Assembly (NCBI RefSeq): GCF_963921235.1 | Contig: NC_086097.1 | Location: 2,914,001-2,978,000, forward strand | DNA length: 64,000 bases | From: Mobula hypostoma | Taxonomy: Eukaryota | Direction: 5' to 3' | In this document: piece by piece, positions 1 through 64,000 of the stretch | How the letters are laid out: every line of letters begins with the position of its first letter | How positions within the stretch are numbered: position 1 is the stretch's first letter | The notes under the pieces: model-generated | What the model saw: only the letters and a program-made list of their open reading frames with translations | Databases searched by the model: none | Told to the model about the DNA's origin: nothing | Position numbers and translations under genes: made by a program

Positions 1-371
1 GACTGGAAGGGTTTGTTCCAAACTATATTTGTAAATAAAAATAAAATAAAATAGAATCTTCTCTGCACCATCAGAATGCAGTTCAATCTTTCTAGTAATG
101 TGATATTGGACTCTTGCTTTACTTGTGGTCTGACTGATGTTAGATGCTGAGCAAACATTATTTCTTTATTCATATATTTTGTTTAAAGTAGGGAAATATG
201 CCTCTTAAAGCACCTTAGTGACTTGTTCTCCAATTTCTCAGGGTCTATAAGCATACACTCCAAGGTCACTTCGATTTGCTACAAGTGTATATGCAAGTCC
301 GAACTATTACCACTTGTTTACTGCAATTTTTGGATCTAATTTGCTTCTTTCATTAAACCTATCTTTTATAT

Positions 372-1420
372 ACGTTAGTGTGACACTATTACAGCTTGGG
401 GCATTGGAGTTCAAAGTTTATATCCTGCTGCTGTCTGTAAGGAGTTTGTACATTCTCACCTTGATTGTGTGTGTTTCCTCCCACAGTCCAAAGACATACC
501 AACTGGTCATTGTAAATTGTCCTGTGATTGGGCTAGTGTTAAATTGCTGGATGGCGCAGGTCGTTGTAAATTGTCCTGTGATTGGGCTAGTGTTAAATTG
601 CTGGATGGCGTGGGTCGTTGTAAATTGTCCTGTGATTGGGCTAGTGTTAAATTGCTGGATGGCGCGGGTCGTTGTAAATTGTCCTGTGATTGGGCTAGTG
701 TTAAATTGCTGGATGGTGCGGGTTGTTGTAAATTGTCCTGTGATTGGGCTAGTGTTAAATTGCTGGATGGCGCGGGTCGTTGTAAATTGTCCTGTGATTG
801 GGCTAGTGTTAAATTGCTGGATGGTGCGGGTTGTTGTAAATTGTCCTGTGATTGGGCTAGTGTTAAATTGCTGGAAGGTGCGGGTCGTTGTAAATTGTCC
901 TGTGATTGGGCTAGTGTTAAATTGCTGGATGGCGCGGGTCATTGTAAATTGTCCTGTGATTGGGCTAGTGTTAAATTGCTGGATGGCGCGGGTCGTTGTA
1001 AATTGTCCTGTGATTGGGCTAGTGTTAAATTGCTGGATGGTGCGGGTTGTTGTAAATTATCCTGTGATTGGGCTAGTGTTAAATTGCTGGATGGCGCGGG
1101 TCGTTGTAAATTGTGCTGTGATTGGGCTAGTGTTAAATTGCTGGATGGCGCGGGTCGTTGTAAATTGTCCTGTGATTGGGCTAGTGTTAAATTGCTGGAT
1201 GGCGCGGGTCGTTGTAAATTGTCCTGTGATTGGGCTAGTGTTAAATTGCTGGATGGCGCGGGTTGTTGTAAATTGTCCTGTGATTGGGCTAGTGTTAAAT
1301 TGCTGGATGGCGCGGGTCGTTGTAAATTGTCCTGTGATTGGGCTAGTGTTAAATTGCTGGAAGGTGCAGGTTGTTGGGCTGGAAGGGCCTGTTCTGTGCT
1401 TTATGTCTAAATAAAATAAT
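372..1420 (+). mobile_element. V-SINE (HE1-like) copy with internal minisatellite expansion
   Basis: ctgtctgtaaggagtttgtacattctc...tttcctcccacagtccaaagac V-domain-like core and taaataaaata tail; related copies near 13255-13790, 26450-26715, 30115-30310, 31385-31600. Confidence 0.7.
506..1369. repeat. 54-bp minisatellite, 16 units
   Basis: Unit gtcgttgtaaattgtcctgtgattgggctagtgttaaattgctggatggcgcgg repeated 16 times; explains the periodic 18-aa ORFs. Confidence 0.95.
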
Positions 1421-1880
1421 TTAAATACTTTATATTACTCAGATGGAAACGGGTTGGAGATCTAATTTTAATTGTTTTTCAACATATTCCATCTTACCTT
1501 GTGATTCTGCAATCTATCAAAAACAAATTTATGTTGAGCAATCCATAAATTATTTTCCAGCAAACACACGTGTTTGTATTTTAAATGTGTATGTATTTGG
1601 AATATACACGTATTTTGAAAACATTTATGTAATGAAATGGAATGAATCACCAAATGGGTTAATAAAAAGGGAATTGGCAGCTAAGAATGTTTTGTAGATG
1701 AAACCGAATTGTTTGTTAGAATGGACTTTTTTCCTTTTGAATCTAGAATAACTTTCATGATTTAAAATATACACAGATCAAGATTTGTTATGAATAAATT
1801 AATTGTTCAGTTAAATGAAATTGTCACTGAATGATGAATTTTGTTTTTAATAATGTGATTATTTTAAATATCTTTCATAG

Positions 1881-1936
1881 TGTACCATTGTCAGTTGTTG
1901 GAAAGTCTTATGAAATACAAACAAGAAGTGTGGAAA
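1881..1936 (+). CDS. UNC79: UNC79 coding exon (first in window; upstream exons outside window)
   Basis: tctttcatag|TGTACCAT...TGGAAA|gtaagt; translates (V)YHCQLLESLMKYKQEVWK, matching the vertebrate UNC79 N-terminal region; ends in phase 0, joining the exon at 8885. Confidence 0.92.
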
Positions 1937-2999
1937 GTAAGTAATGTTACAAGAAGCAGAATATCAACATCAGTTAATGACTGTAAATGTGTGTGACAAA
2001 TGTTGAACAAAGTAAGTGGGAACTGGAGACAAAATGTACTTGGTGTAATATAATGGAAGCTGCTGACTTTCAGGAATGTTCAAAATAAATTTCTTATCAA
2101 AGTACAAACTGTATATGTCAACATATACGACCTTGAGATTCACTTTCTTGCAGGCGTTCATAGTAAATCCAAGAAACATAATGGAATCATTGAAAGACCG
2201 CACCAACAGGATGGAGAAACAACCAACGTGCAAAGGACATCAAACTGTGCAAATACAAAATAACCAAAATAATAAAAAAATAAATAAGCAATAAATATCG
2301 AGAACATAAGATGAAGGGTCCTTGAAAGTGAGTCCATAGCTTGTGGGAACAGTTTAGTGTTGGAGTGAGTGAAGTTGAGAGAATGCAAGTTCCTGTCCAG
2401 AAAATTGAGTACAAAAGGTTGAGATTGTATTATTGAGTGAGTGCTGTGCTGCTTTCAGAGGTGCCATCTTACAGATTCAATGTTAAACAGGCTTATTCAT
2501 CAAGCAAATATAGTGAATTGCAGTTAACTGGGCCATTGATTAATTGAGGCAGCCACTTATTTGGGCCAACTCGGCTATTTTCTCAATTAATTCACGAGGC
2601 AGGAGACTGTTACCAAACAGTTTCTAACTGGCATCAGCTGCATGCACTTGTGTGGCCATTTGGCACTACACTGTGCTAAGAGTGAATAGTTTTTAAATAG
2701 CATCATTTATGTGTGCTTGTGTTATGTTATCCATTTAGGCCGATGGAAGTAGATTCAAAAAGCAATGATTTTGAACATTTTGTTTTTTATTATTACTTTA
2801 AAATGTTGTTCGTTTACACTCAATCAAAAGAACATGGCAGTGTACTCTGGGTGAATTAATGGTTGATAATAATTAGTAACAAATGCACAGTTTTATAGTA
2901 TTGGTCGTTTTCTAATTTGTTCTGTATTTCATTTAGTTTGTCTTTTTTTATACCTTTTTAACTATTTAACATCACCTCTTATAAAGTTACATTTTATAA

Positions 3000-4975
3000 A
3001 GTTAGGTGCCAGCAGGGCTTCATTTCCAGCTGAGCTCAATGCCTTCTGTGCTCACTTCGACCATCAAAACACGAAGGAACCATTATGGCCTCCTACAGCC
3101 TCCAATAATCCTGTGATTTGTGTCTCTGAGGCCGTCATGCAAGCAGCCTTCGGGAAGGTGAACCCATGTAAAGTATTTAGCTCAGATGGAGTACTGAGCC
3201 AGGTACTAAATACCTGTGCTGATCAACTGGGCGGAGTGTACTGAGCCAGGTACTAAATACCTGTGCTGATCAACTGGGTGGAGTGTACTGAGCCAGGTAC
3301 TAAATACCTGTGCTGATCAACTGGGTGGAGTGTACTGAGCCAAGTACTAAATACCTGTGCTGATCAACTGGGTGGAGTGTACTGAGCCAGGTACTAAATA
3401 CCTGTGCTGATCAACTGGGTGGAGTGTACTGAGCCAGGTACTAAATACCTGTGCTGATCAACTGGGTGGAGTGTACTGAGCCAAGTACTAAATACCTGTG
3501 CTGATCAACTGGGTGGAGTGTTCACTGAGATCTTCGATCTCTCACCTTGGCAGTGTGTTGTATTCACCTTCTTGAAACAGGCTTCAATTATACCGGTACC
3601 TAAGAAGAACGTGGCAAGCTGCCTTAATGACTATCGTCTAGTAGCACCTGCATCCACAGTGATGAAGTTTTTGAGAGGTTGGTGATGAAACATGCCTGAG
3701 AAGTGACTTAGATTCATTCTAATGTGAATACTGGAGCAACAGGTCCACAGCAGATGCCATTTCATTGGATCTTTACTCAACCCTGGAACATCTGGACAGT
3801 AAAGGTCAGGATGCTCTATATCAACTACAGCTCAGCATTTAATACCATCATCCCCTCAAAAGTAATCAATAAGCTCCAAGACCTTGGCGTCAATACCTCC
3901 TTGTGCAATCGGATCTTCAATTTCCTCATATGCAGATCTTAGTTAGGATTGGCAATAACATCTCCACGTTCTTCCCCAGCACAGGTACACCACAAGGCTG
4001 TGTGCTTAGTCTCCTGCTTTACTTGTTTTGTCCTTGTGACTGTGTGGCTAAGCACTGTTGTGGGCCATATCAAAGGGAGATTGAAAATCTGGCTGACTGG
4101 TGCGATAACAACAACTTTTTACTCAGTGTCAGCTACACCAAGGAGCTGAAGCAGGAAACCAGAGCCAGTCGTCATTGGTGGATCAGAGGTGGAGAGGGTC
4201 AGCAACTTCAAGTTGCTCTGTGCTATTATTTCAGGGGGCCTGTCCGGGGCCCAGCAGATAGATGGATTTACAAAGAAGTCATGGCAATGCCTCTACTTCA
4301 TTAGGAGTTTGTGAAAATTTGATGTGATATCTAAAACCTTGACAAACTTCTATAAATGTGTAGTGGAGAGTATATTGACTGTCTGCATCACAGACTGGTA
4401 TGGAAACCCCATTGCAATTAAATGGAAAATCATACAAAAAGTTGTGCATGTGGCTTAGTCCATCATGGATAAAGTCCTCTCCACTGCTGAGCACATCCAC
4501 ATGAAACGCTATCACAGGAAGTCAGCGTCCATCATTAGGAACACCCACTTCTTAGGGCATGCTCCCTTCTCACTGCTGTCATCAGGAAGGAGATACAGGA
4601 GCCTCAGGACTCACACCACCAGGTTCAGGAACAGTTATTACCCCTCAACCATCAGGCTCTTTAACCAAAGGGGATAATCTTACTCAACTTTACTTGCCCC
4701 ATCATTGAAATGTTCCCACAACTAATGGACTCACTTTCAAGGACTGTTCATCTGATGTTCCCAATATTAATTGCTTATTTATTTACTATAATTCTTTTGT
4801 GTTGTCTTTTGCACATCGGTTGTTTGTCTATCTGTTGGGGGCAGTCTTTCATTGATTCTGGTGTTATTATTCTATGGATTTATTGAGCGTGTCCACAAGA
4901 AAATGTATCTCTGGTTGTATATGGTAACATATGTACAGTACATTGATAAAAACCTACTTTGAATTTTGAACCTTA
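3000..4975 (+). mobile_element. Rex1/Babar non-LTR retrotransposon, 5'-truncated and decayed
   Basis: Frameshifted RT motifs ([27 protein letters not shown]) and Rex1-type C-terminus (SGRRYRSLRTHTTRFRNSYYPSTIRL). Confidence 0.8.
3191..3519. repeat. 47-bp minisatellite, 7 units, inside Rex1 RT region
   Basis: Unit gtactgagccaggtactaaatacctgtgctgatcaactgggtggagt at 3191, 3238, 3285, 3332, 3379, 3426, 3473. Confidence 0.95.
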
Positions 4976-6964
4976 TTTCCATAAAACTTCTGCGAATTGC
5001 GACATCCAGTTAATTGGTCCAACATGTACTGGTCTTGATGTATCCCAATTAAATGGAATCCACTGAACTTAGAAAAGAGTCAATAATTATCACTTGTGAC
5101 TTAACCAATATTTGTACCCAAATGACATTCACTTAAATATCATTGACATTAGTGTTATGATTATAGGTTATTCATTATGAGATAAGAATATCGCATTAAG
5201 GAAATTCGTTTGCATTGGGCTAGATCCAGTTAACATCGCTGACCTTTCTTCCTATGTAATGGAGATGTTCACTGTTGAACGCATGCTGTTCTGTGCAGTT
5301 CTCTGTTGATAAATCAGGTTGTGCTTACATATATCAAAGATTTGAACAGCATTTAAAATTGGGCAAATTAAACATGAGTAAATTCCAAGCCAACTTGACT
5401 TGGAACTATGTTGCTGCTTCATCAAAGTTACTGAACAAAAATCTTAGAATTCCTTCACCTCACAGCACCATGAGAGGACTTTCAAACTGTTACAACTCAT
5501 GACCGCTTGGATAGACAGTTAACATATGATAGCCCTGCAGAATAGGTGATGATCCTGATGTTTGACTTATTCCATAGAAGAATTGAGAACGGTTTTATTG
5601 TTTTAATTTATAATTTATTTAGATCAGACAGAATTTCATGTCAGGAAAATTTAAGATTTATAGTAAATTGCAGTTGAAATCTGCTTCTGGCTAGGTACCC
5701 ATTTTCCTTTCAAAGTTGATTCCAAAATGGATGCCAAAACAAAAGTTTGGCTTTTATACTCACTGGTCACTCAGTTGATTGTATAGAATGCTGCTGTAAC
5801 GAAGCAAGGGGGAAGTAAGTGTTGGTATTCTGCACCAGCACCATTAAAATATAAAATATTGTATTTTGTTTTTGAACAATTGATCAGACATATTATCCAA
5901 GCATGTATACCACATGCAATCTTGAGATTCATCTTCTTGATTTGTTATTTCAGCAAAAATTTAAGTGGTTTGACTTCTATATCATCTAGGTTATGCCTAT
6001 TTAAAGCTTATTTTCACAAGATTAACAGTTCCAGAATTTTGTTAGTTAACAGTTAACAGATTAACAGTTCCAGAATTTTGTTTTGTCCCCACCACCAATA
6101 GAGAGAGTGAGAAATACGCTGACTACACAGCCTCTGACAGCTGATCTACGGTTTCCGATGTCCTGTTCTCTCCCACAATGCTTCAGTCGGCAGTATCGCC
6201 TTAGAATCAGCACGTCCACCTCACAGCCAACTGACTCTCATCTTGTTTCCTTTTTCTTTCCTTCATTTACCGAACTTGCTCTTCAGCGTTTGCAATGGAA
6301 TTTCTTCAATTACTGTGTTTCATTTGGAGAAGCTTCACTTAAATGCTCCTATCCCTTACAGCATGAGACCTGTTGCCAATCTCAGGTTCCCTATTATTGC
6401 TTCATGGTCAGGCATGAAATAGTTTTGATTTGTAATTTTATAATTCTCTTTTATAATTTGGAGCACAGGCATTAAAATTTCCTGTAATTTTTTCTGCATC
6501 GGCAGTGACCCAGCATTAATTTTACAATATAGCTAAGATTCTATGAACAGCTCTAATGATGTATTTGAATTAATGAAAACCCCCTGACTTTAAAAACCCA
6601 GTCATCTGATTCTGCAGGCACAGCTGTTCCATCAGGGCTGCAGGCATTTTAATGCTCTGTGTTTGTTTGAGCTATCTCTTGGGTATTGCAGTTTTTAAAA
6701 AAAACTCAGCCATCTGATCCTGCTGACAGGATGACTCTATGAAGCCTGCAGGCACTTAGTACTGTGTCGATGTTAGCTTCGAGGCTTCACCGTTAATTTT
6801 ACAAAAATGTAAATTAAAAATACTTCTTGCAAGGGAGATTTAAATAAAATAATAGCGGGCCATGTCATTAAACTGTTCTTTGAAATAAAATTGTTCACAA
6901 ATACCATTCTTTTTCCTTCTTTTGTGTATTGTATTATATTGAGAGTTTCCATCAATCAGAGTTG

Positions 6965-7520
6965 ACCATAGGTATTGCATCCTAGCTGTCTGGATACGCA
7001 AGCCTGGGCAGTACAATATGGCAAGCAAGCAGTTGGCCATGCAGCAAGCTTCCCCTCTCCACGCATCTGACGAACCCAAAAGAACAGCGGAGACCGATAC
7101 ACTTTGGTACTAGCAGTGTTGCAGTTATCAGTCAGCATTGAACTCGATGTAGGACTGACTTAGGGACTCCAGCTCTGGACTTTTCCCTCGGGGTTTACTC
7201 CTGAATCCTTCCCCATGAGTGGGTGTAGCCACAAGGCAGCGGAGGTTTGAGGTCAGAGTTTTCCTTCTCCAAGATAGGCTGCCAAACACAGCTGACAAGC
7301 CCCATCTGCCGAAGCTACTGGTTTAAAGGCGCTGGTAACTTGCCTTTGCCTCTTCTCCTGTCAGTAGGAACTCCTGTCAGGAGCTGGACTTGGTTGTCGG
7401 AGGCTATTTGAGATGTACGCTATTGGGAGCATTTAATAGGTAGTGGGAGCTTGTCCCCATTATCACCCCCCTCCCCCCACCGCCCCTCCACCCCCGGGCT
7501 ATAATAACTTAAAGAACCAA
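6965..7520 (-). repeat. Unclassified ~550-bp interspersed repeat (other copies at 21250-21802 and, inverted and split by a CR1, 42351-46060)
   Basis: Colinear similarity among three copies, e.g. ttgggagcatttaataggtagtgggagcttgtccccatt; no coding motif seen; orientation tentative. Confidence 0.7.
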
Positions 7521-8884
7521 GTAATATTTAATTGCATGCTGAATATTGTCACATGTAAAATAGCCTGTTATTGTGAGGGAGTTAAATTAATATCAGCAGA
7601 CAATTACCTCAGGTGCATCACTAATTACTGCTGATCAAGCTGTGTGCAACTTGGTCAGACTTATTCAGTATTGTTTTCACCTTTCAAATATGTTAGATTT
7701 GGAAGGCTTCTTATTTTTAGGTAGCAATTTTTAAGCTTGCATGTAGTTTTTATTTGAAGTGAATGTCTCTGTAGATTGAAAAACCACCATTTAAATCAAA
7801 TCAAATCACTATCAAATATGAGGCTGTTCTAATAATGTTTCTTTTATGAGTCTCATTAAACCATCCTCTTTAAAGACCAATAGAGAGTGCCCTTGCAAAT
7901 CAGTGAATTCTATTCATAAATATTCAGTATAAAAATACTCTTGTGACCACTGCACAGAATGTTATTAAGTTTTGAGTGTGGATGTGATTGTGAGTGCAAG
8001 TAAGTTGCCTTAAACTTTTATCATAAAATAAATGTACTGAACATTAATGATTCAAGTTTTAAGAATGGACATATCGGAATCAGAATCGGGTTTAATATCT
8101 CATAACTAATAAATTGATCCAAGGCTAATGGAGACCATGGGTAGCATGAGTTCCTTCCTGCCTCACACCTGCCAACATCTCTGCTGTCTCTCATGAGCCA
8201 TGCACTTCCTCTGTTAGCAACCCCTTTAGCATAAAAGCTATTACTGATTCACTTCTGAGTGGCTTTACAGATTACTGCTTAGTATGCTTTCCTGTTCCAC
8301 TTGCTTGTCACAGCAATAGACCTGTATCTCTACCAACACTGAAAAGTAGCCTCAGTCAAACCAAAGTTCAGTGCTCATAGTAAGATCTCCACGTCACCAC
8401 ATGCAACCATGAGATCCTTTTTCCTGTGGGCATACTTAACCGATCTATAGAATAGTAACAGTAAACAGGATCAATGAATAACAAATGGGTGCAAATGCAA
8501 ATATAAATAAATAAATAGCATTAAATAACAAGTGTGAAACAACATGAAATGAAAGAGCATGAAGTAACAAGATAAAGATTAAAGAGAGACCATCGGTTGT
8601 GATGGTTGCGAGGTAGTAATTGGTCTTAATCCTGATGGTGCGAGTCCTGAGGCTCATGTACCTTCTACCCGAAGGCAACAGCGAGAGAAGAGCATGGCTA
8701 TAATTATAGATATAATTAAGCACTCGGTTCCTGAAAAATGCAGTAAAAGATGGCTGATAAATTAATGATACTGAAGTTTGGTATTTATATTACATATGGA
8801 TTGACTTTATATTGACATAAATTTATCCTTGATTACATGCATCTAGGTAACAGAATATAAAGTGTTTGTTTCTCTGTTATTTAG

Positions 8885-9014
8885 GACTTGTTGTACGTGA
8901 TAGCATATGGTCCATCTCAAGTGAAGCCGCCAGCTGTTCAAATGCTTTTCCACTATTGGCCCAATTTAAAGCCGCCAGGTGCTATATGTGAATACCGGGG
9001 TCTACAGTACACAG
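8885..9014 (+). CDS. UNC79: UNC79 coding exon
   Basis: ttag|GACTTG...ACAG|gtatga; DLLYVIAYGPSQVKPPAVQMLFHYWPNLKPPGAICEYRGLQYT; 130 bp, ends phase 1. Confidence 0.96.
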
Positions 9015-9369
9015 GTATGAGAGTTTAAGTGTGCGCTTAAACACATATCTACATGATATATTTTGAAGAATTTCTTGAAAACAGTTATCAACTCAAACAT
9101 GATGTAATTTGGTTTTGCTTTCTTATTATTTAATATTTCTTATAACAGACAAATGAAAAGTGTGACAAAGAGGTCTTGTGTTTTTTGCTCCACTGAGCCA
9201 GTTCCAAAACACCCTTGTTGCTTCTGTGATCACTAACTATAGCCACCAGTGCAGAATGAATTGTCTGAAATTTTATGAAAACAAATGAATTGAAACACAC
9301 ATCTTCCCATAGAAGTTGAGTGACGGAATAATGTCATGTCTTCTGTGCCACTTGCACATAGCTCTCATT

Positions 9370-11850
9370 TCCATAAGACCATAAGATATAGGAGCAGAAT
9401 CAGGCCATTTGGCCCATCGAGTCTGACCTGTCATTTCATCAAGGCCTATCTAATTTTTCTCTCAGCCCCAATCTCCTGATTTCTCCCCATATCCCTTCGT
9501 GCCCTGACCAGTCAAGAATCTTATCAACCTCTACATTAAATATATATAACGACTTGGCCTCCACAGCTGCCTGTGGCAAAAAATTCCACAGATTCACCAC
9601 TCACTGGCTGAAGAAATTCCTCCTCATCTCCATTCTAAAGGGACACCCCTCTATACTGAGGCTGTTCCCTCTGTTCTTTTTACTCTCTCATCATTGGAAA
9701 CATCCTCTCCACATTCACTGTATCAAGGCCTTTCTCCATTCGTTAAATTACAAGGAGGTCACTCTTTATTCTAATGAATTCTACCGAATACAGGCTCAGA
9801 GCCATCAAACGCTCATCATATGACAAGCTATTCAATCCTGGAATCATTTTCATGAACTTCCTTTGAACCCTCTCCAGTTTCAGCACACCCTTTCAAAGAT
9901 AAGGGGCCCAAACCTGCTCACAATACCCCAAGTGAGACCTCACCAGTGCTTTATAAAGTTTCAACATTCTATCCTTGCTTTTATATTCTAGTCCTCTTGA
10001 AATGAATGCTAATTTTGCAATTACCTTCCTCACCAACAAATTAACTTTCAGGGAATCCTGCACAAGTACTCCCAAGTCCCTTTGAACCTCAGTTATTTGT
10101 ATTTTCTCTCCATTTAGAAAATAGTCAACCCTTTCATTTCTTCTATCAAAGCCTATGACCGTACACTGCCTGACACTGTATTCCATCAGCCATTTCTTTG
10201 CCCATTCTCCTAATCTCTGTAGCCTCTCAACTTCCTCAGAACTACCGGCCCCCCCACCTATCTGCAATATTGTCTGCAAACTTTGCAACAAAGCCATCAA
10301 TTCCATCATCCAAATCATTGACAGAAAATTTAAAAGGAATTGTCCCTAACACAGAACCCTGTGGAACACCACTAGTCACCGGCAGTCAGTCAGAGAAGGC
10401 TCCCTTTATTTGGACTCTTTACCTCCTGCCAATTAGCCACTGCTTTATCCATATTAGAATCTTTCCTGTTATACCATGGGTTCATAGCTTGTTAAGCAGT
10501 CTCATGTGCGGCAGCTTGTCAAAGGCCTTTTGAAAATCCAGGTACACAACATAAACTGATTCCCTTGTCTATCCTGCTTGTTATTTCGTTGAAGAATTCC
10601 GACCGAATTGTCAGGCAAGATTTTTCCTTGAGGGAACCGTGCTGACTACAGTCTGTTTTGTCATGTACCTACAAGTACCCTGAGACTTCTGTCACTTACC
10701 CCGTGATGGGAATAAAGAACCAGCAGAGATGGAAAACACTTTGGAGTCCAGTATTGCTATTAAATAATAATATTTATTAGTAATTATGCAATACAGTAAT
10801 ATAAATGTAGATAAATCAAACCGGTTAGCAATAATTATATACAAGTAGGTAAATCAATAGGTGTGGAAATATATGAAAATCAAGCTTCTTCAAGTCTAGG
10901 GGTAAATAGATACAGTCTTATGATGATGAGTAAAGTTCAGTTCAGTTCATGGTATTGAGTTAAGTAGTGATGGAGAGAGAGAGGGAGAGATTTGAGCCTT
11001 CAGGTGAGCTGACCCCGTCGATCTTCTCGTTGTCTTTCGAAGTCCTTTAAAAGTCACCGACTGTGACCACAACAAAGGGGACCGGTTTTCTGTGGTGGAG
11101 CTATCAACCCAGGCAAGGGCGGACACATGGACAACTCCCCACTGGTCACTGCCTTTTCTTTTCACTGCAAGAGCGACTGATCGATCTGCCTGATTGATCC
11201 TCCAAAAACCCACTTTTTCTGCGGGCACAACAAAGCTCACTCAGTGTCCAAAATGTGTGCCTGAAGTCTATATCATCTGACCTCCTATTTATCTCACCGT
11301 ACTGAGTATCAACTGTTATTCAAATAACTCCTCCTTCCTTTCTCTGAGTAAGAAATATACAAGCAGGCAAATGTCCTTGGAAGTATAAACACGCTGCCGA
11401 AGAATCATAACATTGATTGTCCATCAAATAACGCCGCCCTCAGTCACCATAGCGACTTACGAGCTGCTCGGTTTCTCCAAATCAGCAGAAATCCAAAAGT
11501 TACTCCTAGTGCCTTAAAGTGTCAGTCCAAAATTTAGTCTTCATCTCTCTCTCTCTTTTCAAAACAAGATATCAGTGTTAAATATCTGTCTCTCTCTCTT
11601 TTCAAAAGCACAGTTCGTAGGAGTAATCGAGCACAGTTCATAGGGGTAATTCAGGACCCCGTCACACTTCATCCTCAATAATCGATTCCAACACCTTCCT
11701 AACCACTGAGGTCAGACTGACTGGCCTATAGTTTCCTTTCTTCTGCTTCTCTCCCTTCTTGAGGTGTGGAGTGACATTTGTGATTTTCCTGTCTTCCGGA
11801 ATCATTCCAGAATCTAGTGATTCTTGAAAGATCATTACATAGCTTTCCAC
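9370..11850 (-). mobile_element. CR1 LINE RT fragment interrupted by a solo LTR
   Basis: Minus-strand CR1 motifs (GNYRPVSLTSVV, QRDLGVLVQDSLKV, LYKALVR) and CR1-type 3' tail. Confidence 0.85.
10690..11666. mobile_element. Solo LTR (977 bp), 4-bp TSD CTTC
   Basis: TGTCAC...GTCACA termini, CTTC at 10686-10689 and 11667-11670; removing it restores the CR1 sequence (tgagacttc/atcctcaataatcgattcc). Confidence 0.8.
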
Positions 11851-12371
11851 AAATTTTCTACATAGCTCTCTAAAGTAAAAACTTACAGTGTAATTACCCC
11901 ATATACCCTAGTCTTAATTATCTTCTACTATAGAGAAATTGAGAGATTCTCCACTTTTTAATGAGATGTTTGTACACTCATAATCGAGAGCTAAACAGCA
12001 GTTCTTTATTCATTTAGTTGTATATCTGATCTATTATGTAATTTAAAATATTTAAAGTAAGCTAAAGACAGAATTAAAATGAACAAGAAAACACTTAGTT
12101 AAAAATGTAGAGTTAACTGCTGTTGATGCTGACAGCTTACTGACAGTCTTAAAGCAATGTTGCTTTTACTCTGAACACTAGAAAGTGTTCTACAATGACA
12201 GGTTCAAGAATATTTATAACAATTATTTACAATATAGTAAAACAAATGTTCATAATCAGTTGCAATAATGAACTTTGAGTATCTGTTAAGAATGTCTCAA
12301 CACTTTTCAGGAAAACATCACAATGATGAGATGCGTAAACTGGCATTTTATTTGTCTTAATTTTCCTTCAG

Positions 12372-12436
12372 CTTGGAATCCAATTCATTGTCAACATATT
12401 GAATGTCAGAATGCAATCAACAAGCCTGCTGTGAAG
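12372..12436 (+). CDS. UNC79: UNC79 coding exon
   Basis: ccttcag|CTTGG...GTGAAG|gtat; (A)WNPIHCQHIECQNAINKPAVK; 65 bp, phase 1 to 0. Confidence 0.95.
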
Positions 12437-12454
12437 GTATAATAGATTCTTTAT

Positions 12455-12685
12455 TCACTTACTTAAGCCCCTCACTCCGACTGGGCATAGGCTGCCGATA
12501 GCAGCTTGCCAGACTCCTCTGTCCTGGCCCAGTCTTTCTACTTGCCCCAGGTGTAATCCATCTTCAAAGATCCCTCCTGTCCCAGGGATGGAGCATCTGT
12601 TGGCGTTTCCGTAGCTTTGGACTTTTACGGGATGGGGTTTCTATCCCCATGCCAAGCCCTCCTCCTTTTACAGCCGGGTTAGTGA
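12455..12685 (-). mobile_element. Short bipartite RTE-derived non-autonomous element (similar design at 20440-20757, +)
   Basis: RTE-like 5'UTR motif (ggggatagaaaccccatcccgtaaaa) joined directly to an RTE-like 3' end (AQDRGVWQAAIGSLCP) with taagtaagt tail. Confidence 0.5.
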
Positions 12686-13064
12686 TAGTCCACTGTTAAT
12701 TCACTTTGAGGTTCTGTTTTGCCACCTGTACCATGGCAGCCATTTTCCAGAACAATTACTGGCCCTTTCCTGAATCTTAAATTTCTGTTCTAGTTGCCCC
12801 TTTGAATGGATGGCATCCCATGTTTATAGAATCTACCTCTTAATTCATCAACCCCAATCTGCAGAAGTTAAAAGAACTTATATCAAGGGAATATAAATAC
12901 AAGATTAATATAAGTGAGAAGAAAAAGCTTTTATATAGTGTTTGAGATTGTGTTATTTACCTCTGAACTTATTGATAAAAATACAGTTAAAAATATCTAT
13001 ATAATAAAAGAAAAGTAAAGTGACCTGGAAGTTCAGGAACTTAAAAGTTGCTATTCATTTCGAG

Positions 13065-13144
13065 CAGGAGTTCCCAGTCTGGGGTCCACCGACCCCTTAG
13101 TTAATGGTAGGGGTCAATGGTGTAAAAGAGGTTGGGAACTCATG
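13065..13144. mobile_element. ~80-bp hAT/Charlie-like MITE (other copies 21927-22005, 46437-46518, 60109-60188)
   Basis: CAGGGG(T)TCCCAA...TTGGGAACCCCTG terminal inverted repeats; the 60109 copy sits in an NTCTAGAN-like target. Confidence 0.7.
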
Positions 13145-13438
13145 ATTTTGAGGATGAACAATACTGTTTCCTATAGTATTTTGTAAATGCTTCTATGTAA
13201 CAATGATATTTAATGAAATCTTTAAAATACATATTTAACCATGTGTACCACGAAGGAGTAGCAGTTAGCACGATGCTATTTCAGTTTAGGGAGTTGGAGT
13301 TCGGAATTCATTTCAGGTGCTGTCTGTAAGGAATTTATAAGTTCTCCCCGTGACTGCATGGGTTTCCTCTGGGTGCTCTGTCTAAAGATGTACCAGTTCA
13401 TAGGTTAATTGGTCATTGTAAATTGTCCTGTGATTAGT

Positions 13439-13717
13439 CTCATCACAAACAAGAGAAAATCTGCAGATGCTGGAAGTTCAAGCAACACACACAAAATGCT
13501 GGAGGAACTCAGCAGGCCAGACAGCATCTATGGAAAAGAGTACAGTCAATGTTTCGGGCTGAGACCCTTCAGCAGGACTGGAGAAAACCTAGCTCTGACT
13601 CCTCATCTTATTTTCTCCAAACCTGACAAAGTGTCTCGGCCTGAAACCTTGAATGTACTTTTCCCATAGAAGCTGCCTGGTCTGCCAAGCGCCTCCAGCA
13701 TTTTGCGTGTGTTGCCA
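13439..13717. mobile_element. Penelope-like element terminal hairpin inserted in a V-SINE
   Basis: ctgcagatgctgg...gagacccttc followed by an inverted copy; TGATTAGT duplicated at 13431-13438 and 13718-13725. Confidence 0.7.
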
Positions 13718-14174
13718 TGATTAGTGTAGTGTGGGTTGCTGGGTTGGACTGGATGGGCCTGTTCTGTGCTGTATCTCTAAATAAATAAATAGCAAAACAA
13801 ACAAACAGATGAATAAATATAAGAACATTTTATAAATTATACCGTTAGAAATTTGAAATTATTTAAAGATTTTCATAATAGTAGATTAAGGAATCCTTGG
13901 GGAGTTATTTCAGTATGTGCTAATTATGTCATTGTAGAGGGCATCAAAATAAACACCTGCAAAATTTCATGAGAGTCACAAGCAAAAGCTACTATTCTTC
14001 AATGTGTCTTTCAAGTTTTGATACTGAATAAAAATAAGATGTAAAACTCTTTGGAGTTTAATCCCCCTTTGCCAAAGCTATGAGGTGCAATTATACCATA
14101 CTGTTTCAGTTCCTTTGAATCTTTATTCTGATTAAATGAACCCTTCTACATTTTAAATCTGTTCTCTTTTGAAG

Positions 14175-14263
14175 ATGTGCATAGATCCATCCATTTCTGT
14201 GGCAGTAGGTGAGAAACCACCCCCATTATACTTGTGCGAAGAGTGTAGCCAAAGGATTGCTGG
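14175..14263 (+). CDS. UNC79: UNC79 coding exon
   Basis: tttgaag|ATGTGC...GCTGG|gtgagt; MCIDPSISVAVGEKPPPLYLCEECSQRIA(G); 89 bp, ends phase 2. Confidence 0.95.
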
Positions 14264-16451
14264 GTGAGTTAATAAAGCAAATATCAACATAATAATGTAG
14301 TACAATGGTTAAAAATATCCAGGGGAGGAGATACCGGAGGCGGTGTGGGCGAGAGCTGGAGTCCATGCTGGGTTGGGGCTGCCTTCCAGAATTTGCTTGC
14401 TGGAACACGAGTTGGTTTGCGTTCATCAGCAGCTGTACTAGCACGTGATGATGACTGCTGTGTGGTGGTCCTTGCAGAAACGTGTCTCCAGGACAACATT
14501 GCATGCACCATCAATCTTCAGGCTACGATACTCAGGAAGCTGGACTATATATTTAATTGTGACTGTTTTTTGCTGTCGTGACTATATATGTGCTGACAGT
14601 GACTGTTGATGCAGTTTTGCACCTTGGCCCCTGGAAAATGTTTTGTTTGGCTGTATTAATATGTACGGGTGAATGACAATTAAACTTGAACTTGAAATGT
14701 GTTGGAGCTGCATGACATCACAGTACTTTGTAACAAAGCAATTCTGGCATTCATCATTTTATAAAGTGGAGATGACCCAAGATTAATCGAGATAACAAAT
14801 ACAAATCAGCAAAAGAGATATATCAGCACACACAAAAGGCAGGAGGGACTCAGCAGGCCAGGCAGCATCTGTGGAAACGAATAAACAGTTGATGTTTTGG
14901 GCCGAGCACCTTTATCAGAACACCTTTATTACTTCAGTTTGTGAAAAGAGATATAGCTGTCATTTGGATAAGTTTTAGACCATAAGATTTAGGAGCAGAA
15001 ATAGGCCATTTGGCCCATCGAGTCTGCTCCACCATTCAATCATGGGCTGATCCACTTCATCCAGTCATCCCCACTCCCCTGCTTTCACCCCATACCCTAT
15101 GATACCCTGGCTAATCAAGAACCTATTTACCTCTGCCTTAAATATACCCAATGACTTGGCCTCCACAGCCGCTCGTGGCAACAAATGCTACCCTCTGACT
15201 AAAGTAATTTCTCCGCATCTCTGTTCTAACAGGACGTCCTTCAATCCCGAAGTTGTGCCCTCTTGTCCTAGAAACTCCTACCATGGGAAATAACTCTGCC
15301 ATATCTAATCTGTTCAGGCCTTTTAACATTTGGAATATTTCTATGAGATCCCCCTCATTCTCCTGAACTCCAGGGAATACAGCCCAAGAGCTGCCAGACG
15401 TTCCTCATATGGTAACCCTTTCATTCCTGGAATCATTCTTGTGAGCCTTCTCTGAACCGTTTCCAATGTCAGTATGTCCTTTCTAAAATAAGGAGCCCAA
15501 AACTACACACAATAGGCCAAGTGTAGTCTCATGAGTGCCTTATAGAGCCTCAACATCACATCCCTGCTCTTATATTCTATACCTCTAGAGATGAATGCCG
15601 ACATTACATTCGCCTTCTTCACAACCGACTCAATCTGCGGGTTAACCTTTAGGATATCTTGCACAAGGACACGCAAGTCCCCTTGCATCTCTGCATTTTG
15701 AATTCTCTCCCCATCTAAATAATAGTCTGCTCGTTTACTTCTTCCACCAAAGTGCATGACCATACACTTTCCAACATCGTACTTCATTTGCCACTTCTTT
15801 GCCCATTCTCCAAAACTGTCTAAGTCTCTCTGCAGGCTCTCTGTTTCCTCAACACTACCCGCTCCTCCACATATCTTTGTATCATCGGCAAATTTAGCCG
15901 CAAATCCCTTAATACCGCTGTCCAAATCATTGACATACATTGTAAAAAGCAGTGGTCCCAACACCGACCCCTGTGGAACTCCACTGGTAACCGGCAGCCA
16001 GCCAGAATAGGATCCCTTTATTCCCACTCTCTGTTTTCTGCCAATCAGCCAATGCCACACCCATGCTAGTAACTTCCCTGTAATTCCATGGGCTCTTAAC
16101 TTGTTAAGCAGCCTCATGTGTGACACCTTGTCAAAGGCCTTTTGAAAATCCAAGTACAGCACATCTACTGCGTCTCCTTTGTCTACCCTGCTTGTAATTT
16201 CCTCAAAGAATTGCAGTAGGTTAGTCAGGCAGGATCTTCCTCTCAGGAAACCATGTTGGCTTTGGCCGATGTTGTCATGTGTCTCCAGGTACACCGTAAT
16301 CTCATCCCTAACAATCGATTCCAACAACTTCGCAACCACTGATGTCAGGCTAACAGGTCTATAGTTTCCTTTTTGCTGCCTCCCACCCTTCTTAAATAGT
16401 GGAGTAACATTTGCAATTTTCCAGTCATCCGGTACAATGCCAGAATCTATC

Positions 16452-16620
16452 TGTACTGTATAGCTACTGTATAATACTGCATGTGCTATTAGGCATGTAT
16501 TGATCTGTACGTGTATGTTCAGAGTTTGGTTTCAGTCAGTAAAGAACCCTGTTAACTTAGCTCCTGTCTCCAGCATTTTTATTTATAGGTTTGTTGTGTA
16601 ACCCGGCCACATACACAATA
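16452..16620 (+). repeat. 5' LTR
   Basis: About 90% identical by eye (~17 mismatches) to 19666-19887 apart from a ~53-bp indel. Confidence 0.9.
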
Positions 16621-16986
16621 AATTGACAACAAGGTTAATGAACCTACATCATATTGGAACGCCGTGTTTTAATTGATAACGACACCTGGAAGGAGAGCGC
16701 AAGGTATGAGCCAAGGCAGAGCGAGGCCGTGAGTCCGAAAGGAAACAGAAGCACAGCTGCAGGTCGGGAACATTGGGAGACCAAGAGAACAGTCGGAGCA
16801 GCAGCATATCCAGCCGAGACCACAGCCGGCGCTGACCCCAGGGGCTGAGGGTCTGCCTGCCCCAGAAGGGAGATAAAAAGAAGCAACACACACATCTAGA
16901 CGGAGTGCGCTCATGGCGCTAGCAAAAAGGACACATGAGTCAAAAAGAAAACAAGGGGAATATGGGGCTAAACTAACATAACAAAG

Positions 16987-17975
16987 ATGGCGTTGATTGG
17001 AACCATTACAGATTTGATAGTGGCACTGAAGACTGGGCAATTTACATTGAAAGAGTGGAGTTATATTGTGAGGATAATGGTGTTAATGATGAAAAGAAAG
17101 CCAGCGTCTTACTCAGTATTATGGGAGCAAAAACTTATGGGCTGCTTCGGAGTTAACCCCTGAAAAGCCAGCTGACAAAACGTTCAAGCAAATAGTAGAC
17201 ACTCTCCAACAGCGTTTAAACCCCAAACAACTGGCCATTGCTGAAAGATTTAAATTTCACAAACGGAATCAGAGCAAAAACGGAAGCATTTCTGAATATT
17301 GTGCTGAATTGAGCAAATTATCAGAACATTGTCAATTTGGAGCTGGTCTATCGCACGCATTGAGGGACAGGTTAGTGTGTGGCATGCACTGTGAAGCCAC
17401 ACAGAAGAAGCTCCTGGGTGAAAAAGACCTTACATTAGAGAAGACGCTGAACATTGCAATATCAATGGAAACAGCAGCATGGGGTGCTTCAGAGATACAA
17501 CAAAAATCTCTGGAATATGCTACAAATAAAATGTCACTGAGCAGAAACAAAGGAAGGAAATGTTACTGTTGTGGGAATGTGTCACATGACCCTGAGGACT
17601 GTTGGTTTAAAGACAAAGAATGCAGAAACTGTGGCAAACAGGGCCACACTGGCAGAGTATGCAAAGCTAGTAAACAGCAGAAAAAGGACAAAATACAGAG
17701 AAACAAGAAACCCCAGAAAGGAAAACACAACAATGAAAGAAGGCTAAAACGAACTAAACTACTGCTAAAGCCTTACACAGGACAGAAAGTGCATCCCAAA
17801 GGTAAAATTAAAGTGACAGTGACCCACGGAGGTAAAACACAGCAACTGACCCTCTATGTACTGAAAAAGGGAGGACCACCATTACTGGGACGTGAATGGA
17901 TCAGGAAAATCCAGTTGGATTGGCACACCATCAAGACACTAGATGTGTTAACAAAGGAGGGCAGCTTGGCGGAGA
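16987..17975 (+). pseudogene. Gypsy gag plus partial aspartic protease (frameshifted 5' part)
   Basis: ATG 16987 MALIGTI.., [37 protein letters not shown] knuckles [14 protein letters not shown] and [14 protein letters not shown], protease C-half PLLGREW lacking the DTG site. Confidence 0.88.
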
Positions 17976-17977
17976 AG

Positions 17978-18647
17978 ATGTCCGCAGCTCTCCTCTCACC
18001 CATTGTCGACTATTACAACAACGAGGAGTTAGACAGCGTCGATGATGAGGACGAACGCAGTATCCGTGGCTGCGACTCGGATGAAGATACAGAGGATGCA
18101 AGGGAGACAAATACTGCCAATAAGCAGGATGATGAAGACTACCTGGAAGTAAAAGAGCAGATGTACCAGGAAAAATTGACATCTCCCAAAAGACAGCTAC
18201 AGCAGATACAGGAAGGCACTTTGCAGGAGTATCAGAAAAGGATGAAGAAACTAGGTCAACAATACAAGGAAAGAATACGAAATGCAGAGCTTTTTCTGCA
18301 ACTGGAGCCAGAATAACTTGAAAGGAATTATATTAAAGAGAAAAAAGCAGCAGTGAAGGAATTTGAAGATAAAAAGATTGAGTTAGAAGGGAAAAAAGAG
18401 GATTGAGTATGAGAGGCTAACAATGGAACTCACAGGAGATTCTATGGAGGTAAAGCCAATAATGACTAAGAAACTAAGGAGGAGACCTAATGACCCTGTT
18501 CCAATTACAGACAAAAGACAAAAACCTGCACCTGCGCAGTTAAATTACTTGTTGACAGATGAACAGATAGTGGAAGACCTGTGAACTCTCAATAACCTTA
18601 AATCTCCGAAAAGACCTGCATCTCCATCTTCTCCTGAACAATTTCCT
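17978..18647 (+). pseudogene. SUDS3: Processed SUDS3 (Sin3/HDAC complex subunit SDS3) retrocopy fragment, in frame with gag
   Basis: [58 protein letters not shown], then after TAA 18314-18316 ERNYIKEKKAAVKEFEDKK, and after a deletion/frameshift [57 protein letters not shown]; no introns; C-terminal part missing. Confidence 0.92.
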
Positions 18648-19440
18648 TGGGAAAGATCCATGAAAATTGGTCATCCCTTAAAAGCTCTCGGACAAAATCA
18701 ATTCCATTCAAACAGAACAGTTTTCGCACAAGGTAAATCTTGAACCAATCATTTCCTCCATTGAGAATCATTCACTTAATCCTTTGCACTGAAGTTTCTT
18801 TTGCACGTACATATTTTGAATCCTCAGTCAATGTGTCTTGTTTTGCACAAAGAAGTTGGGAATCAGCATCAAAACAGAGGTGAATTCTGGCAACAAACTG
18901 TGAGGTTTCTATTGTTGTATTTTCACACTTGTGCTGAGTGTGCGTCTGAAGGAATTCCCCGTCTTGAGTCAGGTCCGCACTCTCTTCTTGCACTGTGCAC
19001 AACTGGGAGTTTTCATACATAGAATCCTCCAGACAATTCAGAAACAGTGCATAGAGTTCAGTCTCATTTCCTTGACCAAGATTTGTTTTTTGAACTTTAG
19101 ACAGATAGCACTGCAGGTAATCCTTAATATCAGCAAAACTGTACTTTAACAGCAGCTTAAGAACAATGGAATGAGCAACAGGATTTTGATCAACTGCTTC
19201 TTCAAGTAATGAATGATTACTGGTAAAGTGCTGATCTTTCTGTGAGTCATTGGATTACCCGGACTTTTGAATAACTAGCAGAGACAGCAGATCACCAACC
19301 ACTTCTTTTGGAAACCAAAGCTACGGAAAATGCATCACACCTCTTGCGAAATATAACTAATTTTGCTACAGCTTCACTTATTTCTTCTGTTACTGCTGGT
19401 ACATAATCATCATCTAGAGAAATATGACACAGTGGGCAGA
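18631..19440 (-). pseudogene. RNF213: Processed RNF213 (mysterin) fragment, end of RING through following E3 region, antisense to the element
   Basis: Minus strand reads CPLCHISLDDDYVPAVTEEISEAV..FRKRCDAF..KEVVGDLLSLL..SIVLKLLLKYSFADIKDYLQ..TELYALFLNCLEDS..VARIHLCFD..NDWFKIYLVRKL..WIFPKEIV, matching RNF213 (human VILKLLLKYSFHDVKDYIQ, TELYMLFINCLEDS, NDWHRVYLVRKL, WVFPKDVV); two stops and one deletion. Confidence 0.88.
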
Positions 19441-19665
19441 GTCCCCCCCAGAGACTTGAGTTATAAATGGGTCTTAGACCAAAAGTGGAAAAAAAAGGCT
19501 TGTTATAATTTGATATTATTACGTTACTTTGTTATAATTTGATATTGTTAAGTTACTAAGTAAACAATTTGTAGGCATTTGTATGTTAAGGGTAAACATA
19601 CTTGTTTAGCGTAGTGCCCCAGTAAAAAAAAAGGTTGATACACTATTAAAATAAAAGGGGAGGAG

Positions 19666-19887
19666 TGTACTGTTCAGCTACTATATAATATGGGACTACT
19701 TTATGTTGTAGGGACATGTTGCATGCGCTATTATGCATGTACTGAGCATGCGCTATTAGGTGCGTATTGATCTGTAGGAGTGTGTTCAGAGTTCGGTTTC
19801 AGTCAGTAAAGAGCCCTGTTAACCTAGCTCCCGTCTCCAGCGTTTTTATTTATAGCTTTGTTGTGTAACCCGGCCACATACACAACA
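19666..19887 (+). repeat. 3' LTR (followed by PBS-like motif and a duplicated LTR tip to 19915)
   Basis: Follows the PPT; TGTACTG...CACAACA. Confidence 0.9.
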
Positions 19888-21110
19888 AATTGGTGACAAG
19901 GTCACATACACAACACTATCGATTCGTGAAAGATCACCGTTGACGCCTCCGCAATCTCTTCAGCTACTTCCTTCAGAACCCGAGGGTAAATTCCATCAGG
20001 TCCAGCAGATTTATCCAACCTCAGACCATTAAGCTTCCTGAGCAGCTTCTCAGTCGTAATTTTCACTGCACAAACCTCACTCCCCTGACACTCTTGAATG
20101 TCCGGTATACTGCAGACGTCTTTCACTGTGAAGACTGATGCAAAATACGCATTCAGTTCCACTGCCATCTCTGTACCTTTCGTTACAATATCTCCAGCGT
20201 CATTTAGTATTGGTCCTATATCTACCCTCGACTCTCTTTTACCCTTTATATATCTAAAAAAGCTTTTAGTATCTTCTTTAATATTAGTCGCCAGCTTCCT
20301 CTCATAATTCATCTTTTCCTTCCGAATATCCTTCTTAGTTTCCTTCTGCAAGTTTTTAGAAGCTCCCCAATCCTCTATCTTCCCATTCCCTCAGGGGTGG
20401 AAATTTTTGAAACATTTATGGAAATGTTTCCGACTACCACATAGTTCCTATGGGAGGACCACAATCTTGCCGTAGGGGTCGGAGGTTTGTATGCCTGAAT
20501 GACCCATTGAGCTCTGTTGGCTGGAGTTGGGGCTTTATGCTTTGGTTCTTGGTCGGGTCACCCATGCCGAACAGATCAAAGGTAAAGGCCAGACTAAGAA
20601 TGGTCCTCTTTGTTTGGGAGTTCTGCTCAGGGCAAACAACCGTGATTGGTCAAAAAAGTTGTCATGGAAACAGCAATGAAAAATCCTTATATATCTGTGT
20701 GCGATCAAGGACAGACAGAGATGGAGGACCTTCATTGCTGCCCTAAACACCAGTGAGAAAGCCACATAGTTACTCTTAGGGGAAAAATAATTTATTGGCT
20801 GTAAAGAAAATGAAATTCTGATCAATCAACCCTTTGTCAGTGAGGTACTCAAGTAAATGTACTTTTCAATTGAGATGAATGGCTTCAACACTGTGAACTC
20901 ACCCATGAGAAAGGGTCTTGGCCTGAAACATTGACTGCTTATTCATTTCCATAGATGCTGCCTGATCTTCTAAGTTCCCGCAGTGTTTTGTGTGTGCTGC
21001 TCTGGATTTTCAATATCTGCAGAATCTCTTGTCATTGTCAACCCACCCTCTCTGTTTTTGGATATTGAAAGTTAGTTGCTTTTACTTGAACCTCTGTTGT
21101 TCTTTCTCAG

Positions 21111-21151
21111 GGTCCAAGCTGAATGGTTAATTGATGTCTTGCTTCCACAAG
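21111..21151 (+). CDS. UNC79: UNC79 coding exon (41 bp)
   Basis: ttctcag|GGTCCAA...CAAG|gtgagt; (G)VQAEWLIDVLLPQ(A); phase 2 to 1. Confidence 0.93.
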
Positions 21152-22187
21152 GTGAGTTCTGAATTGGGAGTACTTTAGTAAGGTGCAGTCTATTCACATC
21201 ATTTTTGTTCAAGCAATTTTTTGAAGGCCTCGATCAGCCAGAGCTGACCTTGGATATTGCGTCCCAGCTGTCCACATATGCCAGCCAGGGCAGTATGATA
21301 TGGGGAACAAGCATGTAGCAAGCTCCCCCTCTCCGTGCATTTGATGAACCCAAAGGAATGGCAGAGACTGATACAGTTTGGTACCAGCAGCATCGCAAAA
21401 ATTGCCAGTCAACATTGAACTCAACGTAGGACACCCTTAGGAGCTCCAGCTCCGGATTTTTCCCTCTGGGTTTACTCCTGAATCCTTCCAAATAGTGGGT
21501 ATAGCCGCAAGGTAGTGGCGTTTGAGATCAGAATTTTCCTTCCCCTAGATGAGCTGACAGACACGGTTAATGAGCCCCATCTGCACGAAGTGACTGGTTT
21601 TAAGGTGCTAGAAACCTGCCTTTGCCTCTCCTCCTGTCAGTAGTAATGGATCTGCCAGGCTGAGTAGCTAAGCCACACTTGAAGGCCAGGAGCTGGACTT
21701 GCTTGTCAGAGGCTATTTGAGGTGCACGCCTTTGGGAGCATTTAATAGGTAGTGGGAGCTTGTCCCCATTACCACCCCTGGCTACAACAACCCTAAGGAA
21801 CCATGTACAGACAGGAATGTTTCAGTAATCCTGAAATGTTTATTTTTAAAAGGAAGCGCTAGGCTTCACTAATCTTTTGTCAGTGAGCAGTTTATTAGTT
21901 AAGGCAGGGAGGAGCTCCCTCCAGAGCAGGGGTTTCCAAATTTTTTTATGTCATGGCCTCTGCCATTAACTGAGGGGTCTGTGGACCCCAAATTGGGAAC
22001 CCTTGATTGAGAGGAAATAAGTTGAATGGATGGTAGGGAGTAAACAATTCCGGGGAAGGCTACAGGGTGTGAGGAAGATGTTAATGTTTTCTCTTGTTAC
22101 TTAGAGATACAGCACGGTAACAAACCCTTCTGGTCCACAGGTCTGTGCTACCTAGTTGCATATATATGACCAATTAGTCTACTAATC

Positions 22188-22775
22188 CATAAGACCTAGG
22201 AGCAAAATTTGGTCATTTGGCCCATCGAGTCTGCTCCGCCATTCCATCATGACTGATATATTATCCCCCTCAACCACATTCTCCTGCCTTCTCCCCAAAA
22301 CCCTGCTCCCTGATTAATCAAGAACCCATGAACCTCCACCTCAAAAACACCCAATGACTTGGCCTCCACAGCCACCTGTGGCAAAGAATTCCACAGATTC
22401 ACCACTCTGGCTAAGGAAATTTCTTCTCATCTCTAAATGGACGTCCCTGTATACTGAGGCTGTGTCCTCTGATCCCAGACTCACACACCACAGGAAACAT
22501 CCCATCCTCCCCACATCCACTCTATCTAGAGCTTTAAATATTCAATAGGTTTCTGTGAGAACCCCCCCTCCCCCTACCAACTCACTCTTCTAAACTCCAG
22601 TGAGTACCGGCCTTGAGCCGTCAGATGTTCCTCATATGTTAACCCTTTTATTCCTGGGATCGTTCTTGTGAACCTCCTCTGTGTCCTCTCCAATGCCAGC
22701 ACATCTTTTTTTAGATAAGGGGCACAAAATTGCACACAATACTCTAAGTGCAGTCTGACCAATGCCTTATAACAC
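22188..22775 (-). mobile_element. CR1 LINE 3' fragment
   Basis: VRLHLEYCVQF, QRRFTRTIPG, YSLEFRR. Confidence 0.85.
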
Positions 22776-23814
22776 CTTAAAACCCATTAAATTTTGAAAA
22801 GTGGTAGGAAACTGGAGAACTGGAGCACCTGGAGGAAACCTCATGTGGTCATGGGGAGAGTGTAAAAACTCCTCACAGACAGCGATGGGATTTGAACCTA
22901 GATTGCTGATGCTGTAGTGTTCTGCTAGCCACTAAGCTACCATGCCCCTCTTTCATAAAAACTTTTCATGTAATTATTTTGAGTGTTCTGTAACAACCCC
23001 TTTAGTATCTTGTCTATGTTGTCTATAGTAAATAGAATGCCTAAGCATTCTCCAATTGATGGTGAGTTAAAATATGTACATTCATTGAGATCCTATGACA
23101 CTATAAGCCCCACTATATGATAATGGCAGGGTGGTGTGTTCTCTGTTATTTCCCTCACAATACAACCCCTGCTGGTAAAGAATGTACGTATTTTTCAGCC
23201 TTCATTGTATTTCACTTATTTAGTATCGGTCCTTCTGGCCCAACAGCTGCACCACCCAGCACCCACCTATCTGATCCAGATCACAGGACAATATACAATG
23301 ACCAATTAACCTACGAACCTGGTACATCTTTGGACCGTGGGAGGAAACCAGAGGTCCTGGAGGAATTCCACACGTTCATGGGAAGAACGTACAAACTTGC
23401 AGGCAGAACATGCAGGAAATGGGCAAGGTAACCATCAGTCCATAAGAACATAAGAAATAGGAGTAGGAGTAGGCCACCCGGCCCATCGAGCCTATTCTGC
23501 CATTCAATAAGATCATGCTGATCTGACCATGGACTCATCTCCACCTACCTGCCTTTTCCCCATAACCCTTAATTCCCCTACTAGGCAAAACCTATCCAAC
23601 CTTGTCTTAAATATATTTACTGAGGTAGCCTCCACTGTTCCACTGGGCAGGGAATTCCACAGATTCACCAGTCTGGGAAAAGCAGTTCCTCTTCATCTCT
23701 TTCCTAAATGTACTTCCCTGAATCTTGAGTCTATGTCCTCTAGTTCTAGTCCTACCTACTAGTGGAAGCAACTTTCCTGCCTCAATCTTATCTATCCCTT
23801 TCGTAATTTTATAT

Positions 23815-24095
23815 TCCCCTCCCTATCAGATCTGCCTCCTTCATCGACTCTTTTAAATCCAGGCTCAAATCTTACTTTCTTTCACTAGCGTTTGAATCCT
23901 CCTGATGTGGCTGATTTTTGGCTTGTCCCTAGGCTCTTGTGTTGTTTCTTTTGTGCATATAAGTTGTTTGCCTTGTTGGTTATGTCTGTGTTTCTTGTAT
24001 TTGTAATTTTAGCTATTCTGCTCTGATCTGTACAGCACTTTGGTCAACGTAGGTTGTTTTTAAATGTGCCATGTAAATTTGACTTGACTTGACTT
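23815..24095 (+). mobile_element. L2-type LINE/SINE 3' end
   Basis: tttaaatccaggctcaaatcttacttt, tacagcactttggtcaac stem-loop region and (ttgac)n tail. Confidence 0.55.
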
Positions 24096-25959
24096 GTATG
24101 TTTCTATAGGATCTTCTCTCATTCTTCTGAATTCCAGCAAGTACAGCCTCAGGTGACTCAATCTTTCCTCATAGTCTAACCCCCTCATCTCTGGAATCAA
24201 CCTGGTGAACTGCCTCCAAAGTTAGTATTTACTTCCTTAAGTAAGGAGACCAGAATTGCATGCAGTACTCCAACTGTGGTCTCACTAGTACCCTGTATAG
24301 TTGCAGCATAACCTCCCTGCTCTCAAATTTAATCCCTCTAGCAATGAAGGCTAGCATTCCATTTGCCTTCCTGATAGCCTGCTGCACCTGCAAACCAACC
24401 TTGTGTGGTTCATGCACAAGCACTCCCAAGTCCCTCTGCACAGTAGCATGCTGCAATCTGTTACCATTTAAATAATATTCTGCTCTTTAATTTTTCCTTC
24501 CAAAGTGGATGACCTTGCATTTACCACATTGTACTCCATCTGCCAGACCCTTGCCCACTCACTGAATCTATCTATATCTCTCTGCAGACTCTCCGTATCT
24601 TCTGCACAATTTGTTTTTCTCTCAGTTTAGTCTCATCAGCAAACTTAGATACGCTACACTCAGTCCCCTCTTCCAGATTGTTAACGTATATCGTGAACAG
24701 TTGGCCCAGCACTGACATCTGCAGCACTCCGCTCACCACTGATTGCTAACCAGAGTAACGCCCTACCCATGTATCCCAGCTCTCTGGTTTCTATTAGTTA
24801 ACTAACCCTCTATCCATGCTAATACATGACCCTGAACTTTATGTATCCTTGACTTATGGCTAAGTCTTTTATGCAGGACCTTATCAAACACCAGCTGGAA
24901 ATCCAAGTAAGTTTCCACCATCTGTTCCCCCCTATCTACCGTGTTCCTTATATCCTGAAAGAACTCCAGTAAGTTTGTCAAACAGGACCCTTGCCTTTGC
25001 TGAATCCATGCTTCATCTGCTTGATGGATCCATTTCTTTCCAGATGTCTTCCTATTTCTTCTTTAATAATAGCTTCAAGCATTTTCCCAACTACAGATGT
25101 TAAACTAACTGGCCTCTGATTACCCACCTTTGAACAATGGTGTGATGCTTGCCATCTTGCAATTCACTGGGACCTGCCCAGAGTCCAGAGAATTTTGGTA
25201 AATTATCACCAAAGCCTCTATTATAACTTATGCCATTTCTTTCAGTACCCTGGGATGCATTCCATCAGGACCAGGGGACTTACCTATCTTTAGGCCCACA
25301 AGTTTGCTCAGCACTACCTCTTTGGTGATAGCTGTTGTATTGAGGTCCTCACCTCCCATCGCATCCATAACATCTCTCTTTGGCATGCTAGATGCATCCT
25401 CCACAGTGAAGGCTGACACAAAATAGACATTCAAAGCCTCGGCCTTTACTACTTGATAAAATTATAAAAATTTTTACTATCCGTTTTTATATTTTGTGCT
25501 AGTTTATTTTCATAATCTAGCATTCCCTTTCTTTATTGCTTGCTTTGCACTGTTGTAACTATATGTTATAATTATGTGGTTTTTGTTAGTTTTTAAGTCG
25601 GTTTGTCATGTGTATTAGTGATATCATTCTGGAAAAACATTTTATCATTTCTTACTGCATGCATTACTAGATGACAATAAAAGGGGGACTGCGTGTCCTC
25701 ATAATCTTAGTGGTACTTTGTTGCTCTTTAAAGTTTTTCCAATCTTCCAGTTTCCCACTACTCTTGCTGACTTTGTATGCATGAACTTTTAGTTTGATGC
25801 CTTCTTTTATTTCCTTAGTTATCGAAGGCTGACTGTCCCCACCCTTACTTGTCCTTACTTTTAACTGGAATATACTTTTGTTGAGCACCATGAAAAATCC
25901 CTTTGAAAGTGTTCCATTGTTCCTCAACTGTCCCACCATATTGTTTGTGTTCCCAGTTA

Positions 25960-26255
25960 AAGGCATCCGTTAGTCTCATGAGACCATGGATTTGTGCCTT
26001 GGAAGGTTTCCAGGGCGCAGGCCAGGCCTGTATGGAAGGCCAGTAGTTGCCCATGCTGCAAGTCTCCCCTCTCCATGCCACTGATGTGCCCAAGGGAAGG
26101 GCGTTAGGACCCATACAGCTTGGCACTGGTGTCGTCGCAGAGCAATGTGTGGTTAAGTGCCTTGCTCAAGGACACACACACTGCCTCAGCCAAGGCTCGA
26201 ACTAGCGACCTTCAGATCACTAGACAAGACGCCTTAACCACTTGGCCACGCACCA
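25960..26255 (-). mobile_element. tRNA-headed CORE-like SINE
   Basis: Minus strand A box tggccaagtgg, B box agttcgagcc, then gtgtccttgagcaaggcacttaac core. Confidence 0.7.
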
Positions 26256-27696
26256 ATACTAGATTACACTAGCCAAATCCTCATTGCATTGTAGTCTCCA
26301 TTGTTTAGGCATTGAAACTCAATCATACTTTAATCACTCTTTCCAACTACAAGATCACTAATTTTACTTGCCTCATTGCACACAACCAGATCCAAGAAAG
26401 CACGCTGCCTTGTAGGTTTCCCTGCTCCTTAGTTCATTGAATCTGCATCATGGTAGCGTAGTGGTTAGTGCATCACTGTTACAGCGCAGGGCTTCAGAGT
26501 TTTGAGTTCAGTTCTGGTGTTCTCTGTCCATTCTCCTCGTGAGCATGTGGGTTTCCCGGAGCTGTTTCGGTTTCCTCCCACAGTCCGAAGACAGACCACT
26601 GGCCACTGGAAATTGTCCTGTGATTAGGCTAGTGTTAAATAGGTGGGCTGCTGGGCAGTCTTGCTCATTGGGCTGGAAGGTTGTGCTACGTACTGAATCT
26701 CTAAATAAATAAAATACACTGAAGAAAGGAAGGTTTTTTTACCCCCAATTTCTTAAAAACAGCTATGAGAGGGTGAGCAGCTGGTTGCTACATAGATGAT
26801 TGCCAATCTACAGTCTTTGAACTTGTTGCTCAGGGCTATATAGGTACTACAACGCTATGATTTAGTTTGTGGATTTCCTTCCGCTTTGTGTTCAGGAGGA
26901 ATTGATTGCCAGGTTGGTTAGCCTTCAAATTAAATGCAGGTGAAATCACCAACTTCAACCAGAAATTTGTTACTCATATCAGATGCTTTGATTAGCTGAC
27001 ATCTGAAACAAAATGTCAAAAATGTTCATTAGGCCAGGCATCATTTGTGGCTAGACAAATATAGTTGAGTTTCAAGGTCAATTAATTTTACGAGTTACTG
27101 TCAACAGCCTAGCTCATTAATACTGGTGAGCTGATCCCTGAGCACCCAAACACATTGTGAAGAAATGTAAGATTGCTGTGCTAATGATTGTCCTAGTAGT
27201 TTGCCTGTGTAAATTTACTTAATATAACCACTAATGATTTTCTACTCCTTAATTTCCACAGCAATAGAAAAGGCATCTCATTGTTAATTTTTAGATGTCC
27301 TTATTTTCTAGTCGGCAAAGGCATTTGTAGAAATACATGTTCAAAATCATCTACTATTTTTGAATTGTGGACTGGATAATATGATTCTCTGTTGCTACTT
27401 GTTTGGAAAGGATTAGATTTCCTTTGTGATTTTTTTAAATGTGTACTCACTCAGCGATCATTATTTTGGTTGGACAGGATCTCTTGTTCTGATAAGGTTT
27501 TTGGATTGGAAACACATGTTTTGTCAAGACAGCTTGCTTGTTGTTTCCCTTTGAAGTGCTGGAAAGAGCTGTCCAAAAATGTCAATAGCATTTTGTTGTT
27601 CTTTCTTCACCGGAAGAGCAATGAAAAGATGAAAGCTGTTTTTGTTTCTTATGAGAAATAGCATCGCCAGCTTCTAACTCCTGAACTGGGTAAAAC

Positions 27697-29712
27697 CGTA
27701 AGACCATAAGATATAGTAGCAGAAGTAAGCCATTTAGCCCATCGAGTCTGCTATGCCATTCAATCATGGACTGGTCCAATTCTTCTAGTCATCCCCACTC
27801 CCCTGCTCTCACCCCATATCCTTTGATGCCCTGGCTAATCAAGAACCTATCTATCTCTGCCTTAAATACACCCAATGACCTGGCCTCCACAGCTGCTCAT
27901 GGCAACAAATTCCACAGATTTACCACCCCCTGACTAAAGTAATTTCTCTACATCGCAAATCTAAAAGGACGTTCTTCAATCCTGAAGTCATGCCCTATTG
28001 TCCTAGAGACATCTAACATGGGAAATAACTTTGCTATATCTCATCTGTTCAGGCCTTTTAACATTTGGAATGTTTCTATGAGATTCCCACTCATTCTCCT
28101 GAACTCCAGGGAATATAGCCCAAGAGCTGCCAGATGTTCCTCATAGGGTAACCCTTTCATTCCTGGAATCATTCTTGTGAATCTTCTCTGAACCCTCTCC
28201 AATGTCAGTATATCCTTTCTAAAATAAGGAGCCCAAAGCTGCACACAACACTCCAAGTGTGGTCTCACGAGTGCCTTATAGAGCCTCAACATCACATCCC
28301 TGCTGTTATATTCTATACCTCTAGAAATTAATGCCAACATTGCATTTGCCTTCAACTGACTCAACCTGGAGGTTAACCTTTAAGGTATCTTGCACAAGGA
28401 CTCCCAAGTCCCTTTCCATCTTTGCATTTTGAATTCTCTCCCCATCTAAATAATAGTCTGCCCGTTTATTTCTTCCACCTAAGTGCATGACCATACACTT
28501 TCCAACATTGTATTTGCCACTTTTTTGTCCATTCCCCTAAACTATCTAAGTCTCTCTGCAGGCTCTCTGTTTCCTCAACACTACCCGCTCCTCCACCTAT
28601 CTTTGTATCATCGGCAAATTTAGCCACAAATCCATTAATACCAGACTCCAAATCATTGACATACATTGTAAAAAGCAGCGGTCCAGTATCGACCCTTGTG
28701 GAACTCCACTGGTAACTGGCAGCCAGCCAGAATAGGATCCCTTTATTCCCACTTTCTGTTTTTTTGGCAATCAACCAATGCTCCACCCACGCTAGTAACT
28801 TCCCTGGAATTCCATGGGCTCTTATCTTGCTAAGCAGCTTAAGAATTGCAGTAGGTTTGTCAGGCAGGATTTTCCTTCCAGGAAACCATGCTGGCTTTGG
28901 CCTATCTTGTCATGTGCCTCCAGGTACTCTGTAATCTCTGCCCTAACAATCGATTCCAACAACTTCCCAATCACTGATGTCGGGCTAACAGGTCTATAGT
29001 TTCCTTTCTGCTGCCTTCCACACTTCTTAAATAGCGGGGTAACATTTGCAATTTTCCAGTCATCTGGTACAATGCCAGAATCTATCGATTCTTGAAAGAT
29101 CATCCGCAATCTCTCCAGCTGCTTCCTTCAGAACCCGAGGGTGAATCCCATCACGTCCAGGAGATTCATCCACCCTCAGACCATTAAGCTTCCTGAGCAC
29201 TTTTTCGGTCGTAATTTTCACTGCACGAACTTCACTTCCCCGACACTCCTGAATGTCTGGTATACTGCAGACGTCTTCCACTGTGAAGACTGATGTAATA
29301 TATTTATTCAGTTCCTCTGCCATCTGTGCATCTCTCATTACAATATCTCCAGTGTCATTTTATATTGGTCCTATATCTACCCTCAACTCTCTTTTACCCT
29401 TTATGTACTTAAAAGAGCTTTTAATATCTTCTTTGATATTAGCCGCCAGCTTCTTCTCGTAATTCATCTTTTCCTTCTGAATGGACTCCTTCGTTTTAAA
29501 AGCTCCCCGATCCTCTATCTTCCCATTAGCTCTGGCTTCTTTGTATGCCCTCTCTTTTGCTTTTACTTTGGCTCTGACTTCACTTGTCAGCCACGGTAGT
29601 GACCTTCTCCCCTTTGCAAATTTCTTCTTATTTGGAATGTATCTGTCTTGCACTTCCCTCATTTTCACAGAAACTCCAGCCATTGCTGCTCTGCTGTCCT
29701 TTCTCCAAACCC
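27697..29712 (-). mobile_element. CR1 LINE, 5'-truncated, same family as 14975-20385
   Basis: KFADDTK, GNYRPVSPTSVIGKLLE, internal deletions; shows the empty Gypsy target gaatctatcgattc near 29078-29091. Confidence 0.88.
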
Positions 29713-30409
29713 TTAAAAGCAAATTAGTTTTGTTGCTGCCAGTCTATTACTTCTGATGTGGCAACAGTAAAAGAATAGATTTAAAGCCTTAGTGTTCTTG
29801 AATGTCCAAGTTTAATTTTAATCAATCCAGAACACATTAATCCAAGAAATGAATTGTCTCCAAATTACATGCATGTTGTATGCATCAAATGAGACCTGAG
29901 GTACAAAACTGTAAGATGAAGAAACTACTGTGGGCTTCAAGTTACTGAGGAGTAGTGGGTTTGATGTTGGTGAATAATGTCTGTCACTGATGAATTAATG
30001 GTATTCTTATAACTAAACATGGGGTTAAAAATGTTTTGCATGTGGCAGCCTGCAGTGGATCCTTTATGAATCCTTGGTTTAGCAGGTATATTTCTAACCT
30101 GTACTTTGGGAGGCACGGTAATGTAGCAGTTAGCGTAATGCTTTATAATGTCACTGACCAGACTCAGTTCACACCACTGTCTGTAAGGAGTTTGTGCATT
30201 CCCCCAGTGAACATGTGGGTTCCCTCCAAGTGCTCCAGATTCCAAAAGCACACAGGTCAGTACGTTCATTCGTCACATGGGCTGTAAGTGCCTGTTACTG
30301 TGCTGTATCCCTATGCGACCTCAATATGGATGGCCTGTGCTGGTCCAGAAAGATCTTAGGCCTCAACTTATATTATCAGAGGCTTCAACATGAATTTTGA
30401 ACAATAGTT

Positions 30410-30665
30410 TGTTACAAGAATCACCACTTGTACTAATGATCAGAGAGGCACAGAGAATCTGTGTTAACTGACAAGTAACTTTTATTGTCTCAAGTAAAAG
30501 GCACGTGGGTTCACAAACTTATCTACCTGTGTGCAAATTCTGTTACAAGAATCACCTGTTGTAATAATGATCAGTGACGCACAGAGAATCTGTATTTATC
30601 AACAAGTAACCTTTATTGTCTTAACTAAAAAGCACCTGGGTCCACAAACTAACTACCTGTGTGCA
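30410..30665. repeat. Diverged ~131-bp tandem duplication at the start of an LTR-like repeat
   Basis: tgttacaagaatcacc...ctacctgtgtgca at 30410 and 30541; TGTTA start and tttatt suggest a minus-oriented LTR end; other boundary not found. Confidence 0.55.
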
Positions 30666-32399
30666 CCCCACTAGAATCCCTGACTCTCCATGAAGAGAAA
30701 AGGTACTACCCAGGAAAGGAGTCTACGCTAGCCAGGCATTCCTCGTGGTCCTGATCTCCACGTGTCCGTGGGGTCCTCCTTATCCGCGATGGTTGGTTCC
30801 TGGTTGCTGGAGAGTTATCGCCCCTGCGTATTTGGAGCTTCTGACTCTTATAGTGTTCCTAATCAATTGAACTGTTGGTTCTCCACCCCATTGGCTCAAC
30901 GTCACCTGACCTACCTGGGTCACCTTCCTACTGGTTCTTGTACACGAGTACAACCCAGCATTGTTTCTTGGTTCTGCCCACCCCAGCCTTGTGTATTTGT
31001 GTCTTTCCACTCTGACTGGTCCAAACCAGTTAAATGAGATGACCCGGATGGAGTCTGATGAAATTAGAGATTGCTTCTTTGGTAGGTCTGGCATTTTACA
31101 TAGTAAGTCGCTACTCATCTGAGATGGTCTCAGGTTCAGCAGGTGAAGCTCCTTGTGTCCACATTCAATGGCTCTGATTAGATTATCCAGACCAAGAATC
31201 AGTTCAGAGTTCACAAAATGGGAGGAAACAAAGACAACTGGTTTGTCTGCCTCTCCTGTCCCTGATTCATCAAATCCACTAATTGCAGACAGTGCTTTCT
31301 TCTGGCCAACATGTTTTTAGTAGCTATCCAAAATGCTGTGCATATAATGCACCTCCAGGGATGGGCATAGATAGTAACGAAGGTGGCAAGGTAGTATAGT
31401 GATTAGTGTAACGCTATTACTATGCCAGCGGCCTGAGTTCAATTCTCACTGCTGTCTGTAAGGAGTGTGTATGTTCTCCCCATGACCGCGTGGATTTCTG
31501 CTGGGTACACTGGTTTCCTCCAACGTTCCAGAACTGTACTGATTAGCAGGTTAATTAGACACATGGTCTGTAAGGTCATTGGGCTGTTAGAGCCTGTAAG
31601 AGGACCAGATTGTCTTTAAGAACACAGCTGGCTGTTCAGGGTGGAAGGGCCACTCAAGAGATTTGTTTGGAAATTGATGAGGCAAAACTCTTTAAATGAC
31701 GCCAGTAAAGTTCTTGATCAAACGGTGCAACATCCATTGATACTTTAAAGCTTGAACATATATATTGATACTTTAAATACTTGAACATATATATTGGGTA
31801 TGGCATATTCTGATTTTGTATCATTAAAATAATCATTCTTATTTGTTAATTTATTTGTGGTAATATTACTTTGTGTTGTGTTGTGCACCTTGGTATATTT
31901 GTATATCACCAAACAGGTACACGTTGGTCCAGAGGAACATTGCATTGTTTGGTGTTATACATGTACAGGATGAATAACAATGATTTGAACTTGGTACTAA
32001 ATCAACATAACATGGCAAACTACAAGCCTACTGCTGGCAAATTGGATTAGTGCACATAGGTACCTGATGATTGGTGCGGATGTGCTTGTCTAGTCGGCCT
32101 GTTTCTATGCTGAATGACTGTGACTAAAATTAAAGGGCGTGATCTTGCCTCCATTTTGGTTTCTGTTGAACCCAATTCTTACTGCACAATCTAAATTTCT
32201 GGACCTTCAAGTAATTTCCATTGTTAATCATTAAAAGTGGTTATTAAAGGCTTTCATGTATTTTCTGATTTCTGGTTATTTCATTAAAAACACTGGCAAA
32301 ATTAAATTTAATTTTGTAGAATTGATAATTCTTCATGAACACTCCCACAATGAGTATTATTATATGAATTGACATGTTTGTATTTTTTCAACTTTACAG

Positions 32400-32428
32400 C
32401 TGAAATTTCTGCTATTTGTCAGAAGAAG
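32400..32428 (+). CDS. UNC79: UNC79 coding micro-exon (29 bp)
   Basis: tttacag|CTGAAATTTCTGCTATTTGTCAGAAGAAG|gtaaga; (A)EISAICQKK; phase 1 to 0, needed for frame continuity. Confidence 0.93.
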
Positions 32429-33129
32429 GTAAGACAGTGAAAACGTGTTGATAGTTTTCATCTTGTGGTTTATTGGCATGCTTCTGTTGGTTGATTCTAG
32501 AATGCACTAAGTTATAAGCTGTAGACTGCACTTGCATTCCAATGTGGTTTTGTGCGTTTGGCAGTGTTGCAGGCAACTAAATTGAAAAATCTCCAATAAT
32601 TACAAACTCATTCAGCATTTATGAGTTAATGGAAAGGAAGTGAATACCAGGCTAAAATTTATTTTGCCCGAAGAGGGTAAATTAAATAGTAAGTTACTTT
32701 TAGAAATTGCCACATTTTTGGTCCAGAAATAGATTAATGTGATACATCAAAGTTCAAAAGTTTGAAGTAAATTTATTACCAGATACTACCCTGACATTCA
32801 CTTTCTTATGGGCATTCAGAATGGATACAAAAATACACAGTAGAATCAATGAAAAATATTTCACAAAAGATGACAAATAAGCAACTATGCAAATACAAAA
32901 AAGAAAATATTAATGAATAAGCAATAAGTATCGAGAATACGAGTTGCAAAGCCCTTAAAAGTGTGTCCCTAGATTTTGCAATCAGTTCAGAGATAGTGTG
33001 AGTGAAGTTATTCTCTGGTTCAAGAGCCTTTCCTGAATCAGAAATCACTTCTCTAAAAAAAAGTAAAAGGCAATTGATTCAAAGCTAAAGCAATAAAAAT
33101 GAATGAAGCCACAGTTTTGTTGGATGGCT

Positions 33130-33625
33130 GACCAAGTTCAGAACAGGTTTTCGTTAAAATGCAAAGAAAATTTACAAATATGTTGCCAGGACCTGAGTTA
33201 TAGGGAAAGGGTGAATAGATTAGGACTTTATTCCCTAGAACATAGAAGATTGAGGGAGATTTGATAGAGGTGTACAAAATTATGAGGGGTATAGATAGGG
33301 AAAATGCAAGCAGGCTTTTTCCACTGAGGTTGGGTGAGACTACAACTAGAGGTCATGGGTTAAGGGTGAAAGATGGAATGTTTAAGGAGAACATGGGGAA
33401 CTTCTTCATTGAGAGGGTGGTGAGAAGGTGGAATGAGCTGCCAGCGCAAGCAATGGATGTGGGGTTGATTTCAACTTTGAAGAGAAATTTGCATAGGTAC
33501 ATGGATGGGAGGGGTATGGAAGTATATAGCCTGGGTGCTAGTTCATGGGACTAGCCAAATTTATGGTTCAGCACAGATTAGAATAGCCTATTTCTGTGCT
33601 GGAGTGTTTTATAACTCCATGACTC
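33130..33625 (+). mobile_element. CR1 LINE 3' fragment
   Basis: LIEVYKIMRG, TTTRGHGLRV, FFIERVVRRWNELP. Confidence 0.8.
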
Positions 33626-34994
33626 CAAGTGGTCTCTTTAGGATTTGGTTTCTTAAATCTCCAATACTATTAAGGCATTATGAAGATGCTAACACAGAAT
33701 CATCATTATTTGTACAGTATTGTATAATAATTGTTAATGACTTTAATAAGCCCTACAGTCACTTCCAAAATTAATTTTGTTGTATTTCTTTTTGCATAAT
33801 TTATTGGGCCTTGGATGCTGAAGAAAATTGAAATGTTTCTTCGTATGAATGTTCTACTTGCTATTTCTGTTCTATTCCACATGATTTATTAAATCCTCCT
33901 CACATACACACAGCGAGGAAAATCTGGTCTTTCTAGCACTCATATCTTTTAGTGTTCTTAGAACTACTCTTGGAAATAATTTTTTAAAACTGCTGTTGAT
34001 TGGATTAATGCAAAATTGCAATATTTGTGTGTCATCCAGTTTTCATTCTATACTGTAAGGATACTGAGCTATGCCATTCCCTTAGATAGAGAATGGTATT
34101 TTAGGCAAATTTTAGAATTTAATACATATTAGTGTCAATGTCATACCAGTGCATTGCACTAACAATACACAGTAATATATTCGTTATTCTTCAACGATGC
34201 AAGGTATGTGTCTGAGATAGACTAGGAGAATGGGCAAAGCATCCATCTGGCAAACACTACCGCAGCATTAAAATCAGGGCCAACAGGCTGCAGGACAGCT
34301 TCTTTCTACAAGCCATTAGACTTTTAAATTCACATGTCTGTACATTGCAACGGAGTCATAACACAAAGATTGTTACTCCCTCACGTTGTGGGATGGATGT
34401 AAGATTTACATCTAAATTCTAGAGGTGGTAGGTAAAAAAACAGTGTTGGGAAGTGTATAGTCATGCACTTTGGTAGAAGGAATAAAAGCATAGACTTATT
34501 TTCTAAATGGAGAGAAAATTCAAAAATCTGAGGTGCAAAGGGACTTGGGCGTCCTTGTGCATAATTCTCAAAAGGTTAATTTGAGGTTGAGTTGGTGGTG
34601 AGGAAGGCAAATACAATGTTAGCATTCATTTCGAGTGGACTAGAGTATAAAAGCAAGGATAAAATGTTGAGGCCTCATGAGGCACTGATGAGGCCTCACT
34701 TGGAGTATTGTGAGCATTTTTAGGCCCCTTGTCTAAGAGAGGATGTGCTGACATAGGAGAAGGTTTAAAGGAGGTTCACAAAAATGATTGTGGGATATGT
34801 GGAGCGTTTGATGGCTCTGGGCCTGTGCTCATTGGAATTCAGAAGCATGGGGGGAGGGATCTCATTGAGACCCGTCGAAGTTTGAAAGGCCTCGATAGCA
34901 TGGATGTGGAGAGGATGTTTCCTACGGTGGAGGGGTCTAGGACTAGAAGGCACAGCCTCGGAATAGAGGCATGTCCATTTAGAATGTAGATGAG

Positions 34995-37900
34995 AGACTT
35001 TCTGGAAGGGGACCCATGGAGTGAGCTGTATTTTGGTGTCGCTCTGTACCCTTTACTCTCTTACATGCAACCACTCTTATTTACTTCACCTATACCTACA
35101 CTAAAGGATTTGTATTACATTTATATCATTGAATTATGACTCTTACTTACTGAAAATGAATACCAGAGCACGAGAAGTTAAAGAAGGGAAAGGTCCCGGC
35201 GGGAACGGAAAAAAAAAATGGTGATCCTGGAACATCGAAGGAAGCTCCGATAACTGCGGAACTAATGAAGAAACTTCTAGAAGATACAGTTAATTGAAGA
35301 CTCACCGCAATTGAAGAAGTGTTGAAGTCGATGCAAGAAGAGTCAAGATCATTCAGACGTGAAATCGATCAACAACAAGTCAGATCTCAGAACTAGATGA
35401 AGATGGCCACAAAAGGGATAGAAAAATTGAAGCTCTTGAAAAAAGTTTAATTTCAGTAACTCAGCAACTGGAACGTTATCAAGCTAAGACTATTGATCTT
35501 GAAAATCGCTCCCGATGACAGAGTTTGCGAATAATCGGTTTACAATAAGATGTTGAGACGGGAGATCCTACCAAATATTTTTCTAAATTGCTAATGGATG
35601 TGTTTGGCTCTGATATATTGGAGGAGCCCCGACTATTAGATCGTGCACATCGTTCTTTTCGTTTTAATCCGAAGAATGTGGCCAGGCCGAGACCAATTAT
35701 CATTCGGTTTCATTATGTCCATGATAAGGAACGAGTTATTCGAGCTGCTCGGAAGAAAGGTATAATCCAATTTTGAGAATTCAAGTTCAGAATTGTTGAA
35801 GACTACAGCCAAGACATACTGAAAAAATGAATGGCTTTTAAACCACAGATGGCAGAACTGTATTGTCGGGGTTATAAAATAGCGTTACTGTTTCCAGCCC
35901 GTCTGAGAGTGGTTATGCGGGACAACTCGCGTAGCCTGTTTAAAAATCTGATGGAAGCCCAAAGTTTTCTCGATGATCTGCCTCCCTCTGCGGAGGATTA
36001 ATTAATGTATCGTTTTGTTCTCTCTCGTCTTTGAATTGTATAGTTTGAGGGTTTTTTTTCCCCTTGATCTTGCAGTGTAGGTTCGCTTTATACTGTTAAA
36101 TGATATTATGCTTTTCTGTTAGTGATCTTGTATATCTTACTCTTAATACTTTTTGAAAGTTATTTAGTTACAATTTTAATGCTTGTTCTCTTTCGGAAAT
36201 GTTACTGGAATATTATATTTTAAAATGGTGGATTGTTTTCTTCTTCCCCCCAGAATCCTTTTTGTCTGTAACGTCACTTGCGATCATTTATATATGAAAA
36301 ATTAATATAGTAATATGATCAACGTTTGATGTTCTTTGAAATATGAGTAAGAAGGAACTATTCGATGCTTATAATTGTTGTAAGCTTTTTCTTACCATTA
36401 TAACTTTTTTAACCTTTTTTTGAATATGGGTGGTATTTCTTTTGATAAACATATTTCTTTTGGGTTGCCTTCTGGAAAGATGGGGTTAGAATTAGCTTTA
36501 GATTTAGCATTGGCCACTTTCTGGCTTTTTTCTGGGTTTTTGTGGGAGGAAGGTGGTATTCTTGTTCTTATTTTTAACTTATTTTTGCTTTTTAAACGGG
36601 CTGACCTGAAACTACCAAAATGTCTGAAATGTCGTAACTTCCGGTTCCTCTTTGAACCTTTTTTCCTCTGGGGTCATGAGTCTGTACTCTGGTTAACCCT
36701 TTACATACTTTATCCTCGAGCTCATTACGATGGATAAGATTGTTAATTTGGTTTCTTGGAATACAAATGGCTTAAACCACACGATTAAACGGAAGAAAAT
36801 TTTTAAAGTCTTCCATAGGATGAATGCTCACATTATTTTTGTACAAGAAACTCATGTCCGGAAAGAGGATAATCAGCATTTTTTTAGATTCTGGAAGGAA
36901 CAACAGTACCACTCAAACTCACAGGCTAAAGTAAAAGGCGTTTCTATTTTTATTAATCCGTCAATTTCATTTCTGCATTATGAGATGATTTCAGATCCCA
37001 ATGACAGATTTTTGTTAATTACTGGCAAAAAAGTTGTTATACTTAATGTTTATGCCCCAAATGTTGACTGTCCCGATTTTTTTTAAGAATCTCGTTACAT
37101 CTCTTCCTTATTTAAATGACTATATGTTGATTATGGGTGGAGATTTCAATTGTTGTTTAAATCCTTTGATGGATAGATCCAAGTCCAATCAAGTACTTCC
37201 GAATAAATCGGCTACCCTTATTAACTCTTTTATGACCGACTCTGGAATCTCAGAACTTTGGAGATTCTTACATCCGAATGAGAAACAGTTCTAATTTTTT
37301 TCACATGTACATCAGCACTACTCAAGAATTGACTTTTTTTATTGACTCTCGATTAATTCCTCGTTATTGGTTGCAAATATGATTCTATTGCTGTTTCTGA
37401 CCATGCACCATTGAAATTATTTATTAACTTAAGGGATACATTTACTAATTCTAGACAATAGCGATTTAATACTTTGCTTCAAGGCTCAGATTTTGTTAGG
37501 TTTATTGAGGAACAGATTAATTTTTTCTTTGCAATGAACTCTACAGAGGATATTTCCAGCGGGACACTATGGGATACTTTTAAAGCATATATTTGTGGAC
37601 AAATTATTTCATATGCTGTTGGATTAAAAAAGCGAACTAGTAATGAAATACTTAAACTGGTTGACACGATTAAAGAAGTTGATAAGAAATATTCTATAGC
37701 TCCTAATCATGAACTTTATAAACAGAGGGTTGAACTTCAGATGGAACATAATCTCTTACTATCATCTTCGATTGAACAATTAATCAAAACTAAGAGTCAA
37801 TTCTATATACATGGTGATAAAACTGGAAAACTATTGGCTACTCAATTGAAATCGGCCTCGGTTAAACGACAGATTCTTAAGATTCGTAAACAAGATGGCA

Positions 37901-40900
37901 CTTTGACAGTTGACCATGATGAGATTAATAAATCCTTTCAAGAATTTTATACCTCCTTACATCAATCAGAATTTCCTGATGACTCCACTATAATGCATGA
38001 ATTTTTAAAGAAATTGAATATTCCAAAATTGTCACCTAATTGAACGTTCAAAATTAGATGTACCTATTACAGTAGAGGAAATAAAGAATGCTATTTTTTC
38101 AATGAACTCAGGTAAAGCACCTGGCCCAGACGGATATACAGTAGAATTTTTAAAATTTTTCTCTACTACACTGACTCCTTGGCTATATAGTGTTTTTAGG
38201 GATGCAGGTAAATTACCACAATCTTTTTATCGAGCTTCTATTTCCCTAATTCTTAAAAAAGATAAGAACCCTACTGAATGTGCATCTTATAGGCCTATAT
38301 CTTTGCTGAATGTAGATTCTAAGAATTTTTCTAAAATATTGGCAATGAGATTGGTGAATGTATTACCTCAAATTATTTCTGCTGATCAGACTGGATTTAT
38401 TAAAAATCGTTACTTTTTTTAATATTAGGAGATTAATGAATATTGTTCAGATTATAAAGACACGCAGTCCTCTTTAATTGTCACTTAGTAATGCATGCAT
38501 TAAGAAATGATACAATATTTCCTCCGGTGTGATATCACAAAACACAGGACAGACCAAGATGGAAAAAACTGACAAAACCACATAATTATAACATATAGTT
38601 ACAACAGTGCAACAATACCATAACTTGATGAAGAAGTCCATGAGCATAGTAAAAGTTCAAAGTCTCTCAAATGTCCCACATCTCACGCAGACGGGAGAAG
38701 GAAGGAAAACCCTCCCTGCCATGCCGACCACAATCTGTCTCTGAGTCATCCGAAAACTTCGAGCCTCCGAATCAGCTCTCCGACACCGAGTACTGAGCGC
38801 CACCTCTGTCTGAACGATTCGACCTCAATCTCGGTCACCAACTGCAGGCAAAGCCGGGGATTTTGAGGCCTACCCTCTGGAAGATTCCCGACCGTGCAGT
38901 AACGACAGCAGCGAACGGGCATTTCAGAAATTTCTCCAGATGTTCCTCTGTGCTTTCATGTCCCTCTCCATCAAATCAGAATTGGCCACGGCCCCTATTT
39001 AACAGATACGATATCATTTTTCACCGGAGGGCTGCGCACGCGCGGCACGCTGCTCTCTCTCCTCCCGCCTTCACCCAGAATTCCAAAATGTGTTATTTCA
39101 TTGGATGCTGAGAAAGCTTTTGACAGAGTTGAATGGACATATTTACTTAACACCCTTGAGAAATTTAATTTTAGTTCGATATTTATATCTTGGATTAAAC
39201 TGATATATCTCACCCCTTTGGCTTCGGTATTTACTAACAATCAAAGATCCGCTCTCTTCCATCTACTCCGTGGTACTAGGCAGGGTTGTCCTCTTAGTCC
39301 ACTACTATTCGATGTTGCCTTGGAACCGCTAGCTATTGCCATTCGTTACTCCCCTAATATATTTGGTATTACCCGTGGAAATGAGACTCATAAATTATCA
39401 CTATATGCAGATGATCTACTATTATATATTTCTAACCCAGGAAAATCTATTCCAGCAGTATTAACTTTGCTTGCTCAGTATAGTAGTTTTTCTGGTCATA
39501 AACTGAACCTAGGTAAGAGTGAACTCTTTCAATTAAATATGCAGGGTCCCACTTATAGAAATTCTCCATTTAGAGTGACTAATTATTTTACTTATTTGGG
39601 TGTTAAAATTACTAAGAGACATAAGGATCTATTCAATTTCAACCTTTTACTGTTAATTAATCGGGTTAAACAACTGATTACTAAGTGGTCCCCATGTCTC
39701 TATCATTGATTGGCCGAATCAATGCTATTAAAATGATTATTTTACCTAAATTTTTATATTTATTTCAAACGATACCAATTTTTATTCCTAAATCCTTTTT
39801 TGATACGATTGATTCTAAAATTTCCTCTTGTATATGGCAAAATAAAAATCCCAGATTAAGTAAAAAATTACTTACAGAAATCTAAGAAAGAGGGTGGTTT
39901 GGCATTGCCTAACCTACGATTTTACTATTGGGCAATTAATATTCGATATTTAATATTTTGGACGCAAGATTGGAATATAACTCCAAGCCCACATTGGGTA
40001 AACCTTGAAGGCCACTCTGTACAGGGGTTTTCTTTAGCTTCCATTTTAGGAACTTCACTTCCTTTTGTACTATCTAAATTGAATAAACAAATGTTTAACC
40101 CTATAGTTAAACATACATTGCGAATATGCTTTCAATTTCGTAAATTTTTTGGCCTGAATGAATTTATGTTATCAAGTCCTATTACATCTAATTTCTTTTT
40201 TCAACCCTCTGTAATGGAGCAAGCCTTTCTGATATGGAAAACGAAAGGTATAATATGTTTTCATGACTTATTTCTGGATAACTGTTTTATGTCTTTTGAG
40301 CAGTTATCTAAGAAATTTGACTTGCCTGGATCCCATTTTTTTTTTAGATACTTACAAGTAAGAAATTTTTTAAATACTATGTTGCCTACCTTTCCGACTT
40401 CAAATCCTACTGATATTATTGATAAAATTTTAAGTTTAAATTCTTCTCAGAAGCGATTAATAGCAATTATTTATGATATAATTATGAAATTACAGCCAGG
40501 TATATCTGATAAAATTAAAAATGAATGGGAAAGGGAACTTCAACTTTGTCTACCTATAGAGAAATGGGATAAAGTTTTTCAATTAGTTAGTACTACTTCT
40601 ATATGTGCTAAACATACATTAATACAATTTAAAGTAGTACATAGAGCCTATATGTCCAAAGATAAATTAGCTTGTTTTTATTCCCATATAAACCCCGCTT
40701 GTGACAGATGTCACTCTGAGGTGGCTTCTTTAACTCATATGTTTTGGTCCTGTCCTCTTTTGGAAAAATATTGGAAAGATATTTTTGATATTATTTCAAT
40801 AGTTCTATGTTTTGATTTAAAACCCCATCCTATTATGGCAATTTTTGGATTGCCAATGGTTGAACATAGATCTTTGTCTTCTTCAGCCTGGCGGATGATA

Positions 40901-41453
40901 GCATTTGTTACTTTAATGGCTAGAAGATCTATTTTGTTGAACTGGAAAGAAATCAATCCTCCTACTACATTCCAATGATTTTCTCAAACTATATTAAGTT
41001 TAAATTTAGAAAAAATTAGAAATGATATTTTTGATCCTTCGGTTAAATTTGAAGAAACTTGGAAACATTTTATGCAACATTTCCATATGATGTAATCTGA
41101 CCTTTCCGAATCTTTTTTTTAACTTAAATTATATGAATAGAGGAGCGGAGTTGATGACATTACTGAATGTGTCTGATTCAAGATATTGGTCTAGCCCTGT
41201 TTTGTTCTGTTCTTTTTTGGGTTTTTTTTTCTTTTTCTTTTGGGAATTTTTCTTTGTGTGTATATATATATATATATATTTATTTTCTTTTTTTATGACT
41301 AATTTCATTATGAGTTTAGAAGTCTATTATACCTACGTTACTTAAAATCCTTTTTGTATATGCTGATTAAGATTATTCCAATCTCCTTGTACCAACTTTG
41401 TTATTGAGTTTATAATTTTGAAAATTAATAAAATGGTTTATAAAGAAGGAAAA
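34995..41453 (+). mobile_element. Full-length decayed L1-clade LINE inserted in a CR1 3' fragment
   Basis: ORF1 remnants (LDRAHR, RPIIIRFHY), APE endonuclease (SWNTNGL, VQETH, GGDFN), RT (GTRQGCPLSPLLF, LYADD), C-terminal CDRC..HMFWSC, aataaa tail; many stops and frameshifts. Confidence 0.9.
38449..39070 (-). mobile_element. CpG-rich non-autonomous retroposon inserted in L1 ORF2
   Basis: Interrupts L1 between LMNIV and PKCVISLDAEKAF; its 3' end matches 25550-25710 (aataaa..ggactgcgtgtcctcataatct). Confidence 0.6.
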
Positions 41454-41454
41454 G

Positions 41455-42350
41455 AGGAGGAATTTCTTTAGCCAGAGTGGTGAATCTGTGTAATTCGTTA
41501 ACACAGGTAGATGTGAGGCCAAGACTTTGGGTATATTTAAAGCGAAGGTTGTTAGGTTCTTGTTGGAAAGTATATAGTCATGCATTTTGGTGGAAGAAAT
41601 TAATGAGCAGACTATTATTTAGATGGGGAGAGAATTCAAAATGCAGACTTGGGAGTCCTTGTGCAGGATGCCCGAAAGGTTAACCTCCAGGTTGAGTCAG
41701 TAGTGAAGAAGGCGAATGCAATGTTGACATTCATTTCTAGAGGTATAGAATATAAGAACAGGATGTGATGTTGAGGCTTTATAAGGCACTCGTGAGACCA
41801 CACTTAGAGAATTGTGTGCAGTTTTAGGCTCCTTATTTTAGAAAGGATATACTGACATTGGAGAGGGTTCAGAGAAGATTCACGAGAATGATTCCAGGAT
41901 TAAAAGGGTTACCGTATGAGTAACGTCTGGCAGCTCTTGGGCTGTATTCCCTGGAGTTCAGGAGAATGAGGGGGGATCTCATAGAAGTACTCCGAAAGTT
42001 AAAAGGCCTGAATAGATTAGATATGGCAAAGTTATTTTGCATGGTAGGGGTTTCTAGGACAAGAGGGCACGACCTCAGGATTGAAGGACATCCACTTAGA
42101 ACTGAGATGCAGAGAAATTACTTTAGCCAGAGGGTGGTAAATCTGTGGAATTTGTTGCCACGAGCGGCTGTGGAGGCCAAGTCATTGGGTGCATTTAAGG
42201 CAGAGATAGATTAGCCAGGGCATCAAAGGGTATGGGGAGAAGGCAGGGGAGTGGGGATGACTGGAAGAATTGGATTAGCCCATGATTGAATGGTGGAGCA
42301 GACTCGATGAGCCAAATGGCCAACTTCTGCTCCTGTATCTTACGGTTTTA
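41455..42350 (+). mobile_element. CR1 LINE 3' fragments
   Basis: SRTRGHDLRI, FSQRVVNLWNLLP, CR1 tail. Confidence 0.8.
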
Positions 42351-42605
42351 TAGGTTGTTGTAGCCAGGGGTAGTAATGGGGTAAATTCCCACTACTTATT
42401 AAATGCTCCCATTAGCATGCACCTCAAATAGCCTCTGACAACCAAATCCAGCTCCTGGCCTTCACTTGTAGCTCAGCTGCTAAGCTTGTGCAACTGTTTC
42501 TTCTGACATGAGAAGGGGCAAAAGTTGTTACTGGTACCTTAAAACCAGTCACTTTGAGCAGATGGGGAAGGAAAGTTGTGTCAAAACTCACTGCCTTGGC
42601 ACTAT

Positions 42606-45600
42606 ACTTGAATCCTAGGGGGACCAATATCCTGGCAGGGAGATTAGCGGAGGCTACTGAGGTGACTTTAAACTAGAATGGTTGGGGGGTGGGAATCAAA
42701 TTAAAGAGGCTAGGCGTGAGGAGGTTAGTTCACAACAGAGGGATGGGAACCAGTGCAGAGAGACAGAGGGGTGTAAAGTGAGCGTAGAAGCAAAAAGTAC
42801 TAAGGAGAAAAGTAAAAGTGGCAGGCCGACAAATCCAGGGCAAGCATTAAAAAGGGCCACTTTTCAACATAATTGTATAAGGGCTAAGAAGGTTGTAAAA
42901 GAGCGCCTGAAGGCTTTGTGTGTCAGTGCAAGGAGCATTCGTAATGAGGTGGATGAATTGAAAGTGCAGATTGTTATTAATGATTATGATGTAGTTGGGA
43001 TCACAGAGACATGGCTCCAGGGTGACCAGGGATGGGAGCTCAACGTTCAGGGATATTCAATATTCAGGAGGGATAGACATGAAGGAAGGGGAGGTGGGGT
43101 GGCGTTGCTGGTTAAAGAAGAGATTAACGCAATAGAAAGGAAGGACATAAGCCGGGAAGATGTGGAATCGATATGGGTAGAGCTGCGTAACACTAAGGGG
43201 CAGAAGACGCTGGTGGGAGTTGTGTACAGGCCACTTAACAGTAGTAGTGAGGTCGGAGATGGTATTAAACAGGAAATTAGAAATGTGTGCAATAAAGGAA
43301 CATCAGTTATAATGGGTGACTTCAATCTACATGTAGATTGGGTGAACCAAATTAGTAAAGGTGCTGAGGAAGAGGATTTCTTGGAATGTATGCGGGATGG
43401 TTTTTTGAACCAACATGTCGAGGAACCAACTAGAGAGCAGGCTATTCTGGACTGGGTTTTGAGCAATGAGGAAGGGTTAATTAGCGATCTTGTCGTGAGA
43501 GGCCCCTTGGGTAAGAGTGACCATAATGTGGTGGAATTCTTCATTAAGATGGAGAGTGACATAGTTAATTCAGAAACAAAGGTTCTGAACTTAAAGAGGG
43601 GTAACTTTGAAGGTATGAGACGTGAATTAGCTAAGATAGACTGGCAAATGACACTTAAAGGATTGACGGTGGATATGCAATGGCAAGCATTTAAAGGTTG
43701 CATGGATGAACTACAACAATTGTTCATCCCAGTTTGGCAAAAGAATAAATCAAGGAAGGTAGTGCACCCGTGGCTGACAAGAGAAATTAGGGATAGTATC
43801 AATCCAAAGAAGAAGCATACAAATTAGCCAGAGAAAGTGGCTCACCTGAGGACTGGGAGAAATTCAGAGTTCAGCAGAGGAGGACAAAGGGCTTAATTAG
43901 GAAGGGGAAAAAAGATTATAAGAGAAAACTGGCAGGGAACATAAAAACGGACTTAAAAGCTTTTATAGATATGTAAAAAGGAAAAGACTGGTAAAGACAA
44001 ATGTAGGTCCCCTGCAGACAGAAACAGGTGAATTGATTATGGGGAGCAAAGACGTGGCAGACCAATTGAATAATTACTTTGGTTCTGTCTTCACTAAGGA
44101 GGACATAAATAATCTTCCAGAAATAGTAAGGGACAGAGGGTCCAGTGAGATGGAGGAACTGAGCGAAATACATGTTAGTAGGGAAGTGGTGTTAGGTAAA
44201 TTGAAGGGATTGAAGGCAGATAAATCCCCAGGGCCAGATGGTCTGCATCCTCGAGTGCTTAAGGAAGTAGCCCAAGAAACAGTGGATGCATTAGTAATAA
44301 TTTTTCAAAACTCGTTAGATTCTGGACTAATTCCTGAGGATTGGAGGGTGGCTAATGTAACCCCAGTTTTTAAAAAAGGAGGGAGAGAGAAACCAGGGAA
44401 TTATAGACCGGTTAGCCTAACGTTGGTGGTGGGGAAACTGCTGGAGTCAGTTATCAAGGATGTGATAACAGCACATTTGGAAAGCAGTGAAATGATCGGA
44501 CAAAGTCAGCATGGATTTGTGAAAGGAAAATCATGTCTGACGAATCTCATAGAATTTTTTGAGGATGTAACTAGTAGAGTGGATAGGGGAGAACCAGTGG
44601 ATGTGGTATATTTGGATTTTCAAAAGGCTTTTGACAAGGTCCCACGCAGGAGATTAGTGTGCAAACTTAAAGCACACGGTATTGTGGGTAAGGTATTGGT
44701 GTGGGTGGAGAATTGGTTAGCAGACAGGAAGCAAAGAGTGGGCATAAACGGGACCTTTTCAGAATGGCAGACGGTGACTAGTGGGGTACCGCAAGGCTCA
44801 GTGCTGGGACCCCAGTTGTTTACAATATATATTAATGACTTGGCTGAGGGAATTAAATGCAGCATCTCCAAGTTTGCGGATGACACGAAGCTGGGTGGCA
44901 GTTTTAGCAGTGAGGAGGATGCTAAGAGGATGCAGGGTGACTTGGATAGGTTGGGTGAGTGGGCAAATTCATGGCAGATGCAATTTAATGTGGATAAATG
45001 TGAAGTTATCCACTTTGGTGGCAAAAATAGGAAAACAGATTATTATCTGAATGGTGGCCGATTAGGAAAAGGGGAGGTGCAACGAGACCTGGGTGTCATT
45101 ATACACCAGTCATTGAAAGTGGGTATGCAGGTACAGCAGGCGGTGAAAAAGGCGAATGGTATGCTGGCATTTATAGCGAGAGGATTCGAGTACAGGAGCA
45201 GGGAGGTACTACTGCAGTTGTACAAGGCCTTGGTGAGACCACACCTGGAGTATTGTGTGCAGTTTTGGTCCCCTAATCTGAGGAAAGACACCTTTGCCAT
45301 AGAGGGAGTACAAAGAAGGTTCACCAGATTGATTCCTGGGATGGCAGGACTTTCATATGAAGAAAGACTGGATGAACTGGGCTTGTACTCGTTGGAATTT
45401 AGAAGATTGAGGGGGGACCTGATTGAAACGTATAAGATCCTAAAGGGATTGGACAGGCTAGATGCAGGAAGATTGTTCCCGATGTTGGGGAAGTCCAGAA
45501 CGAGGGGTCACAGTTTGAGGATAGAGGGGAAGCCTTTTAGGACCGAGATTAGGAAAAACTTCTTCACACAGAGAGTGGTGAATCTGTGGAATTCTCTGCC

Positions 45601-45811
45601 ACAGGAAACAGTTGAGGCCAGTTCATTGGCTATACTTAAGAGGGAGTTAGATATGGCCCTTGTGGCTACGGGGGTCAGGGGGTATGGAGGGAAGGCTGGG
45701 GCGGGGTTCTGAGTTGGATGATCAGCCATGATCATAATAAATGGCGGTGCAGGCTCGAAGTGCCGAATGGCCTACTCCTGCACCTATTTTCTATGTTTCT
45801 ACGTTTCTGTA
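42606..45811 (+). mobile_element. Young CR1 LINE: ORF1 tail plus nearly intact ORF2 (APE endonuclease and RT)
   Basis: HLNPRGTNILAG (SGNH-like ORF1 end); ORF 42682-43827 (GITETW, MGDFN, SDHN); ORF 44033-45712 (RT); tttctatg tail; candidate TSD CACTAT at 42600-42605 and 45812-45817. Confidence 0.92.
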
Positions 45812-46764
45812 CACTATCATGGCTTTTGTTAAATCTGAAGAAAAATCCAGAGCTGGAGTCCCTAAGGCAGTCCTACGTTGAGTTCAACGCCAGCTGGCAA
45901 CCCTTGCAACACCACTGGTGCCAAACTGTATCATTCTCTGCTGTTCCTTTGGATTCATCAGTTGTTTGAAGAGGGGAAGCCTGCTGCCTGGGTAACAGCT
46001 CGCTCTCCATATCGTACTGCCCTGGCTTCCATGTCAGATGTAGACAGCTAGGACGGAACACTCCTGGCTGATGTCTGCCAACGGAGGACCCTCATTCCTC
46101 GGTCCTGTGAATGCAGTATGTTTATTGATTAGATCTACGTCTTTATCTGCATCAAGCCTACTGGATATTCCTGCAGACACAGCTTCGTATTTATGATTGT
46201 CAAGTGCTCTGAAAGTCTGTATGGAATTCATACATAACCTTCAGAATCAGAATCAGGTTTAATATCACTGGTGAATGTCGTGGAGCTTCCTGTTTTGTGG
46301 CAGCAGTACAGGGCAATACATAATAGAAACTATAAATTACAGTAAGTGTATGTACTGTAGATAGTGTATGTATATATGGTGTATGTCCTTCCTCCCAGAT
46401 GGTAGCATTGAGAAGACAGCATGTCCTGGGTGATGGCAGGGGTTCCAAACCTTTTTTTAATCCCATGGACTGCTACCATTATCTGGGGTGTCCGTGGACC
46501 CCAGTTTGGGAACCCTTGGGTTATGGGATATTTGATGAGATGATTCATCTCTTCATTCACTTTCAAAAGGCGGTTCCTCGAAAAGGTGGCATCCATCATT
46601 AAGACCCCCCCATCACCCAGGGTATGCCCTCTTTTCATTGCTATCTTCAAGGACAAGGTGTAGGAGCCTGAAGACAGACGCTCAATGTTTCACGAACAGC
46701 TTCTTTCCTTCCACATCTGATATCTAAGTCAATGACCAAAGAAAAGTGGGTGTGACAATGGAGA

Positions 46765-47416
46765 CAACAGGAATTCTGCAGATGCTGGAAATTCAAGCAA
46801 CATACATCAAAGTTGCTGGTGAACGCAGCAGGCCAGGCAGCATCTCTAGGAAGAGATGAGAGAACTCTATTGTTTTGGCCAGCATTGCTGATAAGGTCTC
46901 TCCTTTAACCCCCGAACAGAGCGAGCCGCTGAGAAAGCTAATTAACCGGCACACACACGTATGTCCAGATGTCCTGGGGCGATGCAAGAGCCGGGACATG
47001 GTGTTGTTGACACATCAGGTCAGCCTAGTAAGCAACGCCCCTATAGGATGATTAATTCAGTGACAAAAGGGCTAAGGAACACAGAAGCGTATATTGACGA
47101 TTTAGTGGTCTGGAGTGACACGTGGGAGGAGCACATTGTGGCAGTAGAGGATCTGCTATCCAATAGTGGTAGAAGACAGAATATCTGGGGAAACAACAGG
47201 AATTCTGCAGATGCTGGAAATTCAAGCAACACACATCAAAGTTGCTGGTGAACGCAGCAGGCCAAGCAGCATCTATAGGAAGAGGCGCAGTCGACGTTTC
47301 AGGCCGAGACCCTTCGTCAGGACTAACTGAAGGAAGGGTCTCGGCCTGAAACATCGACTGCGCCTCTTCCTATAGATGCTGCTTGGCCTGCTGCGTTCAC
47401 CAGCAACTTTGATGTA
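46765..47416. mobile_element. Penelope-like composite: partial terminal repeat, Gypsy pol fragment, terminal hairpin
   Basis: 14-bp TSD TGTGACAATGGAGA (46751-46764, 47417-47430); internal TEAYIDDLVVWSDTWEEHI RT motif. Confidence 0.75.
47289..47324 (-). ncRNA. Minimal type I hammerhead ribozyme motif (Penelope-associated)
   Basis: Minus strand AGUC-CUGACGA-AGGGUCUCGGCCU-GAAA-CG-UC-GACU: intact core, helix I AGUC/GACU, short helix II, palindromic ACGU in place of helix III. Confidence 0.75.
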
Positions 47417-47679
47417 TGTGACAATGGAGAAGTATTTTCATATGAGTGTTTGGCAAATCTGCTGAACAAAATCATTTTTAACCTGTTGAACTTTCCATGA
47501 ATTTGCAATCTAAAGTGAATTGAAATGAGAAAGTATTTAAACCATATTGTTGATTTGATTTTGAAAAAGAAGAAAATACTATTTTTTTTGCAAAATGATG
47601 CCCGATTGATTACGTGTTCTCTTCAATTCAGCAATCCCCTGTTCCATCAGATATTACATACATGATGAAAGGAAAGGCT

Positions 47680-48255
47680 TAGTTCAAAAGTTTAAAGTAA
47701 ATTTATTGTCAAAGTACATGTATGTCACCATATTCAACTCTGAGATTCATTTTCTTGATGATCTACTCAATAAATCCATAGAATAATAATCATAACAGAA
47801 TCAATGAAAGACCGCCCAACCAGTGTGAAAAAGACAACAAATTGTGCAAGTAGAAAAAGAAAGAAATGATAATAATAACTAAGCTATAAATATCTCGCAC
47901 ATGAGACAAAGAGCCCTTGACAGTGAATTCCTTGGTTATGGGAACATTTCAATGATGATACAACTGAAGTTGAGAGATGTTATCCCTTGTGGTTCATGAT
48001 CCTGATGGTTGAGCGGTAATAACTGTTCCTGAACCTGGTAGTGTGGGTCTTGAGGGTTCTGAACCTTCTTCCTGATGGTAGCAGCAAAAAGAGAGCGTGA
48101 CTTGAGTGGTGGGGGGTCCCTGATGATGGATGCTGCTTTCCTGTGACAACACTCCAAGTAGTGTATTCGATGGGTGGGAGGGCTTTACCCATGATGTACT
48201 GGGCCAAATCCATTACCTTTTGTAGGATTTTCCGTTTAAAGGCATTTGTGTTTAA
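47680..48255 (-). mobile_element. Rex1/Babar 3' fragment (similar tails at 2090-2385, 8375-8700, 32745-33030)
   Basis: LLPSGRRFRTLKTHTTRFRNSYY and (ctttgaa)-like tail. Confidence 0.75.
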
Positions 48256-48960
48256 GCTAATCAACTGCTATCGTTTGTGAGAGCATCCCAGGATTTAATT
48301 GTGTGTGTGTTTATTTTGTTCGATGCCCTGTATCCTGTTACCAAGTGATTGGAAATATTAAAATGTTTATCATCTCCATTCCAGAGCAGGGAAGATGAAA
48401 AGTATTCTTCCCAGTGGGGATGATCTTAATTGTTCTACGTGAACACTAATTTGAGTTTAAGTGAAATATGTAGAGAAAATTCCATTAAAAATTAAATATC
48501 CTGAAACATTTGTTAGCTTAGCAAGATTAAAGAAAAATGTCAGCAACTTGTTTTTAGAATTTATACCTTTAGTGCAAGTTTTGTATATACTGTAAACCTT
48601 TCTTTCTTTCTTTTTAACTCTTTTTATTGAGTAAGTATACAAAAAAGGTAAGCCATATAAACATTAATACAATGTTAAAGTATAATAAAATTCCAAAAGA
48701 TAACAATACCAAAAAGAAAATACTACAAACAATGTAATTTAAGCATAAGAAACCAAGATAACAAAATAGTATACTAGATTTTATATATATCAATGGAAAA
48801 AAAGAAAAAAAAAACCCCCCAAAAAAAACCCACCGTGCAGCTAACTAAAAGCAAAGCAAAGCAATGGGCTAACTTGAAACCAAACAGAGTTAAACTTAAA
48901 ATCACGTCCTCAATCCCGACCTCCATTAAAACAGTGAAAAAAAAACAAGAAGGGTAAATA

Positions 48961-51900
48961 TTACATTAAATGAAAATATCGAATAAAAGGTCCCCAAATC
49001 TGTTCAAATTTAAATGAAGAATCATAAAGGTTACTTCTAATTTTCTCCAAATTCAAACATAAAATCGTCTGAGAAAACCAAAAAAAGGTAGTTGGAGCAT
49101 TAAGCTCTTTCCAATGTTGTAAAATACATCTTTTCGCCATTAAAGTAAGAAATGCAATCATTCTACGGGCTGAAGGGGAAAGATTACTAGAAATTTTAGG
49201 TAGTCCAAAGATAGCAGTAATAGGGTGAGGAGAGATATCTATATTTAATACCTTAGAAATAATATTGAAAATATCTCTCCAAAAAGTTTCCAAAGTAGGG
49301 CAAGACCAAAACATATGAGTTAAAGAGGCTATCTGCCCCGAACATCTATCACAGAAAGGATTAATATGCGAGTAAAAACGCGCTAACTTATCTTTGGACA
49401 TATGTGCTCTATGAACCACTTTAAATTGAATTAGGGAATGTTTAGCACAAATAGAGGAAGTATTAACTAATTGTAAAATCTGCCCCCAATCATCCACAGA
49501 AATGGTAAGCCCCAATTCCTGTTCCCAATCTACCCTAATCTTATCAAATGGAGCTTTCCTAAGTTTCATAATAATATTATAAATCATAGCCGATGCACCT
49601 TTCTGACATGGATTAAGGTTAATTATCGAATCTAAAATATATATAGGAGGAAGCATTGGAAAGGAAGAAAGTATAGTACTTAGGAAATTTCTAACTTGTA
49701 AATATCTAAAAAAATGTATTCTTGATAAGTTATATTTATTAGATAATTGTTCAAAAGACATAAGGGAACCATCTAAAAATAAATCCAAAAACCGTAAAAT
49801 ACCCTTAGTCTTCCAAGTTTGAAAAGCGCGATCCGTAAAAGAGGGAGGAAAAAATATGTTACCTAAAATAGGAATCGCTAACCCGAATTGATTAAGATCA
49901 AAAAATTTTCTGAATTGAAACCAAATACGCAAAGCATATTTAACGATCGGGTTAGAGACCTGCTTAAGGCGTTTCGAATCAAAAGGAAGAGAGGAACCTA
50001 AAATAGAACCAAGTGTATAACCCTGAACAGATTGTAATTCCAATGCTACCCATTTAGGAATAGATAGTATGTCCCGGTCAAGTAACCAAAATTTCATATG
50101 TCGAATATTAATAGCCCAATAATAAAATCTAAAGTTAGGTAATGCTAAACCTCCATCTCTCTTAGCTTTCTGTAAATGTATTTTACCCAGTCTCGGATTC
50201 TTATTCTGCCAAATAAATGAAGAAATTTTAGAGTCAACTTTATCAAAAAAAGATTTAGGAACGAAAATTGGTAATGCCTGAAACACATATAAAAATTTTG
50301 GCAAAAAAACCATCTTAACTGCATTAATACGACCAATCAAAGTTAAATATAAGGGAAACCATTTAGATGAAAGTTGAGTAATATGGTCTATTAATGGTAA
50401 AAAGTTAGTCTTAAATAAATCTTATGTTTACAAGTAATTTTAATCCCAAGATATGAAAAGTAATTATTAATCAATTTAAATGGAAATTTATAATATAAGG
50501 GAAGATGTTTATTAATCGGAAAAAGTTCACTCTTACTAAGATTTAATTTATAACCTGAGAAAAGACCAAATTGTGCTAATAACTCTAAAACAGCAGGAAT
50601 AGATCTCTCAGGATTAGAAATATATAAAAGTAAATCATCAGCATAGAGTGATAATTTATGGGACTTTAATCCCCGAGTTATCCCAGTAATATTTGAAGAT
50701 TCTCGAATAGCAATTGCAAGAGGTTCTAATGCAATATCAAATAATAGGGGACTAAGAGGACAGCCTTGTCGAGTACCACGAAAGAGAGGAAAAAAAGGTG
50801 AGTTTAAAGAGTTAGTACGAACCGAGGCTACAGGGGAGTAATATAACAGTTTAATCCAGGATATAAATTTCAAGCTAAAATTAAACATTTCAAGCACCTT
50901 AAATAAATAAGGCCATTCTACTCTATCAAAAGCTTTCTCGGCATCTAAAGAAATAACACACTCAGGAACATTTTGTGAGGGAGTATAAACGATATTTAAC
51001 AATGTACGAATATTATAAAAAGAGTAACGACCTTTAATAAAACCCGTTTGGTCTTCCGAAATAATAGAAGGAAGTACTTTTTCTAGTCTATTTGCTAATA
51101 ACTTAGAAAAAACTTTAGAATCAACATTTAATAAAGATATTGGTCTATAAGATGCACATTGAGCAGGGTCTTTATCCTTCTTTAGTATTAAAGAAATTGA
51201 TGCTCTATTAAAAGATTCCGGAAGTTTACCAAGTTTCAAAGAAGCCTCAAAAACCTTATAGAGCCAAGGAATCAATAAAGAAGCAAAACATTTATAAAAT
51301 TCAACGGTAAACCCATCAGGGCCAGGAGCTTTCCCCAGATTCATAGAAAAAATAACATTCTTAATCTCATCCATTGTAATGGAAGTATCTAATAAGGAAG
51401 ACATATCCTGTGAAATCTGAGGGAAGTCTAACTTATCTAAAAAATCATTCATATATTTAGAATCTCGAGGAGACTCTGATTGATATAAAGAAGAATAAAA
51501 ATCACAAAAGGTTTGATTAATCCCCACATGATCCAATATCAATCGATCATTTTGGTTATAAATCTGATTGATTTGAGATTTAACATAATTAGATTTCAAT
51601 TGATTAGCCAGCAGCTTGCCAATTTTATCACTGTGAACATAAAAATCACTTCTTGTTTTCTTTAATTGGTTTACAATCGAGGACGAGAGTAGTAAACTGT
51701 GTTCCATTTGAAGTTCAGTTCTTTGTTTGTATAGCTCCTCAGAAGGAGCCATAACATATTTCTTATCAATTTCTTTAATCTTGTCCACAATTGCCATCTC
51801 CTCCTGCTTCTGTTTCTTCCTCAAAGCAACGGAATACGAAATAATCTGACCCCGAATATAGGCTTTAAAAGTGTCCCAAAGAGTGTTAACCGAAATATCT

Positions 51901-52735
51901 TCTGTATGGTTAATTGTAAAAAAAAGCTCAATCTGTTCATTCATAAAATTAACAAAGTCCGAGTCCTGAAGCAACAGCGAATTAAAACGCCATTGTCTAT
52001 TGTTTGGTATATTGGCCATAATTTTAATAGAAAGCTTAAGTGGAGCATGATCCGAAATGGTTATAGAATCATAATCACATTTAATCACTGAAGGAATGAG
52101 ACGAGAATCAATGAAAAAATAATCAATTCTTGAATAGGAATGATGAACATGTGAAAAGAAGGAAAAATCTTTTTCCTGAGGATGCAGAAAACGCCAAATG
52201 TCCGTCGACCCAGAATCAGAAAGGAAAAAATTAATCAAATTTGCAGATTTATTAGGTAAAGTCCGTAAAGGAGCCGAACGGTCCAAAGCTGGAGATAAAC
52301 AGGTATTAAGATCTCCGCCCCAAATCAATGAAAACTCGTTCAAATTCGGAAACTGATCAAACAATGATTTATAATATTCCGGACAATCCATATTAGGAGC
52401 ATAAACATTAACCAAAACTACTTTTTTATTAAATAGTAAACCACTAACCAATAAAAATCTACCATTCGGATCAGAGATAATACCTGTTGTATAAAAGTAA
52501 TTGAGGAATCTATAAAAATAGAGACGCCTCGAATCTTAGCATTGGAGTTCGAATGAAATTGTTGCCCCTTCCAGAATTTGAAAAAACGTAGTCTGTCCCC
52601 CCTCCGTACATGGGTCTCTTGTAAAAATAAAATTTGTGCTTTAAGTCTCCGGAACACTTTAAAAACTTTTTTTCTTTTAATAGGATGATTAAGACCATTA
52701 GTATTCCAGGAGACAAAATTAATAATAGACTCCAT
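48961..52735 (-). pseudogene. L1 ORF2p (APE endonuclease, RT, Cys-rich domain) broken by two apparent 1-bp deletions
   Basis: SWNTNGL, LQETH, GGDLN, SDHAP, GTRQGCPLSPLLF, LYADD, CDRC..HMFWSC across three long ORFs; frameshifts near 52480 and 50420. Confidence 0.9.
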
Positions 52736-53457
52736 ATATCCTAAAGTCAACCCACAACAAGGAGGATTGACAATAGGCGCGACCCACAAACCCGGAGAGG
52801 AAACAGAACATACAAAAGATACCGGGGAAAAGGACGCAACCAGTACTTCAATAATGTATATAGCCCAAAGAAAAACAAACTAAAACGTGAAGCCCCTCCC
52901 ACCACCCCCCACCCCAAGACCCCAAGGCAAAATCTAAAGCAGACCCGCCAGAAAGAAGCAAGCGCTAAAACTACCCCCATGACTTCCGGTATACGCTCCC
53001 TAAAAAAAAGGTATAAATATGAAAAGGATCAGCTAATTGTAAAACAGTAAAAAAATAAGTAAAAAAAAGTTAGCTCAATTAGAATACACACAGAACAGAA
53101 CAAAAGCCGGAAAATATATATTAAAAAAAAACCACAATAAACCTCAAACTCATGAATAGACACAGCAACAAAAAAAATAGGATTATTAACATAAAGTGAT
53201 TATAAAAAGCAAAACAGAATAAAATTTAAAAAAAAACTACAAAATTTAAGGCCGCACAGGAAATACGTAAGATGACAAAAGGGAAGTAACCACCCAGAAT
53301 CCCCTGGGAAAAGAAAGAAATGACGCAGTTAAAAAGAAAGTTTAGCAGCCATATTAAGAAATCAAAAGTAAACTTTTCTGCCCAAATAGGGCACAGAAAA
53401 GTTAAAACCAACCAATTCACAGCCTCCGATCAACGGAGATAATTAAAAAAAAGGCAA

Positions 53458-54339
53458 TTAAGATGTTGAAGATGAAAGTTGATCCAGATAACTCTGGGCA
53501 TCCGATGGAGAATCAAAAAAACGAAGGGCTCCATCTGACATGCGAATCCTTAGACGTGCAGGGTACAGCAGCGCTGGTCTTAAATCCTTCTTATAGAATT
53601 CCGACATCACGGATCTGTAACGGACCCGTTGGTCCCAGATTGGTTTACTGAAATCTTCCACGAATCGGAACTTAAGATCCGAAAAATCAATGAAACCTTT
53701 AGATCGAGCGAATCGAAACAGTCTCTCCTTGTCTTGAAAGTAATGAAAACGTAAGATAACATGCCTAGGTCTATCTGACCTAGACGAGTATGATGGGATT
53801 CTGTGAACACGATCCAGTAGCGGCGGTTGGTCAGGAAATACAGTAGGGAATGCATCTTTTAAAAGTTGAGAGAAATATTTCATGGGATTATTAGCTTCAA
53901 CAGCTTCCCTCACGCCAATCATTCGTAAATTCTGCCGTCGCATTCTAGATTCCAAGTCAGAGTTTTTAAAAGTCAAAAAGTCAAGTTTCTTCTTCATTAC
54001 ATTAATTGTTTCTTCGATTTTCCCCATCTTAAGCTCACTTTGTTGCGCGAATTTTTGAAGATCAGATATAGCCGACTGATGTTCCGCAATACATGTTTGC
54101 ATCTTATCAATTAAATCGGCAATTTTCTGGAAATTAGTTGAGATTTCCGTATGAATCAGGTCTTTAACAAAGCCTGCAATTTCCGTACGAATCATCTCCC
54201 TAACAGAGGTTGAAATTTCCCTCTGAATTAACTCCGATATCGCTTTCAAAGTCACCGGTGATTCAGTCGGGGGGAGATCCGTAGCTTTCGGTTTAACCGG
54301 AGGTTTACCATCCTTGCCGTTTTTCCCGTTCTTAGACAT
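53458..54339 (-). CDS. L1 ORF1p (coiled coil, RRM, CTD), intact
   Basis: MSKNGK..DLESRMRRQNLRMIGV..LDRVHR..RHVILRFHYFQDKE..ALLYPARLRI; open for ~293 aa. Confidence 0.88.
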   Translation of the reverse strand: MSKNGKNGKDGKPPVKPKATDLPPTESPVTLKAISELIQREISTSVREMIRTEIAGFVKDLIHTEISTNFQKIADLIDKMQTCIAEHQSAISDLQKFAQQSELKMGKIEETINVMKKKLDFLTFKNSDLESRMRRQNLRMIGVREAVEANNPMKYFSQLLKDAFPTVFPDQPPLLDRVHRIPSYSSRSDRPRHVILRFHYFQDKERLFRFARSKGFIDFSDLKFRFVEDFSKPIWDQRVRYRSVMSEFYKKDLRPALLYPARLRIRMSDGALRFFDSPSDAQSYLDQLSSSTS

Positions 54340-54992
54340 AGCAGATCTAAGTATCATCCAATTGTCAGAGAATTCAGTTTAATTCAAAGTATTGTAAAAA
54401 TTGATGCCTTAATGGTTAATTAAAGTATAGCTGACCATAGAGAAAAAAAACTCAGAGGTAATGGAGCGAGTCAAGAACGCGACTTCACTCCATGAGCGCT
54501 ACCGGAAGTCCCTACTGTAAACCTGATAACCATAGTAATTTTCAATTATTCAACGTCAACCATCAAGAAGGAGGTACACACTCAACTTTTAGGAACAGCT
54601 TCTTTCCTTCCACCACCAGATTTCTGGACGGGCAATGAACCCATTAATACTACCTCACTATTACATATTTCCCCTCTCTTTTTGCACTACTTATTTAATT
54701 TAATTTTTTAAAACATATATTCCATATTGTAATTTATAGTGTATTGCGATGTACTGCTGCCTCAAAGCAGCAAATTTCAGGACATATGCCAGTGATATTA
54801 AACCTGATTCGGATTCTAGTTCAGGGAGTGAGCACTGAATTAATGATCAGTTTGCATGTAGATCTCAAGTCTGGCGCAAGATATTAAGGTTTTCTTGTGG
54901 ACGGGGAGGGGTGAAGGACTGTACTGGTAACTAATCTGATTGATCAAACATTGATGTTACTGATTCTGGGAATCAGAAGTGAAAACAACATC

Positions 54993-55737
54993 CTAGGGGC
55001 CCCAGACAGTCCTTCCAGGTGAGGCGCCACTTCACCTGTGAGTCGGCTGGGGTGATATACTGCATCCGGTGCTCCCGATGTGGCCTTCTATCTATTGGCG
55101 AGACCTGACGCAGACTGGGAGACCGTTTTGCTGAACACCTATGCTCTGTCCGCCAGAGAAAGCAGGATCTCCCAGTGGCCACACATTTTAATTCCACATC
55201 CCATTCCCATTCTGACATGTCTATCCACAGCCTCCTCTACTGCAAAGATGAAGCCACAGTCAGGTTGGAGGAACAACACCTTATATTTCATCTGGGTAGT
55301 CTCCAACCTGATGGCATGAACATCGACTTCTCTAACTTCTGCTCATGCCCCACCTCCCTCTCATACCCCATCCGCTATTTATTTTTATACACATTCTTTC
55401 TCTCTCTCTCATTTTTCTCCCTCTCTCCCTCTGACTATACCCCTTGCCCATCCTCTGGGTTTTTCCCCCCTCCCCCTTTTCCTTCTCCCTGGGCCTCCTG
55501 TCCCATGATCCTCTCATATCCCTTTTGCCTATCACCTGTCCAGCTCTTGGCTCCATCCCTCCCCCTCCTGTCTTCTCCTATCATTTTGGATCTCCCCCTC
55601 CCCCTCCCACTTTCAAATCTCTTACAAACTCTTCCTTCAGTTAGTCCTGAGGAAGGGTCTCGGCCTGAAACGTCGACTGTACCTCTTCCTAGAGGTGCTG
55701 CCTGACCTGCTGCGTTCACCAGCAACTTTGATGTGTG
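54993..55737 (+). mobile_element. Penelope-like element 3' fragment with GIY-YIG endonuclease and terminal repeat
   Basis: FTCESAGVIYCIRCSRCGLLSIGET*RRLGDRFAEH..PVATHFNS..EEQHLIFHLGSLQPDGMN; pyrimidine-rich UTR. Confidence 0.85.
55643..55678 (+). ncRNA. Minimal type I hammerhead ribozyme motif (Penelope-associated)
   Basis: AGTC-CTGAGGA-AGGGTCTCGGCCT-GAAA-CG-TC-GACT. Confidence 0.72.
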
Positions 55738-56544
55738 ATCCTAGGGGGAAGAATCAACAGCTGAGGAAGAAGAAGCAGACTCTTATCATTCTATGGGGAA
55801 AAAAATTGGGAATGTTCTGGAATAGGATCCAAGCCCAGCCCGAAAATGCCCTTTCAATTTTGATGTCAACAGGATCTTATATGGATAACTGCATCATTTA
55901 AATATTACAATACGTTTACAGAGCGTGCCTGCTTTATGTTTTTAAATGTAAGCAACCAAGTTTTCTGGACCTTGGGGGATATATTGCAGCTGAAAAAAGA
56001 AAGGGTGTTCAAATTCATGAGGTAGATGACTGTGCAGGAATCTTTCTTCACTCCCTCAAAGGTATCCACTCAATTCATCCTCTTTCCATGGTTTTCTCCT
56101 TCCATCTACTGTAGTGATCACCTCCCTCCGTCACTACCCTGGTATTCCTATCCCTGCCTGCTCCTGCCTCTCTGGCTTTGTAAGCAGCAGCCTTCTGCCT
56201 GTAAATATTACCTACATGCACATGGGTCCTAGGTCTAGATTTGTCAGGGCTTTCCTAGGTTTTCTGGCACTGTTAATAGCTTCTCCTGCATGCGTTCAAC
56301 AGCAGGCTAAAAACCAAATGAGAATATCAAGCCCATGACCAAGATCACAATTTAGCTCTTTTTCACTCCAAAAGTACTAAATGAGCCACTGCTTATTTCT
56401 AGTTACCTTTTTGTCCTCAGCTTTCATTGCCTAAGTAGTGAAAGCATGTTTAAGATCAAAAGCCGATTCACAATGAATAATCAGATATTTCGTCAAGGTT
56501 GCCTCTGGTGCTAGTTCAACAGCATTGATTAGAACTCCACACAC

Positions 56545-57445
56545 GAAATGCTGTTGAAAAAGCGCCTTTATTCCCTCCACAAAAAGCAGGATTTCCCAGT
56601 GGCCAACCATTTCAATTCCTATCCTCATTCCCATTCTGGCATGTCCGACTATGGCCTCCTCTTCTACCATGATGAGGCCACTCTCAGGGTAAGGGAGCAA
56701 CACATTGTAACTGTCGGTGGCCTCCAGTCATGAAAATCAATTTCTTCAACTTCTGTTAATCATCTTTCCTTGCCCCTCTTCTTCATTTTTCCACTCTGTT
56801 CCCCTCCCTTTACCTCTTCTCCTTATCTGCGTATCACCTCCCCTTGGTACTTCTCCTCCTTCTCTTTCTCTCATGGTCCACTCTCCTTTCCTATCAGATT
56901 CCTCCTCCAGTCCTTTACCCTTTTCCATCTATTAGCTCCCAGCTTCTTACTTCATCCCCTTCCCAACCCCCCTCCCTGGACACCTGGCTTCAGTGATCAC
57001 CTTCTAGCTTGTTCTCTGTCCCCTCCCCCACTTTCTTTTACTGACATTTTTCCCCCTTCCTTTCCTGATGAAGGGTCTCGGCTTGAAATGGCAACTGTGT
57101 ATTCATTTCACAGATGCTGCCTGAGCTGCAAATTTTCTCCAGCATTTTGGATGTGTTGCTCTGGATTTACAGCATCTGTAGAATATCCCGTGTTTTCAAA
57201 ACTTCCCTTCGGTAAACCACCCACATCCCAGTCAAGCACTATCTGCCTGCCTAACTGACCACAGTACCTGCAGAAACTAACCTGGCTTCTCGCCCCTTCC
57301 AGGCCAGTCCTATTGAAAGGTCTTGGCCTGAAATGTCAACTGTTTATTCCCCTCCATAGATGCTGCCTGACCTGCTGAGTTCCTCCAGCATTTTGTGTGT
57401 GTGCGTGTGTGTTGCTCTGGGTTTCCAGCATCTGCAGAATCTCTT
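56545..57445 (+). mobile_element. Older Penelope-like 3' fragment with tandem terminal repeats
   Basis: KQDFPVANHFNSYPHSHS; two degenerate cctgatgaagggtctcgg..gaaa motifs near 57064 and 57306. Confidence 0.7.
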
Positions 57446-57591
57446 GCGTTGGTGCTAAGAACTCAACCAGAATTGTTGCGCATGCATTCTGCTCTAAGTA
57501 GTTTGGGTCTTGAACCTAGAAATGTTAAGTGCTTAGAAGTATTGGTGATTGTGGCTTATTTAATTAATACAAAGATTTTGCTCCTCAATAG

Positions 57592-57821
57592 AATTGCAGC
57601 TCACACGTGAGGAGAGCTGTTGTAACCTGCTTCTCAGCAGGATGCTGCGGTCGCCATGGAAACAGGCCTGTGCGCTACTGTAAGAGATGTCACTACAACT
57701 ATCATTCCAGTGAGATTGGTGCTGGATCAGAGGCCCACCTTTACCAAACTTCACCCCCTCCGATGAACACCCGAGAATGTGGTGCAGAGGAGCTGGTTTG
57801 TACTGTGGAATCAGTAGTCAG
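57592..57821 (+). CDS. UNC79: UNC79 coding exon
   Basis: caatag|AATTGC...GTCAG|gtaaac; NCSSHVRRAVVTCFSAGCCGRHGNRPVRYCKRCH...ECGAEELVCTVESVV; 230 bp, ends phase 2. Confidence 0.96.
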
Positions 57822-59082
57822 GTAAACAATAATATCAGTCAGAAAATACTTCATTCTGAAGATCTGTTGCACTACTTGTTTATAAACTATTTCACATCTT
57901 CGGTGGTTAATTTTGTAACAGTTGGTATAACTCCTGTTGTAAATGTATTCCTTGCATCACAGTTTTGCTCTTTTATGTACATACTTCTCATAGTTGTCTG
58001 AGCTCTAATGTCTTGAATTCGTTCCCTAATAATTTCTATCATTTTATTTTTCCCTTTCCACCCTGCACTACCTCCCTCTCCTCCTGCCATTCTAAGGTAC
58101 CTTTAAAACTTAGCACTGTGGCTATGACTTTGGCAAGTGCCCAAATATGGCTTTTGAGTCTAATTTGTCTGGCAATTCACTTTTTCAGCTCTTTATGTGT
58201 GCTTTTCTGAATTAAAGCTCTACAGAAAGTTAACATTTGTTTAAATATTTCATTTTTTTCCCATTTGAATCACTTCTTCATCCCATTCCTATCAGGGAGG
58301 AGGCTACGTAGCATTCATGCCAGGACCACCAGTCTCAAAAGCAATTACTTTCCCCAAGTAATAAGACTGATCAACACCTCCACCCACTAACTCCACCACT
58401 ATTTTTCCCCCCTGTCAGTCACCTTATGTACAGCCTGGCAACACTTTATGGATATATAATCAATGTATTAAGTTATGAATTTATATTTATGTTTTTATTA
58501 TGACTATGATGTTTATCTTTGGATTTTTTTGTGTGCTGCATCCGATCCGGAGTAACGCTTACTTTGTTCTCCTTTATGCTTGTGCTCTGGAAATGACATT
58601 GATCAATCTTGACAACCTTGAAAATGTTGGTTTATGTTTGAAGTAAAGGTTGCAATCGTGGAAAGTCTGGAAAGTTGCCTTTAATCTGCCTGTTTCCTGT
58701 TTTAATCGAGATGGGTGGCCAAGCATTCCTAGGAATCAGATTGATGACATAAACACTACAATCAGGCATCTACTTTCATTTCAACAGTGCTTCTATTTCT
58801 AAACTAAAGACAGCTCAGTTTTTCAGGTTTGGGATATCTGGCAGCTGACAATAAGTGAAATGGGTTGAATCTATGTAGTAATCAATGTTTGTGGGCCAGC
58901 AAGAGACTGAGTGTTTCTTCCAGTCACCAAGCTATGCCACTGAGCTCCAAACCTGGGAGGTGTCTACTTTGGTCCAAACCCTTGACCACCGTCAGCTCTT
59001 TCCCTCTAGCCCCTATTTGCTTTTCTGGTACAAAATTTCAAGATCGTCTGGATTGTTTAATGTCACTTCCAGTACGTGAGTG

Positions 59083-59380
59083 TGTGGCGCGTGGCCAGGT
59101 GGTTAGGGCGTTGGACGAACGATCTGAAGGTCATGGGTTCGAGCCTCGGCCGAGGCAGTGTGTGTGTCCTTGAGCAAGGCACTTAACCACACAATGCTCC
59201 AGTCTACCCAGCTGAGAATGGGTACCGGCAAAAATGCTGGGGGTTAACCTCGCGATAGACTGGCACCCTATCCGGGGGGTGGGGGTGGGGGAGAGTCTCG
59301 TACTCTCAGTCGCTTCACGCCATGGAAACCGGCATAAGTACCGGCCTGATGGGCCACAAGGCTCGTGACAGACTTTAATT
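59083..59380 (+). mobile_element. tRNA-headed CORE-like SINE, CpG-rich
   Basis: A box tggccaggtgg, B box ggttcgagcc, core gtgtccttgagcaaggcacttaac. Confidence 0.75.
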
Positions 59381-60369
59381 TTTAATCAGTACATGAGTGT
59401 AAAGGAGAATGAAATAACTGTTACTCTGGATCTGATGCAGCACAAAAGAAACACAATAAGATAAAGAATACAATAATAATAAAACACAATAAATATAAAT
59501 GCATAAGATAGCTTATATACATTTCAAAGTGATGCTCCATAAAGTGACTCTAGGCACAGGAGTGTCTGCACCTAAGGTGACTCAGATGGGAAATGATAAA
59601 GTCATGGTGGTTGGAGTTGTGGAGGGGTGGGTGAGTGGGTCGAGGTGTTGATCAGCCTTACTGCTAGGGGAAGGTAACTGGTTTTGAGTCTGGTGGCCCT
59701 GGCGTGGAGGCTATTTAGCTTCCCTAGAATTACAAACGTGTATTTCTTCCCAGCACAATCCAGACTTCCATTCCTTTTGCTTTTGTACCATGATCATGCC
59801 TGCAACTGAGCAGGAATCCTACTGGATGGAGCTCTGCTTTTAAACTTGTAAGGGGTTTTGGAAACCCATTCATGTGAAACATGCAGCCACATATCAGCAT
59901 CTCTAGGATAGATTCTGTGGCAAAGTTTCTAATATATGAAACTTGTATCAGGACTTTTGAGAAATGTTTCTTTTGGTGACATGTATTTCAGTGGCATATG
60001 TTAGTTAATTTCTTTCTGTGACTGCTCTGTGCCTTCAGGTGACTCTCTGGCCAGGGAATGATACTTAATTTTAGCTCTGACTTCTGTTTGTAACAACCTT
60101 CTCTAGGGCAGGGATCCCCAACCTTGGGTCTAAGGACCCCTTGGTTAACGGTAGAGGTCCATGGCATGTGAAAGGTTGGGAACCCCTGCCCTAGAGGTTG
60201 GAAGATTTATTGCCTGAAATCTGATTTAAAGTTTAATTTTAGAACCAGTGCGATGCATTCTGGGATGATTGGATGAAACGTTTCTTTTTTTTTCCTTTAT
60301 TTAGGTCTGGTTTTATTATTCTCAAGTTAGATTTTTGTTTAAACAGATTAATCTTTAATTTTTCTACAG

Positions 60370-60541
60370 TTTACTGAAGGAAGCGGAATACCATGCAGAG
60401 CAAAGGGAGTTTGAATTAAACCGAAGACGGCAAATGGGTCTATCTTTATCCCATCATTCACTGGACAATATGGAGTATGATAACAAGGATGATGATAAAA
60501 ATGATCAACGCTTGTTGAGCCAGTTTGGAATCTGGGTTCTG
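60370..60541 (+). CDS. UNC79: UNC79 coding exon
   Basis: tctacag|TTTACTG...GTTCTG|gtaaat; (S)LLKEAEYHAEQREFELNRRRQMGLS...DQRLLSQFGIWVL; 172 bp, phase 2 to 0. Confidence 0.96.
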
Positions 60542-61909
60542 GTAAATAAATGAAATGATAATTTTAATCTGAAGATTATGCCACATATTGGGACCAAATG
60601 GAAGTGAGGTAGTTAAGGATAATTGCTGGTGGATTTGAAGGGCAGTGCACACAAATTCATGTCTTGATGCTACATTAAATGCATTAATAACCCACACCTC
60701 TTGTCTCCAGATTTCATTGAAGTAAATCTTGGAGGCAGAATTCAATGTGCTCACACGACTGTATAGGCAATTTTGAATAATCATCAGGGGATTAACATCT
60801 GGGCATGTTTTTCAGGAGCTTGCAACCACTTCAGAATTAGAATGGAATCAGAATCAGGTTTATATTGTGAAATCTGTTGTTTGGCAGCAGCATTACATTG
60901 CAATACTTAATAATAAAAATACTGTAAATTACAATATGTTCAATTAAGCAGCGCAATAAGAGAACAAAGAAAGAAAAAAGTAGTGAGTTAGTGTACATGG
61001 GTTCATTGTTCATTCAGTAACCTGATGACAGAAAGGAAAAAGCTACTCCTAAAACTTCTTTTCTCTAAGTGTAATGTTCTCAACCCCAAAAAGAATGTCC
61101 TATTCTGAGTACAGGTACAGAGACATCAAAAGCTTCTTCTACCCTAACCCTTTCATTTCCAGAATAATTCTTGCGTACCTCCTCTGATCCCTCTCCAATT
61201 CCAGCACATATTTTCTCAGATAAGGGGCTCACAATAATGCAGGTGCAGTCTGACCAATGTCTTATAAGCCTCAGCATTTGACATTTGAGAAATGTAATCA
61301 GCATTCAGAGTGGCTGAGTGCAGGTGTCAAGCAGTTCTTTCCCTAGCTGTGAGCTTTGCTATCCCCAATCCTTCCTAAGTACTTTGTTTCTAAGCAGTGT
61401 CATGCATTCTAAATCAAAATCAAAGTTCCAATTTATTATTACCATATACAACCTTGCAATTCATCTTCGTGCAGGCCCTCACAAAACAAAGAAACACAAT
61501 GAAATCCACAAAAATCCACACACAACAAAGACTGACAAACATCCAGTGTGTAAAAGATGACAAATCATTCAAATAATTTAAAACAAATAATATATGGTAC
61601 ATGAGCTGCAGAGTCCCTGATAGTGAGTCCACAGCTGTGGAGTCCATTCAATGCTAAAGTGAGTGAAGCTGGTCCACGTACCTAAAGACGGCAGGGCAAC
61701 AGCTGCTCCTGAATCTTGGGATCTTGGGTCCCAAGTCTCTTGAACCTCTTGACCAGTAGTAGTGAGTAGAGAGGGAGATCTTAGACACAGTAGCTGACAA
61801 GAGTTATTATTAAACTCCGTGTCCTTTTTTCCACCTAGAATATCTTTCCTTTTGAACTGTCACTTTGTGCAAGTTCTTACCTTTATGATGCAATTAGTAA
61901 CCTAGCTTC

Positions 61910-63065
61910 TGCTTTCTTAGGAGTTTGTGAAGATTTGGCTTGTCATCGAGAACTGTGACAAACTTTTATAAATGTATGGTGGAGAGTATACTGACTGTTT
62001 GCATAACAGCTTAATATAGAAATACCAATACCCTTGAATGGAATAGCTACACTGTGTACATACATCTACTGATGCTTCTGGACACATCTTCAGTGATGTT
62101 CCTGGAATCATCGTGTGTTTCGGGTCTTTCAACATCATACAGCCTCCTCCAGGTGACCCAGCCGGGGCTGATCAGACCCCAGTTTGTGTCCAGATGGCTA
62201 GCTACTTATGACTCCATGGCTCCCCTCTTTTGAGCCACAGCCATCTTGAGGCCCTCTCTGCCGCATCAGTGGTACTGCGGATGGCTCTCCTTTTCCTCTC
62301 TCCCTCGATGCCCAAAATGCTGAAGGCTCTAACTAAAGAATGGGCTACGAATCCCCTACAACCAACCTCCACTGGGAGACACCTCGCTCTCCATCCAGAC
62401 TGCTGACAGTTGCTGACCAGTCCTGTGTACTTGGAGAGCTTCCTTTCAAAGGCCTCTTCCAAGCTATCTTCCCATGGGACTGTCAGCTCCAGCAGCACCA
62501 CTTGCTTAGTAGACTCAGACACTAGGACAAAAAGTAATGGATATAGCCCAGTCCATCATGGGTAAAACTCTCCCTCCCATTTAGGAGTGGTGTTGCAGGA
62601 AAGCAGCATCTATCATCAGGGATCCCCAGCATCCAGGCCATGTCCTCTTCTCAGTGCTACCATCAGGACGAAGGTAGAGGAGCCTCAGGACTCACACCAC
62701 CAGGTTCAGGAACAGTTACTACCTCTTAATCATTAGGCTGTTGAGCTGGGGGATAACTTTACTCAACTTCACTTACCCCATAACTGAACTGTTCCCACAG
62801 CCTATGGATTCACTTTCAAGGGCCCTTCATCTCATGTTCTGAATATTAATTGCTTAGTTATTTTTGTTATTGTTCTTTTCTGTTTGTATTTGCACAGTTT
62901 ATTGTCTTTTGCACATTGGTTGTTTGTCCATCTTGTGTGTGTTTTTTCATTGATTTGATGGTGTTTCTTTGCATCTACTGTGAATGCCTGCAAGAAAAGG
63001 AATGCCAGGGTAGTGTATGGTGACATATATGTACTTTGATATTAAGTTCACTTTGTACTTTGAAT
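61910..63065 (+). mobile_element. Rex1/Babar 3' fragment split by a HERO-like insertion
   Basis: Colinear with 4300-4970 on both sides of 62052-62530. Confidence 0.75.
62062..62530 (-). mobile_element. HERO-like (restriction-endonuclease-type) non-LTR retrotransposon 3' end
   Basis: LLELTVPWEDSLEEAFERKLSKY..PVEVGCRGF..AAERASRWLW REL-endonuclease C-terminus. Confidence 0.8.
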
Positions 63066-63197
63066 AATTTAATAAAAATGGTAAGTTCTGTATATGCTGG
63101 GCAATCCAATCATTAGGTTCTGAATGGTGCAGCAAAGATGACAATTTGCTCAAATAATTTACTCAAAATTTCTGTGCTTACTTCCTTTATTGTGCAG

Positions 63198-63428
63198 GTC
63201 AGTCTTTGCACTCCAAGTGAAAATACACCCACAGAAAGTTTAGCCCGATTGGTAAGCATGATGTTCCAGTGGTTTCATTGCACTGCCTACATGCTGGATG
63301 ACGAAGTGGGAAGCCTCGTGGAAAAGCTGAAGCCTCAGTTTGTCACTAAATGGTTGAAGACTGTTTGCGATGTTCGATTTGATGTGATGGTCATGTGTCT
63401 TCTTCCCAAACCGATGGAGTGTGCAAGA
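63198..63428 (+). CDS. UNC79: UNC79 coding exon (last in window; gene continues downstream)
   Basis: gtgcag|GTCAGT...GCAAGA|gtgagc; VSLCTPSENTPTESLARLVSMMFQWFHCTAYMLDDEVGSLVEKLKPQFVTKWLKTVCDVRFDVMVMCLLPKPMECAR; 231 bp. Confidence 0.96.
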
Positions 63429-64000
63429 GTGAGCTTTTTTTAATATGACAGTTTGTAAGAATGCTTATTTGTGTCCCCAAGTTTCAGTATACTGTAGTCA
63501 TAAAATCTCCTTCCACACTGGATCAGAAATAATCTATTTCATTTGTGATTCATCACGTAAATGAGCAGCAAACTCTGGAATTGGCATGATTTATTATTGC
63601 TTCATGTAGCGAGATACAGTGAAAAGCTTGTTTTGCTTTGTGTTCAAACAGATCAGATGATTACACCATGCATTGAGCTGATACAAGATAAAACAGTGAT
63701 AGAATGCAGGATAAAGTGTAGCAGTTACAAAGAATGTGTAGTGCAAGTAGGCAATAAAGGGTTAGATCATACCGAGGTAGATTGTGAGGTCAAGAGTACA
63801 TCTTACCATACTAGCAAAGTATTCAATAGTCTTATAATAGTGGGTAGAAACTGTGCTTGAAATTGTTAGTATGTGCTTTCAGGGTGTTTGTATCTTCTGC
63901 CCAGTGGGGAAGGGGAGAAGGGAGAATATCTGGGGTTTTCAATTATGCTGGCTACTTTACTGATGTAGCAAGAAGTACAGACAGAGTCTATGGAGGGGAA

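Follow-up and report, generated by a model that had tools for sequence, protein, structure and literature searches.

Acutely transducing retroviruses with gag-onc fusions are replication-defective and helper-dependent, and in them host coding sequence lies in frame with gag in the place of pol; they are infectious, carry env and are selected for cell transformation. Closer to the locus described here are retrocopies formed by LTR-mediated retroposition, a published mechanism class (Tan et al. 2016, Genome Res 26:1663, PMC5131818) whose animal examples include a two-gene chimera, CG4799_CG11924_r, on a Pao element and the mouse 'Super' retrocopy, and in which microsimilarity at the switch points is a defining feature. 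The same source describes maize Bs1, an LTR element with pieces of several unlinked host genes, and among vertebrates there are two crocodilian ERV4 lineages that took up mRNAs of KIT-ligand and nectin3 (Chong et al. 2014, Retrovirology 11:71, PMC4299795).

The locus that we analysed lies in Mobula hypostoma, in a stretch of 64 kb (the window, meaning the whole stretch of DNA under analysis), and is a 3464-bp Ty3/Gypsy-type LTR element (16452-19915) with ~1.5 kb of host sequence in place of its reverse transcriptase (RT), RNase H and integrase. The chimera is a case of LTR-mediated retroposition. As in the retrocopies described by Tan et al. (PMC5131818), captured sequence takes the place of part of the ORF within the two LTRs, and the captured mRNAs are partial and carry no poly(A); the chimeras reported there may likewise join two or more parental genes, and they can behave as non-autonomous elements and undergo retroposition again. 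The ray element differs from those cases in its cartilaginous-fish host, in having one cargo in antisense, and in its copies, which appear to number at least in the tens, against the one to a few insertion sites given in that paper. With Bs1, as presented in PMC5131818, it has in common pieces of several unlinked host genes and, probably, switch points that are identical from copy to copy; Bs1, however, belongs to a plant, numbers 1-5 copies in each genome and encodes a hybrid protein, whereas the ray copy is degenerate. The crocodilian elements (PMC4299795) resemble it as a small vertebrate family of the LTR class with spliced host mRNA and with captured copies whose clade is separate from that of the host gene; unlike it, they are endogenous retroviruses, in 9 and 6 copies, purifying selection acts on their cargo ORFs and one of them has lost no viral domain, whereas the ray element is Gypsy-type, has lost pol and carries cargo that evolves as would be expected without constraint.

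A sequence-only reading of the locus had likened it to the acutely transducing retroviruses. The analogy holds for a defective element with gag-fused cargo in place of pol, but there is no env-like ORF and no hint of infection or of a growth effect, and it is looser than that with LTR-mediated retroposition. On the evidence given below we consider it probable that the element is a dead copy from a non-autonomous Ty3/Gypsy-type family of a myliobatiform ray, that its cargo was acquired by template switching, and that the double chimera then re-integrated within a CR1.

Structure and insertion site of the element

Table 1. Features of the LTR element and its surroundings (window coordinates)
Feature	Position	Strand	Remarks
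Host CR1-type LINE ORF2 (reverse transcriptase), split by the LTR element	15503-20390	-	ORFs; PF00078 E 1.7e-31
Left target-site duplication (TSD) copy, CTATC	16447-16451	.	within host CR1
5' LTR	16452-16651	+	200 bp, TG..CA
Primer-binding-site (PBS)-like motif, TGG-led	16655-16666	+	starts 3 nt past 5' LTR; read from sequence
gag, capsid-like domain and two CX2CX4HX4C knuckles	16988-17716	+	PF03732 E 1.6e-5; tblastn; ORF frames
Protease (PR), C-terminal half	17741-17947	+	tblastn to P0122 residues 334-402, 67% identity
SUDS3 (SDS3) retrocopy	17948-~18641	+	codons 1 to ~236, preceded by 5'UTR (30 nt); continues the gag-PR frame
RNF213 coding fragment	~18634-19441	-	~800 bp, ~284 residues; RING end into C-terminal domain
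Last seven pol codons and stop (PPQRLEL-stop)	19443-19466	+	against C-termini of P0122, P0124, P0126
3' untranslated tail of element	19467-19652	+	29-bp tandem duplication at 19500-19557
Polypurine tract (PPT), AAAAGGGGAGGAG	19653-19665	+	abuts 3' LTR
3' LTR	19666-19915	+	250 bp, TG..CA
Right TSD copy, CTATC	19916-19920	.	
Unfilled site, lone CTATC	29082-29086	.	second CR1 copy

Both LTRs open with TGTACTG and close with ..ACA, and the 5' LTR is without 53 nt that are present in the 3' LTR. Over a 157-nt core the two are 89% identical, with 17 differences, 6 of them in CpG context (K2P 0.12). The element is a single copy in the window, BLASTN against the 64 kb returning only itself and the LTR-versus-LTR match (Table 1). 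In the second CR1 copy ccagaatCTATCgattc reads once, at 29082-29086, as a paralogous empty site, and contigs of all four runs compared join 16446 to 19916 as an empty-site joint, with five letters that fit either side. The sequence-only reading of a complete integration, with both LTRs, a PPT and a CTATC duplication inside a CR1, was thus upheld down to its empty site. A search of the 64 kb for tRNA genes, with which the PBS-like motif might be paired, found none; the fold of the leader (16640-16990) was unremarkable (z -1.0). LINEs are plentiful around the locus, L1-like LINEs with long open frames lying at 48964-54378.

For the coding region we used seven Gypsy gag-pol relatives (P0121-P0127), P0121 and P0123 being partial and the five others 1311-1335 aa long. 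The near-full-length five have RT, RNase H and integrase domains, protease models were reported for three of the seven (P0124, P0126 and P0127), and the order PR-RT-RH-IN is assumed rather than derived from the positions of these domains. Against the 1335-aa P0122, only residues 7-243 and 334-402 and the last seven codons are kept. The gag portion is 55-59% identical to P0122 and up to 79% identical to P0121 (tblastn), and its frame has two breaks, around 17011 and 17153. The protease N-terminal half, residues 244-333 of the relatives with the catalytic Asp, is absent, and the final pol codons correspond to relatives' C-termini that read ..PPDKLNL and ..PPKRLDL. At E<=0.01 Pfam reported neither a protease nor a zf-CCHC model on the window ORF. 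No env-like ORF lies between the LTRs, nor is there an envelope model in the relatives' Pfam lists. This comparison bears out the proposal that a protease half and the last pol codons flank the lost RT, RNase H and integrase. Since these three and the catalytic half of the protease are missing, the element would have been mobile only through the enzymes of an autonomous relative acting in trans; among the protein relatives compared, no such partner was closer than 66-79% protein identity.

The SUDS3 and RNF213 cargoes

The SUDS3 cargo is 91% identical over 137 aa to the SDS3 of Mobula and Pristis, keeps its 5' end and has lost its 3' end, and the reading frame runs on across the protease/SUDS3 joint. 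It is also decayed, with 2 in-frame stops, 1 frameshift and 8 missing codons (KENLIAEL), and the window copy is dead. At least three parental intron positions are absent from it. The parental isoforms P0008, P0003 and P0001 have read-through insertions at three places where the cargo runs continuous, and because these retained-intron isoforms mark introns that the cargo lacks, the latter comes from a spliced mRNA, as its intronless state had earlier been taken to mean. With the 407-aa gag-PR-SDS3 frame as query, the 120 matches listed out of 748 (candidates of 223-713 aa) were gag-only or SDS3-only, and none was a gag-SDS3 fusion protein.

The RNF213 cargo is antisense to the element. It matched PDB chain 8s24_A (phmmer) over residues 4071-4114 (E 3.7e-4), 4150-4284 (E 6.7e-23) and 4311-4354 (E 5.9e-6), and the best RNF213 chain in the PDB for the second of these segments stood at 2e-23. 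Its decay shows in 2 in-frame stops and in 1 frameshift, which is accompanied by a gap of 30 nt. The claim that two unrelated host genes replace pol therefore stands, both genes being identified, but it had passed over the antisense strand of RNF213. This cargo, too, may derive from a spliced mRNA. In the human gene, which has 69 coding exons, residues 4019 and 4042 are placed in exons 43 and 44 (PMC5063318); for residues ~4030-4315, the literature consulted yielded the boundary of exons 43 and 44 alone. One contig of an RNA run skips 116 nt (18732->18849), which we rejected as an RNF213 exon, the skip being bounded by 9-10-nt direct repeats and having no exon-junction look. The ORF across the cargo junction (18588-18743) had two matches among 1.84 billion representatives, one of them with a mucin-like start, and neither matches the window by tblastn.

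Inspection of the locus revealed neither poly(A) nor a TSD at the edges of either cargo, and no leftover pol between the two pieces; both are enclosed by the LTRs and the CTATC duplication. Neither cargo has any of the three hallmarks of a LINE processed pseudogene (a poly(A) tail at the 3' end, a TSD of 7-20 bp and truncation at the 5' end), and, as is characteristic of retrocopy chimeras, host retrocopy replaces the internal ORF between LTRs without a poly(A) or TSD of its own. LINEs are abundant enough near the locus to suggest that the cargoes were independent LINE-mediated processed pseudogenes, nested after integration in an ordinary LTR element. We regard this as largely refuted and very improbable, given the absence of poly(A), cargo duplications and intervening pol, and given that the same joints recur in diverged contigs (below); moreover, a 3'-truncated SUDS3 with its 5' end and an internal piece of RNF213 are the opposite of the 5'-truncation bias of LINEs (PMC5131818).

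Related copies in contigs and annotated proteins

Contigs from sequencing runs of other organisms were compared with the element; no run has more than 0.33 of the element's words, organisms C-H (word shares 0.20-0.25) were left out, and none of the runs listed as sharing its words is an RNA run. Mean summed word depth in run X1 was ~17.7k for gag, 11.0k for SUDS3, 1.3k for RNF213 and 15.6k for the 3' tail, and in run X5 46.8k, 34.1k, 6.2k and 29.3k, respectively, where summed contig depth is not copy number and single listed contigs have depths of 6-70. The tail is thus as deep as gag, SUDS3 reaches 0.62 (X1) and 0.73 (X5) of the gag depth, and RNF213 amounts to 12-18% of SUDS3, which suggests that the RNF213 piece belongs to a later sub-lineage. 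At the listed variant sites X1 had 19-65 distinct contigs for gag, 8-54 for SUDS3 and 6-26 for RNF213, and X5 had 5-34 for RNF213; for gag, SUDS3 and the tail across the DNA runs of the two other organisms, the range was 8-65 per site.

Two of the three joints of the chimera are crossed by diverged contigs from these runs. The SUDS3/RNF213 joint is bridged by record 6 of X1 (283 nt, 27 differences, 90% identical) and the protease/SUDS3 joint by record 11 of X15 (262 nt, 20 differences and 3 gaps); no contig among those listed bridges the RNF213/pol-tail joint. As the comparison covered assembled contigs of other runs, an assembly artefact made of unrelated reads might be suspected. It is nonetheless hardly credible, as independently assembled contigs span these joints, neither the TSD nor the empty site has a mismatch, and the frames continue over the protease/SUDS3 joint.

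Six annotated Mobula 'SDS3-like' proteins lie on six scaffolds, all of them other than those of the parental genes. Together with the window cargo they fall into a single clade (support 93/84) whose branches are star-like and 0.07-0.10 long, and the derived characters are held in common: an 8-aa deletion in 7 of 7, P>T in all 6 that cover the site, S>G in 5 of 5 and R>Q in 4 of 4. A deletion and up to three substitutions common to all seven SDS3 copies argue for a single source, and not for repeated LINE events on the main isoform. In the annotated proteins the C-terminus of SUDS3, whose place is taken by RNF213 in the window, is complete. One paralog of M. birostris, P0071, extends upstream of the SUDS3 5'UTR into sequence weakly like the protease tail (18/32 residues, E 2e-5 against a 1.2-kb subject). 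The SDS3 copies bear no sign of constraint, and their protein divergence from the parent, 8-12%, is by our own estimate about what age predicts without selection.

These observations support membership of the element in an amplified, multi-copy family, as had been proposed from the locus. Judged from the depths, the contig counts and the six paralogs with the same derived characters, the other copies probably arose by retrotransposition, although the comparison yielded no further complete copy together with flanks or a TSD of its own. An alternative is that the SUDS3 and RNF213 look-alikes arose by segmental or tandem DNA duplication or as separate LINE processed pseudogenes, which the LINEs with long open frames in the window could have made, and that the window locus is the sole integrated chimera. 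The lack of a second copy with its own TSD and the gap between depth and copy number leave some room for it, but it is improbable: SUDS3 depth follows that of gag and tail, contigs bridge two element/cargo joints, the seven SDS3 copies have derived changes in common, the paralogs are scattered over different scaffolds, and P0071 runs on into protease-like sequence. We favour an amplified family, and the sequence-only reading fared well here: the duplication and LTRs that enclose both cargoes, and the 90%-identical contig with the same SUDS3/RNF213 joint, support its claim that the double chimera itself integrated, and cargo poly(A) tails or cargo duplications, which it had named as signs to the contrary, were looked for and are absent.

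Proposed assembly of the chimera and possible effects of its cargo

In the sequence of events that we propose, an element that retains what has to be present in cis (gag, both LTRs, the PPT and a PBS-like site) would have had its pol replaced in the course of reverse transcription. Copying of a spliced SUDS3 mRNA would have begun near codon 236 and proceeded to the 5' end of the mRNA; synthesis would then have gone back to the element RNA, within the protease, so that a gag-PR'-SDS3 frame resulted. A sub-lineage may later have undergone another such excursion, in which the 3' part of SUDS3 was exchanged for ~800 nt of reverse-oriented RNF213 coding sequence; the reverse orientation would call for an antisense template, and RNF213 first-strand cDNA is the simplest candidate. 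The double chimera would have been transcribed, reverse-transcribed and integrated into the CR1 with duplication of CTATC, and relatives that share its joints would be numerous in at least two further organisms. The idea of co-packaged mRNAs captured by template switching, put forward earlier, agrees in class with published LTR-mediated retroposition, but plain switching fails to explain an antisense RNF213.

We also weighed a second route, in which SUDS3 was captured by template switching and borne by the family, whereas RNF213 joined one genomic copy, in antisense, through a DNA-level event, and this copy later became the source of a sub-lineage. The piece might, for example, have entered as a filler cDNA or fragment when a double-strand break was repaired, or an RNF213 processed pseudogene lying nearby might have recombined with the element. 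Its antisense orientation, awkward for RNA template switching, its low depth relative to SUDS3, which marks a later sub-lineage, and the full C-terminus retained by the annotated proteins all speak for such an addition. We nevertheless think it rather unlikely, because the piece fills exactly the interval from SUDS3 codon ~236 to the last pol codons with no additional sequence, because 10-14 nt at the joint (18634-18647) can be read as either parent, compatible with a copy-choice switch, and because RT, which can copy DNA templates, could itself have taken up such a piece; the observations are compatible with both routes. For capture during reverse transcription, which we prefer, the antisense cargo is a test case of the pick-up of DNA or antisense templates by RT.

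SDS3 is a subunit of the Sin3-HDAC corepressor, and RNF213 is an interferon-linked E3 ligase and a host defence gene. It is conceivable, though we hold it to be a long shot, that the cargo was not passive and that the amplification was owed to two anti-host cargoes, a Gag-SDS3 fusion of the source element acting against histone-deacetylase silencing and antisense RNF213 RNAs. If so, the fusion could disturb histone-deacetylase silencing of the element, and LTR-driven transcripts of the sub-lineage, with ~800 nt antisense to RNF213 and from tens of copies, could feed antisense or small RNAs against RNF213, which would resemble the W-linked Masc retrocopies described from Plutella.

The element was not reported in the literature consulted on SUDS3 or elasmobranch retrotransposons, Mobula LTR elements and vertebrate LTR gene capture. 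It documents LTR-mediated retroposition in cartilaginous fish, and the gene-carrying chimera appears to be far more numerous than the published cases compared, which have one to nine copies (PMC5131818, PMC4299795). It also accounts for the presence of several 'SDS3-like' genes in Mobula annotations, which look like neutrally decaying cargo of the element, not functional paralogs.

Anatomy of the integrated element

The element is 3464 bp long (16452-19915), with two direct repeats at its limits, and its features are collected in the table below. The LTR pair was 89% identical over a 157-nt ungapped core, with 17 differences, 6 of them in a CpG context (K2P 0.12), and 53 nt of the 3' LTR were missing from the 5' LTR. 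A 29-bp tandem duplication lies at 19500-19557, within the 3' untranslated tail. The insertion host was the minus-strand ORF2 of a CR1-type LINE (PF00078, E 1.7e-31), and the unfilled site was supplied by another CR1 copy belonging to the host element's subfamily (28044-29743, minus strand), which is uninterrupted there and carries a single CTATC at 29082-29086. Position 16446 was joined to 19916 in contigs of all four public runs (4/4), with five letters fitting either side.

Within the internal frames, gag was identified by PF03732 and has two CX2CX4HX4C knuckles. The database proteins nearest to it were Gypsy-type gag-pol polyproteins of 1311-1335 AA ("K02A2.6-like"), 58-66% identical over ~70% of the query and equipped with reverse transcriptase, RNase H, and integrase domains; three of the seven also have protease models. 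When the element's content was mapped on one such relative, P0122, residues 244-333 (the protease half bearing the catalytic Asp) had no counterpart in the element, and the reverse transcriptase, RNase H, and integrase of P0122 had no match in the window. Beyond the C-terminal protease half, the only other pol remnant is the last few codons, which match the C-termini of the Gypsy relatives. Breaks in the gag frame occur near 17011 and 17153; the present copy is non-autonomous and dead. The sequence-only reading had proposed a complete integration with two LTRs, a polypurine tract and a CTATC target duplication, an empty site in the second CR1 copy, and the replacement of pol by host sequence, and each of these was borne out.

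Features of the element, in window coordinates
Feature	Position	Strand	Description
Target duplication	16447-16451 and 19916-19920		CTATC, directly outside both LTRs
5' LTR	16452-16651		starts TGTACTG, ends ..ACA
PBS-like motif	3 nt past 5' LTR		TGG-led
gag	17013-17716	+	P0122 residues 7-243
Protease C-half	17741-17947	+	P0122 residues 334-402
SUDS3	17948-~18641	+	30 nt 5'UTR, ATG at 17978, codons to ~236
RNF213	~18634-19441	-	three ORF pieces colinear with solved human RNF213, chain 8s24_A
RNF213 piece 1			8s24_A residues 4071-4114, E 3.7e-4
RNF213 piece 2			8s24_A residues 4150-4284, E 6.7e-23
RNF213 piece 3			8s24_A residues 4311-4354, E 5.9e-6
Last pol remnant	19443-19466	+	PPQRLEL-stop
Polypurine tract	19653-19665		adjoins 3' LTR
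3' LTR	19666-19915		starts TGTACTG, ends ..ACA

Origin of the two host cargoes

The SUDS3 cargo was 91% identical to SDS3 of Mobula and Pristis over 137 AA and matched the solved SDS3 fragment 4zqa (E 3e-12), scoring 19.2 bits against the Pfam Sds3 model, under Pfam's cut-off of 25.4. It shares its reading frame with gag and protease (single open frame 17093-18316) and has two in-frame stops, one frameshift, and eight missing codons. The cargo is intronless, as had been proposed, since it is continuous at the three places (after ..SDE, ..TLNK, and ..KRP) where annotated parental isoforms have read-through insertions. The proposed pair of captured genes was likewise present, with RNF213 found on the minus strand. 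The RNF213 stretch starts with the final zinc-binding pair of the RING and reaches into the C-terminal domain; it is interrupted by two stops and a single frameshift, the latter accompanied by a 30-nt gap. A 990-nt contig from an RNA run (record 23) tracked this cargo for >500 nt at 90.6% identity and contains the 30 absent nucleotides, its cover stopping at ~19444.

Poly(A) tracts or flanking duplications, the signs of independent LINE-mediated insertion, were sought at the edges of both cargoes and were absent from both. In SUDS3 the 5' end is retained and the 3' end is missing, and the RNF213 piece is internal; LINE machinery yields the opposite truncation pattern (PMC5131818), and these observations together contradict a LINE origin of the cargo. 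The anatomy instead fits LTR-mediated retroposition, in which, as described in PMC5131818, reverse transcriptase quits the element RNA during minus-strand synthesis, copies a co-packaged mRNA, and returns, leaving a chimera with both LTRs that is open to further retroposition; two-gene chimeras and secondary retroposition are documented in the same source. Under this mechanism SUDS3 would be straightforward, with a switch to the mRNA and back, and the joint, located exactly where the 30-nt 5'UTR begins, would reflect a forced switch at the mRNA 5' end. The minus-strand orientation of RNF213 implies a template antisense to its mRNA, for which first-strand RNF213 cDNA inside the particle would be the simplest candidate; the main alternative, that RNF213 was added by DNA-level repair in one genomic source copy, we consider unlikely. 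Positions 18634-18647 fit either cargo, which is compatible with microsimilarity at the joint but does not demonstrate it. A retroposed chimera of this kind would have moved in trans by means of an autonomous Gypsy element, because its own enzymes are missing; no close autonomous partner was found.

A probable amplified family

NCBI annotation lists three "SDS3-like" proteins each in Mobula birostris and M. hypostoma, on scaffolds distinct from one another and from that of true SDS3. We aligned these six and the window cargo with true SDS3 of both Mobula species, Pristis, and Hemitrygon, plus gar. Four characters were absent from true SDS3 of these rays and from gar: a deletion of KENLIAEL in 7/7 cargo and SDS3-like copies, P>T in PITDKR in all six covering copies, S>G in 5/5, and R>Q near the C-terminus in 4/4. 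The seven copies grouped in a single clade (support 93/84) whose stem was very short and whose terminal branches were star-like, at 0.07-0.10; any two were 80-87% identical and each was 88-92% identical to the parent, which is the pattern of a single capture and then a burst. Because no near-identical cross-species pair occurred among the six sampled copies, the family may be far larger than six. The C-terminal part of SUDS3 that RNF213 replaces in the present copy is retained in five of the six proteins, so the SUDS3-only form is the older. N-terminal extensions were present in P0071 and P0005. That of P0071 runs on upstream of the 5'UTR and has a weak likeness to the protease tail (18 of 32 aligned residues), which is at most a hint; part of the extension is similar to CR1 ORF2 at other places in the window (42.9% of 56 and 40.4% of 52 residues). 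The models P0004-P0007, P0009, and P0071 look like cargo of this retrotransposon family rather than true paralogs. We saw no sign of cargo function: the present copy is broken, and the paralogs have diverged about as far as neutrality would predict.

Logan contigs of two DNA runs from other organisms (X1 and X5) and two probable RNA runs were compared with 16300-20070 at likeness of at least 80%. The share of the locus's 31-mers in any one run was at most 0.33; the contigs therefore represent relatives or paralogs, not the present locus. Mean summed word depth, which is not copy number, was ~17.7k in X1 and ~46.8k in X5 over gag, ~11.0k and ~34.1k over SUDS3, ~1.3k and ~6.2k over RNF213, and ~15.6k and ~29.3k over the 3' tail, on a scale where the CR1 flanks reached 400-740k in X1 and single listed contigs 6-70. 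A sturdier measure, distinct contigs with the family letter at sites private to the present copy, gave 19-65 over gag and 8-54 over SUDS3 in X1, and over RNF213 6-26 in X1 and 5-34 in X5, with one or two expected for a single-copy gene. The SUDS3/RNF213 joint was crossed by X1 record 6 (18584-18866, 283 nt, 27 differences, 0 gaps) and the protease/SUDS3 joint by record 11 of the RNA run X15 (17913-18171, 262 nt); no contig bridged the RNF213/pol-tail joint among the 32 pieces listed of 39,399. We read these data as indicating that most members carry SUDS3 and roughly 1 in 6-8 also RNF213, the present copy belonging to the RNF213-carrying sub-lineage. The contig counts, the two bridged joints, and the derived characters of the six paralogs support the amplified family that had been suggested. 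One further X15 contig (depth 2189), joining 17733 to 18083, has one part matching the A/G-rich gag-protease stretch, beyond which it departs from the window; an unrelated transcript that matches through its purine-rich sequence is the probable explanation.

Known elements and neighboring repeats

LTR-mediated retrocopies in animals were described by Tan et al. 2016 (PMC5131818), where maize Bs1 is cited at 1-5 copies, and crocodilian ERVs with captured KIT-ligand and nectin3 are given as 9 and 6 copies, respectively (PMC4299795). The kind of element is thus already known, and the sequence-only reading is supported overall; its novelty lies in the host group, an antisense second cargo, and the extent to which it appears to have been amplified. 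No earlier report of the element itself was found in the literature searched.

Elsewhere in the window, an L1-like LINE at 48964-54378 (minus strand) contains long open frames (306-AA ORF1-like frame, PF02994; ORF2 of 714 + 486 AA, PF00078 and zf-RVT), is possibly young, and could supply ordinary processed pseudogenes to the same genome. Two plus-strand LINE fragments lie at 37462-40975 (RT and zf-RVT) and 42661-45709 (endonuclease, PF03372, and RT, with a 596-AA open frame). A 47-bp tandem repeat occupies 3191-3521 (7 copies, 98% match), and a 54-bp minisatellite at 505-1376 (16 copies, 96% match) gives long spurious ORFs on both strands at 251-1434.

Follow-up and report, generated by a model that had tools for sequence, protein, structure and literature searches.

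How two unrelated host messages came to lie inside a single LTR retrotransposon, and whether the resulting chimera has itself moved, are the questions raised by a 64,000-nucleotide stretch of the Mobula hypostoma genome (contig NC_086097.1, positions 2,914,001 to 2,978,000), here called the window. A sequence-only reading of the window had described an LTR element whose pol was swapped for two captured mRNAs, SUDS3 and RNF213, and had suggested that it might belong to an amplified non-autonomous family. Our analysis indicates that the element very probably belongs to a decayed non-autonomous Ty3/gypsy family that captured SUDS3 and then, in antisense, RNF213, and that was mobilised in trans.

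The window element (16452-19915) is an LTR element that is flanked by the 5-bp target duplication CTATC and sits within a LINE, in surroundings where LINEs are plentiful (Table 1). The two LTRs, the PBS-like motif, the polypurine tract, the duplication inside the LINE and the empty paralogous site were all found as first described, although the end of the 5' LTR had to be corrected, to 16620. A polypurine tract was seen in every family copy inspected, and the upstream motif in these copies is PBS-like. The gag portion contains two CCHC knuckles, starting at 17561, and is followed by only the C-terminal half of the protease, which ends at 17965, where homology with the autonomous copies stops. 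The description of a protease half holds for the window copy, but it reflects a copy-specific 218-bp deletion at ∼17735-17744 that took out the active site; other family copies have these 218 bp, including the active site LDTGSA. (In one such copy, L033, the protease domain PF13975 scores below the Pfam cut-off.) The cargo occupies 17966-19443, or 1,478 bp, in agreement with the ∼1.47 kb of intronless sequence reported earlier. As also reported, it is followed by the last pol codons (QRLEL and stop, 19449-19466), which share homology with the C-terminal end of a gypsy polyprotein. The window element is a non-autonomous Ty3/gypsy derivative in which gag-protease was kept and RT-RNaseH-integrase was replaced by spliced host sequence, and this copy, now decayed, belongs to a minority subfamily (form B, described below).

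Table 1. Features of the element and its insertion site (positions within the window)
Feature	Position	Strand	Remarks
5' target-site duplication CTATC	16447-16451		Identical 5 nt at 19916-19920; single CTATC in the empty paralogous site
5' LTR (TG...CA), shorter than 3' LTR	16452-16620	+	Direct repeat with 19746-19902 (157-nt core common to both LTRs, 89% identical); end set by comparison with 15 other copies
PBS-like motif adjoining 5' LTR	16621-16644	+	Degraded in window copy, better kept in other copies
gag and protease remnant	16987-17965	+	Pfam PF03732 (Retrotrans_gag); CCHC matches in PDB
SUDS3 cargo	17966-18637	+	PDB 4zqa (SDS3 chain), E 3.7e-11; sense, spliced
RNF213 cargo	18630-19443	-	PDB 6tax residues 3534-3682, E 2e-23, minus strand; spliced, antisense to element
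C-run followed by the end of pol (QRLEL, stop)	19444-19466	+	Aligns with the end of autonomous copies and the C-terminus of polyprotein P0002
Internal 3' untranslated region of element	19467-19652	+	Common to the family and 11 of 12 autonomous loci
Polypurine tract AAAAGGGGAGGAG	19653-19665	+	Directly 5' of 3' LTR in window copy and other copies
3' LTR (TG...CA)	19666-19915	+	At 19874-19915, LTR terminus repeated after a 15-nt PBS-like insert
3' target-site duplication CTATC	19916-19920		Matches 16447-16451
Host LINE reverse-transcriptase ORF, split by insertion	15503-16446, resuming 19921-20390	-	Pfam RVT_1, E 1.7e-31
Uninterrupted (empty) site in paralogous LINE copy	29078-29091		Window flanks join there without a gap

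We located both parent genes, each of which has introns, and comparison with them agreed with the claim that the cargo is spliced. The SUDS3 cargo of the window copy comprises 12 nt of 5'UTR, an ATG at 17978 and the first ∼220 codons, now with stops and frameshifts. Exon 1 of the parent SUDS3 gene (locus L067, contig C78) ends in GATGAAG, followed by GTAACT; because the family copies continue into exon 2 where the parent has this GT intron, the SUDS3 cargo is intronless. A 36-mer around the stop codon, used to seek the last exon of the parent, gave 192 matches, none of them near the parent among the matches listed. The RNF213 cargo is 61% identical to protein P0121 and represents an internal segment of the mRNA (residues ∼392-791 of 1672) that does not include the 3' end; in the window copy it carries a 32-bp deletion. 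The whole of P0121 as a query returned only cargo copies, and a part outside the cargo located the parent gene on contig C68 (landmarks at 48810701, 48832776 and 48833726). The ends of the RNF213 cargo are 23 kb apart in the parent and 1.15 kb apart in the cargo, and hence this segment is spliced as well. Contigs of apparent mRNA, one of them 990 nt long, are collinear with the RNF213 cargo across 18630-19443, the RNA nature of these runs being a guess. The antisense orientation of RNF213 had not been mentioned in the sequence-only reading.

We searched the genome for the cargo junctions with 36-mers, allowing up to 3 mismatches, so that the counts are lower bounds. The protease/SUDS3 junction was found at no fewer than 263 places and the SUDS3/RNF213 junction at no fewer than 54, and a 36-mer on the RING side of RNF213 had at least 27 matches, the parent included; reversed-pattern controls gave 0 matches in each search. 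A 40-mer at the protease end (473 matches) was discarded as a junction count since its sequence also occurs in autonomous copies. Among aligned copies, the protease/SUDS3 junction was common to all 21 and the SUDS3/RNF213 junction to all 13 of form B. In 15 copies with both ends, the 5-bp target duplications were exact in 7, agreed at 4 of 5 positions in 6 and were unclear in 2, and they differed from one copy to another. The family is therefore amplified, non-autonomous and dispersed at hundreds of places in the ray genome, as had been supposed, and because 54 places share the SUDS3/RNF213 junction and the target duplications differ among copies, the chimera itself moved. That unrelated sequences were joined in assembly is practically inconceivable and is refuted by the same junctions at 54 and 263 dispersed places; moreover, in an independent run from another organism, one contig spans the SUDS3/RNF213 junction. 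All sampled copies are old, with LTR divergences of 0.07 to 0.16.

Autonomous partners, for which the sequence-only reading had proposed to look, are present in the genome. The family gag-protease is 58 to 63% identical to gypsy polyproteins of 1,311 aa, one of which (P0002, the only source used for the domain order) contains PF00078, PF17917/17919 and PF00665 for RT, RNase H and integrase. Within the ray's own genome, all 12 RT-IN loci compared (L051-L062) match the family gag-protease at 82 to 92% nucleotide identity, and 11 of them also match its pol tail, polypurine tract and LTR. Nearly all RT-IN matches contain stops, and we regard these loci as putative helpers.

The copies fall into several structural forms. 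In form A, the whole SUDS3 coding sequence, with 12 nt of 5'UTR and ∼110 nt of 3'UTR, lies in frame with gag-protease, and ORFs of 461 and 427 aa (copies L033 and L050) run from gag-protease into SUDS3. Form C has ∼1.15 kb of RNF213, including the RING finger, inserted antisense inside SUDS3, 19 nt of which are duplicated on the two sides of the insert. Form B, to which the window copy belongs, has lost the RING part, the tail of SUDS3 and some of the pol tail. Between the cargo junctions, none of the family copies examined has RT or IN. These structures suggest a stepwise history from A through C to B rather than a single double capture. Thus the earlier claim that pol gave way to two host mRNAs stands for SUDS3, which replaced RT-RNaseH-IN, but RNF213 appears to have entered an element that already carried SUDS3, with deletions following later. 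It is important to note that this order is based on structure, because a gag-protease tree (from which 3 of the 12 autonomous loci, L052, L056 and L057, were left out because they covered gag-protease poorly or carried an insertion) was star-like, with forms A and B and autonomous copies intermixed, and gives no phylogenetic support.

The cargo borders bear on how each segment arrived. The SUDS3 5' junction has a 7-nt microhomology, GGGCAGC, and the SUDS3/RNF213 junction another, CTCCTGA, which extends over 7 nt when compared with the gene and 8 nt when compared with the spliced mRNA (18630-18637 in the window, where the two cargoes overlap). Of the three junctions checked against a parent gene, two overlap perfectly over 7 to 8 nt, and the third, on the right of form C, is imperfect (AAAAAG..CAG). 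Microhomologies of 7 to 8 nt are as expected from reverse-transcriptase template switching and support the capture route put forward earlier. No poly(A) was found at any SUDS3 or RNF213 border. The SUDS3 cargo has no flanking duplication, and at its 3' border it has no A-run, stopping ∼110 nt past the stop codon between the LTRs. This border has a GACAGA overlap, with an ATTAAA ∼16 nt upstream that may mark a poly(A) site. We rejected LINE-mediated processed pseudogenes as the source, with SUDS3 lacking an A-run and lying between LTRs and RNF213 being an internal fragment. The cargo segments lack poly(A) tails, and SUDS3 lacks a duplication of its own, which would have pointed to independent later insertions; the 19-nt duplication does, however, flank the RNF213 insert.

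The element keeps its LTRs, PBS-like motif, polypurine tract and gag-protease, and we propose that RT, RNase H and integrase would be supplied by its autonomous relatives. A reverse transcriptase copying an autonomous element may have jumped onto spliced SUDS3 mRNA and back, leaving form A, in which SUDS3 fused in frame to gag-protease would have taken the place of RT-RNaseH-IN; here the junctions are observed and the mechanism is our interpretation. A ∼1.15-kb segment of spliced RNF213 mRNA would then have entered the SUDS3 cargo antisense to give form C. The usual minus-strand model yields sense cargo; for RNF213 in antisense, one has to invoke a switch during plus-strand synthesis, an antisense RNA or an event at the level of DNA, each compatible with the present data. 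Most likely, TCTCCTGA allowed the growing end of the plus-strand DNA to pair with the sense mRNA; having copied this mRNA, the end returned to the minus-strand DNA 19 nt upstream, which would produce the 19-nt duplication. Forms B' and B would have arisen through deletions with an endpoint in the C-run of the pol tail, and all forms were presumably packaged, reverse-transcribed and integrated in trans, reaching hundreds of copies before neutral decay.

The 19-nt direct duplication of SUDS3 on both sides of RNF213 also fits insertion at a staggered break, and either LINE machinery or cDNA-capturing break repair could have placed an RNF213 cDNA fragment in a single form A copy in the genome, which would then have founded forms C and B. 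At the DNA level the antisense orientation needs no special pleading, and LINEs are common near the element, yet a poly(A) or LINE tail is missing from both RNF213 borders, the insert comes from the interior of the mRNA, and microhomology occurs at both of its borders as it does at those of SUDS3, which certainly arose in the LTR-element cycle. We therefore consider this route unlikely, although it deserves to be kept in mind, and prefer the plus-strand switch.

Public annotation of two Mobula species names some copies "SDS3-like" genes, and such gene models include full 311-aa ORFs (P0128 and P0131). An expansion of functional host genes that merely lie near retrotransposon remnants could account for these models, and contigs of apparent RNA runs (only guessed to be RNA) span the protease/SUDS3 junction. 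Against this, each copy examined is enclosed by the same LTRs and shows the same junctions, most SUDS3 copies carry stops, and a few open frames would be expected by chance among ∼300 copies. Pairwise Nei-Gojobori dN/dS for the SUDS3 cargo (21 copies) was 0.54, no lower than the 0.49 and 0.84 of shifted frames, and thus shows no signal of selection. We regard the host-gene explanation as very improbable. For the RNF213 cargo (13 copies), dN/dS was 0.63, against 0.67 and 0.56 in shifted frames, again with no signal of selection; a weak signal was seen for gag-protease (0.52 versus 0.64 and 0.65). The excess of SUDS3 copies, at least in the M. hypostoma genome, is retrotransposon cargo, so that surveys of retrocopies need to check for amplification by LTR elements. 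A 2026 preprint places SUDS3, along with MIPOL1, SDF2L1, SLU7 and ZNF276, among the top retrocopy parents of cartilaginous fishes and, in the portion available to us, treats the lists by reference to LINE activity and selection.

A bolder idea is that the cargo acted as counter-defence. A Gag-protease-SDS3 fusion might link the particles or RNA of the element with the Sin3-HDAC machinery, or else dampen that machinery, and antisense RNF213 RNA from forms B and C might pair with RNF213 mRNA. RNF213 is an interferon-induced restriction factor. We think this idea highly improbable; if true, such host-derived modules would help explain the rise to hundreds of copies.

Our literature search found no description of this family, but several known systems resemble it in part. 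Acutely transforming retroviruses are replication-defective and helper-dependent, with cargo derived from host mRNA and fused in frame to gag. The ray element is likewise pol-defective, with SUDS3 in frame with gag-protease, but it has no env and no sign of infectivity, its cargo shows no signal of function or selection, and it is a germline-amplified family rather than a somatic pathogen. The copy number of maize Bs1 is low. As described in the parts of a review available to us (PMC13317346), Bs1 is also an LTR element with a hybrid ORF and successive uptake of segments from several unlinked host genes, but it is a plant element with partial gene segments only. MaLR elements moved by MERVL, as treated in the sections seen of Tan et al. 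(2016, Genome Res, PMC5131818), similarly have LTRs and cis signals in common with an autonomous partner and no pol of their own, but elements of this type carry no host gene. The closest parallel is LTR-mediated retroposition in flies, for which the same sections report more than one insertion site for 2 of 15 retrocopies and a median junction microsimilarity of 6 bp. There, as here, the internal ORF between the two LTRs gives way to intronless host mRNA, the junctions show microsimilarity (7 to 8 nt in the ray) without poly(A), a chimera may contain multiple genes, and the product is a pseudo-LTR element able to move again. The ray family differs in its hundreds of copies in a vertebrate, in the in-frame fusion of a complete coding sequence to gag-protease, in a second capture that is antisense and accompanied by a 19-nt duplication, and in a succession of deletion subfamilies. 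Followed from one junction to the next and with both parents in hand, it illustrates an animal LTR element that took up host messages stepwise and was then amplified several hundred-fold, and its antisense capture with the 19-nt duplication is a rare natural trace compatible with template switching in plus-strand synthesis. The ray family is thus a well-documented case of a known process, LTR-mediated retroposition, and is unusual in how many copies it has and in the antisense orientation of its second capture.

The LTR elements that carry SUDS3 and RNF213 are a real, mobile family, and the sequence-only reading of the window copy, which had suggested that it may belong to an amplified gene-carrying family, was essentially right. 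A search of the animal's own 3.48-Gb assembly recovered ∼35 loci that share the window copy's layout, with identities of 82 to 92%. Landmarks were counted as pattern matches with up to 3 mismatches (see table), and the reversed-pattern control gave 0 for every landmark. The protease/SUDS3 junction was identical across 21 aligned copies, and the SUDS3/RNF213 junction in all 13 copies of the window's form (form B). Among 15 further copies with both ends, target duplications were exact over 5 bp in 7, matched at 4 of 5 positions in 6, and were unclear in 2; all were distinct from each other. Because of deletions such as the 58 bp spanning the SUDS3/RNF213 junction in copy L063, some copies are missed by the junction count. 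L063 (G000:C1:10654450-10655500) also carries a ∼125-bp insert within its RNF213 cargo, at ∼255 to 379 in element orientation.

Window element, structural forms of the family, and landmark counts
Feature	Position, copies, or count	Strand	Details
LTR element	16452-19915	+	LTRs, target duplication
5' LTR	16452-16620	+	TG...CA termini
3' LTR	19666-19915	+	TG...CA termini
Form A	L043-L050		12 nt SUDS3 5'UTR, complete coding sequence to ...RRRSAA-stop, ∼110 nt 3'UTR; no A-run
Form C	L063+L064		Form A with ∼1.15 kb antisense RNF213 inside SUDS3
Form B	Window, L031-L042		Without RING part, SUDS3 C-terminus, 3'UTR, part of pol tail
Protease/SUDS3 junction	263 matches		Own assembly
SUDS3/RNF213 junction	54 matches		Own assembly
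Central RNF213 36-mer	100 matches		Own assembly
SUDS3 36-mer lost from window's form	262 matches		Own assembly

The window copy is a complete LTR integration, as first read. CTATC stands at both flanks, and the insertion interrupts an ORF for a LINE reverse transcriptase (Pfam RVT_1, E 1.7e-31). The same LINE family occurs twice on the same strand, 12.6 kb apart (15503-16446 plus 19921-20390, and 28700-29500), so that the second copy provides the empty site, uninterrupted with a single CTATC at ∼29078-29091. The two LTRs share a 157-nt core at 89% identity; ∼80 bp near the start of the 3' LTR is missing from the 5' LTR (16452-16500 versus 19666-19745), and LTR starts differ between family copies. 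At 19874-19915, the 3' LTR ends in its terminal 13 to 14 nt, a 15-nt PBS-like stretch, and the terminal 13 nt repeated, an arrangement not observed in the 15 other copies that looks like a slipped strand transfer. Internally, a PBS-like motif is followed by gag (Pfam Retrotrans_gag plus two CCHC knuckles), the C-terminal half of protease, SUDS3 in sense orientation (PDB 4zqa, E 3.7e-11), RNF213 in antisense orientation (PDB 6tax residues 3534-3682, E 2e-23), a C-run with QRLEL-stop, and a polypurine tract.

In form A, a single reading frame runs through gag, protease, and SUDS3, and ORFs crossing the protease/SUDS3 junction reach 461 aa (L033) and 427 aa (L050). The RNF213 cargo of form C includes the RING finger (Pfam zf-C3HC4, E 1.5e-11) and has 19 nt of SUDS3 (CATCTCCGTCTTCTCCTGA) on both sides. 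Its RING-side 36-mer matched 27 places, parent gene included; at the 8 places cross-checked by coordinates, it and the SUDS3 36-mer lost from form B are always separated by exactly 59 bp. Two of 12 fetched form B copies (L039 and L042; form B') have ∼155 bp more RNF213 and a different right junction. Both deletion series, B and B', terminate in the C-run before AGAGACTTGAG, which may therefore be a switching hotspot; the run precedes the last pol codons (window 19444-19450; same place in L031-L045) and varies from ∼5 to 17 C by copy. An ATTAAA lies ∼16 nt upstream of the SUDS3 3'UTR/pol junction in L043-L045, and the captured SUDS3 transcript may have terminated at a proximal poly(A) site.

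Candidate autonomous partners, also anticipated, are present in the genome. The gag-protease of L033 is 58 to 63% identical to gypsy polyproteins of ∼1,311 aa with RT, RNase H, and integrase domains, and many loci in the genome matched the RT-IN portion of one of these polyproteins. All 12 fetched RT-IN loci match the family gag-protease (82 to 92% nucleotide identity), and in 11 the pol tail, PPT, and LTR match those of the family as well. Between autonomous and cargo-bearing copies, homology ends at ...GGAGGGCAGC and restarts in a stretch of imperfect similarity that ends in GACAGA; by these limits, the simplest form carries ∼1,050 bp of cargo.

The cargo proved to be spliced relative to its parental loci. 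Parent SUDS3 exon 1 on contig C78 reads ...GGGCAGCTCGGCGGGGAAG ATG ... GATGAAG|GTAACT, and family copies run straight into the next exon without the intron. A second locus (G000:C91:58806825-58806859) has a 21-nt match to the SUDS3 5'UTR and start codon, differs after the ATG, and may be a paralogue or old copy. The RNF213-like parent is the locus on C68 with cargo landmarks at 48810701, 48832776, and 48833726 and later exons at 48834567-48847063; by these positions, the ∼1.15-kb cargo covers 23 kb of gene. Weaker matches to the RNF213-like protein (42 to 57% identity) at G000:C68:41296520-41303875 and C2:218463653-218463823 suggest paralogues. In contigs from apparent RNA runs, spliced RNF213 message is collinear with window 18630-19443 and continues into the next exon; the SUDS3 message has 24 nt (KENLIAEL) absent from the family.

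At the SUDS3 5' junction, the autonomous element and the parent 5'UTR have the 7 nt GGGCAGC in common; by chance, a junction would be expected to show a perfect overlap of this length well under once per thousand. This capture is consistent with the two-switch model of LTR-mediated retroposition (PMC5131818). At the left RNF213 junction, the extreme end of an RNF213 exon overlaps SUDS3 by CTCCTGA (7 nt relative to the gene, 8 nt relative to the spliced message), and the right junction of form C shares CAG after an imperfect AAAAAG match. The antisense orientation of RNF213 is at odds with minus-strand switching onto an mRNA. Most simply, a plus-strand DNA end would have paired with sense RNF213 mRNA, copied it, and re-annealed 19 nt upstream; a less likely route would be insertion of an RNF213 cDNA fragment at the DNA level into one genomic copy.

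LTR-LTR K2P distances were 0.067 to 0.157 (median, 0.094; 16 copies), with 0.120 for the window copy. On the gag-protease tree, which is star-like, end branches are ∼0.05 and the forms are intermixed; this shape fits a single old burst, perhaps accompanied by recombination among co-packaged RNAs. Differences between copies are mostly CpG decay, and no frame-specific dN/dS signal was found on the cargo.

Public "SDS3-like" gene models from Mobula hypostoma and M. birostris (P0128, P0129, P0131, P0142, and P0144) have the family's 8-residue gap, and in P0129 and P0144 the N-terminus is extended by unrelated sequence. All five probably represent retrotransposon cargo that was annotated as genes. 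A 2026 preprint places SUDS3 among the top retrocopy parents in cartilaginous fishes, its main-text passages giving no LTR-element explanation, and literature searches found no description of a SUDS3/RNF213-carrying family. LTR-mediated capture of host mRNA is already an established process (PMC5131818 and PMC13317346). The family is a new, well-resolved case of a known process, notable for its copy number, its in-frame whole-gene fusion, and its antisense second capture.

Follow-up and report, generated by a model that had tools for sequence, protein, structure and literature searches.

A multicopy in-frame Gag-protease-SUDS3 fusion in Mobula hypostoma, probably a gene-transducing family of non-autonomous LTR retrotransposons

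Results

The window analysed here is a stretch of 64,000 nt from Mobula hypostoma (GCF_963921235.1, NC_086097.1, positions 2,914,001-2,978,000 of the forward strand; genome of 3.48 Gb). Within it, the segment 16452-19915 is flanked by two identical copies of CTATC, at 16447-16451 and 19916-19920, which form a 5-bp target-site duplication in the reverse-transcriptase ORF of a LINE; excising 16452-19920 restores the LINE reading frame (...FHESIDSGIVP..., minus strand). Except where noted, all features described below lie on the plus strand. The 5' LTR (16452-16621), delimited by aligning the two LTRs with each other, starts with TGTACTG, is a direct repeat of 19746-19902 (89% identity over 157 nt) and is made shorter than its 3' counterpart by two internal gaps. 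Directly 3' of the LTR, here and in other copies, come a primer-binding-site-like stretch (AATTGACAACAAGGT...) and the 5' leader (16622-16986). At the opposite end, a 3' internal region common to all subfamilies (19439-19647), defined by 3' junction sequences and by other copies that align to 19443-19887, leads into a polypurine tract read directly from the sequence, AAAATAAAAGGGGAGGAG (19648-19665), which adjoins the TGTACTG start of the 3' LTR. The latter (19666-19888) contains a 25-nt tandem duplication at 19721-19770, and alignments of other copies end at its last positions, 19887/19888. It is followed by 27 extra nucleotides (19889-19915; direct reading and repeat family D3), namely 14 primer-binding-site-like nucleotides and then the last 13 nt of the LTR again. 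The window copy carries the hallmarks of a Ty3/gypsy-type element: LTRs of the form TGTACTG...ACAACA, the tract at 19648-19665 and a 5-bp duplication.

The gag gene extends from an ATG at 16987 to 17735, with a frameshift near 17150 (tblastn with the related protein P0002; Pfam Retrotrans_gag in the window ORF, E 1.6e-5), and contains the two CCHC knuckles noted in a preliminary description of this DNA, at 17561-17602 and 17621-17662. That description had also reported a frame of 335 residues leading from gag into SUDS3; the fusion of frames stands, while in the ORF list and its translation the open frame measures 407 codons from stop to stop (17093-18316). Of the retropepsin-type protease only the C-terminal half is present (17744-17958; 92-93% DNA identity to L056, an autonomous copy, as far as the switch point described below). 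The catalytic half with its D-T/S-G motif was lost through a deletion of about 218 nt at 17735-17744, as seen by comparison with other loci: in 28 of 29 of these, 200-235 nt are present at this site (the remaining one, L010, was not assessable), and their translations across it read ...MELDTGSALTVI.... A D[TS]G-type motif occurs in 25 of 30 copies. The lack of a catalytic DTG, correctly described for the window copy, is thus a private deletion and not a trait of the family. In a fuller copy (L026), Pfam returns both gag-asp_proteas and RVP matches, each below its gathering score.

Just past the protease, a three-way comparison of an autonomous copy, chimera copies and the parental 5'UTR places a switch point at 17959-17965, in a 7-nt microhomology (GGGCAGC) common to the element and the SUDS3 5'UTR. 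The next 12 nt (17966-17977) equal those preceding the parental ATG and are read in frame as linker residues; the GC-rich linker, previously likened to a 5'UTR, indeed matches the 19 nt upstream of the SUDS3 start codon. An intronless SUDS3 cDNA follows (17978-18646), corresponding to parental codons 1-233 and aligned by blastn to 10 consecutive exons of the parental gene. This gene (G000:C78:8380638-8439639) has 12 coding exons, to which the copies align exon to exon without introns; DNA identity lies at 93-97% for most exons and at 77-88% for the other two. In the window copy the cDNA is broken three times. The TAA at 18314-18316 falls on parental codon 114, a Gln codon, as had been proposed; a 26-nt gap at about 18392, of which 24 nt are missing family-wide and 2 nt are private to this copy, shifts the frame; and a second stop lies at 18582-18584. 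Homology continues past the TAA, also as proposed, up to codon 233. The Sds3 domain (PF08598) scores E 0.0013 and 19.2 bits, below the gathering cut-off of 25.4. With a sub-threshold domain, two stops and a frameshift, the SUDS3 part of the window is not a functional SDS3 member, and the decayed state ascribed to this copy is borne out.

Other copies are more complete: behind a complete protease they hold the entire SUDS3 coding sequence, followed by a 3'UTR stretch of 113 or 342 nt, so that the earlier idea of an ancestral fusion to a truncated subunit has to be abandoned. The 3' junction sequences show no poly(A) run at either of these two cDNA ends, and we found no target-site duplication around the SUDS3 cDNA itself, CTATC flanking the entire LTR element. 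The two 3' forms are not simple deletions of one another, which indicates a history more complex than one clean event. One sequencing-run contig (X16, record 18) has the form of the parental SUDS3 mRNA: it includes the 5'UTR of the parental gene as well as the 24 nt missing from the family.

The autonomous copy L056 runs on into a reverse transcriptase with a YLDD box at the position where SUDS3 begins in the chimera; the autonomous-type sequence compared is one 1.1-kb piece, which covers the 5' join. Reverse transcriptase, RNase H and integrase are missing from the chimera, replaced by SUDS3, and the chimera is therefore non-autonomous. Among 131 scored matches to the gag-protease protein (P0001), 56 continue past the join and are of autonomous type, and 69 end at residues 266-273 and are of chimera type. 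The relative P0002 is 60% identical in gag-protease and has an RVT_1 domain, its reverse transcriptase being nearest to that of Ty3 among solved structures (E 1.5e-38). By tblastn with P0002, a distant autonomous relative also sits upstream of SUDS3, and no close one turned up in the sequences searched.

We found the protease-SUDS3 join at 326 genomic places on many contigs, using a 29-nt junction pattern with at most two mismatches; the reversed pattern, used as a control, gave none. All 40 scored matches, from 644 candidates, span the join at 90-93% identity. Moreover, the join is identical in all 30 copies compared, which differ by point changes, mostly at CpG. The same join at 326 places points to a single capture that was later amplified. 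The in-frame Gag-SUDS3 fusion, put forward before for the ancestral element, is thus a property of the family. Domesticated Gag genes of the Arc/PEG10 type are single conserved loci with an intact, constrained ORF; this class was ruled out for a multicopy family whose whole frame is intact in none of 30 copies. Four sequencing runs were compared, none of them recorded as RNA; contigs bridging the join are present in X1 (record 3) and X20 (record 26).

SUDS3 is not the only host sequence in these elements. At 18628-19438, on the minus strand, the window contains an RNF213-like fragment with stops, delimited by homologue search, tblastn and junction sequences and corresponding to residues 505-786 of protein P0121 (E 4.8e-49 and 61% identity to a skate "RNF213-like" protein; 62-63% identity by tblastn). 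At its join with the end of SUDS3, the two homologies overlap over about 10-19 nt. In the window's subfamily this antisense piece takes the place of the 3' third of SUDS3, which is cut at codon 233. A search with the RNF213 segment gave 150 first-look candidates, of which 40 were scored and yielded 47 matches. A parental RNF213 gene was not found among the 42 matches to P0121, all of which fall in residues 339-791, the range carried by chimera copies. Several of these matches adjoin chimera copies already known. A third variant, found at many places, carries a YBX1 cDNA, and SUDS3 ends earlier in it, near coding nucleotide 375. Every structural variant seen retains at least SDS3 codons 1 to about 125, in a sample biased by the fact that copies were found through the join.

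We judged the continuity of the founder frame by tallies per break and per variant. In neither gag-protease nor SUDS3 do most copies share a stop or frameshift: even the commonest breaks, which lie at CGA codons, are found in no more than 12 of 28 and 12 of 39 copies. Since no break is common to most copies, the founder very probably encoded one continuous Gag-protease-SDS3 polyprotein, as the ancestral ORF had been imagined, with a predicted length of about 713 codons (402 for gag, protease and linker, from copies with a single frame, and 311 for SDS3). Decay appears to be later than insertion, because the breaks are either private or recurrent CGA-to-stop changes. The SUDS3 part is free of breaks over the covered stretch in 2 of 39 copies, both with partial SUDS3.

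With 20 copies added to gain power, we observed no uniform departure from neutrality in the cargo. Among variants found in single copies, the ratio of nonsynonymous to synonymous changes (N:S) is 151:64 for transitions and 285:43 for transversions, with expected ratios of 2.18 and 6.14; variants present in at least four copies show 38:11 (transitions 32:9, versus an expected 2.18). Both classes fit neutral ratios. Only transversions shared by two or three copies show a deficit of amino acid changes; for shared transversions, N:S is 56:19 versus 285:43 in singletons (odds ratio 0.44, p 0.012; binomial p 0.011 against neutrality). Deficits of like size appear in the protease (odds ratio 0.50) and in gag-protease (odds ratio 0.32, p 0.0002). 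A deficit of the kind that the selection envisaged for the SUDS3 part would leave is thus seen in one class of variants and not in the others. The cargo may have been under mild constraint during its spread; by simple counting, the class shared by two or three copies may also consist mostly of recurrent mutation. Two apparent signals were dismissed. The 14 family-wide differences from the parental SUDS3 have an N:S of 3:11, which is explained by synonymous drift of the host gene itself since capture. The pooled comparison of shared variants with singletons (odds ratio 0.60, p 0.003) is confounded by transition/transversion make-up: after stratification only transversions differ, and variants in at least four copies do not.

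Discussion

We suggest, with a probability of roughly 80%, that 16452-19915 is a single old, decayed copy of a family of non-autonomous Ty3/gypsy-type LTR retrotransposons that transduces host genes. The family is an LTR-mediated retroposition chimera: intronless cDNA replaces element ORFs, there is microsimilarity at the switch points, poly(A) is absent, and the same join recurs across copies. Capture would have occurred during reverse transcription inside a particle of an autonomous element. In the 3' region of the element RNA, the enzyme may have switched to a spliced SUDS3 mRNA packaged in the same particle and copied it from the 3'UTR back to 19 nt before the ATG, returning to the element RNA at the 7-nt microhomology just past the protease. 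In this way, SUDS3 cDNA would have replaced reverse transcriptase, RNase H and integrase, in sense orientation and, by luck, in the frame of gag-protease. The chimera would have retained LTRs, primer-binding region, polypurine tract, leader, gag and protease, so that autonomous relatives could copy it in trans, and such copying presumably carried it to hundreds of places. Later template switches added the antisense RNF213-like piece, in the window's subfamily, and the YBX1 cDNA.

Several known systems share parts of this picture. Acutely transforming retroviruses such as those with gag-myc and gag-abl are replication-defective and helper-dependent, carry host cDNA in place of pol and make one Gag-X protein; gag-onc genomes of this kind arise by non-homologous recombination during reverse transcription. 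They are, however, exogenous, somatic and selected for cell transformation, whereas the SUDS3 family is endogenous in the germline and gives no sign of such an effect. ETn/MusD and MaLR/MERVL (the latter mentioned in PMC5131818) are non-autonomous LTR elements that outnumber their helpers: they have neither reverse transcriptase nor integrase, their LTRs are those of an autonomous partner, and their copy numbers are high. Unlike the SUDS3 family, neither ETn/MusD nor MaLR/MERVL has host coding sequence fused to gag.

The closest parallel is found in the LTR-mediated retroposition chimeras of Tan et al. (2016; PMC5131818), in which, as far as the consulted sections of that paper go, intronless host cDNA also replaces parts of internal ORFs, the switch points show microsimilarity (median 6 bp there, 7 nt here), the cDNA is 3'-truncated and without poly(A), and the chimera is recopied as a non-autonomous element. 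Those chimeras exist in single or few copies, in contrast to at least 326 junction-bearing copies here; the SUDS3 family differs further in its in-frame position behind gag-protease, its three serial cargoes (SUDS3, antisense RNF213-like, YBX1) and its cartilaginous-fish host. Maize Bs1, as described in the same sections, is an LTR retrotransposon with pieces of three host genes and switch points that are the same in all copies, but it is a plant element of 1-5 copies with partial exon fragments, whereas a full coding sequence was captured here. Among non-mammalian vertebrates, the consulted text of Chong et al. (2014; PMC4299795) describes crocodilian germline retroelements that multiplied after taking up host mRNA (CrocERV29 with KIT-ligand, CrocERV31 with nectin3), the capture predating a speciation event. 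These are retroviruses with 9 and 6 copies, in contrast to a gypsy-type family of hundreds; KIT-ligand was captured without loss of ERV domains and nectin3 replaced env, whereas pol was replaced here; and purifying selection is reported for the crocodilian cargo, whereas we saw no clear selection on SUDS3 (PMC4299795). In the portions of the literature consulted, no fusion of SUDS3 with a retrotransposon gag is described, and those on Mobula transposable elements and on gene capture in elasmobranchs contain nothing bearing on this family. The capture process itself is known; here it is unusually prolific.

What SUDS3 does for the element, if anything, is a separate matter, and we consider it probably a passenger rather than a device. 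Loss of at least the C-terminal third of SDS3 did not keep subfamilies from multiplying to many copies. Sense orientation, an in-frame join and an intact founder frame are what would also be expected of a functional fusion.

SDS3 is a core subunit of the Sin3-HDAC silencing complex, and the fused polyprotein, or SDS3 cleaved out of it by the protease, might have served the element as a decoy or dominant-negative subunit that weakens silencing, which would account for the family's success. We consider this unlikely. The fusion is in frame and in sense, with a founder frame very probably unbroken over about 713 codons, but an in-frame join has one chance in three. The chimera type is as common as its closest autonomous relatives among the best gag-protease matches (69 versus 56 of 131), and SDS3 codons 1 to about 125 are kept in all structural variants seen, with the sampling bias noted above. 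Amino acid-changing transversions are in deficit among shared variants (p about 0.01); the variants in at least four copies, the class most likely to be identical by descent, nevertheless show no deficit, and most variants shared by two or three copies could be recurrent hits. Moreover, the pickups of YBX1 and antisense RNF213 point to error-prone switching rather than to a choice of cargo. The anti-silencing decoy proposed at the outset is therefore unsupported: cargo singletons and variants in at least four copies fit neutral ratios, and SDS3-truncated derivatives still multiplied. Indeed, the window's subfamily spread although it is without the whole capped Tudor domain, which corresponds to residues 250-326 of mouse Sds3 in the consulted part of PMC8800102.

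In a wider variant of the functional reading, which we consider very unlikely, the cargoes would be a non-random set of host genes that bear on the control of the element, gathered as accessory genes: the SDS3 polyprotein, the RNA-packaging protein YBX1 and antisense RNF213. Human RNF213 is an interferon-induced antiviral and antimicrobial ligase. If the accessory-gene reading were true, the SDS3 moiety would weaken silencing by deacetylases where particles assemble or integration takes place, the antisense RNF213 RNA would lower a restriction factor, and the chimera's match in number to its autonomous relatives would be explained.

It is more improbable that the family matters through copies adopted by the host as new "SDS3-like" retrogenes. 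NCBI models so named in two Mobula species carry the family's 8-residue deletion, and one of them (P0120) also has upstream protease-linker residues; two (P0010, P0013) are full length at 311 residues, and Pfam Sds3 is above threshold in P0010 and P0120. Yet more than 300 copies at about 4-6% decay should by chance include a few 311-codon frames that are still intact (a rough estimate, not a computed one), only two partial copies among the 39 here are without SUDS3 breaks, the window copy is broken three times, and gene models alone show neither expression nor constraint. Finally, the cargo is intronless and LINE elements abound here, but a LINE-made processed SUDS3 pseudogene that landed in an old gag-protease fragment at the window locus is ruled out by the identical junction in many copies (the same join at 326 places), as well as by a cDNA that ends inside the 3'UTR with no poly(A), a duplication that flanks the entire LTR element and not the cDNA, and microhomology with the element at the join.

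On our reading, LTR-mediated gene capture, so far mostly seen in single or few copies, is able to found a family that runs to hundreds of copies in the germline of a vertebrate, and within one lineage a full host coding sequence was fused to Gag-protease before two more host genes were picked up. The family offers many natural replicates for the study of template switching, the fate of transduced genes and the benefit of a cargo to its element. It also bears on ray annotations: several gene models called "SDS3-like" and one called "Y-box-binding protein 1-like" represent parts of this element and, for that reason, should not be counted as gene duplications. The SUDS3 chimera family occurs both in a mobulid-type and in a dasyatid ray, and thus may serve as a dated marker.

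The window copy and its host site

The segment at window 16452-19915 is, as a whole, an LTR element. Its 5' and 3' LTRs are 89% identical over 157 nt, a polypurine tract lies at 19648-19665, and the target-site duplication is 5 bp long (CTATC). The insertion splits a LINE reverse-transcriptase ORF on the minus strand (15503-16451 and 19921-20390; Pfam RVT_1, E 1.3e-31), and excision of the element restores the LINE frame, which then reads ...VIFHESI / DSGIVPDDWK... across the duplication.

Within the element, a frame open over 407 codons (17093-18316, plus strand) passes from the gag core (Pfam Retrotrans_gag, E 1.6e-5) through two CCHC knuckles (17561-17602 and 17621-17662), a protease remnant and 7 linker residues into 112 codons of SUDS3, terminated by a TAA at 18314-18316. 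The preliminary description had given this open gag-SUDS3 frame a length of 335 aa; it is open as described, but longer. Gag has its ATG at 16987 and shifts frame near 17150. The SUDS3 homology reported beyond the TAA does exist and extends to 18646 (parental codon 233), interrupted by a gap of 26 nt at 18392 and by another stop at 18582. The protease half lacking its DTG is present in this copy as a remnant, but it is not a trait of the family: at the corresponding site (17735-17744), 28 of the 29 other loci have 200-235 nt that this copy lacks, the remaining one (L010) being not scorable, and the deletion is therefore private. The missing nucleotides encode ...MELDTGSALTVI..., and a D[TS]G-type motif is present in 25 of 30 copies.

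Between the 3' LTR and the target-site duplication there are 27 extra nt (19889-19915), composed of a PBS-like 14-nt copy, after which the terminal 13 nt of the LTR are repeated; the 3' LTR alignments of other copies end at 19887/19888. These 27 nt may be the trace of an aberrant strand transfer. The copy also carries tandem duplications of 29 nt (19500-19557, 3' internal region) and of 25 nt (19721-19770, 3' LTR), and the latter 25-mer is single copy in the 5' LTR.

A single capture of spliced SUDS3 mRNA

In the 3.48 Gb genome, a 351-nt query across the junction between protease and SUDS3 returned 644 candidates; 40 were scored, and every one of them spans the junction, with 90%-93% identity. 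All 30 loci compared have this junction and differ only by point changes, mostly at CpG; the ATG is kept in 27. A 29-nt junction pattern, allowing up to two mismatches, was found at 326 genomic places, and its reversed control at none. The copies bearing this junction are thus a family derived from one capture. The 59 copies that we sampled are a small, non-random part of it, biased to best-scoring matches and mismatch-free junctions.

The parental SUDS3 gene has 12 coding exons on the minus strand of contig G000:C78 (8380638-8439639). Its protein is identical to an NCBI model labelled Mobula birostris except for 8 additional residues that the model takes from intron 9. Intron 7 (about 8395737-8398853; L037/L038) has AT-AC ends and an ATATCC donor, of U12 type. 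A distant gypsy-like gag-pol remnant, 35%-48% identical to the related polyprotein P0002, lies upstream of the gene (about 8447968-8449986; L042).

Family copies align with the parental exons end to end without introns, and their cargo is a spliced host mRNA. The cDNA begins 19 nt upstream of the ATG, retains either 113 nt ("A-short") or 342 nt ("A-long") of the 3'UTR and lacks poly(A). In an alignment of 39 copies with the parental sequence (the 30 loci above and 9 from the search with the RNF213-like segment), about 36 lack the same 24 in-frame nt, exactly in 28 and with extra indels in about 8; the parental stretch is flanked by the 6-nt repeat TGAGTT. A degenerate pattern for the 8 missing residues had one genomic match, inside the parental gene.

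An autonomous relative (L056) is 92%-93% identical to the chimeric copies through the protease up to ...AAGGAGGGCAGC, beyond which it runs on into a reverse transcriptase with a YLDD box; the parental 5'UTR reads ...GGCGGGCAGCTCGGCGGGGAAG-ATG. Both share GGGCAGC, and the template switch therefore falls within this heptamer, a signature of microsimilarity-dependent template switching in LTR-mediated retroposition, as portrayed in PMC5131818. The 3' join has two forms (L003, L009, L016 and L020 versus L005-L008 and others): 342 nt of SUDS3 3'UTR directly onto ...GAAGACCCC, or 113 nt followed by 18 further nt (RTTACCCGGAGAGGCAGA) and then the same GAAGACCCC point. Neither is derivable from the other by simple deletion, which suggests later recombination with SUDS3 mRNA or autonomous RNA.

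The reading frame of the founder

The preliminary description had left the continuity of the gag-SUDS3 frame to a consensus; we judged it instead by tallying breaks copy by copy. In SUDS3 (39 copies), each stop either is confined to a single copy or lies at a CGA codon hit repeatedly (12/39, 11/35, 7/34, 6/17 and 3/17), and each frameshifting indel occurs in only one or two copies. Across the 30 copies of gag-protease, three sites carry a stop in several copies (12/28, 5/28 and 4/27) and every other stop is private; frame changes are spread out, no 10-residue bin having more than five, and three copies hold a single frame across all 402 codons. Thus none of the breaks was inherited from the founder, whose product was very probably a single polyprotein of about 713 codons. 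Today the whole frame is intact in none of the 30 copies, the longest open stretch being 497 codons (L026).

Selection on the cargo

Taking the host CDS as reference, we classed variants by the number of copies sharing them, in 39 copies first and then in 57, and compared amino-acid-changing with silent variants (N:S) separately for transitions (neutral expectation 2.18) and transversions (6.14). Singletons (transitions 151:64, transversions 285:43) and transitions shared by at least two copies but under 80% (138:61) match the neutral expectation. Shared transversions (56:19) have too few amino-acid changes, both versus singletons (OR 0.44, p 0.012) and versus the neutral expectation (binomial p 0.011). 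No such deficit is seen among variants in at least four copies and under 80% (transitions 32:9, transversions 6:2; 38:11 in total, 57 copies). Gag-protease behaves in the same way (OR 0.32, p 0.0002 for transversions; protease alone, OR 0.50, p 0.07). Variants of intermediate frequency are very few, indicating that the family expanded in a burst and leaving the selection test with low power. The 14 family-wide differences from parental SUDS3 (3 N, 11 S) are uninformative on the cargo, since the host gene's own drift after the capture is expected to give about that many silent changes. We read these results as no clear constraint on the SUDS3 cargo, while mild constraint is compatible with them.

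Further cargoes and probably misannotated gene models

In the subfamily of the window copy, SUDS3 is cut at codon 233 and joined, with overlapping homology, to an antisense RNF213-like segment of about 810 nt (18628-19438, minus strand), matching residues 505-786 of the skate "RNF213-like" protein P0121 (E 4.8e-49 and 61% identity in one search, 62%-63% in another). The capped Tudor domain, placed at residues 250-326 of mouse Sds3 in PMC8800102, is absent from this subfamily. The segment had 150 first-look candidates in the genome, and longer pieces in other copies cover residues 392-791. The parental RNF213 gene was not found among the scored genome matches to P0121: all fall within residues 339-791, the part held by chimeric copies, and several adjoin known copies.

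In a third variant (L010, L012 and L027), SUDS3 ends near coding nucleotide 375 and is followed by a sense YBX1 cDNA (L027:2100-2819 is one example, read in the orientation of the element), which begins about 70 nt upstream of the YBX1 ATG and includes 5'UTR and cold-shock domain. The YBX1 part has matches in at least 20 places in the genome. An NCBI model from the stingray Hemitrygon akajei, "Y-box-binding protein 1-like", begins with the N-terminus of gag, the end of the protease, the same linker and SDS3 residues 1-57, and ends with the YBX1 cold-shock domain and a tail translated from the antisense RNF213 segment. Provided that its species label is correct, the family and its three cargoes are present in a second ray family as well. 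This model and the "SDS3-like" models of M. birostris and M. hypostoma (P0010-P0013, P0015, P0019, P0120 and P0126) bear the family's marks, namely loss of the 8 residues and presence of protease-linker residues, and look like models built on element copies, not host gene duplicates.

Known relatives, helpers and age

The SUDS3-carrying family belongs to a known kind, the LTR-mediated retrocopy, for which non-autonomous re-copying and multi-gene chimeras are on record in PMC5131818. The same paper gives 1-5 copies for maize Bs1, and PMC4299795 gives, for crocodilian ERVs, 9 copies of a captured KIT ligand and 6 nectin3 insertions. Compared with these, the SUDS3 family is notable for its copy number and host group; also distinctive are the full CDS fused in frame behind gag-protease and the three serial cargoes.

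A search with the gag-protease protein P0001 gave 23,828 first-look candidates, related families included. Among 131 scored matches, 56 reach residues 291-303, as in the autonomous form, 69 end at 266-273, as in the chimeric form, and 6 do otherwise. The related polyprotein P0002, 60% identical in gag-protease, contains RVT_1, and of the solved structures Ty3 is the one closest to its reverse transcriptase.

With CpG sites left out, distances range from 0.058 to 0.067 between copies and from 0.036 to 0.043 between copies and parent, and the subfamilies are similar in age. For the window copy, the distance to the parent is 0.049 (0.063 with CpG sites), consistent with half its LTR-LTR divergence.

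Follow-up and report, generated by a model that had tools for sequence, protein, structure and literature searches.

The window, which is the whole 64,000-nucleotide stretch of Mobula hypostoma DNA analysed here (GCF_963921235.1, NC_086097.1:2914001-2978000), contains a non-autonomous LTR element of 3464 nt (~3.46 kb) at positions 16452-19915. Within the element we observed two pieces of host coding sequence, a SUDS3 cDNA that runs in the sense of the element and an RNF213 sequence that runs in the opposite direction, with the element on the plus strand and RNF213 on the minus strand. The features of the locus are:

16447..16451, unstranded: left target-site duplication CTATC, the same 5 nt recurring at 19916-19920
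16452..16651, plus strand: 5′ LTR, beginning TGT, ~50 nt shorter than the 3′ LTR
17093..17965, plus strand: gag with CCHC knuckles and a protease remnant, the first part of a 407-aa ORF
17966..18637, plus strand: SUDS3 (SDS3) cDNA in sense, intron-less and decayed, with ~12 nt of 5′ UTR and then Met1 (ATG 17978) to ..SSPE
18630..18637, unstranded: 8-nt microhomology TCTCCTGA at the primary left junction, common to sense SUDS3 and the reverse-complemented RNF213 mRNA where exons 6 and 7 meet
18631..19443, minus strand: antisense RNF213 cargo, 813 nt in six exon pieces
19443-19377, minus strand: cargo exon piece, the last 67 nt of the RING exon
19376-19236, minus strand: cargo exon piece with a 32-nt deletion
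19235-19139, minus strand: cargo exon piece
19138-19027, minus strand: cargo exon piece
19026-18828, minus strand: cargo exon piece
18827-18631, minus strand: cargo exon piece
19444..19652, plus strand: tail of the pol ORF (..PQRLEL*) and 3′ untranslated region; the pol C-terminus of locus L040 ends here
19653..19665, plus strand: polypurine tract AAAAGGGGAGGAG, read directly, abutting the 3′ LTR
19666..19915, plus strand: 3′ LTR, TGT..ACA
19916..19920, unstranded: right target-site duplication CTATC

The two LTRs are identical at 151 of 175 aligned positions, with a 157-nt core at 89% (86-89% overall). A TGG.. motif near 16655, after the 5′ LTR, is a candidate primer-binding site, and its position, as well as that of the 3′ end of the 5′ LTR, is approximate. 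Removal of the element rejoins a CR1-like LINE ORF on the minus strand (..VIFHESI|DSGIVPDDW..), the two flanking halves of which match RVT_1 (E 1.7e-31). The 407-aa ORF on the plus strand (17093-18316) starts in gag and continues into SUDS3, the border between the two near 17965 being based solely on contigs that diverge there. Gag matches Retrotrans_gag (PF03732) with an E value of 1.6e-5 and 25.5 bits, just above the cut-off of 24.1, and its closest relatives are fish retroelement polyproteins with PF13975 and PF00078. The element is putatively Ty3/gypsy-like. Apart from the protease remnant and the final codons pol is missing from the window copy; the pol tail of L040 gave nothing above the Pfam cut-off, with a sub-threshold match to SRA1 only. 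Pfam recognises plus-strand UNC-79 exons ahead of the window, inside it at 57586-57822 and 63192-63431, and past its end. As these exons stand on both sides of the element, it sits within an UNC79 intron and in the same orientation as that gene.

The SUDS3 cargo contains the Sds3 domain (PF08598) in the plus-strand Pfam search, and it is identical to the devil-ray SDS3 protein P0030 at 103 of residues 1-113 (91%), starting from Met1. Stops appear from 18317 onwards. The closest named SDS3 proteins come from devil rays and sawfish.

On the minus strand, positions 18631-19443 hold 813 nt of intron-less RNF213 sequence. The earlier note had described ~800 bp of RNF213 coding homology on the minus strand, at 18631-19440, with the LTR, gag and SUDS3 on plus; PDB matches, the exon alignment and Pfam bear this out, and the coordinates given there are off by no more than 3 nt. 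A 160-aa minus-strand ORF (18772-19254) matched nine of the nine RNF213 sequences listed from the PDB (E 2e-23 to 7e-23), aligning best over residues 4057-4205 of chain 7oik_A. Set against gag and the UNC79 exons, all on plus, these matches make the cargo antisense to both the element and UNC79, as had been proposed. Three minus-strand ORFs of the cargo were also searched against Pfam and gave no family.

A search for the parent gene with the Pfam RZ-finger profile led to two RNF213-like loci on contig C68, and 70 kb was examined at each. The reverse complement of the cargo aligns with six consecutive, separate exons of the genome's own RNF213 gene at C68 48,817,008-48,833,773. Piece by piece the identities are 92.5, 76.7, 89.9, 94.0, 87.5 and 94.9%, the 76.7% piece including the 32-nt gap, and the overall identity between the window cargo and the spliced gene is 91.8% (ungapped columns, 813 in all). 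The second RNF213-like locus matches the cargo at just 33-46% at the protein level. All internal exon borders of the cargo correspond to ag|..|gt splice sites and 16.8 kb of introns are precisely missing. The cargo derives from a spliced mRNA covering several exons. It is composed of several spliced exons, six in the window copy and eight in the longer sisters, as the earlier reading expected. This excludes a lone genomic exon and a duplication of the gene at the DNA level, either of which would have told against that reading.

The cargo ends at the exon 6/7 junction on one side and inside exon -1 on the other, or inside exon 1 in the window copy. The corresponding spliced interval of the gene, 1158 nt in eight exons, is an open frame of 386 aa that includes the RING finger, and the parent is intact there. 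In the window copy the projected gene frame is broken by one 32-nt deletion and two in-frame stops. The cargo is not an intact RNF213 gene or paralogue, since the frame is broken in the window and in all 25 cargo sequences examined. A LINE-type processed pseudogene nested in the element was rejected, as the cargo consists of internal coding sequence that lacks the 3′ end of the mRNA and is bordered by an A-run on neither side.

RNF213 exon 7 and one upstream exon, both lying just beyond the captured interval, gave one candidate each genome-wide, which was the gene itself. As the exons that flank the interval are single copy, no free RNF213 retrocopy was found. It had been argued in the earlier note that a cargo in this orientation needs an antisense template, for example a transcript through a processed pseudogene, or else a switch onto cDNA. 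The pseudogene transcript is disfavoured by the single-copy flanking exons, with which the searches led back to the gene alone, and the need for an antisense template is not supported, as the junction anatomy fits sense mRNA; a switch onto cDNA has a low probability.

The exon 6|7 splice was also seen in an RNA contig of run X5, from a related data set, showing that the gene is expressed and spliced as inferred. The loose ends of the X5 contigs over the cargo continue into exon 7 and into the RING exon, so this cover represents real spliced RNF213 mRNA and is uninformative on expression of the element. None of 24 sequencing runs listed for the stretch was on record as RNA or contained half of its sequence words, and contigs from four runs were compared with the window. 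In runs that may be either DNA or RNA, one contig (X19 record 13) spans the left junction and another (X1 record 7) the right.

A genome search with positions 18600-19460 returned 251 first-look candidates in the 3.48-Gb assembly, and the best 40 were scored, giving 48 matched pieces. Besides the window, 24 places aligned as a single piece with the 861-nt query, from its first position to position 837 or further; they span both junctions and are 84-92% identical to the query. As these come from the best 40 of the 251 candidates, 24 is a lower bound. The loci sampled throughout are the best-scoring candidates, and counts of variants among them are not usable as frequencies. With the 3′ end of the element (19444-19902) as the query, 1569 candidates were returned genome-wide. 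The capture of RNF213 is an ancient event at the level of the family and not a feature of the window locus alone.

The cargo sequences of the window and its 24 sisters are 91.2-93.6% identical to the gene, and 17 near-full sequences have a mean identity of 92.2% among themselves. All 24 sister cargo sequences analysed have a common cargo frame. At 28 of 845 columns at least 80% of the 17 near-full sequences have a common base that differs from the gene. The gene-rooted tree of the cargo is star-like, with a stem of 0.038 and a root-to-tip distance of 0.055 ± 0.009 (n=34); the value for the window copy, 0.057, agrees with the divergence of its LTRs. Every one of the 25 cargo sequences contains at least one indel of a length that is not a multiple of three, 18 of the 25 have stops in the projected frame, and differences between gene and cargo occur at rates of 0.063, 0.089 and 0.079 at codon positions 1, 2 and 3. 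To judge from these patterns, the cargo sequences represent the neutral decay of an old burst, and we favour a single capture event that would have been followed by amplification.

Sister copies also allowed us to order the events. Two loci without RNF213 (L041 and L042) carry SUDS3 in sense to its stop codon and ~110 nt of 3′ UTR, followed by the last pol codons, and keep ~30 nt more upstream of the start of the pol tail than the window does. The 3′ part of SUDS3 gave 336 candidates, and among the best 40 of these, the ones scored, all 40 were full length at 92-100% identity. The C-terminus of pol in L040 (..PQRLEL*) ends just where the sequence after the cargo starts in the window. We favour an order in which the SUDS3-only form would have preceded the capture of RNF213.

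The 116 nt of the RING exon that lie just upstream of the start of the window cargo gave 46 candidates, and 39 of the best 40 are outside the gene. Nine of these places were examined, and in eight (L043, L045-L051), which are all eight of the copies carrying exons -1 and 0, we observed a longer form of the cargo. Its layout is SUDS3, then antisense RNF213 from exon 6 back into exon -1, then SUDS3 again. RNF213 ends there in mid-exon, two exons upstream of the RING exon (candB 25786). SUDS3 is then taken up again 19 nt upstream of where the window copy leaves it, and runs on to the stop, the pol tail and the LTR. The structure of the long copies means that the RNF213 piece (eight exons, 1158 nt) was inserted into the SUDS3 cargo and not appended to it.

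The six-exon form in the window is a deletion derivative, with a secondary right junction at 19443/19444. A copy on C58 with the window-type left junction (L044) includes the RING exon in full and 48 nt of the exon beyond it (exon 0), and its pol tail is joined at 19446. Two independent right-hand deletions in the pol tail, at 19443 and 19446, thus end 3 nt apart, either by coincidence or at a hot spot. A 128-nt deletion is common to the long copies and to copies with the window-type right junction (L035, L036, L037 and L039), and its presence in both subfamilies requires us to assume either recombination between them or recurrent deletion. No single examined copy has both primary junctions, and the ancestral architecture, which would combine the window-type left junction with the right junction between exon -1 and SUDS3, is put together from two derived forms. 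Independent captures in the long and short forms were considered and rejected, as the SUDS3 insertion sites are at most 10 nt apart and the two forms have common deletions.

At the primary left junction SUDS3 has ..CATCTCCATCTTCTCCTGA|GCATC.. where the reverse-complemented RNF213 mRNA has ..GATGTC TCTCCTGA|ACAATTTCC.., and the first base of exon 7 belongs to the shared 8 nt. Contigs derived from RNF213 diverge before 18630/18631, one into exon 7 and one into an intron, while SUDS3-type contigs diverge after 18637, so that the two sets of break points bracket the junction independently. Since the cargo stops precisely at the final base of exon 6, we considered whether the exon 6 donor had been spliced to a cryptic acceptor in an antisense element, and rejected this because the SUDS3 match covers the end of the exon, its 8 nt including the first base of exon 7; the purine-rich tract upstream of the would-be acceptor also disfavours it. 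The primary right junction, present in the long copies, reads ..AAAAGTGACAG|CATCTCC.. against ..AAAAGACCAG|CATCTCC.. in SUDS3. The match here is CAG, 3 nt that are exact within AAAAG..CAG (8/11 overall). When the window-type left junction is combined with the long-type right junction, a 19-nt duplication of SUDS3 would flank the insertion, of which just 9 nt are present on both sides within a single copy. Short similarities also accompany the later losses, with TCCAT at or near the edge of the 77-nt left deletion of the long copies, CTGG at that of the 128-nt deletion, CA at that of the 32-nt deletion in the window and a GGCAGAG similarity beside the right junction of the window.

We consider it most probable, at roughly 0.58, that the RNF213 piece was acquired by a template excursion onto RNF213 mRNA inside the particle, which would need no antisense RNA, and that it was then amplified and decayed as a neutral passenger. 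A non-autonomous, Ty3/gypsy-like family would first have transduced a nearly full-length SUDS3 cDNA in sense. In the ancestor of one subfamily the reverse transcriptase would then have made a single template excursion in the particle. Its exit from SUDS3 would have been at TCTCCTGA, where the DNA end would have paired with UCAGGAG|A, the sequence in which exons 6 and 7 meet in a spliced RNF213 mRNA packaged in the same particle. Eight exons of that mRNA (1158 nt) would have been copied before the enzyme rejoined SUDS3 at the CAG microhomology, 19 nt upstream of its exit. The outcome would be RNF213 placed backwards inside SUDS3 with a 19-nt SUDS3 duplication on either side. The chimeric element would have kept moving in trans and multiplied until its candidate copies numbered in the hundreds or more. 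Internal pieces would have been lost through deletions flanked by microhomology, and loss of the stretch from the RING exon to the pol tail would have produced the six-exon form of the window.

The version of the excursion that we favour places it in plus-strand DNA synthesis, with ordinary sense mRNA as the template, since no extra antisense molecule is then required. Plus-strand strong-stop synthesis copies RNA, namely the tRNA primer. The junction anatomy fits a plus-sense DNA 3′ end, ..TCTCCTGA, that would have been extended on sense mRNA. An in-particle route is favoured in that the recombinant would automatically keep intact LTRs and be integrated, and in that capture of co-packaged mRNAs guided by microsimilarity is documented in animals, in the available text of PMC5131818. 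The junctions themselves are mute on the strand and the compartment of the switches, and the 19-nt duplication would equally be left by a target-primed insertion in the genome.

Such an insertion at the DNA level is the first alternative to be weighed. A nicked or broken genomic copy of the SUDS3-only form would offer the plus end ..TCTCCTGA, which would be extended on RNF213 mRNA, for example by a LINE reverse transcriptase, in a target-primed or break-repair retroposition with internal priming at the microhomology; the cDNA would be rejoined and the copy would later serve as a master in trans. Here the orientation is free, the putative 19-nt flanking duplication fits well in its resemblance to a LINE-type target-site duplication, both junctions have microhomologies and CR1-like LINEs with reverse-transcriptase ORFs adjoin the element. 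The cargo, however, comprises 1158 nt from within a very long mRNA, with neither poly(A) nor the mRNA 3′ end. The insertion would also have had to strike an element copy of ~3 kb that went on to be transcribed and packaged, and LINE-derived sequence is not seen at the junctions. We regard this route as unlikely, if one that deserves to be taken seriously.

It is also conceivable, at a probability that we would put as distinctly low, that the excursion took place in the particle during minus-strand synthesis, with a switch onto antisense RNF213, either first-strand cDNA or an antisense transcript, and then back. The same microhomologies would work in this direction, and the imperfect similarity to the right of the exit (13/16) would fall in the part already synthesised. 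Retroviral recombination is mostly a minus-strand process, which counts in its favour. An extra, hypothetical molecule is needed, however, RNF213 cDNA or a spliced antisense RNA, and no retrocopy was found that could give a spliced antisense transcript, the flanking exons being single copy. The plus-strand version, the minus-strand switch and the insertion into a genomic master predict the same sequences.

The reading of the cargo as a neutral passenger can be set against a functional one, raised from the complementarity of the sequences. Transcripts driven by the LTR, or read-through transcripts such as UNC79 pre-mRNA, might pair with RNF213 mRNA or feed siRNAs or piRNAs and so dampen this innate-immune E3 ligase, to the benefit of the element or in host regulation. 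The antisense orientation is suitable, and the complementarity would suffice for antisense or siRNA pairing, as perfect runs of at least 21 nt to RNF213 mRNA are present in the window copy. This copy keeps 11 such exact runs with the gene, the longest of 61 nt, and 428 of 825 gene 21-mers have an exact counterpart in one or more of the 25 cargo sequences. The cargo-bearing subfamily did amplify, and the RNF213 gene is expressed and spliced in the related RNA data set. Endo-siRNAs from pseudogenes in mouse oocytes, small RNAs that target the parent gene, are a functional analogy only. Against a function stand the neutral-like decay, the repeated truncation by 32-, 77- and 128-nt deletions and by loss of exons -1 to 1, the age of the copies (~5.5% private divergence) and the SUDS3-only form, which amplified at least as well (336 against 251 candidates, both lower bounds). 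We therefore consider a functional cargo highly improbable. It is just as doubtful that hundreds of LTR-driven copies with the reverse complement of RNF213 might lower defence, or that the host might have co-opted the cargo to tune RNF213. The regulatory idea would matter more than the others, and what speaks for it is complementarity alone; if true, this would be an anti-defence cargo borne by a retrotransposon in a vertebrate.

The closest known cases are the LTR-mediated retrocopies of animals, which have microsimilarity at the switch points and include chimeras of several genes (Tan et al. 2016, PMC5131818, in its available text). As in the cases described there, an LTR retrotransposon encloses an intron-less piece of host mRNA, the two ends of the piece fall within the mRNA, poly(A) is absent and more than one parental gene contributes to the chimera. 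The microsimilarity at fusion points is 5-10 bp in that available text and 8 and 3 nt in the Mobula element. Unlike the cases in the same text, the second cargo of the Mobula element is antisense, lies inside the first and is accompanied by a probable 19-nt duplication of the donor, and the chimera stayed mobile, with hundreds of candidate copies, whereas those cases are single loci. We found no mention of cargo orientation in the available text of PMC5131818, supplements aside, nor in PMC3726574.

Transduced sequences are usually in the sense of the element and present in one or few copies, according to the available portions of PMC7264820 and PMC11963269. In the oncogene captures and maize Bs1 treated in those portions, as in our element, host sequence replaces most of pol and helpers are needed, and SUDS3 resembles these transductions in being in sense and following gag in one ORF in the window copy. 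The Mobula element differs from them in having one antisense cargo and many copies, and since the antisense piece is intron-less it does not come from read-through capture of flanking DNA. The antisense additional ORFs of Grande1, RIRE2 and Retand, as covered in the available text of PMC7264820, are similar in being antisense, between pol and the 3′ LTR, upstream of the polypurine tract and in many copies. These plant ORFs have no cellular homologue and are conserved in coding, according to the same portion, whereas the parent of the Mobula cargo is known exon by exon and its frame is broken in 25 of 25 sequences. The W-linked Masculinizer retrocopies, as far as the available text of 10.1101/2022.04.04.486979 describes them, likewise combine many retro-derived copies with possible antisense transcription against a parent gene in single copy, a functional analogy only. 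Our literature search found no description of the Mobula-element family or of an antisense transduced cargo that spans exons, the supplements of PMC5131818 aside. What we describe is LTR-mediated gene capture that differs by an antisense cargo, insertion into an earlier cargo with a probable duplication of the donor, continued mobility and surviving intermediates.

Gene capture by LTR elements in animals has been known from single loci, with the captured pieces said to lie in the sense of the element. 'SDS3-like' and RNF213-like fragments in genomes of this kind may be element cargo, which calls for caution in annotation. The locus belongs to a vertebrate family that stayed mobile after two successive captures, leaving the states before, after and trimmed side by side in one genome. 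It offers a base-level record of how an antisense piece may originate, in which synthesis would leave SUDS3 where 8 nt match the sense mRNA and return 19 nt further upstream. It also leads to the testable claim that a reverse transcriptase, while it extends a plus-sense DNA end, may switch from its template to an mRNA packaged alongside.

The LTR element, which lies within an intron of UNC79, is also what split a CR1-like LINE in the window, and the two halves of this LINE rejoin in frame across the 5-bp target-site duplication. Dispersed direct repeats of three families (D1, D3 and D4) are found on both sides of the element, and by appearance they are 3' portions of that CR1-like LINE/SINE family. 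Two coding exons of the host gene were located further downstream; the UNC79 exons covering positions 97-262 of the Pfam UNC-79 profile were not found by a strict first-look search.

Features of the window surrounding the LTR element
15503-16451 and 19921-20390, minus strand: CR1-like LINE with an RT ORF (RVT_1 match, E 1.7e-31)
14980-15553, 22187-22780 and 23448-23512: dispersed direct repeats, families D1, D3 and D4, 74-88% identity
57586-57822, plus strand: UNC79 coding exon, Pfam UNC-79 positions 262-335
63192-63431, plus strand: UNC79 coding exon, Pfam UNC-79 positions 387-466

Relative to most of its sister copies, the element in the window lacks ~215 nt of the gag/protease region at 17735/17744, and contigs aligned to the window have loose ends at 17735 and 17747. 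This deletion may be the source of the unbroken 407-aa gag-SUDS3 ORF in the window copy. Two other copies in the genome assembly, L040 and L047, are further deletion derivatives, and L047 retains neither gag nor the 5' part of SUDS3. The cargo copy L009 carries insertions of 954 nt at the window equivalent of 18650-18654 and of ~640 nt near 19504-19511, both of which are presumably nested repeats.

Further copies of the element family
C96:38464550-38466050 (L040): deletion derivative, gag immediately followed by the C-terminal portion of pol
C1:217157290-217158860 (L047): deletion derivative, LTR and leader fused directly to the antisense RNF213 piece
C45:61405637-61409453 (L009): cargo copy with two insertions

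The contig that carries the RNF213 parent gene contains, 7.5 Mb away, a second RNF213-like locus, which shares only 33-46% identity with the cargo at the protein level.

C68:41236601-41306600 (L021-L027): this additional RNF213-like locus, which includes an RZ finger

Sister copies without the RNF213 piece form a SUDS3-only subfamily (336 first-look candidates), in which L041, L042 and copies at further genomic places carry the complete SDS3 coding sequence and ~110 nt of 3' UTR in sense orientation behind gag. Several devil-ray proteins annotated as 'SDS3-like' (P0043, P0046, P0049, P0055, P0073 and P0096) may be element-borne copies and not genes.
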